Shown: piece after piece, positions 1 through 64,000 of the stretch
How positions within the stretch are numbered: the stretch's first letter is position 1
Layout: the number at the start of each line of letters is the position of its first letter
From: Escherichia phage UE-S1
Length of the DNA stretch: 64,000 nucleotides
Sequence record: ON568341.1
Reading direction: 5' to 3' (one strand)
The notes under the pieces: model-generated
What the model was told of the DNA's origin: nothing
The model's input: only the letters and a program-made list of their open reading frames with translations
The model's database searches: none
Position numbers and translations under genes: made by a program

Positions 1-50
1 TGATTCATATTAGTTCCATAAATATTAGTATAAATTTATACCTATTATTT

Positions 51-1043
51 ATGGAAGGAAAAACTATGGCTCATCACGGCGTGTTTATGTACCCTTATAA
101 TCAGGAAGTATCATTGGGCAATTTTAATATGCCATTTAGTAATGAAAAACTAACTATCTATCGAGGGGCAAATAATAATTTATCTTTTACTGTTCACAAC
201 GCTGATGGAAAATATACTTTATTGAAAGATAATGAATATCTTACATTTATGATTTTTGATGCACGAAATAATACTAAACTATTTGATGTTGTATTGGAAA
301 AGCAAGAACCAAGTTGGTTATCAGAAAGTGGTCAAGCTCGTCAAACATTGGGAAATAAAAAGAAAGTATACTATGGATGTATTGTTCCAGCAGGAGTTAT
401 TCAAGATACCAGTCCTGGTTCTAAATATAGATGGAGCATTACTAAAGTAACTATGGATGGTTCACTTATAGAACCAACACAATATCTATACACTGGAATG
501 AACTTTGAGGCATCAGCGGAGCTAATAATTTCAGACCAAGCAGCCCCAGTATTTGTTCCTAGTACTGAAATATCTACAGACAAAAATTCAGCCTGGACAT
601 CAATAAAGCGTTTATATAATGAACCAATTGGTAATGGTATGATAGGTGAGTATGATATACTCGCATCAACTCCACTTCCAGCACAAATGCAGTATGGGTT
701 GGTTGATGGGCTAAGTAGCATTGCAATCTATTTTGATAAATTCATTGGAAGAATACAGTTACAAGGATGTTTGTGTAATAATGTACCTAATGATAATGAA
801 AATTATAAATGGTTTATAATCAAATTAGATGGAAAGGATTATATTGAAAATGGGATTGATATTGATGGATTTCCAAAAGAACTTGATGGTATTCAAGCAT
901 TTAATTTCAAAGGAAATTATATGTGGTTGCGAATCGTAGTAGCAATTCATCCTAAAAATGTTCCAGTACCATACGACTATGCTGCTGTGCGAAAAGTGTA
1001 TGATCCTTTATTAACTGTACCTAAAATTTTGATTCGCAGGTGA
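51..1043 (+). CDS. hypothetical protein (330 aa)
   Basis: Long ORF in six-frame track, ATG start, co-directional with neighbours; no motif recognised. Confidence 0.55.
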   Translation: MEGKTMAHHGVFMYPYNQEVSLGNFNMPFSNEKLTIYRGANNNLSFTVHNADGKYTLLKDNEYLTFMIFDARNNTKLFDVVLEKQEPSWLSESGQARQTLGNKKKVYYGCIVPAGVIQDTSPGSKYRWSITKVTMDGSLIEPTQYLYTGMNFEASAELIISDQAAPVFVPSTEISTDKNSAWTSIKRLYNEPIGNGMIGEYDILASTPLPAQMQYGLVDGLSSIAIYFDKFIGRIQLQGCLCNNVPNDNENYKWFIIKLDGKDYIENGIDIDGFPKELDGIQAFNFKGNYMWLRIVVAIHPKNVPVPYDYAAVRKVYDPLLTVPKILIRR

Positions 1044-1069
1044 GACAAAATTAGAAGGTGTGCTATAAT
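1041..1069 (+). promoter_or_regulatory. candidate promoter with extended -10 (TGcTATAAT), weak -35
   Basis: tgcTATAAT at about 1061-1069, 30 bp upstream of primase start; -35 only weakly TTGACA-like. Confidence 0.35.
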
Positions 1070-1098
1070 CATTTGTAAGAAAAGACAAGGATTAACTT

Positions 1099-2154
1099 AT
1101 GAACGCTGTACAAAACATAATGGCACAAATAATGAATGATCCAGTACCTTCAATTGGTACATGGTCACATCACAATTGTCCCGCTTGTGTGTTCAGAGGA
1201 CATTCAAGGCCGGATACAAAGCACCGTGGTAATCATATGTTCAATGCAGATGGTTCCGTATCATATAACTGCTTTAACTGTAGTTTAAAAACGGGTTGGC
1301 AGCCTGGAAAATATATGAGCAAAGATATGGAGTCTTTGCTCATTTCTTTTGGTGCACAAGATAAAGAAATAGAATTAGTTAAGTTTTATATTAAAGAAAT
1401 GGTTGATAGTGGAGATTACGCTACACAAGAAACGGTTGTATCAAAATTATATGATAGAATAACTGTGCGTGATTTACCATCAAATGCTAAAACATTTTGG
1501 GAATGGGCTTCGTTACCAGAAGACAAAATTCCCCGAGAATTTTTGAGTGTTTTGCATAACGTCAATGAAAGAAACCCATACTTATTAGATTTAGAATTAT
1601 ATTGGTCACCCAATAAAGAACATAAAATGTATGATAGATTTATTATTCCTTATTTCATGAATGGGAAAATCATTGGATACACAGCAAGACACAAATTAAA
1701 AGATCCCGGAAGTACATACAGGTTTATAAATCAAGTAAGTACAAATATACTATATAATTATGATTTATTAAAAGATGATAGAATAAAAACAATTTTAGTA
1801 TGTGAAGGGCCGTTGGATGCTGCATTGATGGGTGGAGTATCTGCAAATAACTTTAAACTATCCAATGTACAAATTGATGTATTAAAAGATGCACAACAAA
1901 AAGGTAAAAAAGTAGTTATTGTTCCAGACCGAGACAAAGATGGGTTAATAACAATAGAACAAGCACTTGAAAATGGATTCAGTGTGTCGTTCCCAGACTT
2001 TGGTGCAGTTAGAGAAGGGAGTACTATACGTCACATCAAAGATTTCGAAGAAGCGTGTTCACGTTTTGGAAGGTTATTTTGCTTGCAATTAATACACGAT
2101 AGTATAGTAGATGAGCCATTTTATATAAAAGCTCAAACAGAAAAATGGATGTAA
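1099..2154 (+). CDS. DNA primase (DnaG / T4 gp61-like)
   Basis: N-terminal Cys-rich zinc-binding region (CPAC ... NCFNC); TOPRIM-like motifs ILVCEGPLDA and VVIVPDRDKDG; immediately upstream of replicative helicase. Confidence 0.8.
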   Translation: MNAVQNIMAQIMNDPVPSIGTWSHHNCPACVFRGHSRPDTKHRGNHMFNADGSVSYNCFNCSLKTGWQPGKYMSKDMESLLISFGAQDKEIELVKFYIKEMVDSGDYATQETVVSKLYDRITVRDLPSNAKTFWEWASLPEDKIPREFLSVLHNVNERNPYLLDLELYWSPNKEHKMYDRFIIPYFMNGKIIGYTARHKLKDPGSTYRFINQVSTNILYNYDLLKDDRIKTILVCEGPLDAALMGGVSANNFKLSNVQIDVLKDAQQKGKKVVIVPDRDKDGLITIEQALENGFSVSFPDFGAVREGSTIRHIKDFEEACSRFGRLFCLQLIHDSIVDEPFYIKAQTEKWM

Positions 2155-2176
2155 TACATATAATGAGGGAACATAG

Positions 2177-3697
2177 ATGATTCAAAGCACAATGGATGTG
2201 AAACAATATGGGATTAATGCACAACAATACTTATTATCTCAGATTTTCAGTAATCCTGATTTATATGTACGTTGTAAAAATATCCTTAAACCTGAATATT
2301 TTGATAAAACATTTCATGAAAGTATTAAGTACGTTCATGATTATGCAGCAAAATATAGTTCATCACCAACTTTAAAAGATATTGAAGTTAAAGGTGGTTA
2401 TCAATACGACCAATATGAAGTTCAAGAATTACATAAACAATCAGTACTGGATACATGTGGTGAATTTTGCCGACACAAAGCATTAGCATTAGCTGTGGAA
2501 AAGGGAATGGAACTTGTCCATCAGAAAAAATATGGTGGGATAGAAGAACTAATTCGTGAAGCAATGCTGGTAACTGTACAGAATGAGTTAGGTTTGGACA
2601 TTTTTGAAAATCCAGAAGATACTATTCGTTCACTAAGTTCAATGCAAGGGTCATTTAAGAGTGGATGGGAAACACTTGATTACAAACTTTTCGGTGGCTT
2701 TGGGCGTAGAGAGTTAGAGATTTTTGCGGCTGCATCAGGTGGTGGTAAATCAGTAGTATTGCAAAATTTAGCAGTTAACTTTGCTAAAGCTGGAATGAAT
2801 GGTGCATACATCTCTCTAGAACTAGCTGAAGAGTTAGTTGCGGTTCGTATTTATGGTATGATGACTGAATCGAAACTCAGTAACGTAAAAAATGAAGCTG
2901 AAAAGATTGGATTTGCTGTTAAAGTTGAAGGTAAAAACAGTGGTATGTTGCGTATTAAACGCTTACCTGAATCTGTGACAACAACGGACGATATCGAAAG
3001 TTATCTACGTGAATTACAAATTAAGATGGAAATCAAACTTGATTATGTATGTGTGGACTATTTGGACCTATTAACTTCTAATCGTCTTGGACCAAATGAT
3101 AAATCCAATACATTTACTAAAGATAAATTTGTATCAGAAGAATTACGTGCTCTTGCATCAAAAATGGATTTGACTGTATTCACGGCATCTCAGTTTAACC
3201 GTAGTGGCATGGACGAAGATAAGAAAAGTCAAAGTCAGATTGCTGGTGGTATTTCAAAAATTTATACTGCGGATAACGTAATTTATATTGAAGCAAAAAA
3301 AGACACTGGGGAATTATGGTTTGATTTTCAAAAAACACGTAACAGTAGTGCAGTAGGTTCTCGCTTACGTATGTCCTATGATATTGACTCATTGCGAGTT
3401 CTTGATCACGCAATTACAGTACAACAAATGGAAACAGAAGGTAACGGATTCCGTCACAGTGGTGTTTCTAAGATTGGTGGAGGAAATATGGCATTACCTC
3501 CTAGTACAATGCAAACATTGCGTCATACGCTTTCTGGTACATCAAATTCATTATCTACACAACCAAACAAACAAGTATTACTAAATACTGAGAGTGCTCC
3601 TAACACAACAACACAAAATGAATTACAGCCCCCGCAGCCACATGCAGGTTCTGAACGTGTTCATGCAATGAAGCAATGGTTAAATCAAAGGAAATGA
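2177..3697 (+). CDS. replicative DNA helicase (DnaB / T4 gp41-like)
   Basis: Walker A AASGGGKS, Walker B-like CVDYLDLL, RecA-fold layout typical of DnaB family; adjacent to primase. Confidence 0.8.
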   Translation: MIQSTMDVKQYGINAQQYLLSQIFSNPDLYVRCKNILKPEYFDKTFHESIKYVHDYAAKYSSSPTLKDIEVKGGYQYDQYEVQELHKQSVLDTCGEFCRHKALALAVEKGMELVHQKKYGGIEELIREAMLVTVQNELGLDIFENPEDTIRSLSSMQGSFKSGWETLDYKLFGGFGRRELEIFAAASGGGKSVVLQNLAVNFAKAGMNGAYISLELAEELVAVRIYGMMTESKLSNVKNEAEKIGFAVKVEGKNSGMLRIKRLPESVTTTDDIESYLRELQIKMEIKLDYVCVDYLDLLTSNRLGPNDKSNTFTKDKFVSEELRALASKMDLTVFTASQFNRSGMDEDKKSQSQIAGGISKIYTADNVIYIEAKKDTGELWFDFQKTRNSSAVGSRLRMSYDIDSLRVLDHAITVQQMETEGNGFRHSGVSKIGGGNMALPPSTMQTLRHTLSGTSNSLSTQPNKQVLLNTESAPNTTTQNELQPPQPHAGSERVHAMKQWLNQRK

Positions 3698-3700
3698 TAA

Positions 3701-3973
3701 ATGTCTAGTAAATCCAATAAAAAGAATCTACTTGATAGTATAGTTGACTATACCCCAGAGAAAGATACGTTACAGAGTTTTAGTAATCGTGCAGACCATG
3801 CAATAAACTCTGTGATTCATTTGTTGGAGAGCATTGAAGATGAATTTAACCAAACTGATGCTGAAGATTTGAAAAAGCGTTTATTTCTAAGTATAAAAAA
3901 CCGAGATTATAAAAAGTTTCAAAAAGGGTTAGAGAATATAGCACTTGATGAAAAACGTAATAAGGGTCATTAA
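3701..3973 (+). CDS. hypothetical protein (90 aa)
   Basis: ORF packed between helicase and next gene, ATG 4 nt after helicase stop. Confidence 0.45.
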   Translation: MSSKSNKKNLLDSIVDYTPEKDTLQSFSNRADHAINSVIHLLESIEDEFNQTDAEDLKKRLFLSIKNRDYKKFQKGLENIALDEKRNKGH

Positions 3974-3974
3974 T

Positions 3975-4139
3975 ATGAAGAAAAAGAATATTAAAGAGAA
4001 TGCATCCACAGCATCTACTTCGGCAGGTGCAATTGCATCTGTCAGCACTGGTTTACATTATCCATTACATCGTAGATTGCCTCCAACTAACTTCTTTGGG
4101 TATAAAGTAGTAGAGATAAAAGATAAGGATAAAGAATGA
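3975..4139 (+). CDS. hypothetical small protein
   Basis: Track ORF 3945-4139; internal ATG at 3975 avoids overlap with upstream gene. Confidence 0.35.
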   Translation: MKKKNIKENASTASTSAGAIASVSTGLHYPLHRRLPPTNFFGYKVVEIKDKDKE

Positions 4140-4528
4140 AACCCTATACTTTCTACACGATACATACTGTAGTAGATATTGGTGACGGTAAAACCCCAAC
4201 AATCATAGATTCAAAATTCACTGGTGCTATGAACTTGTCTAGATTGTTGGAAGCAATTATGGTATATGATTATCCTATGATGGTAAGTGTTGTTAAAAAT
4301 GAAGTTGATTTATATAAAGATAATAATTCATCTTTTTATAATATACCAATTACATGGGGTAAATGTACAATAAGCACATTTAAATTCGCTATACCAATGG
4401 ATGTTGAACTTCGATTACATGGTATTCCATTAGTTCTACCAACTGAACTAAATGGAAAACGAATAACTAAATTTATCACATCTGGTGATGATATCAACAT
4501 TAGCATCAGTAAACAGACCTTTTCTTAA
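4136..4528 (+). CDS. hypothetical protein (130 aa)
   Basis: ORF with ATGA stop/start overlap with upstream ORF; followed by T-rich tract. Confidence 0.45.
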   Translation: MKPYTFYTIHTVVDIGDGKTPTIIDSKFTGAMNLSRLLEAIMVYDYPMMVSVVKNEVDLYKDNNSSFYNIPITWGKCTISTFKFAIPMDVELRLHGIPLVLPTELNGKRITKFITSGDDINISISKQTFS

Positions 4529-4585
4529 TTGTGATAAATATCATAAAGCAAGACAGAGGTCTTTTTTATTTTTTATGGAGAAAAT

Positions 4586-5530
4586 ATGGATATAAACCAA
4601 ACAGCAACAGAACTTCAAAAGTTCGCAGACGCACATAATTTGAATGTTGATGTTTCTGTCATTCTTGATAATATGGATGCAGGTGATTTCATTACTTTAA
4701 ATTCTGCGATTGATAATTCCGATAATCGTGAAATATTTCAAATTTTGCAAAAATATAAAGCACAGATGAGTGAGTGTTATGAATATTTCAGTACTAATAA
4801 TTTGAATAAACATATCAATGAAAGTACTGAGCTACATAGCATTGTTGATGCAATGACTCTAAAGCAACTGGAAGAGACATACACTAAAAAATATACTTAT
4901 TCTGATACATCGAAGCTAACTACCCAAGAATTAAAAGCGATTGTATTTGAAGATTTTCAAAATCAAGCAACTCAAATGCAATCTAAGCAAATTGCTAAAA
5001 TGAATGTTTCACAAGGACAACAGCAAGTTAATCCACAAACTCAAGCGAAAATAAAACAGGCTGAGTTACAAAGGAACGCTAATAATATGAAAGTTAGTGT
5101 TCCGGGAACACAAAGCGGTACTGATTCAGTAGAACCTGTTGTTGGTGTAGATCCAGGTCAAACACCAGAGCAAACATTGGTAATTACTAAAAGCGGTACT
5201 AAACCAAATGAGTTAAATGTTTTCCCATTGAATGATGTTAATCCTATCGATAACCAAAATAATCCAATACGTGAGGAAAAATCCCCACAAGAAATTAACA
5301 GTGAACTAATGGGAGATGCAAGCTTAGAGCCTGATAGTAATCCTGATTCACCATCACCATTATCATATCATGCACCTGGTATGGGTGAAATGATTCATGC
5401 TATTTCTGATATTGAAAAGGAAGATGATATTTATGGTGATGAAAGTGTAATGGCAAATCAGTCGCAATCTGATAATGATGATATGGTAGATCAAATTATT
5501 GATTATTGTCATCGTATGCGAGGTCGCTAA
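4586..5530 (+). CDS. hypothetical acidic Q/N-rich protein (314 aa)
   Basis: Long ORF, low-complexity acidic C-terminal half; no catalytic motif recognised. Confidence 0.5.
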   Translation: MDINQTATELQKFADAHNLNVDVSVILDNMDAGDFITLNSAIDNSDNREIFQILQKYKAQMSECYEYFSTNNLNKHINESTELHSIVDAMTLKQLEETYTKKYTYSDTSKLTTQELKAIVFEDFQNQATQMQSKQIAKMNVSQGQQQVNPQTQAKIKQAELQRNANNMKVSVPGTQSGTDSVEPVVGVDPGQTPEQTLVITKSGTKPNELNVFPLNDVNPIDNQNNPIREEKSPQEINSELMGDASLEPDSNPDSPSPLSYHAPGMGEMIHAISDIEKEDDIYGDESVMANQSQSDNDDMVDQIIDYCHRMRGR

Positions 5531-5748
5531 TGAGAACAGTACTGAATGTGTATGGTCATAATACGATGGTTTCCAATGAAGAATACAAACTATTACAAAA
5601 GATAAAAGCACGTGATACTGTTCCAGTTGAAAAGGTTAATGAATATTATCAAGAACTTGCTGATAAAATGGTATCACGCGGTGTTCTAAATAAAATAGAA
5701 AATGGTGATGGTACTGAATCATATCAAACAGTTAGGAGTAGTAAATGA
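5530..5748 (+). CDS. hypothetical small protein
   Basis: Track ORF 5506-5748; internal in-frame ATG at 5530 overlaps upstream stop. Confidence 0.4.
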   Translation: MRTVLNVYGHNTMVSNEEYKLLQKIKARDTVPVEKVNEYYQELADKMVSRGVLNKIENGDGTESYQTVRSSK

Positions 5749-6422
5749 ATTACGAATATGATCAACAATCAGTCAATCAGATGGCTGATTTGTTAAGTGG
5801 TCTTAATGATATTGAAGCTGGTGAGACACACAATGCGGCAGGTGTACCATATAAAGCTAGTGGTGATATTGGTGCAATGACCGCTATTTTAACTTCATTA
5901 AATGAAGCGGGTATGGACTATGGTACTGAACCCGAACCTACACATCCGAACGTAGTGCCATATAACGCACCATTTAACGAACACATGAATGGACAACCAT
6001 ATGTTCAGCCTATGGTACATCGTTCACCTCCTAAACCGAAAACCAACTGGAGTTTAGTTGAAGAAAAGGTACAAGGTACGAAATCTACTAAAGTTTATAG
6101 CATTAAGTGTAACCATAGTTCACAAATTATCATGAATAATATTATGATGTATGAAGCAGCACTTACTTTAGTTAACCTTCTTAACGAAGGGAGAATGTTG
6201 ACAGATGCTAAAATTCTTGGTATAATTAGTTCGGGTTTGCAATATACAAATGTTATAAGCGAAGCATTAAAAGCAGCCCATAAACGCCAACGTGTACTTA
6301 ATGAATCAAAGTATGATGAAGCAAAAGATTTAGATATAATCATTGCAGAAAAGAAAGCAGAAGCTTATAAATTAAAAGAGCGTGTGTTAAACTTTCTTAA
6401 AAATGAAGGGTATATCACTTGA
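5745..6422 (+). CDS. hypothetical protein (225 aa)
   Basis: ORF, start overlaps previous stop. Confidence 0.5.
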   Translation: MNYEYDQQSVNQMADLLSGLNDIEAGETHNAAGVPYKASGDIGAMTAILTSLNEAGMDYGTEPEPTHPNVVPYNAPFNEHMNGQPYVQPMVHRSPPKPKTNWSLVEEKVQGTKSTKVYSIKCNHSSQIIMNNIMMYEAALTLVNLLNEGRMLTDAKILGIISSGLQYTNVISEALKAAHKRQRVLNESKYDEAKDLDIIIAEKKAEAYKLKERVLNFLKNEGYIT

Positions 6423-8170
6423 TTATAGATGAATTGAAGAAATTCTTAAAAAGCAAAAACAAAAAAACATGGGTTAAGTTGGTAAACAATAATGAAGTAT
6501 ATTTTAAATATGTTCGTGAATTGTTCCCAACTAAACCCATGAATGAAGCATTATATCTTATAATGAACGATATGGTATGTGCACCATCTGCCCCATGTGG
6601 TTCTGAATGTAAATTTATTAATGGTTCATATGATAAGTATTGTTCTAAACCAACAAAACCAAACAAAAATCGTGATAATGGTTTTTGTGTAGTATGTAAT
6701 GAACATTGGAAGAACACCAAACTCAAAACTACTAAACAAAAATGCATTGATACTTATGGAGTCGAATACCATTGGCAAAGAAATGATGTAAAGGACAAAA
6801 TAAAAAGTACTAATATGAAACGATATGGTGTTGAACACAATTCACATATCGAACATGTTCTTGAAAAACGAAAGGAAACTTTCATTAAAAGATATGGTGT
6901 TGAATCACCTTTGGCATCTGTTGAAATTCGTGATAAGATAAAAGCAACAAACATTGAAAAATATGGTGTTGAAAATTATGGAAGTACTGATGAATGTATA
7001 GAAAAACGAAATAAAACAATGATGGATTTGTATGGTGTTAATAATGCACAACATGTAACGAAATTTTTAAATGAATCAAAGGTTACGAAAGCTAAAATTA
7101 GGTATGATAAAATTTTATCTATTATTAACCCTTCATATAAAGAACTTTTTGAATATGATGACTTAATTGATTCTACTAATGAAAGTAAACTTCCGTATTA
7201 TTGTGAAATACACAAAGGGTTGTTTTATAGTAATTATAAATATGGTATAGTTTGTAGTGTTTGTAATCCACCCGTGTATAGTTCCATACAAAATGAAATA
7301 AAGAATTTTGTGTCAACATTGACTGAATGTGACATTATTATGAATGATCGAAGTAATGGGTATGAATATGATATATACATCCCTGAACTTCAGATAGCAA
7401 TAGAAGTTAATGGTATGTATTGGCACAAAAGTGATATGGTTGATAAGTATTATCATAGGGCAAAAACAATAAATTCAATCGAACGTGGTATTAGATTGAT
7501 ACATATATTTGAAGATGAATGGTACAGTAAACAGAAAATTATTAAAAATAGATTAATGAACGTTTTTCAATGTTCTAGTAAGATTTATGCCAGAAAATGT
7601 ATTGTTAAAAAAATCAATACAAATATTTGTTATGATTTCCTAAACACTAATCATATACAAGGATATACTAGAACTGGAATAAACTATGGTTTGTTTTATA
7701 AACAAGAACTGGTTGCAGTAATGACGTTCAGTAAAAGTCGATATGATAAAAAATTTGAATATGAGCTAATACGATACTGCTCACGTGGAACTGTTGTTGG
7801 TGGTGCTGGTAAATTATTGTCTGCATTTGAGCGTGATTACAAACCATTGTCGTTGATGAGCTACGCAGACTTGAATTGGGGTTCTGGACAGTTATACATA
7901 TCTCTTAACTTTGAAAATTTAGGATATACAGAACCAAAATATTTTTATTATGATCCAAAAACAAAACAGCGTTTTTCTAGACAAAAATTTAGAAAACATA
8001 AATTGATTGAAATGGGATACAACTCATCTAAAACCGAAGAAGAGATATGCTTGGGTGAAATTGGATTGTATAAAATATACGATTCTGGCAATTGTAAATT
8101 TGCTAAATATTATTACAACATAAACATTACAGGAGATATTGAAAAATGTCCAAATCGTACAAAAAACTAA
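6419..8170 (+). CDS. multidomain protein: Cys-rich N-terminus, tandem KxYGVE repeats, Vsr/DUF559-like PD-(D/E)XK nuclease core, C-terminal region with GNAT-like R-x-x-G-x-G/A motif; putative homing-endonuclease-like protein
   Basis: About 5 tandem repeats ending in (K/R)YGV(E/N); segment YEYDIYIPELQIAIEVNGMYWH resembles the Vsr/DUF559 endonuclease core; C-terminal RGTVVGGAGKLL resembles the GNAT acetyl-CoA motif. Confidence 0.4.
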   Translation: MIIDELKKFLKSKNKKTWVKLVNNNEVYFKYVRELFPTKPMNEALYLIMNDMVCAPSAPCGSECKFINGSYDKYCSKPTKPNKNRDNGFCVVCNEHWKNTKLKTTKQKCIDTYGVEYHWQRNDVKDKIKSTNMKRYGVEHNSHIEHVLEKRKETFIKRYGVESPLASVEIRDKIKATNIEKYGVENYGSTDECIEKRNKTMMDLYGVNNAQHVTKFLNESKVTKAKIRYDKILSIINPSYKELFEYDDLIDSTNESKLPYYCEIHKGLFYSNYKYGIVCSVCNPPVYSSIQNEIKNFVSTLTECDIIMNDRSNGYEYDIYIPELQIAIEVNGMYWHKSDMVDKYYHRAKTINSIERGIRLIHIFEDEWYSKQKIIKNRLMNVFQCSSKIYARKCIVKKINTNICYDFLNTNHIQGYTRTGINYGLFYKQELVAVMTFSKSRYDKKFEYELIRYCSRGTVVGGAGKLLSAFERDYKPLSLMSYADLNWGSGQLYISLNFENLGYTEPKYFYYDPKTKQRFSRQKFRKHKLIEMGYNSSKTEEEICLGEIGLYKIYDSGNCKFAKYYYNINITGDIEKCPNRTKN

Positions 8171-8306
8171 TGGAAACTGCTTCTCGTGCTGAAGCAATGA
8201 AATTCATTAAATTGAATGAATCTAATATTGAAAAGGCAGAAATTGTCCTTTCAGTTAAAGGTGAAATTGTTGATAAATTACAACGTCAATCAGAGGTTTT
8301 AATAAC

Positions 8307-8780
8307 ATGGGTGTTGACGTATTAGGCCCACTACTAGATCGTATTAAAGCAGAACAAGGTCTAGATGCTGCTCAAAATTTTAGTGATAATGTTCGTCATC
8401 TACTACAACATGCTGTAGCCACTTTGATGGATGTAAAAGATAAAATCAGTACAGAAACACTTAAATTAACTGGTGATATTACCGATGGTCCTGATGTTTC
8501 TGATATTGGCAGTGAAGACGTTGATATTGATATTGCCGCCGACACACCAACTTTTGATATGGATGCTGATGCAGATTTTGATGATGATATTATTTCTGAA
8601 CCAGTTCCAACTGAGCGTGAAATGAAAGAATCAGTAAAACCACGTAAAGTTGGAGTAAAAATGGAAAGTATTCGTGGTACTGTAGGTACTAAATACTTTA
8701 GTTCAAAAGATGAAATGAAAACTTGGCTCTCTGAGAATGAAAAGAAAGTCAAACGTGTTCTAGGATATGTTAAAAAATAA
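8307..8780 (+). CDS. hypothetical acidic protein (157 aa)
   Basis: ORF with Asp-rich central segment. Confidence 0.45.
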   Translation: MGVDVLGPLLDRIKAEQGLDAAQNFSDNVRHLLQHAVATLMDVKDKISTETLKLTGDITDGPDVSDIGSEDVDIDIAADTPTFDMDADADFDDDIISEPVPTEREMKESVKPRKVGVKMESIRGTVGTKYFSSKDEMKTWLSENEKKVKRVLGYVKK

Positions 8781-8796
8781 TTAAGGACAAATCTAC

Positions 8797-9132
8797 ATGA
8801 GATTTAGTGATCTTACTGAAGAGGCTCCTGGTAAGGATATACGCAATATGATTACTACTATTGCGTTGTCTTTGATGTCAACGGGCCGAGAAGATGTAAA
8901 TGTTCAATCTTTGATTTCTGAAATCAAAAAGAGAACTAATATTGATGTTCCATACAATGTAATGATGGATATTTTGAATTCCCTTCCTTTTGTACAGGAT
9001 GCCAATTCTGATGTTGTAACTTTTGTTGGAAATTCAGCAGACGGTTCAGGTGAATTAGAACAAGATTCTGAAGATCAAGTTGAAGATTGGGCAACAAAAG
9101 CTGCGGTGTCAGCAAATAAACAAAAAAACTGA
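8797..9132 (+). CDS. hypothetical protein (111 aa)
   Basis: ORF in track, co-directional. Confidence 0.45.
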   Translation: MRFSDLTEEAPGKDIRNMITTIALSLMSTGREDVNVQSLISEIKKRTNIDVPYNVMMDILNSLPFVQDANSDVVTFVGNSADGSGELEQDSEDQVEDWATKAAVSANKQKN

Positions 9133-9171
9133 GACAAATAGAAATATAATGCTATAATTAGGAGTACACGG

Positions 9172-9891
9172 ATGTACACACCACCAATTGTTAGCAGATA
9201 TACATATGTTGGTTATAATAGAATTGAAGGCGGCCCAGATGGTCGCCTTTATTCAACTCCAACGGGTAATCTGCCGTCAGTAACAACAATTCTAAGTGCT
9301 ACCTCAAATGATGAGGGATTAAAGAAGTGGAGAGAATTTGTTGGTGAAGAAAAGGCTAATGAAATTACATTAGAAGCATGTACTGTTGGTACTTTTATGC
9401 ATGAGAACTTAGAATTTAGACTAGAAGGTAAACCAGATCATGAAGGTGGGATGCCAATACGAGTTCTTGCACGTAGAATGGCTGATAAGATTCAGCAAGA
9501 GGCGTGGCCTAGAATTAATGAAGTGTGGGGACAGGAAGTCCCATTATACTATGAAGGGTTATGGGCTGGAACTACAGACCTAGTGGGCGTTCATGATGGA
9601 ATCCCCACTATTATGGATTATAAAAATTCCCGTAAGGTTAAAAAGTGGTCACAAATTGAAAATTATCGTATGCAGATTGCAGCGTATGCATTAGCACATA
9701 ATCAAATGTTTGGGACGAATATTGATCGTGGTGTGATTTTCATCTGTGTAAGAAAAGATCCTAATAATCTACAATATCAAGAGTTTGTTATTGAAGGACA
9801 AGACTTCAAGGATGCTGTTAATATGTGGATTGAGCGTGTAGAGCAATACTATATTTTGCGTGGAGAAATTGAATCAAATGGAGCAGCATAA
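9172..9891 (+). CDS. putative PD-(D/E)XK nuclease (RecB/Cas4-family-like)
   Basis: Motifs in order: GTTDLVGVHDG, IMDYKNSRK (D/E-x-K), RMQIAAYALA (QxxxY), as in RecB-family nuclease cores. Confidence 0.45.
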   Translation: MYTPPIVSRYTYVGYNRIEGGPDGRLYSTPTGNLPSVTTILSATSNDEGLKKWREFVGEEKANEITLEACTVGTFMHENLEFRLEGKPDHEGGMPIRVLARRMADKIQQEAWPRINEVWGQEVPLYYEGLWAGTTDLVGVHDGIPTIMDYKNSRKVKKWSQIENYRMQIAAYALAHNQMFGTNIDRGVIFICVRKDPNNLQYQEFVIEGQDFKDAVNMWIERVEQYYILRGEIESNGAA

Positions 9892-10432
9892 AAAAATGAA
9901 ACAAGATCTATATACAATTCGTGCTTTGGAAAGTAAAGGGTATGATTTGGAAGAAGTCATTAAACTGAGTGAACAGGAAATTGATAATCTTGATTTATCA
10001 CATAAACTTATTCTAAATATCAAAGATTATAAACAGCGTGGTGCAAAACCCGTAGAAGAAATTAAAGAACAAATTGCCCAAGATATTAGTATCGATGAAG
10101 TATCTCGTAATGTACCACCAGAAGTAATTCAAGAGTATGCTGTTAATAGTGATGAGCAGATGAAAGTTTCTGACGAAGTTGAAACTATTGCAGAAGAACT
10201 TACTCCTGAAGTAGAAGAAGATGAAATTGTCATTGAGCGTGTAGTTTCTTCTAAAGAAGATTTGGACATTATCAAAGAAGCACTACAAACAAAAGAACTT
10301 AAAAGTGTATCCAGTTATGTAAAACATCTAAAATCTCTAGTTCCAGAGCAAATTCTATCTTCTGTTGATAGTTCAGTGGTATCTCAACTTATTAATGAGC
10401 GTATTACTGAAGTTAAAGAAAAAGCTAAATAA
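9860..10432 (+). CDS. hypothetical acidic protein (190 aa)
   Basis: ORF, Glu-rich; start may be an internal ATG. Confidence 0.45.
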   Translation: MEKLNQMEQHKKMKQDLYTIRALESKGYDLEEVIKLSEQEIDNLDLSHKLILNIKDYKQRGAKPVEEIKEQIAQDISIDEVSRNVPPEVIQEYAVNSDEQMKVSDEVETIAEELTPEVEEDEIVIERVVSSKEDLDIIKEALQTKELKSVSSYVKHLKSLVPEQILSSVDSSVVSQLINERITEVKEKAK

Positions 10433-10460
10433 TCCTATAATACTATAGGAGATAGTTTTT

Positions 10461-11042
10461 ATGGCACAACAACAAATTGCGTTACAACAAGTAAGAACTG
10501 GTAAACAACGAGATTTACCAGATGCATTAGAAAAAGGTCAGATAGGGTTCAGTACTGATGTGGGTCGTGTTTTCATCGGACTTCCATCATCATCTGACCC
10601 TGCCAGTTTAGTTGCTGGTAGAACGTGGTCAACTGACCCGAATTCGGGTAAAGAAAACGTAGAAATAATTACAGAATTTTCGCCGTGGCGAACGGTTTCT
10701 AAAATAATCAATAGACCGTTTAAAGTCGATCTTCCACAAAATCAAGAAAAAATTGAAGTTATTCTTGAAAGTGAAAGTCGAGTGTTTATTGATTATATTG
10801 CATATAATGATTCTGAAGAAGTATTGGAATCTGGAACAGTGCAAATTGTAGCTATTGGAAGCAAAGCAATGTTTGCACAGTCTAATAATACAAATCGAAA
10901 TGATGCAATTATCTCTATTTCATTTGAAGATCCTGCATATGATTCCACAACTGGAAATATGCAATTTAACATAGTAAATTCGGATTATTTAAATTCAGGA
11001 TATCATATAGAATTTGTATATCGTGGGTGGGACAAACCTTAA
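10461..11042 (+). CDS. hypothetical protein (193 aa)
   Basis: ORF followed directly by an intrinsic terminator. Confidence 0.5.
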   Translation: MAQQQIALQQVRTGKQRDLPDALEKGQIGFSTDVGRVFIGLPSSSDPASLVAGRTWSTDPNSGKENVEIITEFSPWRTVSKIINRPFKVDLPQNQEKIEVILESESRVFIDYIAYNDSEEVLESGTVQIVAIGSKAMFAQSNNTNRNDAIISISFEDPAYDSTTGNMQFNIVNSDYLNSGYHIEFVYRGWDKP

Positions 11043-11064
11043 AAGGCGGTCCCGCCTTTTTCTT
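11041..11064 (+). terminator. intrinsic terminator
   Basis: AAAAGGCGGtcCCGCCTTTTT: GC-rich hairpin plus T-run immediately after the stop at 11042. Confidence 0.7.
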
Positions 11065-11107
11065 CCACTAAAAAAAGAAATTTACATCAAAAAAACAAGG
11101 ATGACAC

Positions 11108-13426
11108 ATGATTAACGTAACCAAGCGTAATGGAATGAAAGAACCGTTATCATTGGATAAGATCCATCAGATTTTATTTTTCGCTGCTGAAGGTCTAAGT
11201 GGTGTTTCAGTTTCTGAAATTGAAATTCGTGCACAACTTCAGTTTTATGAGGGTATTGAAACCAGTACTATTCATGATATTCTGATTAAAGCAGCCGCAG
11301 AACTTATTTCAGAAGATACACCAAATTATCAATATGTTGCTGGTAGGCTATTAAATTATAGTATTCGTAAGCAAGTGTATGGACAGTATGACCCGATTAA
11401 ATATGCTGCTCATCTTCAAGAAATGGTTGATATCAAAATATATGATCCTGAAATTCTTGAAAAATATACTCTTCAAGAAATAGAAGAGCTTGGGCGTTAC
11501 ATCAAACATAAACGTGACGATAAATTTACTTATGTTGCAATGCGACAATGGGAAGGAAAATACCTTTACAAAAACCGCGTTACTAAGAAAATTTACGAAA
11601 CTCCACAAATGGCATATATGACTATTGCAGCAATCATCTTTATGGAATATGATCGTTCCGTTCGTATGTCATATGTTAAAAAGTTTTATGATGCAGTAAG
11701 TAACTTTGACATTAGTCTTCCTACACCTATTATGGCTGGTCTACGTACAAACACCCGCCAGTTTAGCTCTTGTGTAGTGCTAAATGTTGGTGACAGCTTG
11801 GATAGTATTGGTTCATCTAATCACGCCATTCTACGTTATATTTCACGTAAAGCTGGCCTTGGTATTAATATGGGCCGCATTCGTGCCCTGGACTCCGAGA
11901 TTCGTTCAGGTGATGCAGTACATACTGGATTGATTCCGTTCATTGCAGCTACTGCTAAAACTGTTAAAAGCTGTTCACAAGGTGGTGTTCGTGGTGGAGC
12001 AGCAACTGTTCACTTTCCATTATGGCATTTGGAATTTGATAACTTGGTAGTTCTTAAAAACAACAAAGGTACTGAGTTTAACCGTGTACGTCAACTGGAC
12101 TATTGTTTCCAAGTAAACAAAACTTTGTATCAACGTTTGGTTGATGGAAAGAATATCACGTTCTTTAGTCCTAATGAAGTTCCTGGGTTATATGAAGCAT
12201 TCTGCTCCAATCAAAAAGAATTTGAAAAACTATATAAAAAATACGAATCTGACCAAAGTATCCGTAAAAAATCCGTACCTGCCGTTGAAGTATTCAGTAC
12301 TTTAATGACGGAACGTGCAGAAACTGGTCGTATATATATTCAAAATATTGACCATGCAAACACTCATTCAACATTTATTGAATCAATTGCACCTATCGAA
12401 CAATCCAACTTGTGTCAAGAAATCGCACTACCATCTGTTCCATTTGATGACATTAATACTGGTGAAGGTTTGATTAGTTTATGTACCTTGAGTGCAATCA
12501 ACTGGGGCAACTTTGACCGTCCAGAAGAGATGGAAACTGCATGTGATCTTTCTGTTCGTGCTCTTGATTCATTATTGGACTACCAAGACTACCCAGTAAT
12601 TCATGCAGACAGAGCAACCAAAATGTATCGTCCACTAGGTGTTGGTATTATTAACTTTGCATACTTCCTTGCTAAACGTGGTTTACGTTATGATGAAGCA
12701 GCATTGGAAACCGTTAACGAGTGGGCTGAAGCATGGTCTTACTATCTAATTAAATCTTCTGTACAGCTTGCTAAAGAGAAAGGTAAATGTGAAGGATTTG
12801 ATAATCTAAAATATGCCAAAGGTATCCTTCCAATTGATACTTATAAGTCTGACATTGATGAATTAGTAACTAAAGAACTAAAACAAGATTGGGAATCTTT
12901 ACGTGCAGATATTAAAGAATATGGTATTCGTAACGCAACAACAATGGCATTAATGCCAGCAGAAACAAGTGCACAAATTAGTAACAGTACTAACGGTATT
13001 GAAAAGCCACGTTCTCTTGTAACTAAGAAACTATCTAAGGATGGTATTCTTAAACAAGTAGTTCCAGAAATTAATAAGTTGAAAAACAAATATGATTTAC
13101 TATGGGATCAGAAAGATAACATTGGTTATCTACAAATTTGTGGTGTTCTACAAAAATACATTGACCAAAGTATCAGTGTTAATACCAGTTATAACCCAGC
13201 ACACTTCCCTGATGGGAAGTTACCAATGTCAACTCTCCTAACTGAGCTTATGTATGCATATAAGGTTGGTTTGAAAAATCTTTATTATCATAATACAAAT
13301 GATGGTTCAGATGAAGTAGACGTTGAGAAAGTACTGAAAGAAGCAGCAAAGCCAGAATCAGGACAGTTTGTCTTACCTACATTACCAGACTTAGATGAAG
13401 GTGATTGTGATAGCTGTAAAATCTAA
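11108..13426 (+). CDS. nrdA: ribonucleotide reductase class Ia large subunit
   Basis: 772 aa; N-terminal ATP-cone-like segment, active-site NLCQEI, C-terminal Cys pair CDSCKI; followed by nrdB. Confidence 0.9.
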   Translation: MINVTKRNGMKEPLSLDKIHQILFFAAEGLSGVSVSEIEIRAQLQFYEGIETSTIHDILIKAAAELISEDTPNYQYVAGRLLNYSIRKQVYGQYDPIKYAAHLQEMVDIKIYDPEILEKYTLQEIEELGRYIKHKRDDKFTYVAMRQWEGKYLYKNRVTKKIYETPQMAYMTIAAIIFMEYDRSVRMSYVKKFYDAVSNFDISLPTPIMAGLRTNTRQFSSCVVLNVGDSLDSIGSSNHAILRYISRKAGLGINMGRIRALDSEIRSGDAVHTGLIPFIAATAKTVKSCSQGGVRGGAATVHFPLWHLEFDNLVVLKNNKGTEFNRVRQLDYCFQVNKTLYQRLVDGKNITFFSPNEVPGLYEAFCSNQKEFEKLYKKYESDQSIRKKSVPAVEVFSTLMTERAETGRIYIQNIDHANTHSTFIESIAPIEQSNLCQEIALPSVPFDDINTGEGLISLCTLSAINWGNFDRPEEMETACDLSVRALDSLLDYQDYPVIHADRATKMYRPLGVGIINFAYFLAKRGLRYDEAALETVNEWAEAWSYYLIKSSVQLAKEKGKCEGFDNLKYAKGILPIDTYKSDIDELVTKELKQDWESLRADIKEYGIRNATTMALMPAETSAQISNSTNGIEKPRSLVTKKLSKDGILKQVVPEINKLKNKYDLLWDQKDNIGYLQICGVLQKYIDQSISVNTSYNPAHFPDGKLPMSTLLTELMYAYKVGLKNLYYHNTNDGSDEVDVEKVLKEAAKPESGQFVLPTLPDLDEGDCDSCKI

Positions 13427-13432
13427 ATAAAG

Positions 13433-13457
13433 ATCCCGCCACGGCGGGATTGTTTTT
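13433..13457 (+). terminator. intrinsic terminator
   Basis: ATCCCGCCacGGCGGGAT hairpin followed by TGTTTTT, directly after nrdA stop. Confidence 0.7.
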
Positions 13458-13471
13458 AACGGGGTGATATA

Positions 13472-14245
13472 ATGAAAGTAGATTATTTTAAACCAATTAG
13501 TATTGGTTTCATTGAGGAATTTTGGGATGATTTGGACATGGATATGATTGTCCGTCATCAAAAGCTTCCAGACGATTTCATTAAGAAGCATTTTGATAAA
13601 ATGAACCCTAACATGTTGGTTCGTTATCAAACCATGTCGATTGATTTCATAAAAGAAAAATGGGAATGGTTTGATAAGAACATTTTGGCAACATATGTTG
13701 TCATGCCACTAGAACTCATTAAAGAGAAGTGGTATGATTTTAAAGATAACTTTCTTGGAACAGTTGCAAAATACCAAAAAATGTCATTGGATTTTATCCA
13801 AGAAAAATGGGATGACTTTGTAGAGTTTAAAAATGGCGTAATGTCAGAAATCTCACGTTACCAAAAACTAACTTTGGATTTCATACAAGAGAAGTGGGAA
13901 TATATAGATAAGAATTATATTTCTTATTATCAAACTTTAACTGTTGATTTCATCAAAGACAACTTGGAAGAACTTAATGTTGCTGCGGTATCTGCATTCC
14001 AAATTATTTCTGATGATGTTCGAAATCTTATGGGATTGGATGCACCAGCAGCAACCATTACAGGAAACCAAATATTAGCTCTAGACCCGTGTCCAGAGGG
14101 TATGGCACGATATAACGCCCATACCCCTGATAACACAACGGTACTGACATGGAATGAATTATTACAAAAACACTTGGGTACACAGGAAGGAATTCGTGAT
14201 ATCCATTGGCTGTCTTATAAACTAGGACATAACATCAATACATAA
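13472..14245 (+). CDS. tandem-repeat protein (about 7 repeats of a DFI(K/Q)EKW-containing unit), function unknown
   Basis: Periodic repeats, e.g. KLPDDFIKKHFDK, TMSIDFIKEKWEWFDKN, KMSLDFIQEKWDDF, KLTLDFIQEKWEYIDKN, TLTVDFIKDNLEE; sits between nrdA and nrdB. Confidence 0.55.
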   Translation: MKVDYFKPISIGFIEEFWDDLDMDMIVRHQKLPDDFIKKHFDKMNPNMLVRYQTMSIDFIKEKWEWFDKNILATYVVMPLELIKEKWYDFKDNFLGTVAKYQKMSLDFIQEKWDDFVEFKNGVMSEISRYQKLTLDFIQEKWEYIDKNYISYYQTLTVDFIKDNLEELNVAAVSAFQIISDDVRNLMGLDAPAATITGNQILALDPCPEGMARYNAHTPDNTTVLTWNELLQKHLGTQEGIRDIHWLSYKLGHNINT

Positions 14246-14264
14246 TATATAAGGAAATATATAA

Positions 14265-15389
14265 ATGTCCGTTTTTAAAATTAACGAAAAATCACACTTA
14301 GAAAAAAATATGTTTTTTGATGAAAGTGTTGACATTCAACGATTTGAAAGTGTAAAATATTCAGCACTAGAGAAACTAACTGAACAACAAAAAAGTTTCT
14401 TCTGGACCCCAGGAGAAGTTGATGTATCTAAAGATAAAATTGATTTTGCCAACCTTAATGATTCAGAGAAGCACATTTTTACCTCTAACTTGAAGCGTCA
14501 AATTCTTCTTGATTCTGTACAAGGTCGTGGCCCAAACTTAATGTTACTACCATATGCATCTCTACCGGAACTAGAGAACTTTATTGAGACATGGGCATTC
14601 TTTGAAGGTGCGATTCATAGTAAATCATACACTCATATTATTCGTAACATTTATCCTAATCCATCTGAAGTGTTTGATACTATGTTGGACATTCCAGAAA
14701 TCACCGATTGTGCGGCTGATGTATCTAAGTATTATGATGAACTAGATGAGCTAGGTACATGGTATAAAGTTCTGGGTAAAGGAACTCACAATGTCAATGG
14801 TAAAACTATTGTCGTTGATATGTACGAACTTAAAAAGAAAATGTGGTTGTGTCTGAATAGTATTAACATTCTTGAAGGTGTGCGTTTTTACGCAAGTTTT
14901 GCCTGTTCGTGGGCTTACGCTGAAAATAAACTTATGGAAGGTAATGCTAAAATTATTCGTCTAATTTGTCGTGATGAAAATTTACACTTAGCGGCAACAC
15001 AAATGATTCTCCGACTACTCAAGAAAGAAGATCTAGACTTTGCAAAAATCGCAGAAGAGTGCTATGATGAAGTACTGGAAATGTTTATGTCTGCAATTCG
15101 TCAAGAAGAAGCTTGGGCAGACTTCCTTTTTAAAGATGGTTCAATCATTGGTCTGAATGCAGAAATCCTAAAACAATATGTTCGCTGGATTGGTTCTAAA
15201 CGTATGTCGGCACTAGGAATTAAATGTCCATATACTGTATCTAAGAGCAACCCACTACCTTGGACTGAGCATTGGGTTAGTGGTGGTTCAGTACAAGTTG
15301 CACCACAAGAAACGGAAATAAGTTCTTACATCATTGGTGGTATTGTGAATGATATCCAAGGAGATACATTTACACCATTCAAACTATAA
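14265..15389 (+). CDS. nrdB: ribonucleotide reductase class Ia small subunit
   Basis: 374 aa; ferritin-like di-iron signature region FFEGAIHSKSYT; directly downstream of nrdA. Confidence 0.85.
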   Translation: MSVFKINEKSHLEKNMFFDESVDIQRFESVKYSALEKLTEQQKSFFWTPGEVDVSKDKIDFANLNDSEKHIFTSNLKRQILLDSVQGRGPNLMLLPYASLPELENFIETWAFFEGAIHSKSYTHIIRNIYPNPSEVFDTMLDIPEITDCAADVSKYYDELDELGTWYKVLGKGTHNVNGKTIVVDMYELKKKMWLCLNSINILEGVRFYASFACSWAYAENKLMEGNAKIIRLICRDENLHLAATQMILRLLKKEDLDFAKIAEECYDEVLEMFMSAIRQEEAWADFLFKDGSIIGLNAEILKQYVRWIGSKRMSALGIKCPYTVSKSNPLPWTEHWVSGGSVQVAPQETEISSYIIGGIVNDIQGDTFTPFKL

Positions 15390-15403
15390 ATTCAAACTAT
15401 AAA

Positions 15404-15427
15404 GGGATTCATAGAATCCCTTTTCTT
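15404..15427 (+). terminator. intrinsic terminator
   Basis: GGGATTCataGAATCCC hairpin plus TTTTCTT after nrdB stop. Confidence 0.7.
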
Positions 15428-15552
15428 ATGGGTATAATATATGAAAGATATTTTTACAATAGATGCAAATGTTATATATGATTTTTATCTTACTGGGGGT
15501 GTGAAGGTAACGGGTACTGTGATTGATGTTTGTGATAATGGTATAATCTTAA

Positions 15553-17043
<1,491 letters not shown>

Positions 17044-17044
17044 T

Positions 17045-17076
17045 AAAAAAAGGAGCAACATTTTGTTGCTCCTTTA
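17045..17076. terminator. bidirectional intrinsic terminator between convergent genes
   Basis: AAAAAAAGGAGCAACAttttGTTGCTCCTTT: 9-bp stem flanked by an A-run and a short T-run; between the + gene ending 17043 and the - gene ending 17079. Confidence 0.65.
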
Positions 17077-17078
17077 GC

Positions 17079-18481
<1,403 letters not shown>

Positions 18482-18566
18482 TGTTAATCTCCAATCGTAT
18501 TGTTATTTTTATAAAGTATTTACCCATTTTTATGTTTTATATAGTTTATATGGAGAAAGAAGTAAT

Positions 18567-19869
<1,303 letters not shown>

Positions 19870-19896
19870 CTTGAAATGTAGAAATCAGTCGAGGGA

Positions 19897-21240
19897 ATGA
19901 TGAGTAAAATTAAGCTTACGGATAAGCAACAAGAAATCTTTGATGATTTTATAGATCGTGTTTACAACTATGCAGGTAAGACAATTTCAGTTTTATCTGC
20001 ACCAGCAGGAACTGGAAAAACATTCACTACCGCTGAGATTGTAAAAGCATTATGTAAAAACTATAATATTGCAGTAACTTCACCTACACATAAAGCCAAT
20101 GCGGTTATTCGCAATATGCTAATTAACAATGCTGGTCTTACTAAGGAAGACGCACAAGTTAGTACTATACATTCTTTTTTAGGATTGAAATTAGTATATG
20201 AAAAGAATCGTCAAGTACTAAAACATGACCCACAGAGTAAAGTCAGCAACACGAACGTTGATATTCTTATTGTTGATGAGTGTAGTATGATTTCAGATGA
20301 ACTATTTCAGCATATACAGGACCAATTGTGGCGTGTCCGTCGAGCAGTTTTATTCATTGGTGATCGTTGTCAGTTACCACCAGTTGAGTCGGAAGGTACG
20401 ATGGGGGAGACTAAATTGTCCCCTACATTTGATGTGCCTGTTCAGTATGAATTAACTGAGGTTTTACGCCAAGCATTGGATAATCCTATTCTGGCAATTG
20501 CAACTGCAATTCGTGAGTGTATTGGGACTAGTAAAAATCCATTTGATATTATGCACCAAACCCATGGGTTGAGCACTATTACACCTATAGATGATGAAGA
20601 TTTATTTCTAAATGTTTATCGTGAATTTATAATGGAAAATAAGGGGTCATCTAAAAAAATATTTGATTTTGTAAATGAAAATAAAATTCTAGCATACACA
20701 AATTATAGAGTTAATTTGGCTAATATTTACATTAGAAGTCAATTATTTGAAGTTCCAGATGAATTTACTAAAGGTGAACCAATTGTTTTTGAAAGTATAA
20801 CTGAGAATAGCCCTTATGTAGTACAACAAATAATTCAATGTCCTGAAGTAAAACGTGAAAGTTTTATGGGTATTGATTGTTGGCAATTCCGTTTACCAAA
20901 TGGTAGTTATATTTTGGGTGTAGGACCAGAGACAAGAATTGCGATGGACGAAAAACTTGATAAACTTGTTAAGGATATTGAGAAAAAAGAAATAAACCCA
21001 TTGACAAAGAAACCATATATGTGGCAGGATTATTATGTTATAAAGAATAAATTACATATCATTAATTATCCGTATGCAACAACTGTTCATAAATCGCAAG
21101 GAAGTACTTTTGACAACATTTGGTTTGACACTGATTTTATTGAACGCATAGGAACTAATGATACGAAGTGTAGAATTTTATACACAGCAATGACCCGTCC
21201 TAGATATAGTGTTATTCTGAGACAGAACGCCCGATTCTAA
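19897..21240 (+). CDS. dda: SF1B DNA helicase (Dda/RecD-like)
   Basis: Walker A APAGTGKTF, Walker B ILIVDECSM, C-terminal TVHKSQGSTFD motif. Confidence 0.8.
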   Translation: MMSKIKLTDKQQEIFDDFIDRVYNYAGKTISVLSAPAGTGKTFTTAEIVKALCKNYNIAVTSPTHKANAVIRNMLINNAGLTKEDAQVSTIHSFLGLKLVYEKNRQVLKHDPQSKVSNTNVDILIVDECSMISDELFQHIQDQLWRVRRAVLFIGDRCQLPPVESEGTMGETKLSPTFDVPVQYELTEVLRQALDNPILAIATAIRECIGTSKNPFDIMHQTHGLSTITPIDDEDLFLNVYREFIMENKGSSKKIFDFVNENKILAYTNYRVNLANIYIRSQLFEVPDEFTKGEPIVFESITENSPYVVQQIIQCPEVKRESFMGIDCWQFRLPNGSYILGVGPETRIAMDEKLDKLVKDIEKKEINPLTKKPYMWQDYYVIKNKLHIINYPYATTVHKSQGSTFDNIWFDTDFIERIGTNDTKCRILYTAMTRPRYSVILRQNARF

Positions 21241-21323
21241 CATACTAAATAATATACTTAAATATTTTTGATTTTTAATCATAAATAATCAAAAGTGTTT
21301 TGTATTATGGAGAAGAATATACA

Positions 21324-21890
21324 ATGAACAATTTACTACATGTATTTAAAATTGAAGTTGCAGGAACGAATCTAGATAATATCCCATATTATATGTATGG
21401 TGATTATGATTCATCTTCTACAACTACTGCCCCAACCGATAAGCAAACTACTGATAAATCAGTTGCACTTTTGCGTTATCTACAACTTTCACGCTTGTTA
21501 TCAACATATTCAGTACCAGTTTATAGTAATGTTGAGTTTTCTACACAAGGAACTGCCAAAACTATCCCATCTGATGCAACTATTACAGTAGGGTATATTA
21601 GTTATCAACCGTTTCTTAGCACCCTGAGTGATGTAGAACTAGCTAAATTAACAACTGAAGATATGAAAACAGAGAAAGCTGCTGAAATTATTCAAAATCT
21701 AATTAATGATTCATTGAAAGGTAACGGCAAAACGGCTATTGTTAATGAAGAAGTCACTGTACAAAAAACTATCAAACGAAACAAAAATGCACTAAGCACT
21801 GATGAAGTTGAATTCATTGAGTATGAGAATGTGTTCCTTGATGTTCCCTCCATTGAGGATGCATCAGTAGTATCTTACGTTAAATTATAA
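21324..21890 (+). CDS. hypothetical protein
   Basis: Track ORF 21300-21890; in-frame ATG at 21324. Confidence 0.45.
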   Translation: MNNLLHVFKIEVAGTNLDNIPYYMYGDYDSSSTTTAPTDKQTTDKSVALLRYLQLSRLLSTYSVPVYSNVEFSTQGTAKTIPSDATITVGYISYQPFLSTLSDVELAKLTTEDMKTEKAAEIIQNLINDSLKGNGKTAIVNEEVTVQKTIKRNKNALSTDEVEFIEYENVFLDVPSIEDASVVSYVKL

Positions 21891-21913
21891 TTTTATAATA
21901 TGGAGTTCTTGAC

Positions 21914-22108
21914 ATGGCAGACAAAACATTTTATGATCGTATTATTGAAGACAAGGGAGTTTTTGATAAGGTAGTTTATGACTTGGAACTTATGATCAAA
22001 GACGCACCAAATCCACGAGTACGAACACAAGCAGAATTTGCAAAAACTTATCTTGTTCAAGTTCAAGCAATCTGTGAAGCAATTAAACAACACAATGATA
22101 GAACTTGA
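21914..22108 (+). CDS. hypothetical small protein (64 aa)
   Basis: Plus-strand ORF preferred over the overlapping minus-strand ORF 21893-22117 on strand consistency. Confidence 0.4.
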   Translation: MADKTFYDRIIEDKGVFDKVVYDLELMIKDAPNPRVRTQAEFAKTYLVQVQAICEAIKQHNDRT

Positions 22109-22133
22109 CAGAACCAACGTTCTATCCTATAAT
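22105..22133 (+). promoter_or_regulatory. consensus sigma70-type promoter (TTGACA-17-TATAAT)
   Basis: TTGACA at 22105-22110, 17-bp spacer, TATAAT at 22128-22133, upstream of IF3 homolog. Confidence 0.6.
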
Positions 22134-22177
22134 TACTATTGAACAAAACATTAAAATCATATTGGAGCTTTTATTAC

Positions 22178-23240
<1,063 letters not shown>

Positions 23241-23251
23241 AATATAGATTA

Positions 23252-25416
<2,165 letters not shown>

Positions 25417-25417
<1 letters not shown>

Positions 25418-26208
25418 TGCCAAGCAAAAGTAAAAAACAGGCTAAATTCTTTGCTATAGCAGCACATGATCCAGAATTTGCAAAGAAAGCAGGAATTTCA
25501 CAAAGTACGGCTAAAGAATGGAATGCTGCTGATGAAAAGAAAGGGTATCTCAAAAAAAGTTCTGAACTTCCAGATAAAGTAAAAGAATCAAGTATGCGTA
25601 GTTTAGTAGATATTGTACAAGATGCTGAATTGGCTGATACAGACAACAGAACTTGTGATATAATGGATGCTTGTGATGAAGACAAAGATACATTGGAAGA
25701 AATGCCACAACGTTTTGATAGTTTCCAAGGCCAAGACCGAGACGAGTTTGTTGACAAAACGGCTGAAATGACGGGTAAACATAACATGGTTAAGTTCTCT
25801 GACCACAAAGACTATGATGTGTATATGAACAAAAACGGAACTGGATTTATTGCTTACGATAAGTCTGGTAAACAGCTTGCTATTGTTAGTGGGCATTTTT
25901 CAAATGATGCGGTGCTTGGTGTTCAAAATGTATTTGAAATTTCTGCTACTGCTTCTAAAACTGGAACTAAAGGTATAATTTATACTATCTTCATGGATAT
26001 GGTATCACGTGGTATGAAAGTTCTGAGTGATAATCTTCATACTGATGATGCAATTAAATTTTGGACACGTTTAATTGGTTCCCACCAAGTTTATATTGTT
26101 GGTGGTGGTGAAGTACTTGCAAAGGCGAGTCCAGATAAGGTTCATAAGTACTGGAGTGATGATGAATCAAGTCCAAGTGCGGAACTACAACTTATGTTAG
26201 TAAAATAA
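25417..26208 (+). CDS. hypothetical protein (263 aa)
   Basis: ORF; start overlaps previous stop; followed by terminator. Confidence 0.5.
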
Positions 26209-26213
26209 TAAAA

Positions 26214-26244
26214 ATATCGGGGCTAGATGTCCCGATATTTTTTT
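26214..26244 (+). terminator. intrinsic terminator
   Basis: ATATCGGGgctagatgtCCCGATAT hairpin followed by TTTTTTT. Confidence 0.7.
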
Positions 26245-26306
26245 GAGACAGAAATAACATTGGTGATACAATGTTGTATGACAAAGAGACATGATAAGGA
26301 ATTCAA

Positions 26307-28271
26307 ATGGCTAAGAAAGAAAGTGCTGTTCTACAGGAACATGATGTTCAACGACTCAACGATTATCAACATGCTCGTTTGCGTACAGAGATGTACCTTG
26401 GTTCTCGTTCTGTGCATGAAAGTCAAGTATTGATTTTTGGCGAATCTGGATATGAGGTCAAGAACGTAGAATGGGTTCCTGCAATTCTTACTGCTACACG
26501 TGAAATTATTGATAACAGCTTAGATGAATTTAAAAAAGCGGGAACTAAAGAACCCGTTTTGAAAGTGGACTTCAATGAAGAAGAGCTATCATTTGAAATT
26601 AGTGATAATGGTCGTGGTATCCCAATCGATTATGTTCCAGAATATCAGAAAAACTTATGTACTATGGTAATGACCGAAACCAAAACTGGTCGTAACTTTG
26701 ATGATTCAAAACGCGATGAAACCATTGGTCAAAATGGATTGGGTGGTTCAGTTGCGATGATTGTTAGTTCTAAAGCAGAATTGGAAATTCATCGTCAAGG
26801 TCGTCCATATAAAACACAAAGTAGCAATGATGGTTATGATGGCTTTTATAAGTTCAATCAGAAATTTGAGGAAGGGACAATCATGTTCCCTGAACTTTAT
26901 GTGCATGAACCTACTATTAGAAAGGTACAAACCGATAAAACTGGAACAACAATTCGTTTCACATTGAGTAAAGAAGTTTTTCCAAATAGAAAACTACCTA
27001 CTGAATTACTTTATAGTATTCTTAAAGAAATGGCTGCTGCTAACCCAACTTATAAAATATTTTTAAATGGTAAACGTATTTCTATTAAAGGAAACACTGA
27101 AAAAGCATTATTCAATTCACCTAAATTGATGCAGTTAAATGTTAAAGATGAATCTTTCAATTTTAACAGTACTTTTTATATTGTTCCTAATGCTGTATCT
27201 GGTATGAACACCAACTTTCATATGCATGGGTTGGTTAATAACGCACCTGCATTTGATGGTGGTACACATCTTGACACATTTAAAAAATTCTTTTCTTTAG
27301 GTGTAGGAGCAGCATTAGAGAAAGAATCCAAGAAACGTAGAATGAAACCAAACCGTTCTGATATTGAAGAAGGATTGTTGATTTATAACGTCACAACGAT
27401 GAAAGCACCTTCGTTCAATTCACAGATTAAATCTAAACTAACAAATGAAAATGTAATTCGTCCTATTCAACAAGCAATGAGTTCTGAGTGGTTTGATGAA
27501 TTGGTTAAGAAAAATAAAGAGTGGGTTGATGAAATTTTTGAACGCTGTGCTGCCCGTACTAATAAGAAAGATGCTGAAGAAGATCGCCGATTAGCTAAAA
27601 AGCTTCTAAAAGGAAAGGTTGCAAAATTACTTGATAGTACTGGTACTGATCGTTCACAGTGTATTTTATTGATTGCAGAAGGGGACTCAGCAATTTCGAA
27701 CATGGCAAGTGCTCGTATACCAAGTATTCATGGGATTCTACCATTGCGTGGTAAGATTATGAACGTTAGTGGTTCTGAAAAGACCAAAGAATTAATGGAT
27801 TCAATGGCATTGCATGACATAATGGCTAGTATCAATTTAGTACCAGGTGTTAAAGCGGAACGAGCAGACCTGAACTATGGTAAGCTTTATATTTGTGCAG
27901 ATGAAGATGAAGATGGTAAGAATATTGGTGCATTAGTATGTAACTTCCTTTTCAAATTCTGGCCTGAATTGTTCCAAGATCCAGAAAATCCATTTGTGTA
28001 TATATTCAAAACACCATTTATCATTCTAGAGAAAGGTAAGGAAACAAAATACTACTATGGTCATGACGTACATGAATACAATCCTGACGATTGGAAAGGT
28101 TGGAAAGCAACTCGTGCAAAAGGGCTTGGTACGCTAGAAAAATCAAACTTCCGCGACGCATTCACACATAGTGTTGCAGTAGCAATCACAGATGATGGGC
28201 GACTTGGTGAAACTCTTGATTTGATTTTCAACAAAAAACGTGCAGATGACCGCAAGAACTGGATGGAATAA
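26307..28271 (+). CDS. type II DNA topoisomerase, ATPase/TOPRIM subunit (GyrB-like; T4 gp39+gp60 equivalent as one ORF)
   Basis: GHKL ATPase region EIIDNSLDE, TOPRIM motifs CILLIAEGDSA, PLRGKIMNV, DEDEDGKNIG. Confidence 0.85.
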   Translation: MAKKESAVLQEHDVQRLNDYQHARLRTEMYLGSRSVHESQVLIFGESGYEVKNVEWVPAILTATREIIDNSLDEFKKAGTKEPVLKVDFNEEELSFEISDNGRGIPIDYVPEYQKNLCTMVMTETKTGRNFDDSKRDETIGQNGLGGSVAMIVSSKAELEIHRQGRPYKTQSSNDGYDGFYKFNQKFEEGTIMFPELYVHEPTIRKVQTDKTGTTIRFTLSKEVFPNRKLPTELLYSILKEMAAANPTYKIFLNGKRISIKGNTEKALFNSPKLMQLNVKDESFNFNSTFYIVPNAVSGMNTNFHMHGLVNNAPAFDGGTHLDTFKKFFSLGVGAALEKESKKRRMKPNRSDIEEGLLIYNVTTMKAPSFNSQIKSKLTNENVIRPIQQAMSSEWFDELVKKNKEWVDEIFERCAARTNKKDAEEDRRLAKKLLKGKVAKLLDSTGTDRSQCILLIAEGDSAISNMASARIPSIHGILPLRGKIMNVSGSEKTKELMDSMALHDIMASINLVPGVKAERADLNYGKLYICADEDEDGKNIGALVCNFLFKFWPELFQDPENPFVYIFKTPFIILEKGKETKYYYGHDVHEYNPDDWKGWKATRAKGLGTLEKSNFRDAFTHSVAVAITDDGRLGETLDLIFNKKRADDRKNWME

Positions 28272-28282
28272 TATAGGCTAAT

Positions 28283-28305
28283 GGGGAACATGGTGTTCCC
28301 CTTTT
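28283..28305 (+). terminator. intrinsic terminator
   Basis: GGGGAACAtggTGTTCCCC plus TTTT. Confidence 0.65.
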
Positions 28306-28321
28306 ATAAAGAGACAATGGA

Positions 28322-29734
28322 ATGGCTAAAAGTAAAAAAACAGAAAATCATAACATCGATAACCAAACGCTAACTCTACTAGATTATAACAGTTCTGATT
28401 ATGTGAATACCACATCATTAGAGTATTCAATGTATACACTAGACCGTGCAATTCCTGGTATTGACGGTCTAAAGAGTTCACAACGAAAAGCAATTTTCAC
28501 ATTATCTAAAATCAGTGGTGAAATTAAAACAGTATCATGTGCTGGTAAAATGATCAGTGATGGTATCTATCTTCATGGGGATATATCTGCATCAGGAACA
28601 CTTCAGAACTTGGCATCACCAGTAGCCAATAATTATCCACTAATAGGTAAACGTGGTGGATTTGGAACACAAGTAAACAGCACACCAGCTTCTGCTCGTT
28701 ATACGTATGTAAAGAAGAATAAGAGTACTGAAATGCTCGTTTTACGTGATGTAGATATTATTCCAATGAAAGAAAACTATGATGGGACAACATACGAGCC
28801 TGTTCACTTCTTACCTATTATTCCATTATCATTATTTGGCAATGATAGTATGTCAGTTGGGTATAAAAGTACAATTCTACCACATAAAATTGAAGATATT
28901 ATTGATAATTGTATTCGTGCTATTGATAAAAAACCACTAAAAGAAATGACACCATACTATGTGTCATGTGGTGCAAGTGATGTAGTAACAAAACTTGATG
29001 AAAATAAGTACGAGTTTTATGGTAAAGCACAAGTTATTGATGCCAGTACTGTTAAGGTGACAGGTTTACCACCAAATTATAGTATTGAGAAGTTCATTGA
29101 GAAGCTCATTAAAATGAGCGATGATGGGGAGATACGTGACTATGATAATAACAGTACTGATGTAATTGATATTACCATTAAATTACCACGTGGAACATCA
29201 GCCAAATGGACAGAGAAAGATGTTATTGATTATTTTGGAATTAACAAAAAGATCACACAACATTTAACTGTTCTTGGTGAAAATGGTAAAGTGAAAGTTT
29301 ACGATACAACAATGGATTTGATTAAAGACTTCGTGAATTTCCGTTTCAAATATTACATCAAGCGTTATGAAAAGAAACTTGATGATTGTGCTGCTGAAGT
29401 TCGTTATAAAATTCTAATTAAAGAATGTTTCGATAATGATATGATTGCTAAGGTAAAAGGATTTGCCAACCGTGCTGAAATGGTTGAATTTGTTAAATCG
29501 TTAAATGCCGAAATTGAAGCAACAGAAGATAATATTCAAAGTATTGTAAACTTCCCTTCATATCGTTGGACACAAGATAATTATCAATCAGTTCTACAAG
29601 ATATTCAGGATAATCTTGATTTGATGGATAAGTACAATGAACTGCTATCTAATCATGACCTCATTTGGGACATTTACAAATCTGAACTCAAAGAACTAAA
29701 AAAGACTGACTTTACTCCTAAATCAGACAATTGA
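28322..29734 (+). CDS. type II DNA topoisomerase, DNA breakage-reunion subunit (GyrA-like; T4 gp52 equivalent)
   Basis: N-terminal YSMYTLDRAIPGIDGLKSSQRK resembles the GyrA/ParC N-terminal region; follows the ATPase subunit. Confidence 0.8.
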   Translation: MAKSKKTENHNIDNQTLTLLDYNSSDYVNTTSLEYSMYTLDRAIPGIDGLKSSQRKAIFTLSKISGEIKTVSCAGKMISDGIYLHGDISASGTLQNLASPVANNYPLIGKRGGFGTQVNSTPASARYTYVKKNKSTEMLVLRDVDIIPMKENYDGTTYEPVHFLPIIPLSLFGNDSMSVGYKSTILPHKIEDIIDNCIRAIDKKPLKEMTPYYVSCGASDVVTKLDENKYEFYGKAQVIDASTVKVTGLPPNYSIEKFIEKLIKMSDDGEIRDYDNNSTDVIDITIKLPRGTSAKWTEKDVIDYFGINKKITQHLTVLGENGKVKVYDTTMDLIKDFVNFRFKYYIKRYEKKLDDCAAEVRYKILIKECFDNDMIAKVKGFANRAEMVEFVKSLNAEIEATEDNIQSIVNFPSYRWTQDNYQSVLQDIQDNLDLMDKYNELLSNHDLIWDIYKSELKELKKTDFTPKSDN

Positions 29735-29743
29735 TATATTAAT

Positions 29744-29770
29744 GGAAGACCTTACTGGTCTTCCTTGTCC
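29744..29770 (+). terminator. candidate intrinsic terminator
   Basis: GGAAGACCttactGGTCTTCC hairpin, weak U-tract. Confidence 0.45.
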
Positions 29771-29820
29771 TTTATATAAATAATCTATAGATAATAGTAG
29801 CTTGGCTATGGAGAATTACA

Positions 29821-32214
29821 ATGACAACTTTTACCCCACGCTGGGACATAAAAGCCGATGCTCGATATATACAAGAAGGACAAGACATTCTTGTGCGTTT
29901 GAGTATCAATAAAAAAAGCACAACGGATGATAGATATGTATTAAATGAAGAAGAATACTTAGAGATGATTCTTAATATACAATGCTTGGATAGTTCAGGT
30001 ACTGTATTTGATCCAGAACCACATTATACTTTTTATGTTGGTAATGATGAAAATAGTTTTGTTCCGATTTCCGATGGGACCACTGGTAATACATTAGTAA
30101 ATGGTAAGCATAAGTGTAAAATTAGTAAAAAAGAATTTAACTTATCAGCAAACACTAACAGTGAAGATGTATATTTTATAAAAATCCACTGTAAAAATGA
30201 TGGAACCTATAACAATACAGAAGTTATTAATTTTTATTTACAAGCAGTAAATGTTATGTATTATGGTAATATCTCACCAAGTGGAGTATTAGGTTCAACC
30301 GATGTTGCAGTAACATACGATAGTCAGGAAGTTTGGGTTACGCCTGGTGTTGAAATTGGTGATGATAATAAGCTTTATTGTATTGGTGATGTTGAATATG
30401 GTTCAAACAGCACACTATTTGTACAAGGATTTGGTAGAAGGCGACCTTTTATATTAGGCACAGACATTACTGATGATATTACACCACGTGTCTTTTTTCC
30501 TGCTTATAGATTGCTTGATATGGATATATCAGAAGTTCCTCAGAAACATATAACAAAGGATTATGCTGTATTCAAGCCATCACAATCAACATGGCCTATT
30601 TCTGGTATAAACAAAGAAGTAAAAGTTAACATTCAAAATAAGAATGGAAGTCTCATTGATACAGGTATGATTTTTAACCCCAATGGACAATTACTTCAAA
30701 CATTTTTGTATGACTCTGATGCATGTGATGCATATTTTAAAGTTGAGATCGTTGATATATTAAGCACATATTTAGAGGAAAGTGAAAGGTTTGCAATCAA
30801 TCAACGATATAAAGCATATCAAATGTGGGTATGTCCTGAAGATATAGATACTATCTATTCTGTCTCAGACAAACCATTACCCAATCATTTATATCAATTA
30901 AAAGATAATGTTGTGTATCCATATGTAATTAGTGGTGAATATGACAAAGGCTCACTTAAACCTGTATATGATAGTAGTGATTGGATAGATTTGGGCTATT
31001 ATGACCCTTCTCTTGGTGAGAATATCATTGGTATGCAAAAAGTATTCAGGGTATTGGTTAACGCCGAAGAAGGAAATAACATAAACTTTACCACTGATAG
31101 TGACTTAGGAATAATTCATGTCGGTGAATATTTTGGTAATAGCACTTATCCTAAACTAGAAACTGATAGTACAAGTCAGGTTTCTTATATGTTAGATGGT
31201 GGTGATGATATCAGAAAATACGGAATTGACTTGACACCGGATGGGTATCTTATTGGAACCGCATATGCAAAAAGTATTGATTTTAGTCAAAATGATGATA
31301 TTAAACTATCATTTTACGTTAAAGTATTCAGTACTGAAGGTGGTGAAGCAAGGAAATTATTCAACCTTAAAATAGTGAGAGGATTTGGACAGAATTATTT
31401 GAGTGCACATGTATTGCCTTCTGTTGCATTTGAGCGAGAGTGGTTTAAATGTATTAGTACTTCATCATTCACAAACCAACTATTTTTCCGTCAATCTGAT
31501 AATAGATATGGTCTTCAAAAAGTACCGAAGATGTTATTAAAAGAAAACTTCCTAAGCCAAACTTATCCATATACAAATCTTTCTGATATTAAAAAAGTAT
31601 TACGAAAGAGTATAGTTAATTCAAATGGAACTACGATTCCTAATGGAAAATTTAAAATGGTTATGGGTAATTATAAATTATTATCAGTACTTGACAATCA
31701 AGGCAATTTGCAATATGATTTATTATACAGAGAAGTTTTGCCAGAAGGTTCATTAGTATCAGTATCAAAAAATCCTCGTCAGTATACACAAATAGATAAC
31801 GGACAACTTGGTGAATTGTTTGGCCTACGTCAAAACATATTTCAAGCTATTGGCGAAGATACTACCAACTTGGTCAAAGATCCAACAGATTTACAAAACC
31901 GTGGTCTATATGTTGATGCAATACCAAGTGTAAGTGAAGAAATGCTCGACACTGTTCCTAGGTTCATGAATCATCCATATATTGAAAATGGATTACAGAA
32001 AAAATTCATGCCTATAATTCCAGTTGCTTTTTGTCAACCGGGAAAAGGTGAAGCGTTTTTCAACACTTTACTCCAGAATAATGAACATGGTACAATGGTA
32101 GGTCTAGAATTTGAAATCACATCAGTTGAATTCGGATACTTTTCACATGAATCAGTTAATTATGTGCCTGATACATTTGTGATTACCCTACCAAACAATA
32201 ACATAGGAGGTTGA
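29821..32214 (+). CDS. large hypothetical protein (797 aa)
   Basis: Long uninterrupted ORF; no motif recognised. Confidence 0.55.
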   Translation: MTTFTPRWDIKADARYIQEGQDILVRLSINKKSTTDDRYVLNEEEYLEMILNIQCLDSSGTVFDPEPHYTFYVGNDENSFVPISDGTTGNTLVNGKHKCKISKKEFNLSANTNSEDVYFIKIHCKNDGTYNNTEVINFYLQAVNVMYYGNISPSGVLGSTDVAVTYDSQEVWVTPGVEIGDDNKLYCIGDVEYGSNSTLFVQGFGRRRPFILGTDITDDITPRVFFPAYRLLDMDISEVPQKHITKDYAVFKPSQSTWPISGINKEVKVNIQNKNGSLIDTGMIFNPNGQLLQTFLYDSDACDAYFKVEIVDILSTYLEESERFAINQRYKAYQMWVCPEDIDTIYSVSDKPLPNHLYQLKDNVVYPYVISGEYDKGSLKPVYDSSDWIDLGYYDPSLGENIIGMQKVFRVLVNAEEGNNINFTTDSDLGIIHVGEYFGNSTYPKLETDSTSQVSYMLDGGDDIRKYGIDLTPDGYLIGTAYAKSIDFSQNDDIKLSFYVKVFSTEGGEARKLFNLKIVRGFGQNYLSAHVLPSVAFEREWFKCISTSSFTNQLFFRQSDNRYGLQKVPKMLLKENFLSQTYPYTNLSDIKKVLRKSIVNSNGTTIPNGKFKMVMGNYKLLSVLDNQGNLQYDLLYREVLPEGSLVSVSKNPRQYTQIDNGQLGELFGLRQNIFQAIGEDTTNLVKDPTDLQNRGLYVDAIPSVSEEMLDTVPRFMNHPYIENGLQKKFMPIIPVAFCQPGKGEAFFNTLLQNNEHGTMVGLEFEITSVEFGYFSHESVNYVPDTFVITLPNNNIGG

Positions 32215-32215
32215 T

Positions 32216-32527
32216 ATGTTTAATCCTTTCTTTGATCCGTCTGGGATGACCGAAAAGGAACTACAGTTGAAAATTAATGAACAGTCAATGCGTTTAACAT
32301 CAGCACGTGCTGCTGGGATGAGCAATATGATTATTGGTAATATGCAAACTGTGTTAAATCAATGTTATGCTGAACTAGAACTTCGTCAAGGACAAAAAGA
32401 GAAAAATGTTTACGATGATGAAGGTCCATGTATATTTGACATGGATTCCTATCTAACAGATAATGAAGAGGCCCAGAAGAAGAAAAATGAAAGTACAAGG
32501 AAACAGATTTATAAGTCCCAATGGTGA
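32216..32527 (+). CDS. hypothetical protein (103 aa)
   Basis: ORF starting 2 nt after previous stop. Confidence 0.4.
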   Translation: MFNPFFDPSGMTEKELQLKINEQSMRLTSARAAGMSNMIIGNMQTVLNQCYAELELRQGQKEKNVYDDEGPCIFDMDSYLTDNEEAQKKKNESTRKQIYKSQW

Positions 32528-33005
32528 TGTGAAATGTAATCTCAATGCAGTTGTTTATGCAATCAATTGTGGTGTAGATATCCAGTACTTACAATTACAG
32601 GAAATTGATGAACCTGAAAGGTTAAAATTTAATGATAACTGTAAAAAATTTGGCTTAGAACAACGTATGCTGGATTATACGATAGAACATGATAAAAATC
32701 ATGAACTTTGGCGTTATGATCCAGTGTATGATAATATAAATCTTCGTGATTATTTTTTAGAAAAATGTACTTCAGATGAAGCACGAAAACGTGTTGAATA
32801 TGAACTTGATTTATATGAATATTATAATATGACAAAGCTATTGAGGTGTATGATATGGCTAGTCGATTATATGGAAGAAAATAAGATCTTTTGGGGTCTT
32901 GGGCGTGGAAGCTCTGTTGCATCGTATTGTTTGTTTTTGATTGGTCTACATATGGTAGATTCATTGAAATATGAACTTGATGTTAATGAATTTTTGAAAT
33001 GGTAG
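32463..33005 (+). CDS. small protein resembling a fragment of the DNA polymerase III alpha (DnaE) palm, lacking catalytic Asp residues (tentative)
   Basis: C-terminal RVEYELDLYEYYNM ... FWGLGRGSSVASYCLFLIGLHMVDSLKYELDVNEFL parallels DnaE [12 protein letters not shown] ... [34 protein letters not shown]; ORF ends before the PDFDVDF position. Confidence 0.3.
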   Translation: MKRPRRRKMKVQGNRFISPNGDVKCNLNAVVYAINCGVDIQYLQLQEIDEPERLKFNDNCKKFGLEQRMLDYTIEHDKNHELWRYDPVYDNINLRDYFLEKCTSDEARKRVEYELDLYEYYNMTKLLRCMIWLVDYMEENKIFWGLGRGSSVASYCLFLIGLHMVDSLKYELDVNEFLKW

Positions 33006-33023
33006 AAAAACATGTGATATAAT
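32994..33023 (+). promoter_or_regulatory. candidate promoter (TTGAAA-18-TATAAT) with -10 inside an 11-bp inverted repeat
   Basis: TGTGATATAAT (33013-33023) and its reverse complement ATTATATCACA (33039-33049); upstream of gene at 33072. Confidence 0.45.
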
Positions 33024-33071
33024 GTTTGTTACAGAAGCATTATATCACACATACAATAAAAGGATTTTTAT

Positions 33072-33416
33072 ATGTCTAAACACACAACTTATCGTGGTAC
33101 AACTATTGATATGGATATGCTCAAGTACCAAAACCAATACCAAGTTGCATTAGGTAACGCAAACCTAAATGCACGCGGTGACAAAATTGGTTCCGGTGGT
33201 ACAATTGTTAAAACTCGTGAAGAGTTACTACAAGAAAAAGAACGAGAAATGCAAATTCCTGATTATATTCCTGAGCATCAACTTCATAGTACTGAGCATA
33301 GTACTGAAGATGTATGGGATGATGAAAGTTTTGAAGTTAAGCCTGAAGAACAAGAAGCTAAGGTTTCCGAAGAGAAGAAAGCACCACGTCGAGCTAGAAC
33401 CAAAGATCAGGAGTAA
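33072..33416 (+). CDS. hypothetical protein (114 aa)
   Basis: ORF with acidic C-terminal half. Confidence 0.45.
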   Translation: MSKHTTYRGTTIDMDMLKYQNQYQVALGNANLNARGDKIGSGGTIVKTREELLQEKEREMQIPDYIPEHQLHSTEHSTEDVWDDESFEVKPEEQEAKVSEEKKAPRRARTKDQE

Positions 33417-33424
33417 TATATTAA

Positions 33425-33751
33425 ATGACTAAAAAAGTAATGACAGCATGTAAAGGTAAAGTTTTAGTAACTGAACTTGAACATGGTGAACGTAAAACAG
33501 CAGGTGGTATCGTTTTAACAAACGATGATGGTAAAATTCGAGGAATCCGCTCACGATGGGCGAGAGTTTATTCTGTTGGTGAGGACATTACTGATATTAA
33601 AGAAGGGCAATGGATTTTAATCGATCATGGACGATGGTCCAGAACGATTGAAGTTGATGGTATCAAATTGAACTTAGTTGATTACCCTGCTGCTGTTAGT
33701 TTAGTGTCAGATGAAGACCCTCGAACTAAAATGCTAACATTTGGACGTTAA
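33425..33751 (+). CDS. GroES-like co-chaperonin (T4 gp31 functional analog candidate)
   Basis: KGKVLVTELEHGERKTAGGIVLT and VYSVGED ... IKEGQWIL parallel GroES [20 protein letters not shown] and the mobile-loop/roof regions. Confidence 0.55.
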   Translation: MTKKVMTACKGKVLVTELEHGERKTAGGIVLTNDDGKIRGIRSRWARVYSVGEDITDIKEGQWILIDHGRWSRTIEVDGIKLNLVDYPAAVSLVSDEDPRTKMLTFGR

Positions 33752-33794
33752 TATAATATAATTAAAGCTCGGAATAATTTCTGGGCTTTTTATT

Positions 33795-34076
33795 TTGGAC
33801 ACTTTTATGATAACGGATGATGGAAAATTTAGTTTTAAAGATGTAACATTGATATCAAAAAACGGAAGATTCATGTTTGAAGATAGAAAAAATACCAAAT
33901 ATGTGTATGAAGTTTCCCATGATATGTTTAAGGTTTTATTAGTTGCTGCTGCCCAAGCTGAAAGTACTGGGATTAAAAATAAGGCAAATTCTTTTAATTT
34001 TTTATTTAATCAACTAGAAATGACAGAAGACCTTTTTACGGCTTTATTGTACAATTCAGCCGATTGGATTCTATAA
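33795..34076 (+). CDS. hypothetical protein (93 aa)
   Basis: ORF in track. Confidence 0.4.
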   Translation: MDTFMITDDGKFSFKDVTLISKNGRFMFEDRKNTKYVYEVSHDMFKVLLVAAAQAESTGIKNKANSFNFLFNQLEMTEDLFTALLYNSADWIL

Positions 34077-34101
34077 ACACGTACACAGAAGGAAATATAA
34101 A

Positions 34102-35055
34102 ATGACCACACTATGGACTGAAAAATATCGCCCACAAACAATGGAAGATTATGTATCAAAGAACGATGCACTACGCCAGAAAATGGAAGAATGGATTAAA
34201 ACTGGTGATATTCCTCATATTGGTTTTTTTGGCCCAGCAGGAACTGGTAAAACATCTGCAATTAAAGTTCTTATTAATGGGTTAGTTCAAAATGGACACC
34301 TAGACCCAAGTGATGTAACGACTCTTAATATGTCAGATGAAGGTATTGATGCGGTACGTGATAAAATCGATGCAGCAGCTAAACTATCATGTTTTGGAAG
34401 ATATCGTATTTTTGTTCTTGAAGAAATGGAGCAGATGAACCATAAAGCACAAGGTAGTTTGAAACGTGTAATGGAGGATTATCATGAAAATGCTCGCTTT
34501 ATTTTAACAAGTAATGAGCCACATAAAATTCAAAAGCCTATCATTTCTCGTGTTCAAGTCATCACTATTGAAAAGCATGACATGGAACAGTTCATGACTA
34601 GAATTTACAATATCCTTCTCGCCGAAGGTGTTGACCTGAGTAGTGATGATAGTGTTGAGCAAGTCCAAAAGTACATCAATGCTTCATATCCTGATTTTCG
34701 TAAAACGTTAAACGTATTGCAAAGTTCTGTTGTTGATGGTAAGCTAGTAAAATTAGAGGATAGTATTGAAAATTCAGCGGGATACCGCACTGCAATCATT
34801 GATGCATTGAAGGCAGGTAATATTCGTCAAATGCGAGAACAGATTGTTCAATCTATTCCTGATGATGAAATGGATGCATTTTTCTCTTACTTATACCGAA
34901 ATGCTGAAATGTTCAGTACTGACGAAATCACGCTGATGAAGATTAAAGTTAAAATTCGTGATGCAGTTGTAAAGCAAGCTACAGTGTCAGATCGTGAAAT
35001 GAATCTCAGTGCTTTGTTGTGTGAGATTGACCTAATTTGTTCGGGGAACATGTAA
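34102..35055 (+). CDS. sliding-clamp loader ATPase (RFC small-subunit / T4 gp44-like)
   Basis: RFC box WTEKYRP, Walker A GPAGTGKTS, Walker B FVLEEME, sensor ISRVQV. Confidence 0.8.
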   Translation: MTTLWTEKYRPQTMEDYVSKNDALRQKMEEWIKTGDIPHIGFFGPAGTGKTSAIKVLINGLVQNGHLDPSDVTTLNMSDEGIDAVRDKIDAAAKLSCFGRYRIFVLEEMEQMNHKAQGSLKRVMEDYHENARFILTSNEPHKIQKPIISRVQVITIEKHDMEQFMTRIYNILLAEGVDLSSDDSVEQVQKYINASYPDFRKTLNVLQSSVVDGKLVKLEDSIENSAGYRTAIIDALKAGNIRQMREQIVQSIPDDEMDAFFSYLYRNAEMFSTDEITLMKIKVKIRDAVVKQATVSDREMNLSALLCEIDLICSGNM

Positions 35056-35684
35056 TGAAGCCACGTTGTATTGTCTTTGATTGTGACGAAGTTCTGTTGG
35101 ATCACATGGGTATGCTTTCTGAGTTTGTAAAACAAACTTATAATATCACACCATCAACAACATACCCATTGAAATATGATTTGTCAGATTGGTTAGGTGT
35201 ATCCCAGTCTGAAGTTAAAAAAATTCTTGAACATTTTAACCAACAATCATATTTGTTTGGATTGTTAAAGCCAGTTGAACCAAATACAGTTGATATTGTT
35301 CAAGAGTTGCGTGACCGTTTTTATAATGAAAAATTTGTAGTTCTAACTAAATGTGGCAAGAAAGGATATGGTGAAGTTTTGCGTAATGTAAATCTTATGC
35401 GTGAATTTGGTGAAAACTGCTTTGATGAGATTATCATTATTGAAATGAATGAATCAAAGAAACAAGCATTAGAAGAGTTACAAAAGAAGTATGATGTGAA
35501 ATTAATGATCGACGATTACATCAATAACATTGAAACTGCAATGGAACTTGGAATCCCTTCTGTTATGATGGGTTCTTCACATAATATTATGTATAAGAAT
35601 AATAGTACTGGATTTGAATATATAGATAACTGGACCGAACTTAGACTTAAAATTTATTCCGTTCTGGGTAAATATTACAAATAA
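35055..35684 (+). CDS. HAD-superfamily 5'(3')-deoxyribonucleotidase-like protein
   Basis: Motif I CIVFDCDEVLLDH (DxDxV) near N-terminus; ATG at 35055 overlaps clamp-loader stop. Confidence 0.5.
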   Translation: MKPRCIVFDCDEVLLDHMGMLSEFVKQTYNITPSTTYPLKYDLSDWLGVSQSEVKKILEHFNQQSYLFGLLKPVEPNTVDIVQELRDRFYNEKFVVLTKCGKKGYGEVLRNVNLMREFGENCFDEIIIIEMNESKKQALEELQKKYDVKLMIDDYINNIETAMELGIPSVMMGSSHNIMYKNNSTGFEYIDNWTELRLKIYSVLGKYYK

Positions 35685-35696
35685 AACTTTTAAATT

Positions 35697-35719
35697 GGGG
35701 TTTGTTTCAAACCCCTTTT
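35697..35719 (+). terminator. intrinsic terminator
   Basis: GGGGTTTgtttcAAACCCC followed by TTTTGTTG. Confidence 0.7.
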
Positions 35720-35780
35720 GTTGTATTTTAAAAGTAGTAAATAGTATTATATGTGCTAGTTTTTAAGGATAATATAGAAT

Positions 35781-36344
35781 ATGGAAGATTTAGATTATAC
35801 AGATAATGCTATTCAGCAGTTGTATGATAATAGTGGTATGTTAGATATACTTCTTGCTGTTGAGAAATATTTCGATGATAATGATTTATATGCATATAAA
35901 GGTATCATCGAGGGAGAATTAGTTGAAGGTCCAATTGTAAGTAAATATTGGTGTACTGTTACATTTAAATACTATCGTGAAAATTTTCCAGATCCTACAG
36001 CATTCTCCATTTTGGAGAAACATGGTACTAAAGTATATGTCAAAGCTGATTATGAAATAACACCAATACAAGAACCAAATCGCCAAGCTGACATGAAAAG
36101 CGTAGCGACACAATCTGGTTCTGTGCGTATTCCAAAAAATGAAAGAATTCCAGTACTGTTGGTTAGAGTTCAAATTCCAAGAAACTTAATTAATCCAGAA
36201 AGTTTTGATGAATATAAACTTATGGCATCCGAATTTAATAGTAATCCTATGAATTCTCCCGAAAATACCGAAGAACCAGTCACTGGTGGTGATGTTGATT
36301 TGGATGTCGATGTAAATGATGATATGCAAGAAGGTGGAATGTAA
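35781..36344 (+). CDS. hypothetical protein with acidic C-terminus (187 aa)
   Basis: ORF; C-terminus GGDVDLDVDVNDDMQEGG. Confidence 0.5.
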   Translation: MEDLDYTDNAIQQLYDNSGMLDILLAVEKYFDDNDLYAYKGIIEGELVEGPIVSKYWCTVTFKYYRENFPDPTAFSILEKHGTKVYVKADYEITPIQEPNRQADMKSVATQSGSVRIPKNERIPVLLVRVQIPRNLINPESFDEYKLMASEFNSNPMNSPENTEEPVTGGDVDLDVDVNDDMQEGGM

Positions 36345-37024
36345 TGAAAAAGAAATTAAATGAACAGGGATTACGCCCACAGGTTCTTAAAGACTTGATT
36401 CATCCTATTATTAGTGTTGATGAATATACTCCTAAAATTGAGGATAGTAATATTGTTATTATGTTCCAAGTTCTAAATAATTTTGATGCCGCATACGATT
36501 TATCTTCTTTTATTGAAAAATCACCAATTGATGCAATCGATACAGAAGCAGCAGAAACTCCTAATTTGGACGGTCGATATCAAGTTTATGTTGAAATGGA
36601 ACGCAATGCGGAGTTCCCTGAAAAACTATTACGTTTAATCAAAACCATTGAAAACATTTGTCCAGACCCTGGTTGGAAAATCCAACTATATGGTGTTAAT
36701 GATCCCATTGATGTTGATTTTGACGAAATACAGCAGAGAATTGATTTAGGTATTCCGAGTACAATTAGTGAGTTTCTTGACTATGCAGGAGTTTCTGCAA
36801 TTAAAGAAGGTAATATGTTGACACTAAAAACTGCATATGGTAAATTACATTATAGTTCTGGAAGTGGGTTTGTTTCGGAAACATATGTTAAAAAGTTATT
36901 AAAAAGTGATACACAATTGGATACATCACGTCTAAGTTCTATTTTAGGTGAAAGTTATACAGTTCTACGTAGTGGTGATCAATATGTGATTGGGAGAAAT
37001 GGGAAGTATTTGGTGTTGCGATGA
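36344..37024 (+). CDS. hypothetical protein (226 aa)
   Basis: ORF with ATGA overlap to upstream gene. Confidence 0.5.
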   Translation: MKKKLNEQGLRPQVLKDLIHPIISVDEYTPKIEDSNIVIMFQVLNNFDAAYDLSSFIEKSPIDAIDTEAAETPNLDGRYQVYVEMERNAEFPEKLLRLIKTIENICPDPGWKIQLYGVNDPIDVDFDEIQQRIDLGIPSTISEFLDYAGVSAIKEGNMLTLKTAYGKLHYSSGSGFVSETYVKKLLKSDTQLDTSRLSSILGESYTVLRSGDQYVIGRNGKYLVLR

Positions 37025-37839
37025 GAATTTTAAATATGCTTAAATCTCTTCACGAAACAACGAAATTACATCATGATGAAAAATATCGTCGCAGTCTTAC
37101 AAAAGATTTAGCATGTCGAATGTATATGCGTAGATTCGAAATTTCTAGAATTGGCAAAGGGTGGGACGATGTAAATCGTGAAGATATTGATCCAGATGCA
37201 ATTTTTAAAGCATACATGGCTAGAAAAGTTTTCATAAATGAAAAAACTTTTTATATTGATAGTGATAGAGAATTAGAAAATAAATTTACAAAAGGTTTAT
37301 GGAAGATATGGTGTGTTGAAGTATTCGGTGAAGTATTACCTGAGCCACCTGTTCCAGAAACTTATAAAGATTTAAAAATTATTTTTGATAATGAACATAT
37401 ACATTCAAATTTTTCATTATATGATACTGTATCAGAAGCTGTATTTTATGGTGAGTTACATGGACATAACAAATACTTTAATAGTATGGTGAGTTTTGAT
37501 TTGTTTTGTCACTTACCTGGTGTATCAAGTTGGACTTGTGATCAATACAGAGCAAGTAAGTATGATAAGCGAAAATTCTCAGCACAAAGATTTATGCAAG
37601 TTGCTATGAGTATGTACAAGCTTGATTATCTAGGTTGTCCAGAGCCATATAAACATTTTTGGAAAGAAAGAGCACAAAAATGTTTAAACTATTGTATAAT
37701 TCGTTTAATGAACACATACATTCTTAAGTTTAGAAATGCAACTGTATACGACATGCCTGAACCACCAAAGAATGAAAAATATCCTCCAGTCAAAACATTT
37801 GTATGGTACAAGGATAAAAGTAACAAAAGGATGCACTAA
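37021..37839 (+). CDS. hypothetical protein (272 aa)
   Basis: ORF; start overlaps upstream stop. Confidence 0.5.
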   Translation: MRILNMLKSLHETTKLHHDEKYRRSLTKDLACRMYMRRFEISRIGKGWDDVNREDIDPDAIFKAYMARKVFINEKTFYIDSDRELENKFTKGLWKIWCVEVFGEVLPEPPVPETYKDLKIIFDNEHIHSNFSLYDTVSEAVFYGELHGHNKYFNSMVSFDLFCHLPGVSSWTCDQYRASKYDKRKFSAQRFMQVAMSMYKLDYLGCPEPYKHFWKERAQKCLNYCIIRLMNTYILKFRNATVYDMPEPPKNEKYPPVKTFVWYKDKSNKRMH

Positions 37840-37855
37840 GGTGTGTCCTTTTTTT
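37829..37855 (+). terminator. candidate intrinsic terminator
   Basis: Imperfect hairpin GGATGCACtaagGTGTGTCC followed by TTTTTTT. Confidence 0.5.
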
Positions 37856-37936
37856 CTTTTTAGGTGTTGACATGTGTAGTGGAAGGATGTACAATAACTA
37901 TATCGAGTGCATTTTAATTGATTATGAGGTTTTATA

Positions 37937-39064
37937 ATGAAAGGTAAATATTTTTTCATTGAAAATGGGAAAGAAGTTGAGATTCAAGAATTTAACTATA
38001 ATTATGTACTGAATTCTTTATTGAAACAATATGACCGTTCATCAAACAAAAAATACATTTACAACGTGATAGTTCGTCGTACATATGACTCATTGGGTAA
38101 TCCGTCATTTGATGTAAAAACATTGGCATTGGATGAAATCTATTTTGATAATAAACGATTAAAAGTTCTTGATTTAATGAAGGATAAAATTCATTTTAGT
38201 AATGTTAAAATTGATCCGAACATGCCAGTACCGCCACTAGAGCGTGAATATCGTGAATGGAAAGAAGGTCGTTCTAAACCACGTTTAGATATGGTACAAA
38301 CATCACCAAATGTACCTGCACCTATTGTTCTTAAGAAAAAACCTATCAAACCAGACGATAGCAGAATTGCTGACATTGAAAAATGGGTTGAATTCCCTAG
38401 TAATATTGAAAAGAATTCAGTAAAAGTACTAGACTGGTTTGTAAACTTACCAGTTTGTGCACAAGAAATTGGAACTAAGATTCAACAAATTTCAGAACGT
38501 CAATTGGATCTTAATTCAGCATTACAACAGCATAGTGATTATATCCGAATGCTTATGAATAATCTTACAGTTGCTTTGGAGTCTTTGTTTCCATTGAAGC
38601 CAACTTTTACGCAAAAATTGTTTGGTAAAACTGATATCAAAGTACAGCCATCAGATTTACCAAAAGTAATGAAAGCACTAAATGATGCAGTTAAGTATGA
38701 CACTAATAAGTTTAGTGGTCTTAGTACTATGTTTTCAGAACTAAGAAACGAAGTTCATGTAATCAAAAATGAACTTGAATATGGAAAGTTGGGGTGTGAA
38801 TATGCACTACGTCGTGTGGATGATGCGTTTGAATATGAATTAACGTTAGAACGTATTATGAAAATGGGAATCACTACATCCATGACTGAAACGAGCATTA
38901 TTGCAACAAGTAAGCAATATCAAGTTGATATGAATCGTATGGTAGATATTCAAACGATTACTATCCCTTTGATTATCAATCGTTTACAATCACAGACAGG
39001 TAAAGCAGTAGATGAGGATACTGTAGAAATTATTCGTAATCTGGCATATGGTAACAAAGAGTAA
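37937..39064 (+). CDS. hypothetical protein (375 aa)
   Basis: ORF in track. Confidence 0.5.
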   Translation: MKGKYFFIENGKEVEIQEFNYNYVLNSLLKQYDRSSNKKYIYNVIVRRTYDSLGNPSFDVKTLALDEIYFDNKRLKVLDLMKDKIHFSNVKIDPNMPVPPLEREYREWKEGRSKPRLDMVQTSPNVPAPIVLKKKPIKPDDSRIADIEKWVEFPSNIEKNSVKVLDWFVNLPVCAQEIGTKIQQISERQLDLNSALQQHSDYIRMLMNNLTVALESLFPLKPTFTQKLFGKTDIKVQPSDLPKVMKALNDAVKYDTNKFSGLSTMFSELRNEVHVIKNELEYGKLGCEYALRRVDDAFEYELTLERIMKMGITTSMTETSIIATSKQYQVDMNRMVDIQTITIPLIINRLQSQTGKAVDEDTVEIIRNLAYGNKE

Positions 39065-39072
39065 AAAAATAC

Positions 39073-39101
39073 TTGACTAGCATCTGTGCTGCACGTATAA
39101 T
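39073..39101 (+). promoter_or_regulatory. sigma70-type promoter (TTGACT-17-TATAAT) with flanking inverted repeat
   Basis: TTGACT 39073-39078, TATAAT 39096-39101; TGTGCTGC (39085-39092) and GCAGCACA (39114-39121) bracket the -10. Confidence 0.55.
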
Positions 39102-39149
39102 GTTTATCACAAAGCAGCACATCATATTAAATTACACGAGGAATACTAA

Positions 39150-40286
39150 ATGTCCGAGAAAGAAATCAATCCAAAAAAAGCATCTACCGCAGCTAAAACT
39201 ACAAAACGTTCTACCAAAACTGCATCTAAAGGGCATACCATTGATGCAAGTGATATTTTTAACCAAACTACAAAATCACTCCCAGTACTGAAAGATGTTA
39301 AGGGTAATACTATGTCTCTAACAGTTCAAAACATCAACACTGTTGGTACAACTGCTGGTGCTGCTGTTGGACGATTAGCTGATGAAATCATGTCTAAAGT
39401 TAATGTAACTGATGACAATACAGAGTTTGGAAAATCAATCACAACAATTCTTACATTGACTCGTGCAGTTGATATTGACAGTCTTCAAGAAGATAAATCA
39501 ATTGTGGGGCGTATTAAGAAATTTTTTGTTAATGCTCAGCAGAAAGTTGGTGATCAGTACAAAAATAGCAAAGAGCAAATTGATGAAATCATGAAAACTC
39601 TTCAAACTGGTATTAATCGCCAGCACGGAGAGTGTGAATGGCTTGATAAAGCATATAATGAAAACAAAGAATATTTGTTTGAATTACGTGATACATTAGT
39701 TGGTTTAGAAGAAGTAACGAAATCGCAAGATGCATTGTTAGCAGAAATGCAAGCAGACAAAAATGTAGACTCTTTTGCTATTCAAGAGCAGAAGATGATT
39801 TGTGAAGCACTTTCTAAACAAGAAGATAAGATTCGTCGTCTTATTATGATGTGTGAACTAAGTGGCCCACGTCTGATGAGTATGAAAAAAGTAAACTTGA
39901 ACACTGTTTCTAAGTTTGAAGATTTAAAATCTGTTGTTATTCCAGCATGGAAGTCTCAATTGGCTGAACAGTTGATTTCCGAGCGTCAACGTAAGGATAA
40001 TGAACTGGGAAATCTAATTGATAATGAGACAAACCGTCTTTTAGAAACTAATTCTAAAATGGTTGCAGCAAATATGTTGGATGCAGCAAAGGCAAACAAC
40101 CGTGGTATTGTGGATATTAAAACTTTGCGTAATGTACATAAAACAATGATTGACAGCATTGAAGCAGTTATTGAAGAAGAGAAAAAAGGTAAATTGGAAC
40201 GTGAACGTGCTAAACAGGAAATTGCACAACTTTCCTATGAACTTGAAGACACCCTTCGTGAAATTGCCGAAAAAGCTAACAAGTAA
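39150..40286 (+). CDS. hypothetical protein, predicted largely alpha-helical (378 aa)
   Basis: ORF with RBS AGGAAT; Lys/Thr-rich N-terminus, heptad-like charged stretches. Confidence 0.5.
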   Translation: MSEKEINPKKASTAAKTTKRSTKTASKGHTIDASDIFNQTTKSLPVLKDVKGNTMSLTVQNINTVGTTAGAAVGRLADEIMSKVNVTDDNTEFGKSITTILTLTRAVDIDSLQEDKSIVGRIKKFFVNAQQKVGDQYKNSKEQIDEIMKTLQTGINRQHGECEWLDKAYNENKEYLFELRDTLVGLEEVTKSQDALLAEMQADKNVDSFAIQEQKMICEALSKQEDKIRRLIMMCELSGPRLMSMKKVNLNTVSKFEDLKSVVIPAWKSQLAEQLISERQRKDNELGNLIDNETNRLLETNSKMVAANMLDAAKANNRGIVDIKTLRNVHKTMIDSIEAVIEEEKKGKLERERAKQEIAQLSYELEDTLREIAEKANK

Positions 40287-40289
40287 TAG

Positions 40290-40318
40290 TTGACATATGA
40301 GTGCGTTTTTCATATAAT
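40290..40318 (+). promoter_or_regulatory. consensus promoter (TTGACA-17-TATAAT) overlapping a terminator-like hairpin
   Basis: TTGACA 40290-40295, TATAAT 40313-40318; GTGCGTTTTT (40301-40310) and AAAACGCAC (40328-40337) followed by TTTTTT. Confidence 0.55.
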
Positions 40319-40367
40319 AATCTTATTGAAAACGCACTTTTTTAATGTACATATAAGGAACGGACAT

Positions 40368-41057
40368 ATGAAACGTCGTCATATTAGTGTTGATATTGAA
40401 GCTCTTGGGACTCCTGAACTTTCAGGTTATGATATTATTATTCCAAATTATGCCGCAGTTGTGGTTCCAAGTAAACCTGAAAATGACATTCATCAGTTCT
40501 TATATATTAAATTGCCATATCAGGATCAAGTTGCTGCTGGTTTAAAATCAGATGCAGGTGCAATGGATTTTTGGATGAATACATGTCAGAAAGAATACTC
40601 CAATGCATATGCTGAAGTTGCCAGTACTATGAAACTCAAAGCACCGGAACTGTATGGACCGAATGGTCAATCACGACGATTTTTCGCATACAGTAGTATT
40701 GTTGATTTCTGGAAAGAATTACGTTACAATGATTATGGCGAAGAAGTCCCTCATTCAGTCTGGGGTAACGGGTGTAATTTCGATTGTAGTATTTTACAAG
40801 CAAATCATTTAAAATTAATGAACACTGGAGAGTTGTGGAAGTATGATGCACCTGAAAATGCACGCACGTTGAAACGCTTACTAAATGAAGAAGCTCGTAT
40901 TGAAATGGATGAAATAGTTTCGGTACAATTAGCTAAATTTGTCACATATGCAAACAAGTGTGGGATTAATGGGTTGGAGTTGCACCACCCACTGTTTGAT
41001 GCAGCACGTGAAGCAATCCAGATTTCATTTTGTCTAAACAAGCTTAAAATGGATTAA
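40368..41057 (+). CDS. DEDDh-type 3'-5' exonuclease (DnaQ-like; T4 DexA-like candidate)
   Basis: Exo I ISVDIEALGT, Exo II WGNGCNFDCSIL, Exo III HHPLFDAAREA. Confidence 0.6.
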   Translation: MKRRHISVDIEALGTPELSGYDIIIPNYAAVVVPSKPENDIHQFLYIKLPYQDQVAAGLKSDAGAMDFWMNTCQKEYSNAYAEVASTMKLKAPELYGPNGQSRRFFAYSSIVDFWKELRYNDYGEEVPHSVWGNGCNFDCSILQANHLKLMNTGELWKYDAPENARTLKRLLNEEARIEMDEIVSVQLAKFVTYANKCGINGLELHHPLFDAAREAIQISFCLNKLKMD

Positions 41058-41060
41058 TAC

Positions 41061-42155
41061 ATGAATTTCATTATTCTGTTAATACCTGCTCTAATCGTCG
41101 TATTCGTTATGAAATACATGTATGATAAGCACATCAGTACTAAAGAATTGATGATTCATATTGGTTGTTGTGTATTAGGTGCTGCTCTTGTACTTGGGAT
41201 TTCATATGCAATTAATTATAGCCAACTATATGATGTAGAGATTTTAAATGGACAAGTAACATCAAAATATAACCATAAAGAAATTTGTACACAATCAAGT
41301 TCATGTAAGCACTATACATGGCATGAGAAGTGTCACACACGATATGATAGCAAAGGTAAATCACATCGTGAGTGTGAATCATATAAAGTGTTTGATTACT
41401 CATATGAAGTTGATTGGTATGTGAAAAGTACAGTGGGTGTATTTGTGATTGAACGTGTAAACCGTCAAGGTACAATGACACCACCACGTTGGCAGCAAGT
41501 TATGATTGGTGACTATGCCGCAGCAGAGAGTTCATATATCAACTATCTATTTGCTGATAAGAACTCATTGTTTAGCCCAGAAGAAATACACAACATATAT
41601 GATGAAAAGTATCTTAGCACTATTCCAGAATACCCAAGTGTAGTTGATTATTACAAAACACATCATGTAATTAACACTACAAATTACAACGTTGATGGTT
41701 ACGATGAATATCTTCGTAATGTGCTAAAAACGATGGGTGCACGTAAACAGGTAAACATCCAAGTTCTGGTGTATAATTACAAAGATAGTGACTTTGTTGC
41801 TGCAACTCTTGCAAAGTGGCGTGGTGGCAAGAAGAATGATGTTATTATGTTCTTTGGTATTGATAATGATGGTAACGTTGTTAAATTCAACAGTACCTCA
41901 TTTGCACAAGGTATGAAGAATGAAGATTTACATGCAAAGATGCGTATTGATGCATTAAATGAAAAATTAACTCTTGACTTATTAACCAAAGAAGTGCATA
42001 ATATTGATACACAATTCGAGAGACTCTCTAATAAAGAGTTTGAGTACTTATCAGTAAAAATGGAACCTAGAAAAGATGTTCTTATTGGTGCTTCCATTGT
42101 ATTGTTGATTCTGTCTATTTTCATTGGCCTTTATATGAGGGATAACAAGTTATGA
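41061..42155 (+). CDS. membrane protein with N- and C-terminal TM helices (364 aa)
   Basis: Hydrophobic N-terminus FIILLIPALIVVFV and C-terminus LIGASIVLLILSIFIGLY; Cys/His-rich stretch between. Confidence 0.5.
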   Translation: MNFIILLIPALIVVFVMKYMYDKHISTKELMIHIGCCVLGAALVLGISYAINYSQLYDVEILNGQVTSKYNHKEICTQSSSCKHYTWHEKCHTRYDSKGKSHRECESYKVFDYSYEVDWYVKSTVGVFVIERVNRQGTMTPPRWQQVMIGDYAAAESSYINYLFADKNSLFSPEEIHNIYDEKYLSTIPEYPSVVDYYKTHHVINTTNYNVDGYDEYLRNVLKTMGARKQVNIQVLVYNYKDSDFVAATLAKWRGGKKNDVIMFFGIDNDGNVVKFNSTSFAQGMKNEDLHAKMRIDALNEKLTLDLLTKEVHNIDTQFERLSNKEFEYLSVKMEPRKDVLIGASIVLLILSIFIGLYMRDNKL

Positions 42156-42706
42156 ATGGTAAAATTTATGCGTTGATTGGTATTGTCGTTATTGTATGTC
42201 TGGTGATGATTGGTGCTGTCAGTATGTATGTTGATACACATGACCGTGCAGTTGAATTCGAGGGTAACATTAAAAAGTACCATGACGCGTCTGAAAGCCA
42301 ACTAAGCACCTACACTCTTACCATTCAAGAAAAAGTACAAGTTTCTGATAAGTACAAAGATGCATTGAAAGAAACAATTGAATCATACTTTAAAGGACGT
42401 GATGGGGTTGATCAGAAATTTGTAATGTCACAGATCCAACAACAAGTTCCAAATCTCGATCCTAAGATTTATCAGGAACTAATGGCTACAATTGAATCAG
42501 GGAGAAATAAGTTCAACAATCTTCAGAAAATGAAAATTGATCAGTGTACTGATTATGCAAAGTTCCGTAAAGGTTTTTGGAATTCCAGAGTTCTTGATGA
42601 AAGTATTTTTCCAGGTAAAGAAATTGAACATCTATGTACTGTAGTTTCTGATGTACGTACTAAGAAAGCAATGGATACTGGTATTCAAGAAGTAATTAAA
42701 CTATAA
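42152..42706 (+). CDS. N-terminally membrane-anchored protein (184 aa)
   Basis: Single N-terminal TM helix IYALIGIVVIVCLVMIGAV; ATGA overlap with upstream membrane protein. Confidence 0.5.
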   Translation: MNGKIYALIGIVVIVCLVMIGAVSMYVDTHDRAVEFEGNIKKYHDASESQLSTYTLTIQEKVQVSDKYKDALKETIESYFKGRDGVDQKFVMSQIQQQVPNLDPKIYQELMATIESGRNKFNNLQKMKIDQCTDYAKFRKGFWNSRVLDESIFPGKEIEHLCTVVSDVRTKKAMDTGIQEVIKL

Positions 42707-42715
42707 TTAAATGTT

Positions 42716-42740
42716 GGGAGTACTTTGTACTCCCCTTTTC
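42716..42740 (+). terminator. intrinsic terminator
   Basis: GGGAGTACtttGTACTCCC followed by CTTTTC. Confidence 0.65.
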
Positions 42741-42753
42741 TATAGGATGTTCT

Positions 42754-43341
42754 ATGTTTTTAAAAAATACTTATGAATTAATTAAAATGATTCAGCACAT
42801 GACGACAGGTGGTTTGTTCCCCTATTACTCTGAGGATGAAACACATCGTTTAGAACTTAAATTAGATGAAACTGGACGTATTATATCATTAAGAACACCA
42901 GTCCCCAGTGTAGAAACAGTAATTACGCAATCAACTCAAAATTCAGGAACTGCTGTTAAAACACCACAAACATACAACCCTAATTACCCACAACCCCAAA
43001 TGTACACGATTAGTACTCCACCTATTAAACGAGTTGCTTGTATTGTTAATATAAAAGTATCTAAGGACTATCGTGACTTAATATCAGTTGAATGGGCAGA
43101 ACTAACATCATCATTAACAAACAATGGACTTGTAGTAACAAATGCCGGTATAATGCACAACAAAAAAGAAGGACAGCAGATAATGAGTGCGTTATATCTT
43201 AGTAATGGTTATGTTATTATCAATGGTAAATTGTATAGCGATGATGACTCCACTGCATTCACTGAAGATTTGGTTGGTGAAAAAGAATACAGCATTCTTG
43301 AAATTATGAATTTAAAAAAGGTGTATGAAAACCATGATTAG
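42754..43341 (+). CDS. hypothetical protein (195 aa)
   Basis: ORF in track; start uncertain. Confidence 0.45.
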   Translation: MFLKNTYELIKMIQHMTTGGLFPYYSEDETHRLELKLDETGRIISLRTPVPSVETVITQSTQNSGTAVKTPQTYNPNYPQPQMYTISTPPIKRVACIVNIKVSKDYRDLISVEWAELTSSLTNNGLVVTNAGIMHNKKEGQQIMSALYLSNGYVIINGKLYSDDDSTAFTEDLVGEKEYSILEIMNLKKVYENHD

Positions 43342-43906
43342 ATTTCATCAAGATGATTTGCCATTTATTCAAGAACTAGAAGAACAGGTAATAAGTATTA
43401 TGGATGAAATTAGTACTTGGGATATAACAGTTTTTCGAAAGGTATATGATAAAGTGGTGAATTTTAAAAATGTTAATATTGAAGTAAAACATAATAATTT
43501 TTACTTAACAAAACAATTCATTCTAACTCGTCCCGGAACAAAGCAAGTTAAGCGTAATTTGTCGTTTGGACACTTAGTTGGTGCAGAACAGGTGAATGAG
43601 GACTGGATTGATTCCATCTATTCGTACACAAAAGAACTTATACCTGATATTGAGAAAAGATACTATCTTAGTATCACATTAGATGAAAATGGAAATCTTA
43701 ATGCATATTCAATAAATTCGTCGTCAAATGTTCCATTACATTCAATGACGATTGGTGACAAAAAAATACTAATAAATTCTGAAACATGGTACAATCGAGA
43801 AAATTTCGCAGCAGAATCATTTCAGTACTCTGTATCGGAACCGAAGTCACCTTTTGATTTAGTGTTTGTAAATAATATTATTTTGCGTTTTGGTGTAGGA
43901 GTGTAA
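43325..43906 (+). CDS. hypothetical protein (193 aa)
   Basis: ORF in track; start uncertain. Confidence 0.45.
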   Translation: MKTMIRFHQDDLPFIQELEEQVISIMDEISTWDITVFRKVYDKVVNFKNVNIEVKHNNFYLTKQFILTRPGTKQVKRNLSFGHLVGAEQVNEDWIDSIYSYTKELIPDIEKRYYLSITLDENGNLNAYSINSSSNVPLHSMTIGDKKILINSETWYNRENFAAESFQYSVSEPKSPFDLVFVNNIILRFGVGV

Positions 43907-43910
43907 ATTT

Positions 43911-44264
43911 ATGCTAATTTGTTTAAGTGTTGTAGTGGTTTCATTACTTGTCTCATTCGTTGTTCTTAAAATTGTTGCTATTTGTAGAAGTAAGATTGAT
44001 TGTACTGAAACTAGTTCAGTACTTGACTTGATTCTTGATTATCCAAAAAGATGTGGGGTGATTGTATTAGTTGTTCTTATCATGAATACATATATTATCA
44101 GAGGACATTTATATAATATGTATGATTGTAGTATTCGTTCCATTTCACAAGGTGTTGACACAGACTATAGTTGGTATTATGAAAAATGTCGATTCAAAAA
44201 CCAACATGGTATTTGGGTTGATTTTGATAAACTACGCGGAACACCGACAGGGGAAGAAGAATAA
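43911..44264 (+). CDS. small membrane protein (117 aa)
   Basis: N-terminal TM segment LICLSVVVVSLLVSFVVLKIVAI. Confidence 0.4.
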   Translation: MLICLSVVVVSLLVSFVVLKIVAICRSKIDCTETSSVLDLILDYPKRCGVIVLVVLIMNTYIIRGHLYNMYDCSIRSISQGVDTDYSWYYEKCRFKNQHGIWVDFDKLRGTPTGEEE

Positions 44265-44266
44265 TC

Positions 44267-44758
44267 ATGTTTGAATTTCCTGAAGAGTCATTCAATTTTA
44301 TTGACCCTACAGATGATGGATATCAACATATTAACATTTATAGTAAAGCTAAAACTAAGTTAGGTAGAGATCTATCTAACTTTTCTTCTCATAGCTTCAC
44401 TCTTGAACCATATGGATGGTTCCCATCGGTTGAAACATTTTATTTTTGGTTTTTGACTGGTCAAAAGCATGATGATCTTCGACGAGTATCTGGTCCAGCA
44501 GCGAAGGCGGCAGCGAACAAATATATGCATGATAGAATCGAAATGACCGATGAATGTATTTCTATTATACAAGATGCAATTTGTGCCAAGATAATTCAAA
44601 ATCCAGAGTTAGCTGAAAGATTAAGAAAAAGTTCTTTACCATTTTACCATTACTACGTATATGGTGGAAAAGTGGTTGATGTGTCCGACGAACATGACTG
44701 GTTTGTAAAAACATTTGAATATATAAGAACTGCATTAAAGGAAATCCATAATGGGTAA
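44267..44758 (+). CDS. hypothetical protein (163 aa)
   Basis: ORF in track. Confidence 0.45.
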   Translation: MFEFPEESFNFIDPTDDGYQHINIYSKAKTKLGRDLSNFSSHSFTLEPYGWFPSVETFYFWFLTGQKHDDLRRVSGPAAKAAANKYMHDRIEMTDECISIIQDAICAKIIQNPELAERLRKSSLPFYHYYVYGGKVVDVSDEHDWFVKTFEYIRTALKEIHNG

Positions 44759-45029
44759 ATGTTGGGTATGTTTAAAGATGTTCGAAGAGGAATATGAAAT
44801 AACATTAGATGTATTTCAACAGCAGTACATGGTGTGCAATGGAAAATACAAACTTGATACATATCCAACCCCCAAGTACATGGGAATATGTCCTGTGTGT
44901 GATGCAAATGGTGTGTCTAATAGTGAGATTTCATTCACTAACCAAGCTACAACCAACTGTGTAGCGGAGTATATAAGAAAGAATCGAGAGTATTTTATTT
45001 GGAGATTATATGAACGACAAAATCTTTGA
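44751..45029 (+). CDS. small zinc-ribbon-like protein
   Basis: CWVC ... CPVC Cys pairs. Confidence 0.4.
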   Translation: MGKCWVCLKMFEEEYEITLDVFQQQYMVCNGKYKLDTYPTPKYMGICPVCDANGVSNSEISFTNQATTNCVAEYIRKNREYFIWRLYERQNL

Positions 45030-45240
45030 TACATATAACATCGATACTTTACTAACACCATCTGACAACAGTACTGTTAAAATGGACATGTACTGGATTG
45101 TAGTTGATAAAAAAGTGTTTAGACATAAAATTACTAAAGTTTGGCAATGTAATAAAAACAAATCTATTGTTGAAGGATTGGCACAATGCATTCCTAATGC
45201 AGAGGTATTATTTTTTCCATATGCATACACCAAGGAATAA
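45010..45240 (+). CDS. hypothetical small protein
   Basis: ORF in track. Confidence 0.35.
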   Translation: MNDKIFDTYNIDTLLTPSDNSTVKMDMYWIVVDKKVFRHKITKVWQCNKNKSIVEGLAQCIPNAEVLFFPYAYTKE

Positions 45241-45403
45241 CATGAAAAAAAGTTGGATTGTGTTGGTGATACCTGTTATAATGTTGTTATTGGCATTTTT
45301 CACTCCCTATAGTAATATATTAGCTCTTAATATAGTGGAGATGATTCTTCTTGTAATTCACTGTATCGTGTGTTATAATTATATAAAAGGTGATAAAGAA
45401 TGA
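45241..45403 (+). CDS. small hydrophobic protein
   Basis: Internal ATG of track ORF 45104-45403 (MKKSWIVLVIPVIMLLLAFF...), non-overlapping with upstream gene. Confidence 0.35.
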
Positions 45404-45822
45404 AGTTTTTTAAAATTCGAATTGGTGTAAGTTCTGGGTTATCTCATTGGGTGTTTTATGATTTACCGGATAGCTATACGGTTGATGATGTAATTGACTT
45501 ATATACAGAAGACCAACAATGGATATTCGACACCGAAACGTATCAAATTGATTGTCAAGAGATTAATGAAGATGATTACAAGCACGGGAAACAAGCAATG
45601 AAGTATTTTGAAACGAATGTCAAAATGCTTTCAGAAAATATATTTCCTGTAAAAGAATGGGCGATTTTGCTTGCGAATCCAAAAAAACCTGTTAGAATTG
45701 GTTATCCAAATTTTCATATGGTGTATAGAATGAATGATAAACGTGAGCTTAATTATCAATACGATTATGATTCATCTAAGTTTGGGGTTCTTAAACAATT
45801 TTTAAAGGCTTATCCAGTATGA
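45400..45822 (+). CDS. hypothetical protein (140 aa)
   Basis: ORF with ATGA overlap to upstream. Confidence 0.45.
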   Translation: MKFFKIRIGVSSGLSHWVFYDLPDSYTVDDVIDLYTEDQQWIFDTETYQIDCQEINEDDYKHGKQAMKYFETNVKMLSENIFPVKEWAILLANPKKPVRIGYPNFHMVYRMNDKRELNYQYDYDSSKFGVLKQFLKAYPV

Positions 45823-46154
45823 GTGAAGATAGTAAAGAGTATATTTTACGTTGTTCTTGTGGCGATAAAATGGAGCATTGCGTTCACATTGCACAATTTG
45901 ACTTGACTGAGGAATATGGAGATGATAAACTTGGTCAATGTCTTATTAGTATGCGTTTAAATCCTTTTTTAAAATGGTATAAACGTGTATGGGTGGCAGT
46001 AAAGTACATTTTTGGCGTAAACGACTATCAATACGTAGAAGCAACAATTGATGTTGACATTCTAAAAGATGTTGTGATACAATTAGAAGATACTCGTTCT
46101 GATGAGGTTAAGAAAGAAGAAAGAGAAAAACGTACTGATGTGAAGGTTTTATGA
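45819..46154 (+). CDS. hypothetical protein (111 aa)
   Basis: ORF with ATGA overlap to upstream. Confidence 0.4.
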   Translation: MSEDSKEYILRCSCGDKMEHCVHIAQFDLTEEYGDDKLGQCLISMRLNPFLKWYKRVWVAVKYIFGVNDYQYVEATIDVDILKDVVIQLEDTRSDEVKKEEREKRTDVKVL

Positions 46155-46345
46155 GTACTGAACTTTATGAAAAAAAGTACTGTACAAATTGTTCAACTGA
46201 GTATACAATACAAGGTATGTTAATTTGTACAATATGTCAATCAAAGCAATCAGCCACGTTTATCGTTGATGATAGATTTGGCGATTTAAAACAGTTTAAA
46301 GCAAACCGCAATCTTCGTATTTTTAGCAATCTAAATAAGGAATAA
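46151..46345 (+). CDS. small zinc-ribbon-like protein
   Basis: CTNC ... CTIC Cys pairs. Confidence 0.4.
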   Translation: MSTELYEKKYCTNCSTEYTIQGMLICTICQSKQSATFIVDDRFGDLKQFKANRNLRIFSNLNKE

Positions 46346-46348
46346 TAT

Positions 46349-46777
46349 ATGAATATCGAACAAACTATCCGTAATCATTCTTTCTTCGCACCAGAAACTG
46401 GTCGTGTTATCGAGAATATCAAAATTGAAGAACTCATGATTAATGTTAAATACAAAGAACTAAATGATGAGATTAGTAGTACCATTTGTGCTCTACGTGC
46501 ACCATTCCGAGACGAAAAAGCCAAAAAACCAGCATATGTTCTTGCAATTGCACTAGGGTGTGTCGTTAAACTGGCAGTTGATGAAAATATTATCAACATC
46601 AAAGTCGCACCAAGTAATGACGAAGATAACATTGATTTGAACTTCGATGGTAATCTTGATGAAGATGTATTTTTCCAACAATCACTTGTTTATGATTTCC
46701 GCACAGTTACACATTCTCATATCAACTTCGTCAATGAAATGGTTGATATTGTGGCGAAATATGAAGAATCACTATAA
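46349..46777 (+). CDS. member of FQxST-motif paralog family
   Basis: C-terminal DEDVFFQQSLVYDF motif shared with 12 other ORFs. Confidence 0.5.
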   Translation: MNIEQTIRNHSFFAPETGRVIENIKIEELMINVKYKELNDEISSTICALRAPFRDEKAKKPAYVLAIALGCVVKLAVDENIINIKVAPSNDEDNIDLNFDGNLDEDVFFQQSLVYDFRTVTHSHINFVNEMVDIVAKYEESL

Positions 46778-46786
46778 GTAAATATA

Positions 46787-46811
46787 AAAGCCTCCATAAT
46801 GGAGGCTTTTC
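46787..46811 (+). terminator. intrinsic terminator
   Basis: GCCTCCataatGGAGGC followed by TTTTCTC. Confidence 0.7.
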
Positions 46812-46831
46812 TCACATAAGGTAATGATAAT

Positions 46832-47383
46832 ATGATTGAACAAATTAAAATTCTCACAAAGCAAATTACCGATTTTCTTTCAGACAAAGATGGTTTTCAA
46901 ACAGAAGTAAAAATGCACGGTGTTAGTCTTGATGTTATTTCCCCTGATTCTAATGTGACAAATTATGATATGTATGAGTTATTCCTTTACACGTTAGCAG
47001 TACGTAAGTTAGGAAGTGATATTGAACTTAATATTAATACTAATAGCGAAGGAAATAAAATTTTTGCAATCAACACGAGTGCCAAATTTGATATTAATGC
47101 AGAAATTAAAAAAATCAATGAAAGTTTTGTTGGTTTTAAACATGATTCTATTCAAGGTGTTTTTGTAGGAAAACAAACATCCACAAGTCAATACCCATAC
47201 TGCATTATGACTTTATACAAAAATGGAGATTGGATGCGACAAGATTTAGTTTATGCTGAATTGTTGTATGCGTTTACACATGATCTTGTAATTGAATTGG
47301 ATGACAGTGCTTTTTGTTTTAAGAAAATCAGAAAATTAACCAATGATATACAAACACAACTTAAAGAATTAAATGATAAATAA
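46832..47383 (+). CDS. hypothetical protein (183 aa)
   Basis: ORF in track. Confidence 0.5.
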   Translation: MIEQIKILTKQITDFLSDKDGFQTEVKMHGVSLDVISPDSNVTNYDMYELFLYTLAVRKLGSDIELNINTNSEGNKIFAINTSAKFDINAEIKKINESFVGFKHDSIQGVFVGKQTSTSQYPYCIMTLYKNGDWMRQDLVYAELLYAFTHDLVIELDDSAFCFKKIRKLTNDIQTQLKELNDK

Positions 47384-47504
47384 ATATACCAGAAATGGTT
47401 AACATATCATGTTACTTCCTCCCTTACATAATAATGATGCGTTGTTATATTTTTTCATTATATTATTATTTTCTTTTTATATTGTACAAAATTATATTAG
47501 TACT

Positions 47505-47528
47505 GCCCCGTTCTTCGGGGCATTTTTT
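47505..47528 (+). terminator. intrinsic terminator
   Basis: GCCCCGttcttCGGGGC followed by ATTTTTT. Confidence 0.7.
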
Positions 47529-47549
47529 ATTATCTAAAATTGAGGATAT

Positions 47550-47945
47550 ATGAAAAATAACATCGGAACTTCAATAATTAACCCACTTTCTTATTACCTT
47601 GAAAAATTTAGAAGTACAAATGGCAAGAAATTTAATAATATATTTCAGTTCTCCCATAAAGAATATATTACTATTGATCATTTCTCTAAGAAACTAATGT
47701 ATGTAAATGATAATAATCATATTATTAAACTATCATTCGATATTGAATTAGACAAATTGACATTTACTGAATACATTAATAAAAAAACTTCATTTTTAAA
47801 CACATATAATAGAAAAGTATATAGGAACATTTCAATGTACCTAAATGACGAATATTACTTTCAACAATCTACAATTGAAGAGGTATTATTCAGCACTGAA
47901 GAATTAAAAGAATTATTTTATTGGCATGAGAAATTTATCTCTTGA
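47550..47945 (+). CDS. member of FQxST-motif paralog family
   Basis: C-terminal NDEYYFQQSTIEEV. Confidence 0.5.
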   Translation: MKNNIGTSIINPLSYYLEKFRSTNGKKFNNIFQFSHKEYITIDHFSKKLMYVNDNNHIIKLSFDIELDKLTFTEYINKKTSFLNTYNRKVYRNISMYLNDEYYFQQSTIEEVLFSTEELKELFYWHEKFIS

Positions 47946-47997
47946 CATTGTGATGGTTTTCTTCTAAAATACAAGATAATATGTTGAGGATTAGTTT

Positions 47998-48408
47998 ATG
48001 AGTTTAGATTTACACAATGAACTAAAATATTTTTTGGATTTGGATATATCAGAATTGAACCAACACATCAATCATATAACTAGTACTGTGTGGTGGTCCA
48101 ATGAGCATGATGACCCAATTATACAACTAAGTGATAAGTCATCAGTTATGCGATTTTATAAGATTAATCATAAAAATAACATCAAGATCACATATATACC
48201 ATATAAAAACATATTACTAGTTGAAACACTTAATCCAAGTTCTTTATTAAAAATCACCGATTTAGATACATTACAAACAAGTGAATCTTTATTCCAACGT
48301 TCATTAGTTGATGATCTTGGTGGTATTACTTTTGAAGATATATTACAATTGAAGAAGATGTATAGTGAATTGTTAGAGATTAAAAACACTTTAGTAATGG
48401 GATATTGA
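47998..48408 (+). CDS. member of FQxST-motif paralog family
   Basis: C-terminal SESLFQRSLVDDLGG. Confidence 0.5.
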   Translation: MSLDLHNELKYFLDLDISELNQHINHITSTVWWSNEHDDPIIQLSDKSSVMRFYKINHKNNIKITYIPYKNILLVETLNPSSLLKITDLDTLQTSESLFQRSLVDDLGGITFEDILQLKKMYSELLEIKNTLVMGY

Positions 48409-48409
48409 T

Positions 48410-48814
48410 ATGGTAAGTTTATTAGATATTGACAATACCAGTTTAGTGTTGGTGAAAAAAGGTTTAATCCCCAATTCTACAAAAATTGATTATGCTGTTA
48501 TTGAAACAAATATGGGAAATATTTGGTATGATTCCGAAAGGGATATTGTGATTAGCTGCGTAGACAGTGACCGTGCTGAGTGTTGTAGAGTCGGTCATGA
48601 CGGACAATTTGTTTTTGAATTTCGTTATTGGAAGGACGCAAAATTTCACCAAGAACTGGTTGCATTGTCAAACGAACTGTATACAGAAGAAACTTTCTTC
48701 ATGGAAAGTACTATTAATAATGTTGGCTCAGTAACGTATGAGCACTATAAAAAAGTATATACACTATCCAGAGAAGTTATGAAAATTATCAGAACTGCTG
48801 AAGGTAAAGAATAA
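48410..48814 (+). CDS. member of FQxST-motif paralog family
   Basis: C-terminal TEETFFMESTINNVG. Confidence 0.5.
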   Translation: MVSLLDIDNTSLVLVKKGLIPNSTKIDYAVIETNMGNIWYDSERDIVISCVDSDRAECCRVGHDGQFVFEFRYWKDAKFHQELVALSNELYTEETFFMESTINNVGSVTYEHYKKVYTLSREVMKIIRTAEGKE

Positions 48815-48815
48815 C

Positions 48816-49187
48816 ATGACTACTATATATGATATTTTGGGTGTTCTGAGTAGAAATATAGATGATGATTTTGTTATTGTTCAAGATACTAGAAATACAT
48901 TTCAACTACCAATAGGTTCACCAGATAGGTTAATTTTTAATAGATACTCAAATGAACTAACTTACATCCATGATGGGATTGCAATTGTATCAGTTTCTAT
49001 AAACGACTATACAATACGATATGTATATGACTTCAACGATTATTGTACAAGAATCCACAGTATTGATATTTCCGAAGAGGAACTATTCCAATTGTCATTG
49101 ATTGAGAAAAATGTAATAGGAATTACAGAAATTGATATTGTTAAAAAAGCATTAGACTATACAAATATAAAAATTAATGGTGAGTGA
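48816..49187 (+). CDS. member of FQxST-motif paralog family
   Basis: C-terminal SEEELFQLSLIEKNV. Confidence 0.5.
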   Translation: MTTIYDILGVLSRNIDDDFVIVQDTRNTFQLPIGSPDRLIFNRYSNELTYIHDGIAIVSVSINDYTIRYVYDFNDYCTRIHSIDISEEELFQLSLIEKNVIGITEIDIVKKALDYTNIKINGE

Positions 49188-49636
49188 GGATGAATGTTGA
49201 CGAAATAAAAAAACATTTTGAAATTGCATTATCTTGTAATTTTGATACCAAAAGTGTAGTATCACCTAAAGAGTATATACATATTAGCAGTTCTTATTCA
49301 CATTCATGTATAGTCCATATTGAAAAGACCTATGACCGTACTGAGTTATCGTTTTACAACCCACTTATTAGAACAACATCAGTTATGTTAATATACAATA
49401 CAATATCTGACATTATTGAAATTATTTCAACTTATACTGATGTGACTTGCACAACTATATATAATGCAAGTACATGCATAACAGAAGAAGGATATTTCCA
49501 GGAGTCACTTATTCAAAATTTTAATTATGATTATAAAGATTTAAGTTATATAGTCTTAAGTTTTGAAAAAATAAATGAAATGGTTTTGTCATTATTTGAC
49601 ATAATCGAACAAAATCCAAAGGTAATCAAATGCTAA
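49184..49636 (+). CDS. member of FQxST-motif paralog family
   Basis: TEEGYFQESLIQNF. Confidence 0.5.
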   Translation: MRMNVDEIKKHFEIALSCNFDTKSVVSPKEYIHISSSYSHSCIVHIEKTYDRTELSFYNPLIRTTSVMLIYNTISDIIEIISTYTDVTCTTIYNASTCITEEGYFQESLIQNFNYDYKDLSYIVLSFEKINEMVLSLFDIIEQNPKVIKC

Positions 49637-50070
49637 ATCCAAAAAAGTTTTTTGATTTATTAGGTATTACATCTATACCGGATTTAACAAGTGAAACAAA
49701 CGAATATCGTGATGTTGGAATTGTATCATTGGAATATGATACATTTGACTTTAAATGTTACATAACATATGATGTTGAAACCTATACTAAAAAATCATCA
49801 TACATTTTTGTGTTCATATATAATGATTATAGTGATAATAAACTGAATGATGTTCATATTGACACATTCGAAATATGTGGTAATATTATATCAGATGAAT
49901 CGTCATCTACATTTGATTTGGAGTTAAACAGTACTGAAGAGTCACTTTTTCAGTTGAGTACTATAAGTGACACTATATTAACACCAGATGACATTGAGAA
50001 ATTTAAAGAACATCTTGACGCAGTTCGTGAGATGTTCTATAATCATTATCCAGAAGTGGAGTTCAAATAA
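49630..50070 (+). CDS. member of FQxST-motif paralog family
   Basis: STEESLFQLSTISDT. Confidence 0.5.
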   Translation: MLNPKKFFDLLGITSIPDLTSETNEYRDVGIVSLEYDTFDFKCYITYDVETYTKKSSYIFVFIYNDYSDNKLNDVHIDTFEICGNIISDESSSTFDLELNSTEESLFQLSTISDTILTPDDIEKFKEHLDAVREMFYNHYPEVEFK

Positions 50071-50084
50071 CTAAAGGTAATAAG

Positions 50085-50345
50085 ATGACTAAAGTAGTTC
50101 GTAAACGCCATATGATGAACATGGATGAATTTCGCACATTTGACAAATATCGTACTATGTTTCGTATGCTTTCACAGGGCCGCCCAATTGTCATTGTAAC
50201 AGAGAATTACATGTCACCTGAGATTATGTTTGGTAATTATGAAAAGGTCTTCATGCTGTACGTGAAGCGTGGATTACTTACAATCAAGACATTAGCTGAA
50301 GCAACTGATGAAGATATGGATGGTGATAATACCTTTACCATGTGA
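50085..50345 (+). CDS. hypothetical protein (86 aa)
   Basis: ORF in track. Confidence 0.4.
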   Translation: MTKVVRKRHMMNMDEFRTFDKYRTMFRMLSQGRPIVIVTENYMSPEIMFGNYEKVFMLYVKRGLLTIKTLAEATDEDMDGDNTFTM

Positions 50346-50422
50346 GGAAATATATGTCTGAAAAACCAAAAGAACCTTTAGACCGTGATGATGATTTTTA
50401 TGACGAACGATATGGAGATGAT

Positions 50423-50675
50423 AATGAGTGAACATAGTGCGGTGCTTAAAAAGATTTTAAAGGAAATTGATGGTGAGTTTAATGTCACAGAAGAAGAATA
50501 TCAGCATTGGAAGAAAGATTTCGAACAACTAACCGAGTATGATAAAGTGTTCAATATGATTGGTGTAATTAGCCAGTACTTACTCGGTGGAGGACGTGCA
50601 AGTGCTTCAATTCTGGCATCTGCAATCATCTGTACATCACGATGGTGTGATGAAAAAAGTTTGGAAGATTTCTAA
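50423..50675 (+). CDS. hypothetical small protein
   Basis: Track ORF 50385-50675; ATG at 50423 after GGAGATG. Confidence 0.35.
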
Positions 50676-50690
50676 ATAAGATGCTATAAT
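50661..50690 (+). promoter_or_regulatory. candidate promoter (TTGGAA-18-TGcTATAAT)
   Basis: Extended -10 at 50682-50690 upstream of methyltransferase gene. Confidence 0.4.
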
Positions 50691-50727
50691 ATATTATAGT
50701 ACCTTAACAATATAAAAAGGATTTTAT

Positions 50728-52608
50728 ATGAAACCTATCCGAGTACTATCTCTTTTTAATGGGATGAGTGTAGGATACATGGCATTAAAAGATGCTGGTA
50801 TCCCTGTTGAAAAATATTATTCATCCGAAATTGACAAATTTGCTATAGCTGAATCCCAAGCTAACTTCCCCGATATCATCCAATTGGGTGATGTAACTAG
50901 ATGGAAAGAATGGGATATCGAATGGGACAAGATAGATCTACTGATGGGTGGTTTTCCATGCTTCCCAGCAGGAACTATGATAATGACAAATAAAGGTCAT
51001 AAAGATATAAAAGATATAAAAATTGGTGATATGGTTCTTACACACACTGGACAGTACCAAAAAGTATTGAGTACTGGTGTTAAAAAGGCTCCCACTCGTA
51101 TTATTACAGGTCAAGGTCACCTTCCAATTGAATGTACCGATAATCATCCATTTTGGAGTAGGGAACGTCTAGCCAATAAATGGAATAATCAACGCCGAAG
51201 ATATGATTCTGTGTTTTCTGAACCGCAATGGGTAAATGCTATAGATCTTACTAAACAAAGTTATATTTGTAATGTTAAAAATATTACACATAATACAGTA
51301 AGTGATAAAGATGAAAAATATTGGTATTTTGTTGGTCGTTTTATGGGTGATGGATGTGCTAGTGTATCTAATAACAAATACAGTATTACTATTGTAGATT
51401 CATTAGATAAAGTTGATGAATTGAAAAAATGTTTTGATGATTTTGGATACAAATACACATTAGCTATTAAAGATAATCATGTAAGATGTGATATATATAG
51501 CAAAAAGCTTTATGATGAATTAATATGTATTGGGCATAAATCACAAAACAAATGTTTACCACCTGAAATATTCAATGAAACTATCAATAACAAAGAAGCA
51601 TTTATTAAAGGATACATGGATGCAGATGGTTGTGAGGATAAACACAATAAAAAATACAAATTTACCACCACAAGTTATAAAATAGTTCTTGGTATGCAAC
51701 AGTTAATCTTAGATACTTATCAACGTCATTGTACTATTAGTCAAACTGTTCCAAAAACAAAAAAATATATAAAAAATAAGTTGGTTAATCAGCTTCCGTA
51801 TTGGAATGTTCATTTTAGCTATAATAAAATTAAAAGAGATGATGTAATATATGATGAAATTTATATATGGAATCGTGGTGTAAAAAGTAATGTACCAACC
51901 GGAGAATGGAAAACCGTTTACAATATTGAAGTTGCAGTAGATAACACATATACGGCGAACAATATTGTAGTTCATAACTGCCAAGCGTGGTCAGTTGCAG
52001 GTAAACAGGGTGGAATAAATGATCCTCGTGGTATGTTATTCCATACAATGGTTGATATTTACCAGCACATAAAAAGTCTCAATCCAGACTTGAAAGTACT
52101 GTTCGAGAATGTTAAAATGAAAGAAGATTTCAAGCAATACATTAATAGTGTTCTTGAGATGACACCAGTACTGATAAATTCCCAGCATTATACGCCTCAC
52201 TTCAGGCAGAGATATTACTGGTACAGTACTGATAAACTTTTTATACCACCTGCATTATCAAATGCACCTAAACTTCAAGATATTATTGAAGATGGTTGGT
52301 ACACTGACAGAACCGCTTCGTACTGTATAGATGCTAACTATTTTAAGGGTGGGGATTGTAACCAGTACTTTAATAAATCAAGAAGACAAATTGTTTTCAA
52401 AGAACCTGATATCGATAGGGATTTCCTTCTTGAACATGGTAAGCGAAATGTGGACTATCGTCATTTAACAGTACAAGAGTGTTGCATGTTGCAAGGAATT
52501 GATGTAAACTACTTCAAAGTTAGTAGTTCAACACAAGCATACAAAATGCTTGGGAATGGATGGACTATGCCAGTTATATCACACTTACTACGAGATATAT
52601 TCTTTTGA
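50728..52608 (+). CDS. C5-cytosine DNA methyltransferase interrupted by an intein
   Basis: Exteins carry motif I LSLFNGMSVG, motif IV GGFP|CQAWSVAG (reconstituted across the intein), ENV motif VLFENVKMK, FRQRYYW and LGNGWTMPVISHLL; intein inserted before the catalytic Cys. Confidence 0.85.
   Translation: MKPIRVLSLFNGMSVGYMALKDAGIPVEKYYSSEIDKFAIAESQANFPDIIQLGDVTRWKEWDIEWDKIDLLMGGFPCFPAGTMIMTNKGHKDIKDIKIGDMVLTHTGQYQKVLSTGVKKAPTRIITGQGHLPIECTDNHPFWSRERLANKWNNQRRRYDSVFSEPQWVNAIDLTKQSYICNVKNITHNTVSDKDEKYWYFVGRFMGDGCASVSNNKYSITIVDSLDKVDELKKCFDDFGYKYTLAIKDNHVRCDIYSKKLYDELICIGHKSQNKCLPPEIFNETINNKEAFIKGYMDADGCEDKHNKKYKFTTTSYKIVLGMQQLILDTYQRHCTISQTVPKTKKYIKNKLVNQLPYWNVHFSYNKIKRDDVIYDEIYIWNRGVKSNVPTGEWKTVYNIEVAVDNTYTANNIVVHNCQAWSVAGKQGGINDPRGMLFHTMVDIYQHIKSLNPDLKVLFENVKMKEDFKQYINSVLEMTPVLINSQHYTPHFRQRYYWYSTDKLFIPPALSNAPKLQDIIEDGWYTDRTASYCIDANYFKGGDCNQYFNKSRRQIVFKEPDIDRDFLLEHGKRNVDYRHLTVQECCMLQGIDVNYFKVSSSTQAYKMLGNGWTMPVISHLLRDIFF
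50959..51978 (+). mobile_element. intein with LAGLIDADG homing-endonuclease domain (340 aa) inside the methyltransferase
   Basis: Starts with Cys (CFPAGTMIMT), block B TDNHPF, two LAGLIDADG-like motifs (FVGRFMGDGC, IKGYMDADGC), ends IVVHN with +1 Cys. Confidence 0.8.
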
Positions 52609-53090
52609 ACATAAACAAACACCAAACTTATATAAAACGTGCAGAAAGTTTCAAACGGCTGGCTGTAAAATCTGAATTAGAATTTAATTTGTATTATCCT
52701 AATATTGGTGATGAGGTATTTTATTGCTCACATTCAAAGAATGGAACTTTACTTAAATCGGGTAAAGGAACTATTGTTGATATGACCGCAAATTTCAGAG
52801 GTAAACTTAATGTAATGTACAAAGTGCAAGATTCAAGTACTGAGTGTATCCATGAAGTGATGCATAACATACCTGCATATCCAAAAGATTTTGTTCAGCT
52901 AATATCTCGAAGGGAGAAACCTATGTTTTATTGTGGTTACGACAAATTAACCAAACAAATTATTCCTAATACTATGGGAAAATTTAAAAGTGATGTAAAA
53001 TCTGAACTAGAAAAGAAATTTGGTACATCATGGGAAACTGAAAACGAGTTTATCGAAATTCGTTTAATTGAAGTTACTATTCTTGATTAA
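52560..53090 (+). CDS. hypothetical protein (start uncertain)
   Basis: ORF overlaps methyltransferase 3' end by 49 nt if first start used; first in-frame Met beyond the overlap lies far downstream. Confidence 0.35.
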   Translation: MDYASYITLTTRYILLNINKHQTYIKRAESFKRLAVKSELEFNLYYPNIGDEVFYCSHSKNGTLLKSGKGTIVDMTANFRGKLNVMYKVQDSSTECIHEVMHNIPAYPKDFVQLISRREKPMFYCGYDKLTKQIIPNTMGKFKSDVKSELEKKFGTSWETENEFIEIRLIEVTILD

Positions 53091-53095
53091 TTATA

Positions 53096-53118
53096 AATCC
53101 ACGCAATGCGTGGATTTT
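53096..53118 (+). terminator. intrinsic terminator
   Basis: ATCCACGCaatGCGTGGAT followed by TTTTT. Confidence 0.65.
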
Positions 53119-53132
53119 TCATAGGTGTATAT

Positions 53133-53648
53133 ATGTCAATTCCTTATGTTAAAATTATTAACAATATTCTTGATTCTTGGGAAGATGTCATTATTGGTAA
53201 AAAGAAGCCTTTACCCGTTCATGCACTATCTGGAAAACTTCAATTCAGAATGTCAAATAAAACTGAAACGTTTAATAATCATGATATTTGTATTACACTA
53301 AAAACACCTGATTGTATTGTAATTAAAAAAAATAAAGATGATGAATTGACATTATCTATTGGTCGTGATAAAATCATTTTAAATAATTTGTCTGAAGAAG
53401 AATTTTTTCAAATAAGTACTATTATCGACATGAAAGATTTTACATATGAATCGTTGATAGAACTCAATACACGTTTTATCGATATACAGGAACGATTGCG
53501 ACCCATTCTTCGTATCGAAGAAGAAGCTTGGATTGAAAGTATGAATAAGATGCAAGAAATGTTGAAAGAAACTATTAACAATATGGGTCAATCTATTTTG
53601 GACATTGGTAAAACTTTTAAACTCAACTTTTCAAAGGAACGTAAATGA
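53133..53648 (+). CDS. member of FQxST-motif paralog family
   Basis: LSEEEFFQISTIIDM; ATG at 53133 lies after the terminator hairpin. Confidence 0.5.
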   Translation: MSIPYVKIINNILDSWEDVIIGKKKPLPVHALSGKLQFRMSNKTETFNNHDICITLKTPDCIVIKKNKDDELTLSIGRDKIILNNLSEEEFFQISTIIDMKDFTYESLIELNTRFIDIQERLRPILRIEEEAWIESMNKMQEMLKETINNMGQSILDIGKTFKLNFSKERK

Positions 53649-54097
53649 AAATCGATGAACTGATTTATATTTTAGGTAACTTGCATAAAATATTGTTACA
53701 TCGCAACGAGATGAATAAACTAGGATATAATATCTCTAATGTAAATGAAGCAACATTTAAATATAACTCAATCACTGGTGGAAATTATAATATTGTGTAT
53801 TGCTATGAAACGGACCCAGACTGTTACCAACTTACGTTATACTTTTCTCCAACAAACCCAGCCTTTGTTCACGACATATCATCAATATCACTTGACCCAG
53901 ATGGAGAAATGAGTATAGAATATAACTATGATTCTAAAAAAGAATGTTATGTTGAAGATATGAAAAATATGTTTAACGATGAATATGTGTTCCAGCTAAG
54001 TACTGTACATGATGTTGGCAGTACTAATGGACAATTTTGGAATACATGTTATTATCATATGATTGAAATTTGTAAATTACTAAAAGGCGATGATTAA
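53645..54097 (+). CDS. member of FQxST-motif paralog family
   Basis: FNDEYVFQLSTVHDVG. Confidence 0.5.
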   Translation: MKIDELIYILGNLHKILLHRNEMNKLGYNISNVNEATFKYNSITGGNYNIVYCYETDPDCYQLTLYFSPTNPAFVHDISSISLDPDGEMSIEYNYDSKKECYVEDMKNMFNDEYVFQLSTVHDVGSTNGQFWNTCYYHMIEICKLLKGDD

Positions 54098-54480
54098 TGA
54101 AATACAGCATTGAAGTACATTACACTACAGGTGACACTGAAACAGAAGATTCAGTTACCAATACATTGGATGTTCAATGGGAATCAAAGGATGAGGCAGT
54201 TGTAGCATTACAGTCTTTGAAAGAGCATTGGGTATTCTTTAAGAAACTCGATGATGCATATAGTAACGAACGTGCGACCATAATCGATGAAGCCAAACAT
54301 AAAGAATGGTTTGATCCAATGTCATGTGAATTCTCTTTCTTTGTAAAAAATGGAGATGAAAAAATTCCAGTACATACACCGTGGAACGGCTACTTTGAAA
54401 CTCTTCATAATGCACGAGTTATCGCTGTGGATAATCCTGAACAAATCGATTTCGATTCATTGGACTGGAAAAAACTATGA
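54097..54480 (+). CDS. hypothetical protein (127 aa)
   Basis: ORF in track. Confidence 0.45.
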   Translation: MKYSIEVHYTTGDTETEDSVTNTLDVQWESKDEAVVALQSLKEHWVFFKKLDDAYSNERATIIDEAKHKEWFDPMSCEFSFFVKNGDEKIPVHTPWNGYFETLHNARVIAVDNPEQIDFDSLDWKKL

Positions 54481-54920
54481 CAGTACTGCACCAATTGAAG
54501 AAGGTTAAGCATCCAGTTGTATATGAGGACTGGAAACGTCAGAAGCTGATGGGTGACTTTTATTACCCAAAATCTAAAGTACTGGCAACGTCAAAAGCTA
54601 TATACTTGAAATATAAGGATGAAGATTGTTTGTGTATTCAAATGGGATTCCATCCTAAAGTTGGTTTGTTTACATCAAATCAAACATTTTATAAATTTAG
54701 AATTCAAAAAGATACATTTAGTATTCATATCGAAAAGCATGATGTACAAGATACAATTTATCGTGTGGAAAGTGAGCCTTTGAATCTTGTTGAGATTCCG
54801 TACAATAATTTAGAAGAAATGTACTTTCAGCAGTTGACAATACAAGAAGACTTTGGTATGATAGGACTTCAAGAGTTAGAGATGATTAAACAAATTCGTG
54901 ATGTCTACTTTAAGGAGTAA
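54477..54920 (+). CDS. member of FQxST-motif paralog family
   Basis: NLEEMYFQQLTIQEDFG. Confidence 0.5.
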   Translation: MTVLHQLKKVKHPVVYEDWKRQKLMGDFYYPKSKVLATSKAIYLKYKDEDCLCIQMGFHPKVGLFTSNQTFYKFRIQKDTFSIHIEKHDVQDTIYRVESEPLNLVEIPYNNLEEMYFQQLTIQEDFGMIGLQELEMIKQIRDVYFKE

Positions 54921-55080
54921 CTATGCCAGTACGTAACAGTACTTCACGCTTTACGCTTCAACAGAAAGCAGATCTTTTGAATATGGCAAACAAAGATTCT
55001 AATTTTCACTATCTAGTGCTCGGTGGGTCAGTAGAAAAGATTGACCTACGTGAGTGTATGAAATAACAAAAGGGGCTAAA

Positions 55081-55251
55081 ATGAGTCTACGTGAATCATG
55101 GGAACAATTTAAAGAAGAGATTGGTTATCGTGGTGTTAAGATTGAAAAAATCAATCGTTCTGAAAGCATCAAAGCCAGTTCTAATGGCACTACTTATGAT
55201 CGTTATGATGAAAAGTATGGTTTGCATTCTAACCCGAAGGATAGTGAATAA
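55081..55251 (+). CDS. hypothetical small protein
   Basis: Track ORF 55054-55251; ATG at 55081 after AAAGGGG. Confidence 0.35.
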   Translation: MSLRESWEQFKEEIGYRGVKIEKINRSESIKASSNGTTYDRYDEKYGLHSNPKDSE

Positions 55252-55390
55252 TGGTATACACTAACATTTTTACTGGTATTATGCGTAAATTTATTAATGG
55301 TACTGGATACGTATCCAATGACAACGGTAGTACATGGGTAAAAAATAATACGTCTGAATCTTTAGTAAAAAGTCTTCCGTATTATAAAGC

Positions 55391-55419
55391 TTGACACATG
55401 AAAATGGAGTATGTATAAT
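55391..55419 (+). promoter_or_regulatory. consensus promoter (TTGACA-17-TATAAT) with -10 in a short hairpin
   Basis: TTGACA 55391-55396, TATAAT 55414-55419; GGAGTAT (55406-55412) pairs with ATACTCC (55418-55424). Confidence 0.55.
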
Positions 55420-55451
55420 ACTCCTATATTAATTAAACGAGGATATACGAA

Positions 55452-56024
55452 ATGGCGGGTGTTGATAAAATTTGCGAATTCAGTTCAGATTATGAAGGGT
55501 ACGAAATGTATAAGTCCAAGCGTAATCACATTCAAGTACTGTCAAAGTACCGAAAACATTTTAGAGGACACAAAGCAACCCTGTATATTTTTGAAAACGG
55601 ATTGAAAGAGGTATGGAAGTCGGGTGCGTTATCTGATGCAACGATGGAATGTGTAAATCCAAACCCAACTGAAGAGAACTGGAATAACCACGAATATTTC
55701 CGTGTTGCCACACGTACACCTTGGGGTAAAAAGGAATGCTTTGGTGTATTCTTTGATAACATTAATGAATACAAAGCTGCATTAAAACAATATCACCAGC
55801 GTTTACTAATGAATTATGATTACATTCTTCATGTACCAACTGTTCCTGGACAGGTTAATGGTATCTATACGAACAGTACGCATGATTTAACTGCGGTGAA
55901 ACGTCGTCTTAAACGTATGTTGGGTAGTGGTAATTTAACAATCAAGGTTATGCGTAATGAATCAATGTATAACTTTTTAAATATCCTACACTACACATTA
56001 AAGGATAATAATGGAAACGATTAA
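55452..56024 (+). CDS. hypothetical protein (190 aa)
   Basis: ORF in track. Confidence 0.5.
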   Translation: MAGVDKICEFSSDYEGYEMYKSKRNHIQVLSKYRKHFRGHKATLYIFENGLKEVWKSGALSDATMECVNPNPTEENWNNHEYFRVATRTPWGKKECFGVFFDNINEYKAALKQYHQRLLMNYDYILHVPTVPGQVNGIYTNSTHDLTAVKRRLKRMLGSGNLTIKVMRNESMYNFLNILHYTLKDNNGND

Positions 56025-56208
56025 GTTTATTTTTGAGGTGTTTGTTGCATTCATCTTATGTATTGTATCTATTACTATTTCTTTAATCCCAGTCATCGTG
56101 TACCAAATTAATGGCGGCACTGATCCAACAGTTGATATGTTTCTTCGTTGCTTTGGATTTTGTATATGGTTAGCGATGTTTATGTTCTATATGCATCGTG
56201 AGGAATAA
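56011..56208 (+). CDS. small membrane protein (65 aa)
   Basis: Two hydrophobic segments. Confidence 0.4.
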   Translation: METIKFIFEVFVAFILCIVSITISLIPVIVYQINGGTDPTVDMFLRCFGFCIWLAMFMFYMHREE

Positions 56209-56210
56209 TT

Positions 56211-57041
56211 ATGTCATTGGAAAAAGTAATCATTTCTGAATTCCGAAAGTATATCATGGATTGTGATAGAGATGTGCAACGTAAATTCAATGAGTATCTT
56301 GACAAATATCCGTATTTGATGTTTAATCCGTTTGAAGTTGATAATGATTTATATCTTGGATTTTACATAGGATTTACTCACCGAATTCTACATAAAGATG
56401 AGATGAAACAATCTGAGATTTGGGTAGAAACTGACTCAGCCGAGTCTAATATTTTTTATCTTTATACATATTATGCCGAAATTGTTAGAGATATGACACC
56501 TGACGGTTGTCTATTTGTACAATCGTCTGATATTGAAAGAATATATGTAGAACCTGTATCTTTGGACATGGTTGCACAACTTCCAACTATCCAACAGTTA
56601 GGTGCGGAAGAATTAACTTATTCTGTATTTGAATATTTAAATAGAGATGATTTGACTCAAGAAATTGATAAAATGGTTTCTAAATATACTTCATCCCTTA
56701 TTTCGGATGGTAAACTCAGATTGGAATTAATTTTTGAAGATACGAGTATTAATCCAGTAAGAGGGGTTACAATTGGAAACGTTACCATACGTGTTGTTTA
56801 CGATAATGAAGTTCTAGGATATATCTCAAAACGTGGTCATGATTTATGTATAAATAGAACATTCGTTATTTCTCGTAAAAAATGGAATGATTTAATGCAG
56901 AAAATTGTTGACGGCAGTAAAATTCGTGATATAATATGTAATGATATGGTAATAATGAATCCCGATGTTGACTGTGATGTATATTTTCCAGTACCTGGGT
57001 TTACACGAGAAAACTTTAGTAAATTGAAGGATACGAAATGA
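56211..57041 (+). CDS. hypothetical protein (276 aa)
   Basis: ORF in track. Confidence 0.5.
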   Translation: MSLEKVIISEFRKYIMDCDRDVQRKFNEYLDKYPYLMFNPFEVDNDLYLGFYIGFTHRILHKDEMKQSEIWVETDSAESNIFYLYTYYAEIVRDMTPDGCLFVQSSDIERIYVEPVSLDMVAQLPTIQQLGAEELTYSVFEYLNRDDLTQEIDKMVSKYTSSLISDGKLRLELIFEDTSINPVRGVTIGNVTIRVVYDNEVLGYISKRGHDLCINRTFVISRKKWNDLMQKIVDGSKIRDIICNDMVIMNPDVDCDVYFPVPGFTRENFSKLKDTK

Positions 57042-57328
57042 AAATTTTAGAAGTCTTGCTAGAAAAAGATGCATCTGGTACACTTTATGTTGGTAATGAG
57101 TTCAGTCCAGATCCAATTGATATGTTACAAAGAATCCAAACACTGACTCAAAATATCTCAGTTAAAAAACCGTTTCAGAAAGAATTGGAAATCTTTTGTG
57201 ATAAAGATATTGAACAGCATGATAATGTGATTTCAGATATTAAAAGTCTATTGACAAAAAATGGTTATGTAGAGTATAATCCTCCTATCGTAATCGTTAT
57301 TCCAGACTTCATGAAAGGAACAATCTAA
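57038..57328 (+). CDS. hypothetical protein (96 aa)
   Basis: ORF with ATGA overlap. Confidence 0.45.
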   Translation: MKILEVLLEKDASGTLYVGNEFSPDPIDMLQRIQTLTQNISVKKPFQKELEIFCDKDIEQHDNVISDIKSLLTKNGYVEYNPPIVIVIPDFMKGTI

Positions 57329-57597
57329 TGACTAAAGACGAAATGAAATCTCGCTTAAGAGAACTGAAGAAAGAGCGTAAACTAGTACGTTTAGACTGGG
57401 ATATCCTTAACAGGAAAGATGAGCAATCATATGCTAACTGGAGTTCTGAGAAAGTACGAAATGACCGTTCTAAAGAAGATGCAAAGCAATTCATGGCATT
57501 AACGAAGCGACTAACATCTTTGAACAGTGAAATTGCTGGCCTTCAGAAAGAGATCATTTCCATTCTTAAAGCGGAGATTGAATCACTCTATGAATAA
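57328..57597 (+). CDS. hypothetical protein (89 aa)
   Basis: ORF in track. Confidence 0.4.
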   Translation: MTKDEMKSRLRELKKERKLVRLDWDILNRKDEQSYANWSSEKVRNDRSKEDAKQFMALTKRLTSLNSEIAGLQKEIISILKAEIESLYE

Positions 57598-57886
57598 CCA
57601 TGAAGTAATTCATTTTGATGATAAGATCTATGTACCAAATAGTGATAGTACTGAAACATATTACCTAATCAATAAGATTATGGCTGAAACAAATACTTGT
57701 TGTCACCAACAGCCGGGAAAATATGAATTCAGACAGACTGTTGGCTATTACCGATATGATATGTTAGAATCATTTATAATTGATAAGTCTAAAGTTATTG
57801 ACATTCTTGTACAGAATGGATATAATGAAGAACAGGTAAATGATACAGATTTACCAGTTTCACAAATTGTTCTTTCTAATAATTAA
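57590..57886 (+). CDS. hypothetical protein
   Basis: Track ORF 57527-57886; ATG at 57590 overlaps upstream stop. Confidence 0.4.
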   Translation: MNNHEVIHFDDKIYVPNSDSTETYYLINKIMAETNTCCHQQPGKYEFRQTVGYYRYDMLESFIIDKSKVIDILVQNGYNEEQVNDTDLPVSQIVLSNN

Positions 57887-57888
57887 AG

Positions 57889-57918
57889 TTGGACAATAAA
57901 CATATATTGTGATATAAT
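57889..57918 (+). promoter_or_regulatory. candidate promoter (TTGGAC-18-TATAAT)
   Basis: tgTGATATAAT -10 context shared with promoters at 33018 and 62466. Confidence 0.4.
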
Positions 57919-57953
57919 ATTTGTTATCGGCAGATGTTAAAATGCAAACCATT

Positions 57954-57973
57954 CCTCAATGATGAGGGTTTTT
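57954..57973 (+). terminator. short hairpin plus T-tract between promoter and downstream gene (terminator or attenuator)
   Basis: CCTCAatgaTGAGG followed by GTTTTTC. Confidence 0.4.
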
Positions 57974-58001
57974 CATAAAAAAGAAATAAAAGGGTATTAA
58001 A

Positions 58002-58211
58002 ATGGCTAAAGAAACTAACGCACAAGTACTAGATATCACCGACTTCGACCGCACCGTGAACTACATTCAATTCCAGATTCATCAAGCAGAAGAAGCTCTA
58101 GCAGTCTTTCACGGTACTGGTGCAAGGCCAATCCGTTTTGCTCACTTGATTGCATGGAAGAAAAGTCTTCAAGAAGAACTATCTGAACTGCGTAAAGCAA
58201 ATCGTAAGTAA
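58002..58211 (+). CDS. hypothetical small protein (69 aa)
   Basis: ORF in track. Confidence 0.4.
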   Translation: MAKETNAQVLDITDFDRTVNYIQFQIHQAEEALAVFHGTGARPIRFAHLIAWKKSLQEELSELRKANRK

Positions 58212-58276
58212 TTTATCTTACCGCCTCATCATTGTTGATGGGGCATTTTAATCATATAAAGTAAGAGGATTTATAA

Positions 58277-58783
58277 ATGAGTGTTGAATATTGGTTTTTG
58301 ATTGTGTGTATTGGGACACTGGCACTAATCACCATTGGTTTGACCTTCAATACTATGATCAGTGGGAGTAAGTACTTTAAAACATTTCAACTTTTAATGT
58401 CTGCAATGCCATATAGTGCTGATGCCGAAAAAACAATTACTCTAATTTTAGATAAGTTCGATGCAAATCTTTTGATTGCTAAAATTTCAGCGTGCGATAC
58501 AAATATTGTATTTTACTCACCAGATAATGACTTGGATAAAAAAGATACCCAATACTCAAACCAAGCAGTTGCTGAAATTTTTATTGGTTCAAAATATTAT
58601 GCCTATGGATATGTAAGAAAATATTATTCAGAAGCAAAAGCTGAGTTGACAAAAAAACGACCTTCTATTAAAACGTTAAAACGCATCATTGCGTTGGAAA
58701 AATCACTTCGCGGACAGACAAGCGTAAATGAACCACCATCAGTGATTAAATCCAAAAAAAGTAACGTAGTGGAGTTAGAGTAA
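58277..58783 (+). CDS. N-terminally membrane-anchored protein (168 aa)
   Basis: Hydrophobic N-terminus WFLIVCIGTLALITIGL. Confidence 0.45.
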   Translation: MSVEYWFLIVCIGTLALITIGLTFNTMISGSKYFKTFQLLMSAMPYSADAEKTITLILDKFDANLLIAKISACDTNIVFYSPDNDLDKKDTQYSNQAVAEIFIGSKYYAYGYVRKYYSEAKAELTKKRPSIKTLKRIIALEKSLRGQTSVNEPPSVIKSKKSNVVELE

Positions 58784-59073
58784 TGGAACCAGAAAAATCA
58801 AAACAAATTCTTATTGATGTACAAGCTAAACTGTTAGATGTTATGGAAATCATCAATGAGTTACCATCGGGTTATAAGTACAAAGTTCGTGAAATGTTAT
58901 CATGTGCTGAAACTGTTGTTTCTATGTATAATGATATACAGCATGGTGTTATTCCTGATATTCTCAAAAATGACGTAAATATTGATACTGATGAAAAAGA
59001 AACAAATATAGAATCAGAAACAATCTCTAATAAAAAAGTTCTTGACATTAGTGGTATAAAAATTAATATCTAA
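58783..59073 (+). CDS. hypothetical protein (96 aa)
   Basis: ORF in track. Confidence 0.45.
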   Translation: MEPEKSKQILIDVQAKLLDVMEIINELPSGYKYKVREMLSCAETVVSMYNDIQHGVIPDILKNDVNIDTDEKETNIESETISNKKVLDISGIKINI

Positions 59074-59257
59074 TAACATCCAATAGGAGAAGTAATGAGT
59101 AATCAAAAAATTGATTTAGTAGTAAAACTTCAAGAGATTCAATCACTAGCTAAAGAACTCGATGAAGCACGTGCATCAGTGGTCGATTCTTTGTGTGCAA
59201 CCATATTAGCTGTATTTTCAGATTATGATAAAAACACTGATTAACATTACTTTTTAT

Positions 59258-59287
59258 ATACCCAGTCAAGTACTGGGTATTTTTTTA
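59258..59287 (+). terminator. intrinsic terminator
   Basis: ATACCCAGTcaagtACTGGGTAT followed by TTTTTTT. Confidence 0.7.
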
Positions 59288-59297
59288 AGGAAATAAA

Positions 59298-59543
59298 ATG
59301 ACTGAATCAGAACTACACGAAATGATAGATTTCATTTATGAAATGGTGCAAGATAAAAATAACATCAATACAATTGCATCAGGCCCAAGACAAATTGGTA
59401 ACCAAATAACATATTCTTTGTCCTTATGGTTACACCCGTGCTTAAAGGTTGATTGTTTGTATTTCCGTCCTGATATTGATGCATATTATTTTGTAAATCA
59501 TGATGCATTAATGAAACCACATAATCGTCCTGTTGATGGATAA
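59298..59543 (+). CDS. hypothetical protein (81 aa)
   Basis: ORF in track. Confidence 0.4.
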   Translation: MTESELHEMIDFIYEMVQDKNNINTIASGPRQIGNQITYSLSLWLHPCLKVDCLYFRPDIDAYYFVNHDALMKPHNRPVDG

Positions 59544-59738
59544 CTTTGTGACGCACCCATTTTACCTGGCTGATTCTGAAGAAGATGAGTTTCAAAAGAA
59601 CACAACGTTAAGCCCTAGCGAAATTTGCATCCCTTACACACTAAAAGATAAAATGATTTACATCACAGAAGTTATGAAAACATGCTGGTAAGTGCAATGA
59701 AACTCTGATATAATACTATGACTTACTAAGGAGAACAT

Positions 59739-60308
59739 ATGAACTTTATTAAATTCAACACATCTGAGTCAGAAGCATACTTTAATACAAATAATAAATT
59801 TAATATTATTCTTAAAGACGGAACGGTTGTTATCGGAGTATCATTGCTTTCATTTGATGGCGAAAAACTCAATACTGTTTATAAATTCACCAATCTTGAT
59901 GGTGATTACTGGGATACATCAGATGTATCTAAAATTTGCACACATTATGTATTTGAATCTATTGAAGTTGGTGATGGCTGGGCATTGACCTGTAATGGTA
60001 ATAAAGTATTTTCTGGTAACATATTTGGGGTAATTTCCAGTAAAGAAATCGTAGACCATCATCTTCATGTTCTCAATAATAACGCCAACACTTATACACC
60101 TGATAATATCAAAATTCACGATATTGTAACATATACTGATTATAATGGTTTCAGACATAAAGCAATCGTAACTGAAGTTAAAAAACCAAAAAATTATTTC
60201 GACCACGGTTTAATTGAAGTATATATGGTAGGTGGCGAAAAACAATACTTTGATCATTTCACTTATACTGGTTGGGATAGATTCCTAACCGTTATTGAGG
60301 AATACTAA
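59739..60308 (+). CDS. hypothetical protein (189 aa)
   Basis: ORF in track. Confidence 0.5.
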   Translation: MNFIKFNTSESEAYFNTNNKFNIILKDGTVVIGVSLLSFDGEKLNTVYKFTNLDGDYWDTSDVSKICTHYVFESIEVGDGWALTCNGNKVFSGNIFGVISSKEIVDHHLHVLNNNANTYTPDNIKIHDIVTYTDYNGFRHKAIVTEVKKPKNYFDHGLIEVYMVGGEKQYFDHFTYTGWDRFLTVIEEY

Positions 60309-60309
60309 C

Positions 60310-60798
60310 ATGCCGATTCGTGGTGTACCAGAACCATTAATGGAAGTTATTAAGCATGTTCGCATTGGAGATCGAGAAGTTAATCTTCGCCGTAATAACA
60401 TTTATTACTTTAAAACTTCAGAAATGAGTTCTGTACAGATTGTCATTGGTACATCTATTAAGATTACTCGTGTACTTGATGGTAGTACTGACTTCGTTGA
60501 ATATAATGTACTTACTAATAAAGTAACGCATATATATAAATGGAGTGGGTATAAAACTATTAAGTATGAATTTGACTTAGCTAGAACTGAAGAAGAACGA
60601 TTTATGCTGAGTACTATCAATCCAGCAAACTATCCCGATCTTGATGCATTTTTGCTAATTTTAAAATTGTATAATGAAGCAAATCAGAAAGCTAAAGAGT
60701 ATGATAGAATCATGTATGAACGCCGAAAAGAACGTGCACAAAAAAGTTATGATCTGTATGATAGCCCATACGTGAAATATACTAAGGGGTCGAAATGA
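60310..60798 (+). CDS. member of FQxST-motif paralog family (variant FMLST)
   Basis: RTEEERFMLSTINPANY; ATG at 60310. Confidence 0.5.
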   Translation: MPIRGVPEPLMEVIKHVRIGDREVNLRRNNIYYFKTSEMSSVQIVIGTSIKITRVLDGSTDFVEYNVLTNKVTHIYKWSGYKTIKYEFDLARTEEERFMLSTINPANYPDLDAFLLILKLYNEANQKAKEYDRIMYERRKERAQKSYDLYDSPYVKYTKGSK

Positions 60799-61199
60799 AT
60801 AAAGAAGTTCAAATTATCATAACTCCACCTATACAAAGTCTGGATGTATCCATTAGTGATTTTTTGGAAAAATACTATGAATGGTTTAATGAAGATTCAG
60901 TAATTTATAACCATTCATTACCTGATGGTTTCGTTGAGCTTATTGAATTAAATGCCAAATCACTATACTTCTGTGTTGAATACAATGATTATATGACAGA
61001 TGAAGCATATCGTTTTCGTTGTACATTGTATCCTAACCATTTTTCCATTGGTTATAAAGACTATCAGTACTGCACCACTAACTACAGTGTAGAGGAAGAA
61101 TTTCAGTACAATTTACTTTATCCAGATTTAGATTATACTATTGCAGTACTGTTATCTAAAATTATGGATTTTTATAAAGGTAAATACAGTGCAGCCTAA
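60795..61199 (+). CDS. probable divergent member of the FQxST-motif family
   Basis: SVEEEFQYNLLYPDL. Confidence 0.4.
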   Translation: MNKEVQIIITPPIQSLDVSISDFLEKYYEWFNEDSVIYNHSLPDGFVELIELNAKSLYFCVEYNDYMTDEAYRFRCTLYPNHFSIGYKDYQYCTTNYSVEEEFQYNLLYPDLDYTIAVLLSKIMDFYKGKYSAA

Positions 61200-61370
61200 A
61201 ACATTTGACGAGTGGTATCAAATGCATTACAATATAAATGCAGGTGATGTATACTTCTTTAAGTTGGAGTTGTTTTTATTGTTAAATGATCCCGAATCGT
61301 ACTATAACAATATCATTCACTGTGATGATTTTAGTACATATTTTAGTATAGCCGTTATGGATATTAAGAG

Positions 61371-61890
<520 letters not shown>

Positions 61891-61891
61891 A

Positions 61892-62071
61892 ATGACACAC
61901 AAAGAATGGATGTCCAAACAACATAAAGAACATGATTTCTTTGGGAATGGTATTCGTCAGGTACACTATGACATCTTAAGAGATGAAAATCTTTTCAGGT
62001 CATATGTTTTGGATACCAGAAAACCCTGGTTTATATGCGAACTGGCATTTAGAAAAACAATCAAACAATGA
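61892..62071 (+). CDS. MTHxEW mini-protein family member 2 (59 aa)
   Basis: Hand-translated: MTHKEWMSKQHKEHDFFGNGIRQVHYDILRDENLFRSYVLDTRKPWFICELAFRKTIKQ. Confidence 0.45.
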   Translation: MTHKEWMSKQHKEHDFFGNGIRQVHYDILRDENLFRSYVLDTRKPWFICELAFRKTIKQ

Positions 62072-62165
62072 ATATAGAAAATTGCGTTAGTGTATCTAAA
62101 GCACTTGCATAAATGATTAATTCATTATATAATGATTATCATTGGTTCTAAATGAGGATAATATT

Positions 62166-62438
62166 ATGCATTTTGAAAAATTCAACACAAGTCGTGACAC
62201 ACGCATTGATGTTCTTTATGAAACACAAGACTCAATTAGTATTCGTACACGTAGTGGTGATGTATATCATGACTGCACTATTGGTTGGAAACAGGGAAGA
62301 ACACGTAGTGCAGAATTCGATAATTATCGCTTCTTCCAAGATGACACCACAATCTGGCCTGAAGATGTAGAAGATATTGCAATCGAAGATGAACATAAAG
62401 ATGAATTTATCAAATTTAATCCCCAAACCGAATCATAA
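62166..62438 (+). CDS. hypothetical protein
   Basis: Track ORF 62142-62438; ATG at 62166 after GAGGA RBS. Confidence 0.4.
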   Translation: MHFEKFNTSRDTRIDVLYETQDSISIRTRSGDVYHDCTIGWKQGRTRSAEFDNYRFFQDDTTIWPEDVEDIAIEDEHKDEFIKFNPQTES

Positions 62439-62452
62439 ATAATGGGACAGCA

Positions 62453-62571
<119 letters not shown>

Positions 62572-62575
62572 AATA

Positions 62576-62652
62576 CGGGGTATAGCACAATTGGATAGTG
62601 CAAGAGAATTCTAATCTCTAGGTTGGGGGTTCAAGTCCCTCTACCTCGGCCA
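62576..62652 (+). tRNA. tRNA-Arg (anticodon UCU), CCA encoded
   Basis: Acceptor CGGGGTA/TACCTCG, D-arm GCAC-AATTGGATA-GTGC, anticodon stem AGAGA/TCTCT with loop ATTCTAA, T-arm GGGGG-TTCAAGT-CCCTC, then GCCA. Confidence 0.8.
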
Positions 62653-62675
62653 ATTTTAATTAAAGGTTAAAAACC

Positions 62676-63431
<756 letters not shown>

Positions 63432-63479
63432 ATTCAGTACCAAGGAGATTAATATGTTTAAAGATGAACGTCCAGATTT

Positions 63480-63520
<41 letters not shown>

Positions 63521-63886
63521 GAATTCCACAATCAGACGTATATGGTGTAAGCTACGTCGATGCTATCCAGAACAAGATCTCTGGTACTCTAGGAAGTGGT
63601 GAATGTTAACCTAGACGGGTTTGATAATTGGACGATAGGCAATTATTACTTGACTAGCAGGTTGAAACTAGAGGTGACAGTCCTTCACCAAACTGGAAAA
63701 CCGGATGGACTTTTATTTAAAAGGGTAAGGCGTGGAAATATGTTTACAGTAGTTACTTTTAGTAGCCTGTACGCCCCACGTTAAGGTAGTCGAAAGGCAA
63801 GTTAAAACGGGTAGTTATAAAGCTGAATTAACAGCGGCGTTTAACAGCGTCACAAAATATACGCATGTTGAATGAGAGGACTAGCC
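63521..63886 (+). other. compositionally atypical (more GC-rich) segment downstream of promoter copy B; candidate structured RNA or long leader
   Basis: The only ORF here (63596-63784, GTG start) uses codons rare elsewhere in the window (AGG, CTA, GGG, ATA); no tRNA-like T-loop found. Confidence 0.25.
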
Positions 63887-64000
63887 ATGATGTTTACTCA
63901 GGAACGATTAAACGAGATTGAGCAAGAACTCTTGAAGATTCAACATGAATTACAAGCCGTTGTTCGTCCTGTTAATTCAGATAATAACGTTTTATCAAAG
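63887..64000 (+). CDS. hypothetical protein, 3'-truncated by window end
   Basis: ATG after GAGAGG RBS, open to window edge. Confidence 0.3.
   Translation, partial: MMFTQERLNEIEQELLKIQHELQAVVRPVNSDNNVLSK

Follow-up and report, generated by a model that had tools for sequence, protein, structure and literature searches.

Entomopoxviruses encode a so-called tryptophan repeat gene family, a multi-copy set of accessory genes of these insect viruses with no known function, whose products consist of tandem repeats of ~23 residues with an LS-x2-FI-x-E core and conserved aromatics and are predicted to fold into alpha-solenoids. The label 'tryptophan repeat gene family' is also used in iridoviruses and in phage annotations. 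The same type of repeat is found in gp558–563 of Bacillus phage G, gp045 of BpSp, Listeria phage LPJP1 and PHROG 3532, all from jumbo phages and all of no known function. The genes of phages G, BpSp and LPJP1 form tandem paralogue arrays, as gp558–563 do, or lie beside helicase or tRNA genes, and none of them resides in an nrd operon. Here we describe a protein of this repeat type in a 64,000-nucleotide stretch of Escherichia phage UE-S1 (ON568341.1; hereafter the window), encoded between nrdA and nrdB, the genes for the large and small subunits of class Ia ribonucleotide reductase (RNR). It shares with the entomopoxvirus family the repeat length, the core, the conserved aromatics and the predicted solenoid, and is likewise a viral accessory protein of no known function. 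However, multi-copy occurrence, a criterion of that family, does not apply to this phage gene, which is present in a single copy per genome, and its product has an extra conserved C-terminal domain.

The open reading frame (ORF) and its flanks are listed in Table 1. Motifs equivalent to its Shine-Dalgarno-like sequence, GGAG or GGAT, are present upstream of the orthologues, and the distance from the ORF to nrdB is 9–19 nt in all of them. Given that a pattern scan of the window detected no terminator-like site between the ORF and nrdB, the two genes are probably co-transcribed. On the other side, the ORF was originally predicted to follow an nrdA terminator, and the hairpin and T-run at this place are indeed real. 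The hairpin keeps its position in 12 Rak2-like phages, either with or without the repeat gene, and across these phages four of its eight base pairs have changed on both sides while remaining paired. This covariation suggests a functional element between nrdA and nrdB, which may be a terminator, an attenuator or an RNA-stability element.

Table 1. Coordinates of the repeat gene, its parts and its flanks in the window
Feature	Position	Strand	Basis
nrdA, class Ia RNR large subunit, left flank	11108..13426	+	Annotated homologues; 93.8% nt identity to ph0011
Terminator-like hairpin, 8-bp stem and 4-nt loop (13432-13451), plus T-run; 3' of nrdA, 5' of the ORF	13432..13461	+	Pattern scan; fold energy -15.4 kcal/mol
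Shine-Dalgarno-like GGGGTGA, 4 nt 5' of the repeat-ORF start codon	13461..13467	+	Sequence reading
Repeat-protein ORF, complete, 257 aa: solenoid, then C-terminal domain	13472..14245	+	ORF listing; orthologues in 18 phage records; AlphaFold2 mean pLDDT 83
Seven repeats of 23-29 aa (aa 9-31, 32-54, 55-77, 78-103, 104-132, 133-155, 156-178), two short helices each	13496..14005	+	Self-diagonal score, repeat alignment, helices assigned by DSSP (pLDDT ~90)
Degenerate eighth repeat and linker, aa 179-191, ISDDVRNLMGLDA	14006..14044	+	Model has a helix at 181-186; alignment with the final repeat of short metagenomic relatives
C-terminal domain, about 60 aa (aa 192-251), alpha/beta	14045..14224	+	Invariant residues; predicted topology
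Spacer of 19 nt from the ORF to nrdB, with AAGGAAA (14251-14257) as ribosome-binding site of nrdB	14246..14264	+	Sequence
nrdB, class Ia RNR small subunit, right flank	14265..15389	+	Annotated homologues; 93.2% nt identity to ph0011

The original prediction, made from the DNA alone, described a tandem-repeat protein with about seven consecutive repeats of 23–29 residues around a conserved core, and our analysis supports it in each of these respects. The best ungapped self-diagonal of the protein reached a BLOSUM62 score of 126 at an offset of 23 residues, compared with a mean of 29.2 (sd 4.4) and a maximum of 53 for shuffled sequences (n=300). The repeat alignment resolved seven clear repeats, starting at residues 9, 32, 55, 78, 104, 133 and 156 with periods of 23, 23, 23, 26, 29 and 23 residues, and a degenerate eighth starting at residue 179; the core (L/M)(S/T)(L/I/V)DFI(K/Q)EKW...YQ is present as described. 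At the DNA level, the copies are only 63–73% identical to each other and Tandem Repeats Finder reported nothing for the ORF, indicating that the repeats are old; a recent tandem duplication was rejected on the same evidence. Each repeat, together with its specific residues, is conserved orthologue by orthologue among 13 orthologues. No repeat paralogue was found elsewhere in the window. A 134-residue ORF (60795–61199, + strand) contains a stretch, ISDFLEKYYEWFNEDSVIYNHSLPDGFVE (60846–60938), that resembles one repeat unit at a tblastn E value of 0.29, which is probably a chance match.

A Foldseek search against BFVD retrieved, as its best matches, the tryptophan repeat proteins AMV029, MSV027, MSV205 and a Mythimna EPV member at E values of 5e-10 to 4e-9, with TM scores of 0.56–0.60 and 20–27% identity, as well as phage G gp558–563 and proteins of Pithovirus, Orpheovirus and Marseillevirus. 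Sequence searches pointed to the same relatives. BLASTP aligned the protein to phage G gp563 at 2e-16, through the repeats alone and excluding the C-terminal domain; tblastn matched BpSp gp045, itself annotated 'tryptophan repeat gene family protein', at 4e-12, and 12 places in Listeria phage LPJP1 at 6e-13. The PHROG 3532 match reached 4.7e-34, with PHROGs returning only families of unknown function. The similarity to phage G is also noted in the GenBank record of Pectobacterium phage CBB, which cites gp559; the CBB genome paper lists CBB_303 and CBB_305 and leaves CBB_304 unmentioned. Among 1.8 billion cluster representatives, phmmer found 679 proteins at E<=1e-3, and W-x2-IS-x-YQ-x-LSE(D/E)FIREF-x-DKVDW is their canonical unit; the ten hits whose cluster members were listed are all metagenomic proteins without a name, and a search with a two-unit repeat profile retrieved short fragments only. 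Scans of the ORF and its canonical relatives against Pfam, NCBIfam and PADLOC gave nothing meaningful, and no solved structure in the PDB matched the repeat protein. The likeness to HEAT/ARM proteins (importin-beta, PP2A-A) and to the leucine-rich repeat variant (1lrv) is limited to weak scores at 4–11% identity, which are no evidence of homology, and HEAT/ARM units have about 40 residues against 23–29 here. By both sequence and predicted fold, the protein thus belongs to the viral tryptophan repeat class. In repeats 1 and 3–6, its tryptophan lies in the EKW motif, five residues before the Trp of the canonical DKVDW of related proteins, and the canonical position is occupied by Lys, Asn or Asp. 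Judged from this shift, the protein probably represents a divergent subfamily of the class.

Consistent with the repeats read from the sequence, AlphaFold2 predicted one helix pair per repeat. In this model, computed from a shallow alignment (mean pLDDT 83), residues 1–180 have a pLDDT of about 90 and form stacked helix pairs, that is, an alpha-solenoid. The predicted solenoid spans residues 9–190, with seven full repeats and one partial one, each a helix-turn-helix unit of 23–29 residues. It is followed by the C-terminal domain, in which Pro192, Ile201, Pro206-Cys207, Trp227, Asp243-Ile244 and Trp246-Leu247 are invariant, and for which AlphaFold2 with a 24-sequence alignment predicted a beta-alpha-alpha-beta-alpha-alpha topology (pLDDT 82). 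The invariant Pro-Cys pair could point to chemistry instead of binding. In the searches run, this domain was found only behind such repeats, and it is shared only with ~20 clusters of short metagenomic proteins that have 2–4 canonical repeats ahead of it. These proteins (100–165 residues; P0072 and P0157–P0173) match at E values of 6e-38 to 2e-24 and have the identical architecture, with the common C-terminal signature RP...I...PC-x2-G-x2-(R/K)Y...(T/S)WN-x-L...DI-x-WL; however, their repeats are fewer and more canonical, and their genes occur in tandem with paralogues. Tandem arrangements with further repeat paralogues were seen in five metagenomic contigs (L022, L023, L026, L029 and L030), and the gene upstream of P0169 in the contigs examined (L022 and L023) encodes a 668-residue AAA ATPase. 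Weak Thioredoxin_17 matches among the neighbours of the short relatives turned out to be artefacts of repeat paralogues. A kinship of the C-terminal domain with the Spx-like gp564 of phage G was rejected as well, for the tblastn alignment crossed a stop codon and left a match of just 20 residues. Two metagenomic repeat proteins, P0009 and P0012, end in a different conserved domain, ...AYKGIR-x-DNYS-x-(Y/F)NFQYKYE..., which indicates that the repeat-plus-tail architecture is modular.

The window belongs to a Rak2-like jumbo coliphage of the Asteriusvirus group, and the closest relatives of its locus are those of ph0011, PBECO4 and 121Q, phages of the same group, with 92–94% identity in nrdA and nrdB. 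A comparison of the nrdA–nrdB interval, as suggested with the original prediction, showed the gene to be variably present among related phages: 18 GenBank phage records from at least four clades carry it at exactly this site, and in these closest relatives it is missing, leaving a gap of just 54 nt between nrdA and nrdB. The carriers span members of Asteriusvirus, Mimasvirus and Eneladusvirus, plus XaC1 and EJP2. Their copies are 83% identical in amino-acid sequence to that of UE-S1 in Turkey3, Ecwhy_1, BF17, WPEC3, WPEC5, EC.P1 and fEgEco12, 80% in JNE01, 70% in XaC1, 67% in Yersinia phages fHe-Yen9-03 and fHe-Yen9-04, and 62–66% in EJP2, XbC2, Kaldavass and Pectobacterium phage CBB. All are 257 residues long, save that of EJP2 with 254, and each Rak2-like record has the gene in a single place. 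Two metagenomic contigs also bear it between nrdA and nrdB. The gene is absent from the PBECO4/121Q group and ph0011, and also from TH47, CMSTMSU, A4, Turkey5, Klebsiella phage fENko-Kae01, Salmonella phages Munch, 7t3 and SE_PL, the Erwinia pEa_SNUABM phages and Serratia phage BF; altogether, of the related phage records listed in the search, at least 35 lack it and have both nrdA and nrdB intact. In Cronobacter phage GAP32, the same site is occupied by GAP32_299 (L005 2182–2919), a 245-residue endonuclease-like protein with MUG113 and DUF723 matches and no similarity to the repeat ORF. The nrdA–nrdB spacer of Rak2-like phages is therefore a hotspot with three states: empty, repeat gene and endonuclease gene. 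The subunit genes themselves are also interrupted in places, nrdB of fHe-Yen9-04 by a 245-residue gene (g299; L015 3448–5615), and nrdA and nrdB of a metagenomic relative (L020 1041–7020) by an HNH_3/NUMOD4 gene and a DUF723 gene, respectively; these are probably introns or inteins with homing endonucleases. The same contig encodes a 169-residue repeat protein (P0005; L020 4001–4510) that retains repeats 1 and 2 as well as the C-terminal domain and lacks repeats 3–7, which looks like the outcome of an in-frame deletion between repeats.

To trace the history of the gene, a neighbour-joining tree of NrdA plus NrdB (bootstrap of 200) was compared with a tree of the ORF. In the former, the window is sister to ph0011 (197 of 200 replicates), JNE01 to Turkey5, Turkey3 to TH47 and CMSTMSU, and fHe-Yen9-04 to Serratia phage BF (200 of 200 each), the first-named of each group having the gene and its sisters lacking it. 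The ORF tree recovers the same major clades. The ORF is under strong purifying selection, with a dN/dS of 0.044–0.062 that matches those of nrdA and nrdB; the value of 0.044 comes from XbC2 versus Kaldavass, where dS is unsaturated (0.48). Between the window and Turkey3, however, the dS of the ORF is about 2.3, a saturated value, against 0.70 for nrdA and 0.95 for nrdB, which indicates that its history was not purely vertical. The flanks of the ORF in the window (11108–13360 and 14246–15900) are a recombination patchwork of blocks of 150–1200 nt, in which the best match alternates among ph0011, PBECO4 and A4 at 93–99% identity; for instance, positions 14246–14395 are 98% identical to A4 against 84% to PBECO4. 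The sequence adjoining the ORF is closest to phages without the gene.

The empty spacer of Turkey5 (L010 2628–2721, 94 nt) keeps the ribosome-binding site and the first ~10 nt of the ORF, with the start codon ATG changed to ATA, and also the last ~12 nt of the ORF with its stop codon, directly before the nrdB ribosome-binding site; to judge from these two retained ends, it is a deletion scar of the repeat gene. In PBECO4, ph0011 and TH47, the spacers end in A(T/A)AT(A/T)TAA before the same ribosome-binding site, which may be a gene remnant, yet is too AT-rich to be sure. Comparative sequence analysis showed that the gene goes back to the ancestor shared by the Asteriusvirus, Mimasvirus and Eneladusvirus phages, and that its place has at all times been the interval from the conserved nrdA hairpin to the ribosome-binding site of nrdB. 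The polymorphism mostly reflects loss and allele exchange, either by repeated deletion or by acquisition of an empty allele via homologous recombination in the nrd flanks.

As for function, the explanation that we favour by analogy, though with a confidence only somewhat better than even, is that the gene encodes an old, dispensable, two-domain accessory protein of Rak2-like jumbo phages that is co-expressed with nrdB and acts as a protein-binding adaptor. Alpha-solenoids are generic protein-binding scaffolds. As the short hairpin-free distance to nrdB suggests, the protein would be expressed together with nrdB; this would happen by read-through of the nrdA hairpin. From its fold class and by analogy, it would be a non-catalytic binder, with a protein partner bound to the surface of the solenoid and contacted a second time by the C-terminal domain; the tandem paralogue arrays of its relatives and the variety of their C-terminal domains are consistent with such a role. 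Among the entomopoxvirus members of the family, AMV254 is reported to contain an F-box (PMC7728225). No member of the repeat family, however, has a known partner, activity or phenotype. The putative partner could be a defence component or another host factor that matters in some host strains and not in others, which would explain why the gene is dispensable, and RNR itself would work without the repeat protein. Indeed, the existence of sister phages without the gene indicates that it is dispensable for the phage lifestyle.

Alternatively, the protein might be an RNR-linked accessory factor that, by binding NrdA, NrdB or both, or else the dNTP-synthesis complex, serves as a scaffold, a regulator or an aid to assembly. 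This would explain why the gene has stayed in the nrd operon, and a functional link to RNR could be the reason that its position there is the same even in distantly related phages. It lies between nrdA and nrdB in 18 of 18 phage records and in both metagenomic contigs examined, is separated from nrdB by a short distance that contains no terminator, experiences purifying selection of a strength equal to that on its two neighbours, nrdA and nrdB, and encodes an invariant Cys in the C-terminal domain. However, the records with intact nrdA and nrdB that lack the gene include sisters with a near-identical RNR, and in BpSp, phage G and metagenomic contigs the genes for related repeat proteins have no nrd neighbours. 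The protein also bears no likeness to NrdI, NrdH/glutaredoxin, YfaE, NrdR or thioredoxin by Pfam or NCBIfam, and its predicted folds are a solenoid and a small helical domain; with no flavodoxin, thioredoxin, 2Fe-2S ferredoxin or ATP-cone sequence or fold, its identity as a known RNR accessory protein was rejected. We therefore regard an RNR-linked role as unlikely.

It is similarly improbable that the protein is a counter-defence or host-takeover effector, in which the solenoid would neutralise a strain-specific immunity protein or a nucleotide-depleting protein and the gene would be kept solely in lineages that encounter such a protein. In favour of such a role, its presence differs between sister phages and its alleles are exchanged by recombination, and its amino-acid sequence evolves faster than the flanks (relative to Turkey3, the repeat protein is 83% identical, NrdA 97% and NrdB 94%). 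Other large viruses have paralogue arrays of the family, and the position of the gene suggests that its timing is probably shared with the nucleotide-metabolism genes. Against this, a dN/dS of about 0.05 for the gene as a whole gives no hint of diversifying selection, the best PADLOC E value of 0.01 is not meaningful, no known anti-defence protein matched, and presence of the gene has no visible correlation with host genus.

The original prediction also held that the gene may be an insertion. A recent insertion of a mobile cassette into the nrdA–nrdB spacer, as free-standing homing endonuclease genes do, would fit the absence of the gene from ph0011, PBECO4 and 121Q despite their highly similar nrdA and nrdB, the presence of the endonuclease-like gene at the same site in GAP32, and the HNH or DUF723 genes that interrupt nrdA or nrdB in the metagenomic relative and fHe-Yen9-04; T4 mobE, which lies between nrdA and nrdB, would be another precedent. 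The repeat gene resembles mobE and GAP32_299 in its location and its sporadic occurrence among relatives; unlike homing endonuclease genes, however, it has a congruent phylogeny and a single fixed locus. No nuclease domain (GIY-YIG, HNH, LAGLIDADG, PD-(D/E)xK and others) was detected by Pfam, PHROG function, NCBIfam or fold, nor was any integrase or transposase domain by sequence or fold, and apart from the two ribosome-binding sites the ORF is not flanked by repeats. In the nine phage loci that were analysed, every copy is intact. A homing endonuclease identity was rejected given the missing nuclease domain, the lack of an incongruent phylogeny and these intact copies. Moreover, the similarity of the ORF-adjacent sequence to gene-less phages means that no known donor has left a co-conversion tract. 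The occurrence of orthologues at one and the same site even in clades with just 62% amino-acid identity, the congruent tree, the purifying selection and the Turkey5 scar together argue for an old gene that has often been lost, so that a recent insertion is very doubtful, and what survives of the claim is a possible ancient insertion or acquisition at the root of the group. A chance ORF was rejected.

In summary, the repeat gene in itself matters little, being one more hypothetical accessory gene of jumbo phages, and the novelty is limited to this allele and its evolutionary picture, since orthologues are already deposited as 'hypothetical protein' in the 18 GenBank records. Its locus nevertheless provides a documented three-state nrdA–nrdB spacer inside a recombination mosaic. 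It also belongs to a class of 23-residue repeats that occurs both in jumbo phages and in large DNA viruses of eukaryotes and lacks a Pfam or NCBIfam model, a solved structure and a known function. For this class the present copy is a clean test case, as the only one in its genome, strongly constrained by purifying selection and naturally knocked out in sister phages. A bolder reading, to which we give a slim chance, is that the repeats and the C-terminal domain together are a functional part of the dNTP supply of the phage, for example as a scaffold or protector of the phage RNR or as an inhibitor of a host factor that starves phage dNTP synthesis or senses it, with the Pro-Cys domain as a new small fold carrying the activity. 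If true, this would provide the first function for a repeat family found in jumbo phages as well as in entomopoxviruses and giant viruses.

Follow-up and report, generated by a model that had tools for sequence, protein, structure and literature searches.

Why does a phage whose replication genes look T4-like, and which would be expected to use a family B polymerase, encode a small protein that resembles a fragment of the Pol III alpha (DnaE) palm? The question is raised by a 64,000-nucleotide stretch of Escherichia phage UE-S1 (ON568341.1), here called the window, in which an open reading frame (ORF) stops right before the position of the catalytic aspartates of DnaE. A first-pass annotation had recognised the similarity, the lack of a PHP domain and the T4-like context, all of which stood up to analysis; of the three explanations it offered, a gene remnant, a domain recruited for a non-catalytic role or chance similarity, none turned out to be the best. 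We consider it probable that the ORF encodes the N-terminal, nucleotide-binding half (a function that we infer) of a minimal C-family, Pol III alpha-like nucleotidyltransferase made from two genes. Systems of this kind are characteristic of RaK2/121Q-like phages and of other large phages with a T4 core. We refer to the protein in the window as the N unit and to its separately encoded catalytic half as the C unit.

Escherichia phage 121Q, PBECO4 and about 35 further jumbo phages of the RaK2-like type (~350 kb) are collinear with the window and 89–92% identical to it. The window contains the clamp loader, primase and helicase of the T4 core (Table 1), and the family B (T4 gp43-like) replicase is encoded beyond it, as gp610 in 121Q, in line with the context proposed in the first-pass annotation. 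In homologues and in the 121Q annotation the N unit starts at the second ATG of the ORF, so that the protein opens with MKVQGNR. Its N-terminal extension is conserved in length and variable in sequence, and a structure search with these ~65 residues gave no match. At the other end, the C-terminal EFLKW corresponds to ERFL (389–392) of DnaE, and the protein ends 8 residues short of D401.

Table 1 Features of the window (positions in window coordinates).
Feature	Position	Strand	Length	Remarks
Structural/primase/helicase block	51..3697	+		Just 3' of the C-unit gene in every relative
Virion structural protein	51..1043	+		
Primase	1099..2154	+		
DnaB/gp41-like helicase	2177..3697	+		
Insertion relative to 121Q	6416..8143		1.7 kb	
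ORF in the 1.7-kb insertion	6419..8170	+	583 aa	DUF7487
Insertion relative to 121Q	13458..14240		0.8 kb	
ORF in the 0.8-kb insertion	13460..14242	+	260 aa	
Small ORF upstream of the N unit	32216..32527	+	103 aa	PHROG 15348; 41-nt overlap with the N-unit start
N unit, longest ORF	32463..33005	+	180 aa	
N-unit CDS, split mini Pol III alpha	32487..33005	+	172 aa plus stop	Homologue-supported start
N-terminal extension of the N unit	32487..32690	+	~65 residues	Beta-hairpin plus helices
Homologue of the N-terminal part of the DnaE palm	32760..32999	+		E. coli DnaE about 311–392; Pfam PF07733 positions 16–95
GLGRGSSVAS, Pol-beta-type 'G[GS]' triphosphate-binding loop	32895..32924	+		E. coli DnaE G359–S368
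Sigma-70-like site	32994..33023			TTGAAA-18-TGnTATAAT, 11/12 positions matching
Hairpin	33013..33049			Perfect 15-bp stem
Conserved neighbour downstream of the N unit	33072..33416	+	114 aa	PHROG 14844
GroES/T4 gp31-like co-chaperonin	33425..33751	+		N-unit neighbourhood
Clamp-loader large subunit (T4 gp44/RFC-like)	34102..35055	+		N-unit neighbourhood
ORF with 'PIDVDFD'	36344..37018			Virion structural protein in 121Q
C5 cytosine DNA methyltransferase	50728..52608	+	626 aa	286 aa in 121Q
Intein in the methyltransferase	about 50956..51978		~339 aa	In-frame insert

Several other features of the window were noted. The 66-nt spacer 3' of the N-unit stop codon holds a hairpin of -19.1 kcal/mol (z -3.7 against shuffles), which overlaps a strong sigma-70-like site and could serve the next gene in regulation or processing. 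The product of that gene, PHROG 14844, is invariably encoded between the genes for the N unit and the gp31/GroES-like protein, from phages of Escherichia to those of Agrobacterium. Its N-terminus bears the conserved motif RG..V(D/N)M..(L/M/I)...N...VA(V/L)...NA(R/K)GD..(4-5 variable residues)..G.(I/V), and its tail is charged and probably disordered. Relative to 121Q, the C5 cytosine DNA methyltransferase is enlarged by an intein with Hint and LAGLIDADG homing endonuclease domains (Pfam: DNA_methylase 8.4e-29 in three pieces, LAGLIDADG_3 3.4e-10, Hint_2 3.8e-8), inserted in motif IV (GGFP/CFPAG...VVHN/CQAWS), where the catalytic Cys would be the +1 residue. The 1.7-kb insertion probably carries a mobile or homing nuclease gene, its product matching DUF7487 (2.9e-19) and, weakly, restriction endonuclease-like proteins. 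The 0.8-kb insertion lies between the genes for the large and small subunits of ribonucleotide reductase, and its ORF has no Pfam match.

The similarity of the N unit to DnaE is genuine homology. The Pfam family DNA_pol3_alpha (PF07733) matches residues 100–179 of the 180-aa ORF on profile positions 16–95 of 260, with an E-value of 2.9e-9 and 37.4 bits against a gathering cut-off of 23.9, and no other Pfam domain, PHP included, was found in the protein. In a profile built from 38 diverse family members, residues 99–171 (172-aa numbering) align with E. coli DnaE 320–392, directly ahead of the catalytic aspartates as the first-pass annotation had drawn it. The top nine matches of this profile in the PDB are all Pol III alpha; a phmmer search of the PDB with the single ORF sequence was not informative (best Pol III match E 1.8). 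The similarity spans 80–109 residues, well beyond the low-complexity GRGS stretch to which it might have been confined. By fold comparison, the closest structures are C-family replicases only. In a model of the isolated N unit, residues ~131–140 have no assigned secondary structure and the lowest confidence within the homologous part, which fits a requirement for a partner without proving it.

The N unit is also a conserved family with a fixed boundary. It matches PHROG 11127 end to end (E 2.9e-86, residues 9–179 on profile positions 1–171 of 171) and is the orthologue of 121Q gp56, with 97–98% amino-acid identity to the 121Q and PBECO4 proteins. Its gene differs from that of 121Q at 37 nucleotides, 33 of them third codon positions, and is clearly under purifying selection, since 32 codon differences are synonymous and 4 non-synonymous. 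Proteins of ~170–177 aa with the same C-terminal end occur in phages of Klebsiella, Erwinia, Yersinia, Salmonella, Xanthomonas, Pseudomonas (PA5oct), Agrobacterium (Atu_ph07), Sinorhizobium (Phosso), Ralstonia and Stenotrophomonas. An exhaustive search by profile, covering 1.84 billion representative proteins, returned 3138 relatives at E <=0.001 and 481 at E <=1e-30, so that the family comprises at least 481 clusters at 50% identity in metagenomes. The best 150 relatives are all 152–196 aa long with the match reaching the protein end in each, and no fused form was found among them. Across the 38 diverse N units, R102, E106, G137, G139, R140, G141, S142, S143, V144, S146, H155 and F169 are invariant; most end within 3 residues of the EFLK-type motif, and a few have tails of up to 14 more.

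The catalytic acidic residues are not in the N unit and sit on a partner protein. Directly downstream of the N unit (33006–33420), where the first-pass annotation would have looked for the missing segment, the ORF contains an 'IDMDM' that is not conserved in its PA5oct, Phosso and Atu_ph07 homologues, and this region is not where the segment is encoded. Among all ORFs of the window, the best-looking DxDxD-type motif was 'PIDVDFD', in an ORF with no Pfam match that is a virion structural protein in 121Q, and it was rejected as a chance occurrence. In the relatives, the missing half instead lies ~31 kb upstream of the N unit. We located it through the PHROG-style label 'DNA polymerase' on 121Q gp16 (13282..13920), a protein of 212 aa (PHROG 11778, E 4.7e-108) with the N-terminus MQDSTDSKHYRKARTDIDIDF. 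Position 1 of the window corresponds to 121Q 14253, which places the C unit outside the window; given the 92% collinear identity to 121Q, it is expected about 0.33–0.97 kb to the left of base 1, ending ~333 nt away.

The C unit carries the catalytic and finger residues of Pol III alpha. In 29 diverse homologues, D16, D18 and D20 are invariant and equivalent to P-D401-F-D403-V-D405-F of DnaE, as are K80 and D82 (K553 and D555 in KFDFLG), R149 and P150 (R639-P640 of FRPG 638–641) and H190 and Y194 (H760 and Y764 in FNKSHSAAY), and K188 (K758) is nearly invariant. The DxD motif begins at residue 2–3 in some C units ('MDIDIDF'). A PDB search with the C-unit profile gave Pol III alpha as all of the top seven matches, in four collinear pieces with marginal E-values of 0.025–0.2, and the Pfam finger domain is likewise marginal (E 0.045). 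The AF2 model (pLDDT 93.6, pTM 0.81) adds fold-level support: Pol III alpha accounts for each of its top eight Foldseek matches, with E-values from 3e-3 to 0.2 and probabilities reaching 0.99–1.0, and all other matches have E above 2. The C unit covers about DnaE 396–430, 511–650 and 736–785 and lacks the thumb (about 433–510), part of the fingers and all domains after ~785; Pfam finds no PHP domain in it. On a canonical 1166-aa DnaE from a faecal phage contig, the N profile matches 324–398 (E 1.8e-13) and the C profile 508–639 and 735–763 (E 1.1e-7), adjacent and without overlap. Between them, the two units thus supply the GS loop, all three acidic residues and the conserved residues of the fingers, arranged as in DnaE and not overlapping. 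As to annotation of the C unit, most GenBank records call it 'hypothetical' or 'putative membrane protein', and in Atu_ph07 (MF403008, 4983..5561) the CDS AUZ94883.1 starts too far downstream and loses the catalytic DIDID, the true start of the ORF being MKNIPDIDIDF.

The two units occur together. By tblastn, the N unit is present in 99 phage records and the C unit in 95, with essentially equal counts per host genus (N and C units, respectively: Escherichia 33 and 33, Pseudomonas 11 and 11, Klebsiella 10 and 11, Salmonella 8 and 8, Erwinia 8 and 8, Xanthomonas 4 and 4, Yersinia 4 and 4). Four of the 99 N-unit records are 'Bacteriophage sp.' faecal contigs, and the one inspected bears a canonical DnaE. 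Every relative inspected, namely 121Q, PA5oct, Phosso, Atu_ph07 and Slickus01, has a C unit. In Slickus01 the N unit was missing among the tblastn matches listed and was found by a profile scan of the whole genome (E 1.1e-17). This T4-like Alishewanella phage (OQ508957, 141 kb) encodes the N and C units at 30297..30809 and 18847..19458. With a genome below the 200-kb jumbo threshold, it shows that the split mini Pol III alpha also occurs outside jumbo phages.

In none of the genomes inspected are the two genes adjacent, the distance between them being 31 kb in 121Q and IA-38, 43 kb in PA5oct, 182 kb in Atu_ph07, 224 kb in Phosso and 11 kb in Slickus01. Each has a conserved neighbourhood of its own. 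The N unit is followed by the small conserved ORF, the gp31/GroES-like gene and then the clamp loader, and the C unit by a small ORF on the opposite strand, the structural protein, the primase and the helicase. Because each unit keeps its own synteny at differing distances in five lineages, the split is old and fixed.

How could two such proteins work? The palm of Pol III alpha has a Pol-beta-like architecture, and the N unit carries the helices and the invariant GxGRGSS loop that in DnaE (320–392) come before the catalytic strand. Because the break falls inside one fold unit, between the GRGS strand-loop and the DxD strand, the two chains would have to associate, probably through a shared sheet. 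They would form an obligate heterodimer in which the 'IFWG' strand and GS loop of the N unit pack against the DxD strand of the C unit, rebuilding one Pol-beta-like palm with a minimal finger. The predicted complex would be a metal-dependent nucleotidyltransferase and, most probably, a DNA polymerase that is template-directed, has low intrinsic processivity and has little grip on DNA of its own. It may not be a usual DNA polymerase, because it is without the thumb, HhH/beta-binding and OB domains that hold DNA in Pol III alpha. The mini polymerase would act beside the family B replicase of the phage, together with replisome partners. Speculatively, we favour a role in primer extension, lagging-strand synthesis or repair, since the C unit adjoins the primase and helicase and the N unit lies near the clamp loader. 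In Bacillus, DnaE is reported to extend RNA primers before hand-off to PolC, and the phage enzyme might similarly extend RNA primers beside the primase-helicase and then hand off to the family B replicase. The same replication region of 121Q also encodes gp9 (8128..8946, beyond the window), a DnaQ/epsilon-like 3'-5' exonuclease (RNase_T 6.7e-15) that is a candidate proofreading partner. The bolder proposition, which we advance tentatively and with rather less than even confidence, is that the two chains, assembled through a beta-sheet common to both, make up an active C-family DNA polymerase smaller than any other known (about 384 aa compared with about 1160 aa) and working alongside a T4-type, archaeo-eukaryote-like replisome.

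The same two units could instead make one Pol-beta-fold enzyme that does not copy a template, for example a terminal transferase, a modifier of primers or DNA ends, or a producer of nucleotide signals or counter-defence molecules. In its favour, chemistry varies widely within the Pol-beta nucleotidyltransferase superfamily, neither the thumb nor the duplex-binding HhH/beta-binding domain nor the OB domain is present, and a complete family B replicase is already encoded by the phage. Nevertheless, we regard such an enzyme as unlikely: the Pol III alpha-specific finger motifs FQL, RPG and F-x-K-x-H-x-x-A-Y are retained and invariant, the nearest structures of both units are C-family replicases only, and both genes lie within replisome gene blocks in every lineage.

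Somewhat more doubtful still is that the N unit acts alone and without catalysis, as a nucleotide- or protein-binding adaptor of the replisome or a decoy for a partner of host Pol III, with the C unit independent of it. Such a role would suit an ORF that has no acidic catalytic residues and an extra N-terminal module of ~65 residues with no counterpart found by structure search, and whose gene is never next to that of the C unit. It leaves unexplained the strict phyletic co-occurrence with the C unit and a boundary inside one DnaE fold unit, between the GS loop and the DxD strand, and the invariant triphosphate-binding GRGSS loop is hard to account for without a catalytic partner. The recruited non-catalytic domain of the first-pass annotation is unlikely for a similar reason, the catalytic half being encoded separately by a strictly co-occurring gene in which DxD...D and the finger motifs are invariant.

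A decaying remnant of a complete dnaE, or a chance similarity, might be suggested by a protein one seventh the length of DnaE without catalytic residues, and by the word 'truncated' used in the CBB paper; we give this reading hardly any credence. Chance is excluded by the Pfam match and the fold comparison, and decay by the conservation data, that is, a ~170-aa protein with a kept C-terminal boundary, at least 481 clusters and purifying selection. Finally, cyanobacteria have split dnaE genes whose products are joined by trans-splicing, and there a C-family catalytic subunit likewise comes from two distant genes, but joining of the phage halves by a split intein can be dismissed: the phage split site is a different one (GS loop/DxD strand), DnaE-like sequence runs to within 0–3 residues of the N-unit C-terminus in most and <=16 in all of the 38 homologues, DxD begins at residue 2–3 in some C units, Pfam finds no Hint domain in either unit, and with no spare sequence at either end for intein halves (about 100 and 35 aa) the parts stay two chains.

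Compared with DnaE and PolC, the two-chain phage polymerase that we favour shares the Pol-beta-like palm, the GS loop, the DxD plus third Asp and the RPG and NKSH of the fingers. It differs in consisting of two chains (172 and about 212 aa) rather than a single chain of ~1160 aa, and in residing in a phage whose main replicase is of family B. Of the parts of a complete DnaE it lacks the PHP domain, the thumb, full fingers, the beta-clamp-binding/HhH and OB-fold domains and the tau-binding tail, and D401, D403 and D555 are not in the same chain as the GS loop.

A split mini Pol III alpha is already known from the literature. Iyer, Anantharaman, Krishnan, Burroughs and Aravind (2021, Viruses 13:63; PMC7824862, section 3.4.1) described a split minimal Pol III alpha in group 2.2 jumbo phages from sequence analysis, and the system reported here is the same, with nothing essential different. 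They distinguished two units, an N-terminal one that stands alone and binds NTP and a C-terminal one, encoded far away, that binds Mg2+ and template, in the T4-core jumbo phages RaK2, 121Q, PA5oct, Atu_ph07 and others, which also have a family B polymerase, and suggested that the split enzyme may cooperate with the family B enzyme in the synthesis of one strand or in repair (PMC7824862). The N unit in the window is likewise a stand-alone protein, homologous to the part of the Pol III alpha palm that binds NTP and ending before DxD, and its host is a T4-core large phage, with PolB placed via 121Q gp610. A 172-aa 'truncated' Pol III alpha (CBB_328) was already noted in the CBB paper, and the Atu_ph07 paper lists the N-unit protein. 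The PA5oct omics paper makes no statement on the two genes, the PaBG and Sharanji papers contain nothing on function, and we found no experimental study of the system in the literature. To the account of Iyer et al. 2021 we add a mapping onto E. coli DnaE residue by residue, the synteny kept by each unit, the family size in metagenomes, fold-level support for both units and the presence of the system in a 141-kb non-jumbo phage.

Current GenBank labels are misleading in this respect. With the N unit given as 'DNA polymerase III alpha subunit' and its partner as 'hypothetical', they suggest that these phages are replicated by Pol III. The orthologues 121Q gp56 and CBB_328 (PHROG 11127) are named in this way as the polymerase itself, with no link to the partner gene. 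If the two proteins rebuild an active polymerase, they would define the minimal catalytic core of C-family replicases and show that two chains can share one Pol-beta-type palm. The two-chain enzyme would then offer a living model of the ancestral Pol III core before fusion. It would also place a bacterial-type polymerase core inside a T4/eukaryote-like replisome, which bears on the origin of the two unrelated replicase lineages.

Follow-up and report, generated by a model that had tools for sequence, protein, structure and literature searches.

An intein predicted to splice and home splits the catalytic motif of a C5-cytosine DNA methyltransferase in Asteriusvirus jumbo coliphages

The window analyzed here is a 64,000-nucleotide stretch of the genome of Escherichia phage UE-S1 (ON568341.1), a jumbo phage of the genus Asteriusvirus. 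At 50728..52608 (+) it contains a single uninterrupted frame encoding a protein of 626 aa and 73.0 kDa, identical to UTS53451.1. A first-pass annotation made from the sequence alone had read this frame as a C5-cytosine DNA methyltransferase carrying a full intein, and the Pfam profile DNA_methylase (PF00145, 101.4 bits in three pieces, cut-off 22) and the motif alignments agree on the enzyme. The N-extein (aa 1-77, 50728..50958, +) carries motifs I to III plus the opening part of motif IV (its first half), as aligned to motifs I-IV of DNMT3A, and ends in GGFP. The C-extein (aa 418-626, 51979..52608, +) starts at the catalytic Cys418 (codon 51979-51981) and contains the ENV, QRYYW and GNGW of motifs VI, VIII and X. 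Between them lies an insert of 340 aa and 39.6 kDa (aa 78-417, 50959..51978, +), which was found exactly as described in that annotation: it begins with a Cys (Cys78, CFPAGT), contains TDNHPF and two LAGLIDADG-like motifs, and ends in IVVHN417, followed by Cys418. The insertion point is between Pro77 and Cys418 in motif IV (GGFP/CQAWS, the slash marking the insertion). Deletion of the insert in silico leaves a 286-aa protein containing GGFPCQAWSVAG, and the predicted junction peptide of the ligated protein is GGFPCQAWSVAGK (...IDLLMGGFPCQAWSVAGK).

The C5 motifs were called by the criteria FxGxG-like (I), PC (IV), ENV (VI), RxR (VIII) and GNG (X). Alignment to DNMT3A and M.HhaI identified them as LFNGMSVG, GGFP/CQ, FENV, FRQRYYW and GNGWTMPVI, respectively, motif IV being contiguous only once the protein is spliced. 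The sequence GGFPCQAWS aligns with the motif-IV GGSPCNDLS of DNMT3A, and the closest solved structures are the catalytic domains of DNMT3A/3B (E about 3e-24), followed by M.HhaI and M.HaeIII. Splicing in silico raised the PF00145 score to 122.2 bits. The Dcm-like model TIGR00675 (dcm), a comparison that the first-pass annotation had proposed as a check, scored 95.3 bits with the precursor, under its cut-off of 100.65, and 114.9 bits with the 286-aa spliced extein, over it. Since both methyltransferase scores rise on removal of the insert, this result was counted in favor of the intein architecture. The gene encodes, as a 73-kDa precursor, an orphan enzyme of the C5-cytosine class. The Cys of motif IV is the catalytic nucleophile of C5 methyltransferases, so that an intein at this Pro-Cys dipeptide splits the catalytic loop and makes the catalytic Cys double as the +1 splicing nucleophile. 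From the split loop we can soundly infer that the precursor would be inactive until splicing has taken place. Once spliced, the predicted methyltransferase would plausibly protect the phage DNA from restriction, and an anti-restriction role has been proposed both for the intein-less orthologue of phAPEC6 (PMC7247149) and for UE-S1 (PMC12805682).

That the insert is a full intein which includes a LAGLIDADG endonuclease domain was borne out by two Pfam profiles, each of which scored above its gathering threshold: Hint_2 gave 34.3 bits (cut-off 28.4, aa 77-134) and LAGLIDADG_3 40.5-42.8 bits (cut-off 22.5). Intein_splicing (PF14890) and the C-terminal model TIGR01443 scored under their cut-offs. 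The N-terminal splicing region (aa 78-145, 50959..51162, +) opens with block A (CFPAGT...) and contains block B, TDNHPF (aa 137-142, 51136-51153, +). The homing-endonuclease core occupies aa 190-380 (51295..51867, +), is supported by LAGLIDADG_3 (42.8 bits), the structural model and Foldseek, and includes motif 1, FVGRFMGDG (aa 201-209, 51328-51354, +; Asp208), and motif 2, IKGYMDADG (aa 293-301, 51604-51630, +; Asp300). The C-terminal splicing region (aa 395-417, 51910..51978, +) comprises blocks F and G and ends in ...VYNIEVAVDNTYTANNIVVHN. The hallmarks of class 1 are present, namely Cys78 as Cys1, TDNH at aa 137-140, the terminal His-Asn417 and Cys418 at +1, and T60 and H63 (intein numbering) are almost invariant in the family alignment.

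A sequence-only search of the PDB with the intein gave weak matches, among them one of the N-terminal part to the gp41-1 intein (E 3e-4), and a fold search was therefore needed. The AlphaFold (AF2) model of the intein, built with 22 homologues, reached a pLDDT of 90.9 and a pTM of 0.89. Its splicing domain is rich in beta strands and is accompanied by two halves of alpha-beta-beta-alpha-beta-beta-alpha order, and the LAGLIDADG helices (model residues 119-131 and 209-223) terminate in Asp208 and Asp300. Foldseek matched the model to PI-SceI (E 3e-18) and the TliVMA intein (TMq 0.74), and further to PhoVMA, PI-PfuI and PI-TkoII in the PDB, while the endonuclease half matched I-DmoI (E 2e-7). On residues and fold, the element is a canonical intein of class 1 that contains a predicted LAGLIDADG endonuclease, and it sits at a site of the kind that inteins usually occupy.

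Two residues depart from the textbook pattern, the Pro at position -1 and an Asn at the block F position. The latter position is often Asp, Pro at -1 is likewise unusual, and engineered inteins tolerate Pro poorly there; a literature search found nothing usable on Pro at position -1. Both residues are common to the whole family of inteins inserted at this site and are thus no sign of decay. The dN/dS ratios of the splicing regions (0.04-0.14) and of the exteins (0.07-0.14) are those of purifying selection. The GC content of the intein, 29.7%, is low but was dropped as a signal, since it lies no further out than the 7th percentile of the window.

The empty allele exists in nature. The product of gp91 of phage 121Q is exactly the window protein minus residues 78-417, and its alignment with the exteins runs from end to end, in agreement with the earlier claim that removing the insert restores motif IV and that the intein directly precedes the catalytic Cys. 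The motif-IV DNA of 121Q gp91, the predicted homing site, reads ...ATGGGTGGTTTCCCA/TGCCAAGCCTGG... The same 861-nt intein-less allele, with its 286-aa product, is found in about 30 other Asteriusvirus genomes (121Q, PBECO4, phAPEC6 and others), and a scan of IMG/VR returned intein-less relatives only. The filled allele, that is, the identical or a nearly identical 626-aa protein, was recovered from about 20 independent contigs, in 8 variants of the sequence, and its frame occurs in several E. coli assemblies and read-archive assemblies. In addition, phages TH47, A4 and JNE01 carry a homologous intein, here called type B, in the same gene and at the same codon. The records of ph0011, A4 and JNE01 make no mention of an intein at this locus ('DNA cytosine methyltransferase' or 'hypothetical protein'), the TH47 record is without any annotation, the names in its sequence cluster are 'DNA cytosine methyltransferase', and the word 'intein' is absent from the UE-S1 paper (PMC12805682).

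The distribution of sequence identity along the genomes suggests that the intein spread recently between related phages. The window and Escherichia phage ph0011 (Asteriusvirus, Brazil) are 88.5% identical over 64 kb (median 500-nt window, 89%) and 99.2% identical over the methyltransferase gene. The only tract longer than 1 kb in the 64-kb window with at least 97% identity to ph0011 is 50251-52500. The ph0011-like segment as a whole reaches from about 49890 to 52612, its right edge falling at the methyltransferase stop codon. It is 93-100% identical to ph0011 in surroundings of about 65-90%, and we take this segment (49890..52612, unstranded) as the putative tract of recombination or co-conversion that carries the intein-positive allele. 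Compared with the window, ph0011 shows 99.4% identity in the intein, 99.0% in the exteins and 83.1% in the flanks. For three contigs with protein variant P0182 and 121Q-like flanks, the values are 99.9%, 99.1-99.2% and 86.0-86.2%, and for a contig with variant P0186 they are 97.7%, 86.3% and 84.8%. Nearly the same intein (97.7-99.9% nt identity) is thus present in four or more genome backgrounds, although the identity of their flanks is only 83-86%.

The clearest before-and-after comparison comes from 121Q and L026, the best of the P0182 contigs. Their flanks differ by 0-4 mismatches per 250 nt, while within the gene L026 departs from 121Q at 24 positions of the N-extein, gains the 1020-nt intein and shows about 106 more mismatches between the start of the C-extein and a point roughly 35 nt beyond the stop codon. 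The replaced tract hence runs from about 20 nt past the start codon to about 35 nt past the stop and holds about 130 mismatches in total. As judged from these sequences, the replacement of the whole gene in this pair is the co-conversion signature predicted for homing, and the pattern is the product that would be expected of the repair, with co-conversion, of a break initiated by an endonuclease. The end points of the tracts differ among backgrounds, which implies separate transfer events. Homologous recombination is frequent in these phages, with mosaic tracts elsewhere too, so the pattern of transfer is no proof of cleavage and alleles could have been replaced without the endonuclease.

The type-B inteins of TH47, A4 and JNE01 differ from the type-A intein of the window mainly in their endonuclease. 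The splicing blocks are 85-100% identical at the amino acid level (N-terminal splicing region 85-90%, C-terminal 96-100%), while the cores share only 40-43% of amino acids and 56% of nucleotides. In A4 the DNA that borders the core to the left (aa 41-112) and to the right (aa 391-450) is 96% identical to that of the window and the core 56% (Fisher p 2e-53), which indicates that the core was exchanged by recombination within the intein. A domain swap relative to all type-B inteins was considered and rejected. For TH47 and JNE01 dS is 1.4-1.9, with synonymous sites saturated in both arms and core, so that stronger constraint on the arms suffices to explain the contrast. Among 1.84 billion cluster representatives, nothing but the allele itself matches the type-A core at more than 37% identity. 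All type-A sequences are nearly identical, and selection on this core can therefore be measured only against type B; the resulting dN/dS of 0.4-0.66 could reflect relaxed constraint. A more speculative and improbable idea is that the two interchangeable cores, carried by one and the same splicing scaffold, mark a continuing race of specificity with intein-less target alleles.

Computation shows the architecture, all residues at the splice junctions, the fold, an empty allele that lacks precisely the intein, and the transfer signature in the population. We consider it probable that these reflect an intein-split methyltransferase that splices itself, as predicted, and an endonuclease that drives homing with co-conversion. 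Splicing would begin with an N-S acyl shift at Cys78, followed by trans-thioesterification onto Cys418, cyclization of Asn417 and an S-N shift that would join GGFP to CQAWS. The 73-kDa precursor would thereby yield an active methyltransferase of 33.4 kDa and the free intein of 39.6 kDa. In mixed infections, the LAGLIDADG domain may cut the motif-IV coding sequence of intein-less alleles, and repair off the intein-positive genome would carry over the intein along with the extein DNA next to it. On the sequence evidence the intein is probably mobile.

It is possible, if unlikely, that the intein splices while its endonuclease is inactive or decaying, and that the element has spread by general homologous recombination and vertical descent only. 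The dN/dS of the core (0.4-0.66, against 0.04-0.14 in the splicing regions), the absence of close relatives of the type-A core, the abundance of decayed and mini inteins at the same site and the pervasive mosaic recombination in the gene and its neighborhood are all consistent with such a loss. However, both LAGLIDADG motifs and their acidic residues are intact, the domain folds confidently in the model, and four backgrounds with flanks at 83-86% have inteins that are 97.7-99.9% identical. Moreover, the intein lies at the center of the exchanged tracts, whose end points differ, contrary to what random recombination predicts. A loss of splicing itself, which would leave a dead methyltransferase gene as the mere carrier of a selfish element, is very improbable. 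None of the canonical nucleophiles is missing, nor is the Thr or the His of block B; purifying selection acts strongly on exteins and splice blocks, and the frame is intact across about 20 contigs. The Pro at -1 and the Asn that stands for the usual block F Asp, which might be taken as signs of such a loss, recur in the entire family of same-site inteins, many of which are full-length; the other point in its favor is that the methyltransferase is probably dispensable to the phage.

We also regard as quite improbable that splicing is conditional and times the activity of the methyltransferase, or the protective methylation, through the redox state of a Cys78-Cys418 disulfide, temperature, DNA binding or a signal of the infection stage. 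The +1 nucleophile is indeed the catalytic Cys and faces Cys1, so that both junctions carry a Cys, and conditional splicing has been documented in other inteins, for instance the RadA intein (PMC4513877). No sequence feature demands such gating, though, and most Asteriusvirus phages are without the intein, a patchy distribution more in keeping with a selfish element than with a regulator. Finally, the first-pass annotation had itself named two genes or a sequencing artefact among the things that would overturn its reading, and two genes fused by a sequencing error or a mis-assembly would have this effect. The chance of this is practically nil, and nothing was found in its favor: the same 626-aa frame is present in ph0011 from Brazil, in UE-S1 and in E. 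coli and read-archive assemblies (the 8 variants and about 20 independent contigs mentioned above), and TH47, A4 and JNE01 have a homologous intein at the same codon. Since independent sequences carry the frame, the artefact is refuted. Self-splicing with homing driven by the endonuclease is the reading that we retain.

With this locus, C5-cytosine methyltransferases join the list of intein hosts, at their catalytic Pro-Cys dipeptide. New here are the unreported host enzyme and insertion site and the population evidence of recent spread; the element is of a known kind and leaves the existing picture of how inteins work unchanged. These cultivable E. coli jumbo phages offer natural empty alleles, two types of filled allele and a near-isogenic before-and-after pair, a convenient set for measuring how the intein homes, how far co-conversion extends and what an intein in a putative anti-restriction enzyme costs or gains the phage in fitness.

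A search of 5.8 billion proteins with the intein alone gave 31 matches, and in 26 of these the intein interrupts a C5 methyltransferase at the same Pro/Cys point. These same-site inteins are either mini forms of 140-154 aa, forms of 214-289 aa with at most one LAGLIDADG motif, or full forms of 331-367 aa, a range from mini to full that would be the spectrum expected from a homing cycle. Isolated phages with an intein at this site include Lactobacillus phage Nyseid, a P1 isolate and P1-like phages (dmt genes; OP279344, RCS47), Mannheimia phage 587AP2, Erwinia jumbo phages (pEa_SNUABM_5) and Pseudomonas phage Lana. The phage and metagenomic inteins share the identical insertion point and are homologous to that of the window at 22-49% identity, although some are mini or decayed, unlike its full form. 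No intein is annotated for the same-site phage and metagenomic C5 methyltransferases in the records examined, and a literature search (InBase apart) found no published description of an intein in a C5 methyltransferase. Elsewhere, homology through the intein has led to wrong names, with methylases called 'anaerobic ribonucleoside reductase'. Two further candidates were set aside: the metagenomic protein P0001, a related methyltransferase whose 264-aa intein lacks LAGLIDADG motifs, is not a syntenic decayed allele, as its flanking genes differ from those of the window, and a 257-aa ORF between nrdA and nrdB, considered as a free-standing homing endonuclease, has no nuclease signature.

Among characterized inteins, PI-SceI (yeast VMA1), TliVMA/PhoVMA, PI-PfuI and PI-TkoII likewise combine a class-1 HINT domain with a nested two-motif LAGLIDADG endonuclease. 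They share only 10-16% sequence identity with the intein of the window despite being its best structural matches, reside in V-ATPase, RNR or polymerase, and are 430-537 aa long against 340 aa. Homing with co-conversion of flanking exons is known from the T4 td intron and I-TevI, and the L026/121Q pair resembles that system in having an empty allele with replacement of the flanking coding sequence. The td element is an RNA intron, whereas the element described here is an intein acting at the protein level, with cleavage as a prediction only. The methylase inteins of mycobacteriophages and actinophages (PMC5050341; Dorothy_75 family, Gosselin et al. 2023, PMC9957025) are distant homologues, with 24% full-length identity. 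The one mycobacteriophage junction examined (HV/C ... KN/CPLQFD) is at an unrelated site, and the mycobacteriophage DNMT-1/2 hosts are classed as N6/N4 methylases (Kelley et al. 2016, PMC5050341). In contrast, the host in the window is a C5 methyltransferase, and its +1 residue is the catalytic Cys.

Spliced in silico, the methyltransferase is encoded by window positions 50728-50958 plus 51979-52605 and comprises 286 aa. In sequence it is nearer to the mammalian DNMT3A/3B catalytic domains, which it matches at similar length with an E-value of about 3e-24, than to M.HhaI or M.HaeIII (1e-17 to 1e-14).

In Escherichia phage P1 isolate OP279344 (2270-5311 of the retrieved locus L008) and in P1-like phages, RCS47 and Ro157c2YLVW among them, dmt, which encodes a methyltransferase, has a full-length intein at the same motif IV position. 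The dmt junctions read GGTP|C...VVHN|CQAFSIAG, and the OP279344 record does not annotate this insert as an intein. Another intein at this site was found in Mannheimia phage vB_MhS_587AP2 (retrieved locus L007, 1264-3100). As an in-frame stop lies 22 codons past the C-terminal junction of the intein and the annotation divides the methyltransferase into two CDS, this intein-bearing copy may be frameshifted or decaying.

Some records of mycobacteriophages, including NC_026588.1, NC_031262.1 and MT553345.1, name intein-containing DNA methylase genes as "anaerobic ribonucleoside reductase large subunit" or "DNA helicase". The family phrog_26446, labelled "anaerobic RNR", matches the window protein exclusively in its intein part (aa 78-428). 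The reductase and helicase names on methylases look like annotation transferred through intein homology. The intein-containing protein of the window was also found in several deposits under the name "Escherichia coli", such as WP_170998953.1 and EHV4444105.1. These deposits sit on contigs of 346-357 kb, which are probably complete Asteriusvirus genomes within bacterial assemblies, present through a carrier state or contamination.

The longest ORF downstream of the methyltransferase gene (52560-53090, plus strand) overlaps its 3' end, at 52605, by 49 nt; in the relative 121Q, the homologue of the downstream gene starts at the methyltransferase stop codon, with an overlap of 4 nt. The right end of the tract of high identity to ph0011 coincides exactly with this boundary between the two genes. 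Further along the plus strand, three tRNA genes (Gly-TCC, Ser-TGA and Arg-TCT) lie at 61577-62652, and the corresponding place in ph0011 holds a tRNA-Ser and tRNA-Arg pair.

Elsewhere in the window, an ORF of 257 aa on the plus strand (13472-14245) separates the genes for ribonucleotide reductase alpha (11108-13426) and ribonucleotide reductase beta (14265-15389); in its place, ph0011 has just a 55-nt gap. The ORF is built from repeats of about 33 aa (...YQKMSLDFIQEKWDDF...); it had no match in Pfam, and its match in PHROGs was phrog_3532, a family of unknown function (E-value 5e-34). No nuclease motif was seen when one was looked for in this ORF. Its placement is similar to that of mobE in T4, which lies between nrdA and nrdB.
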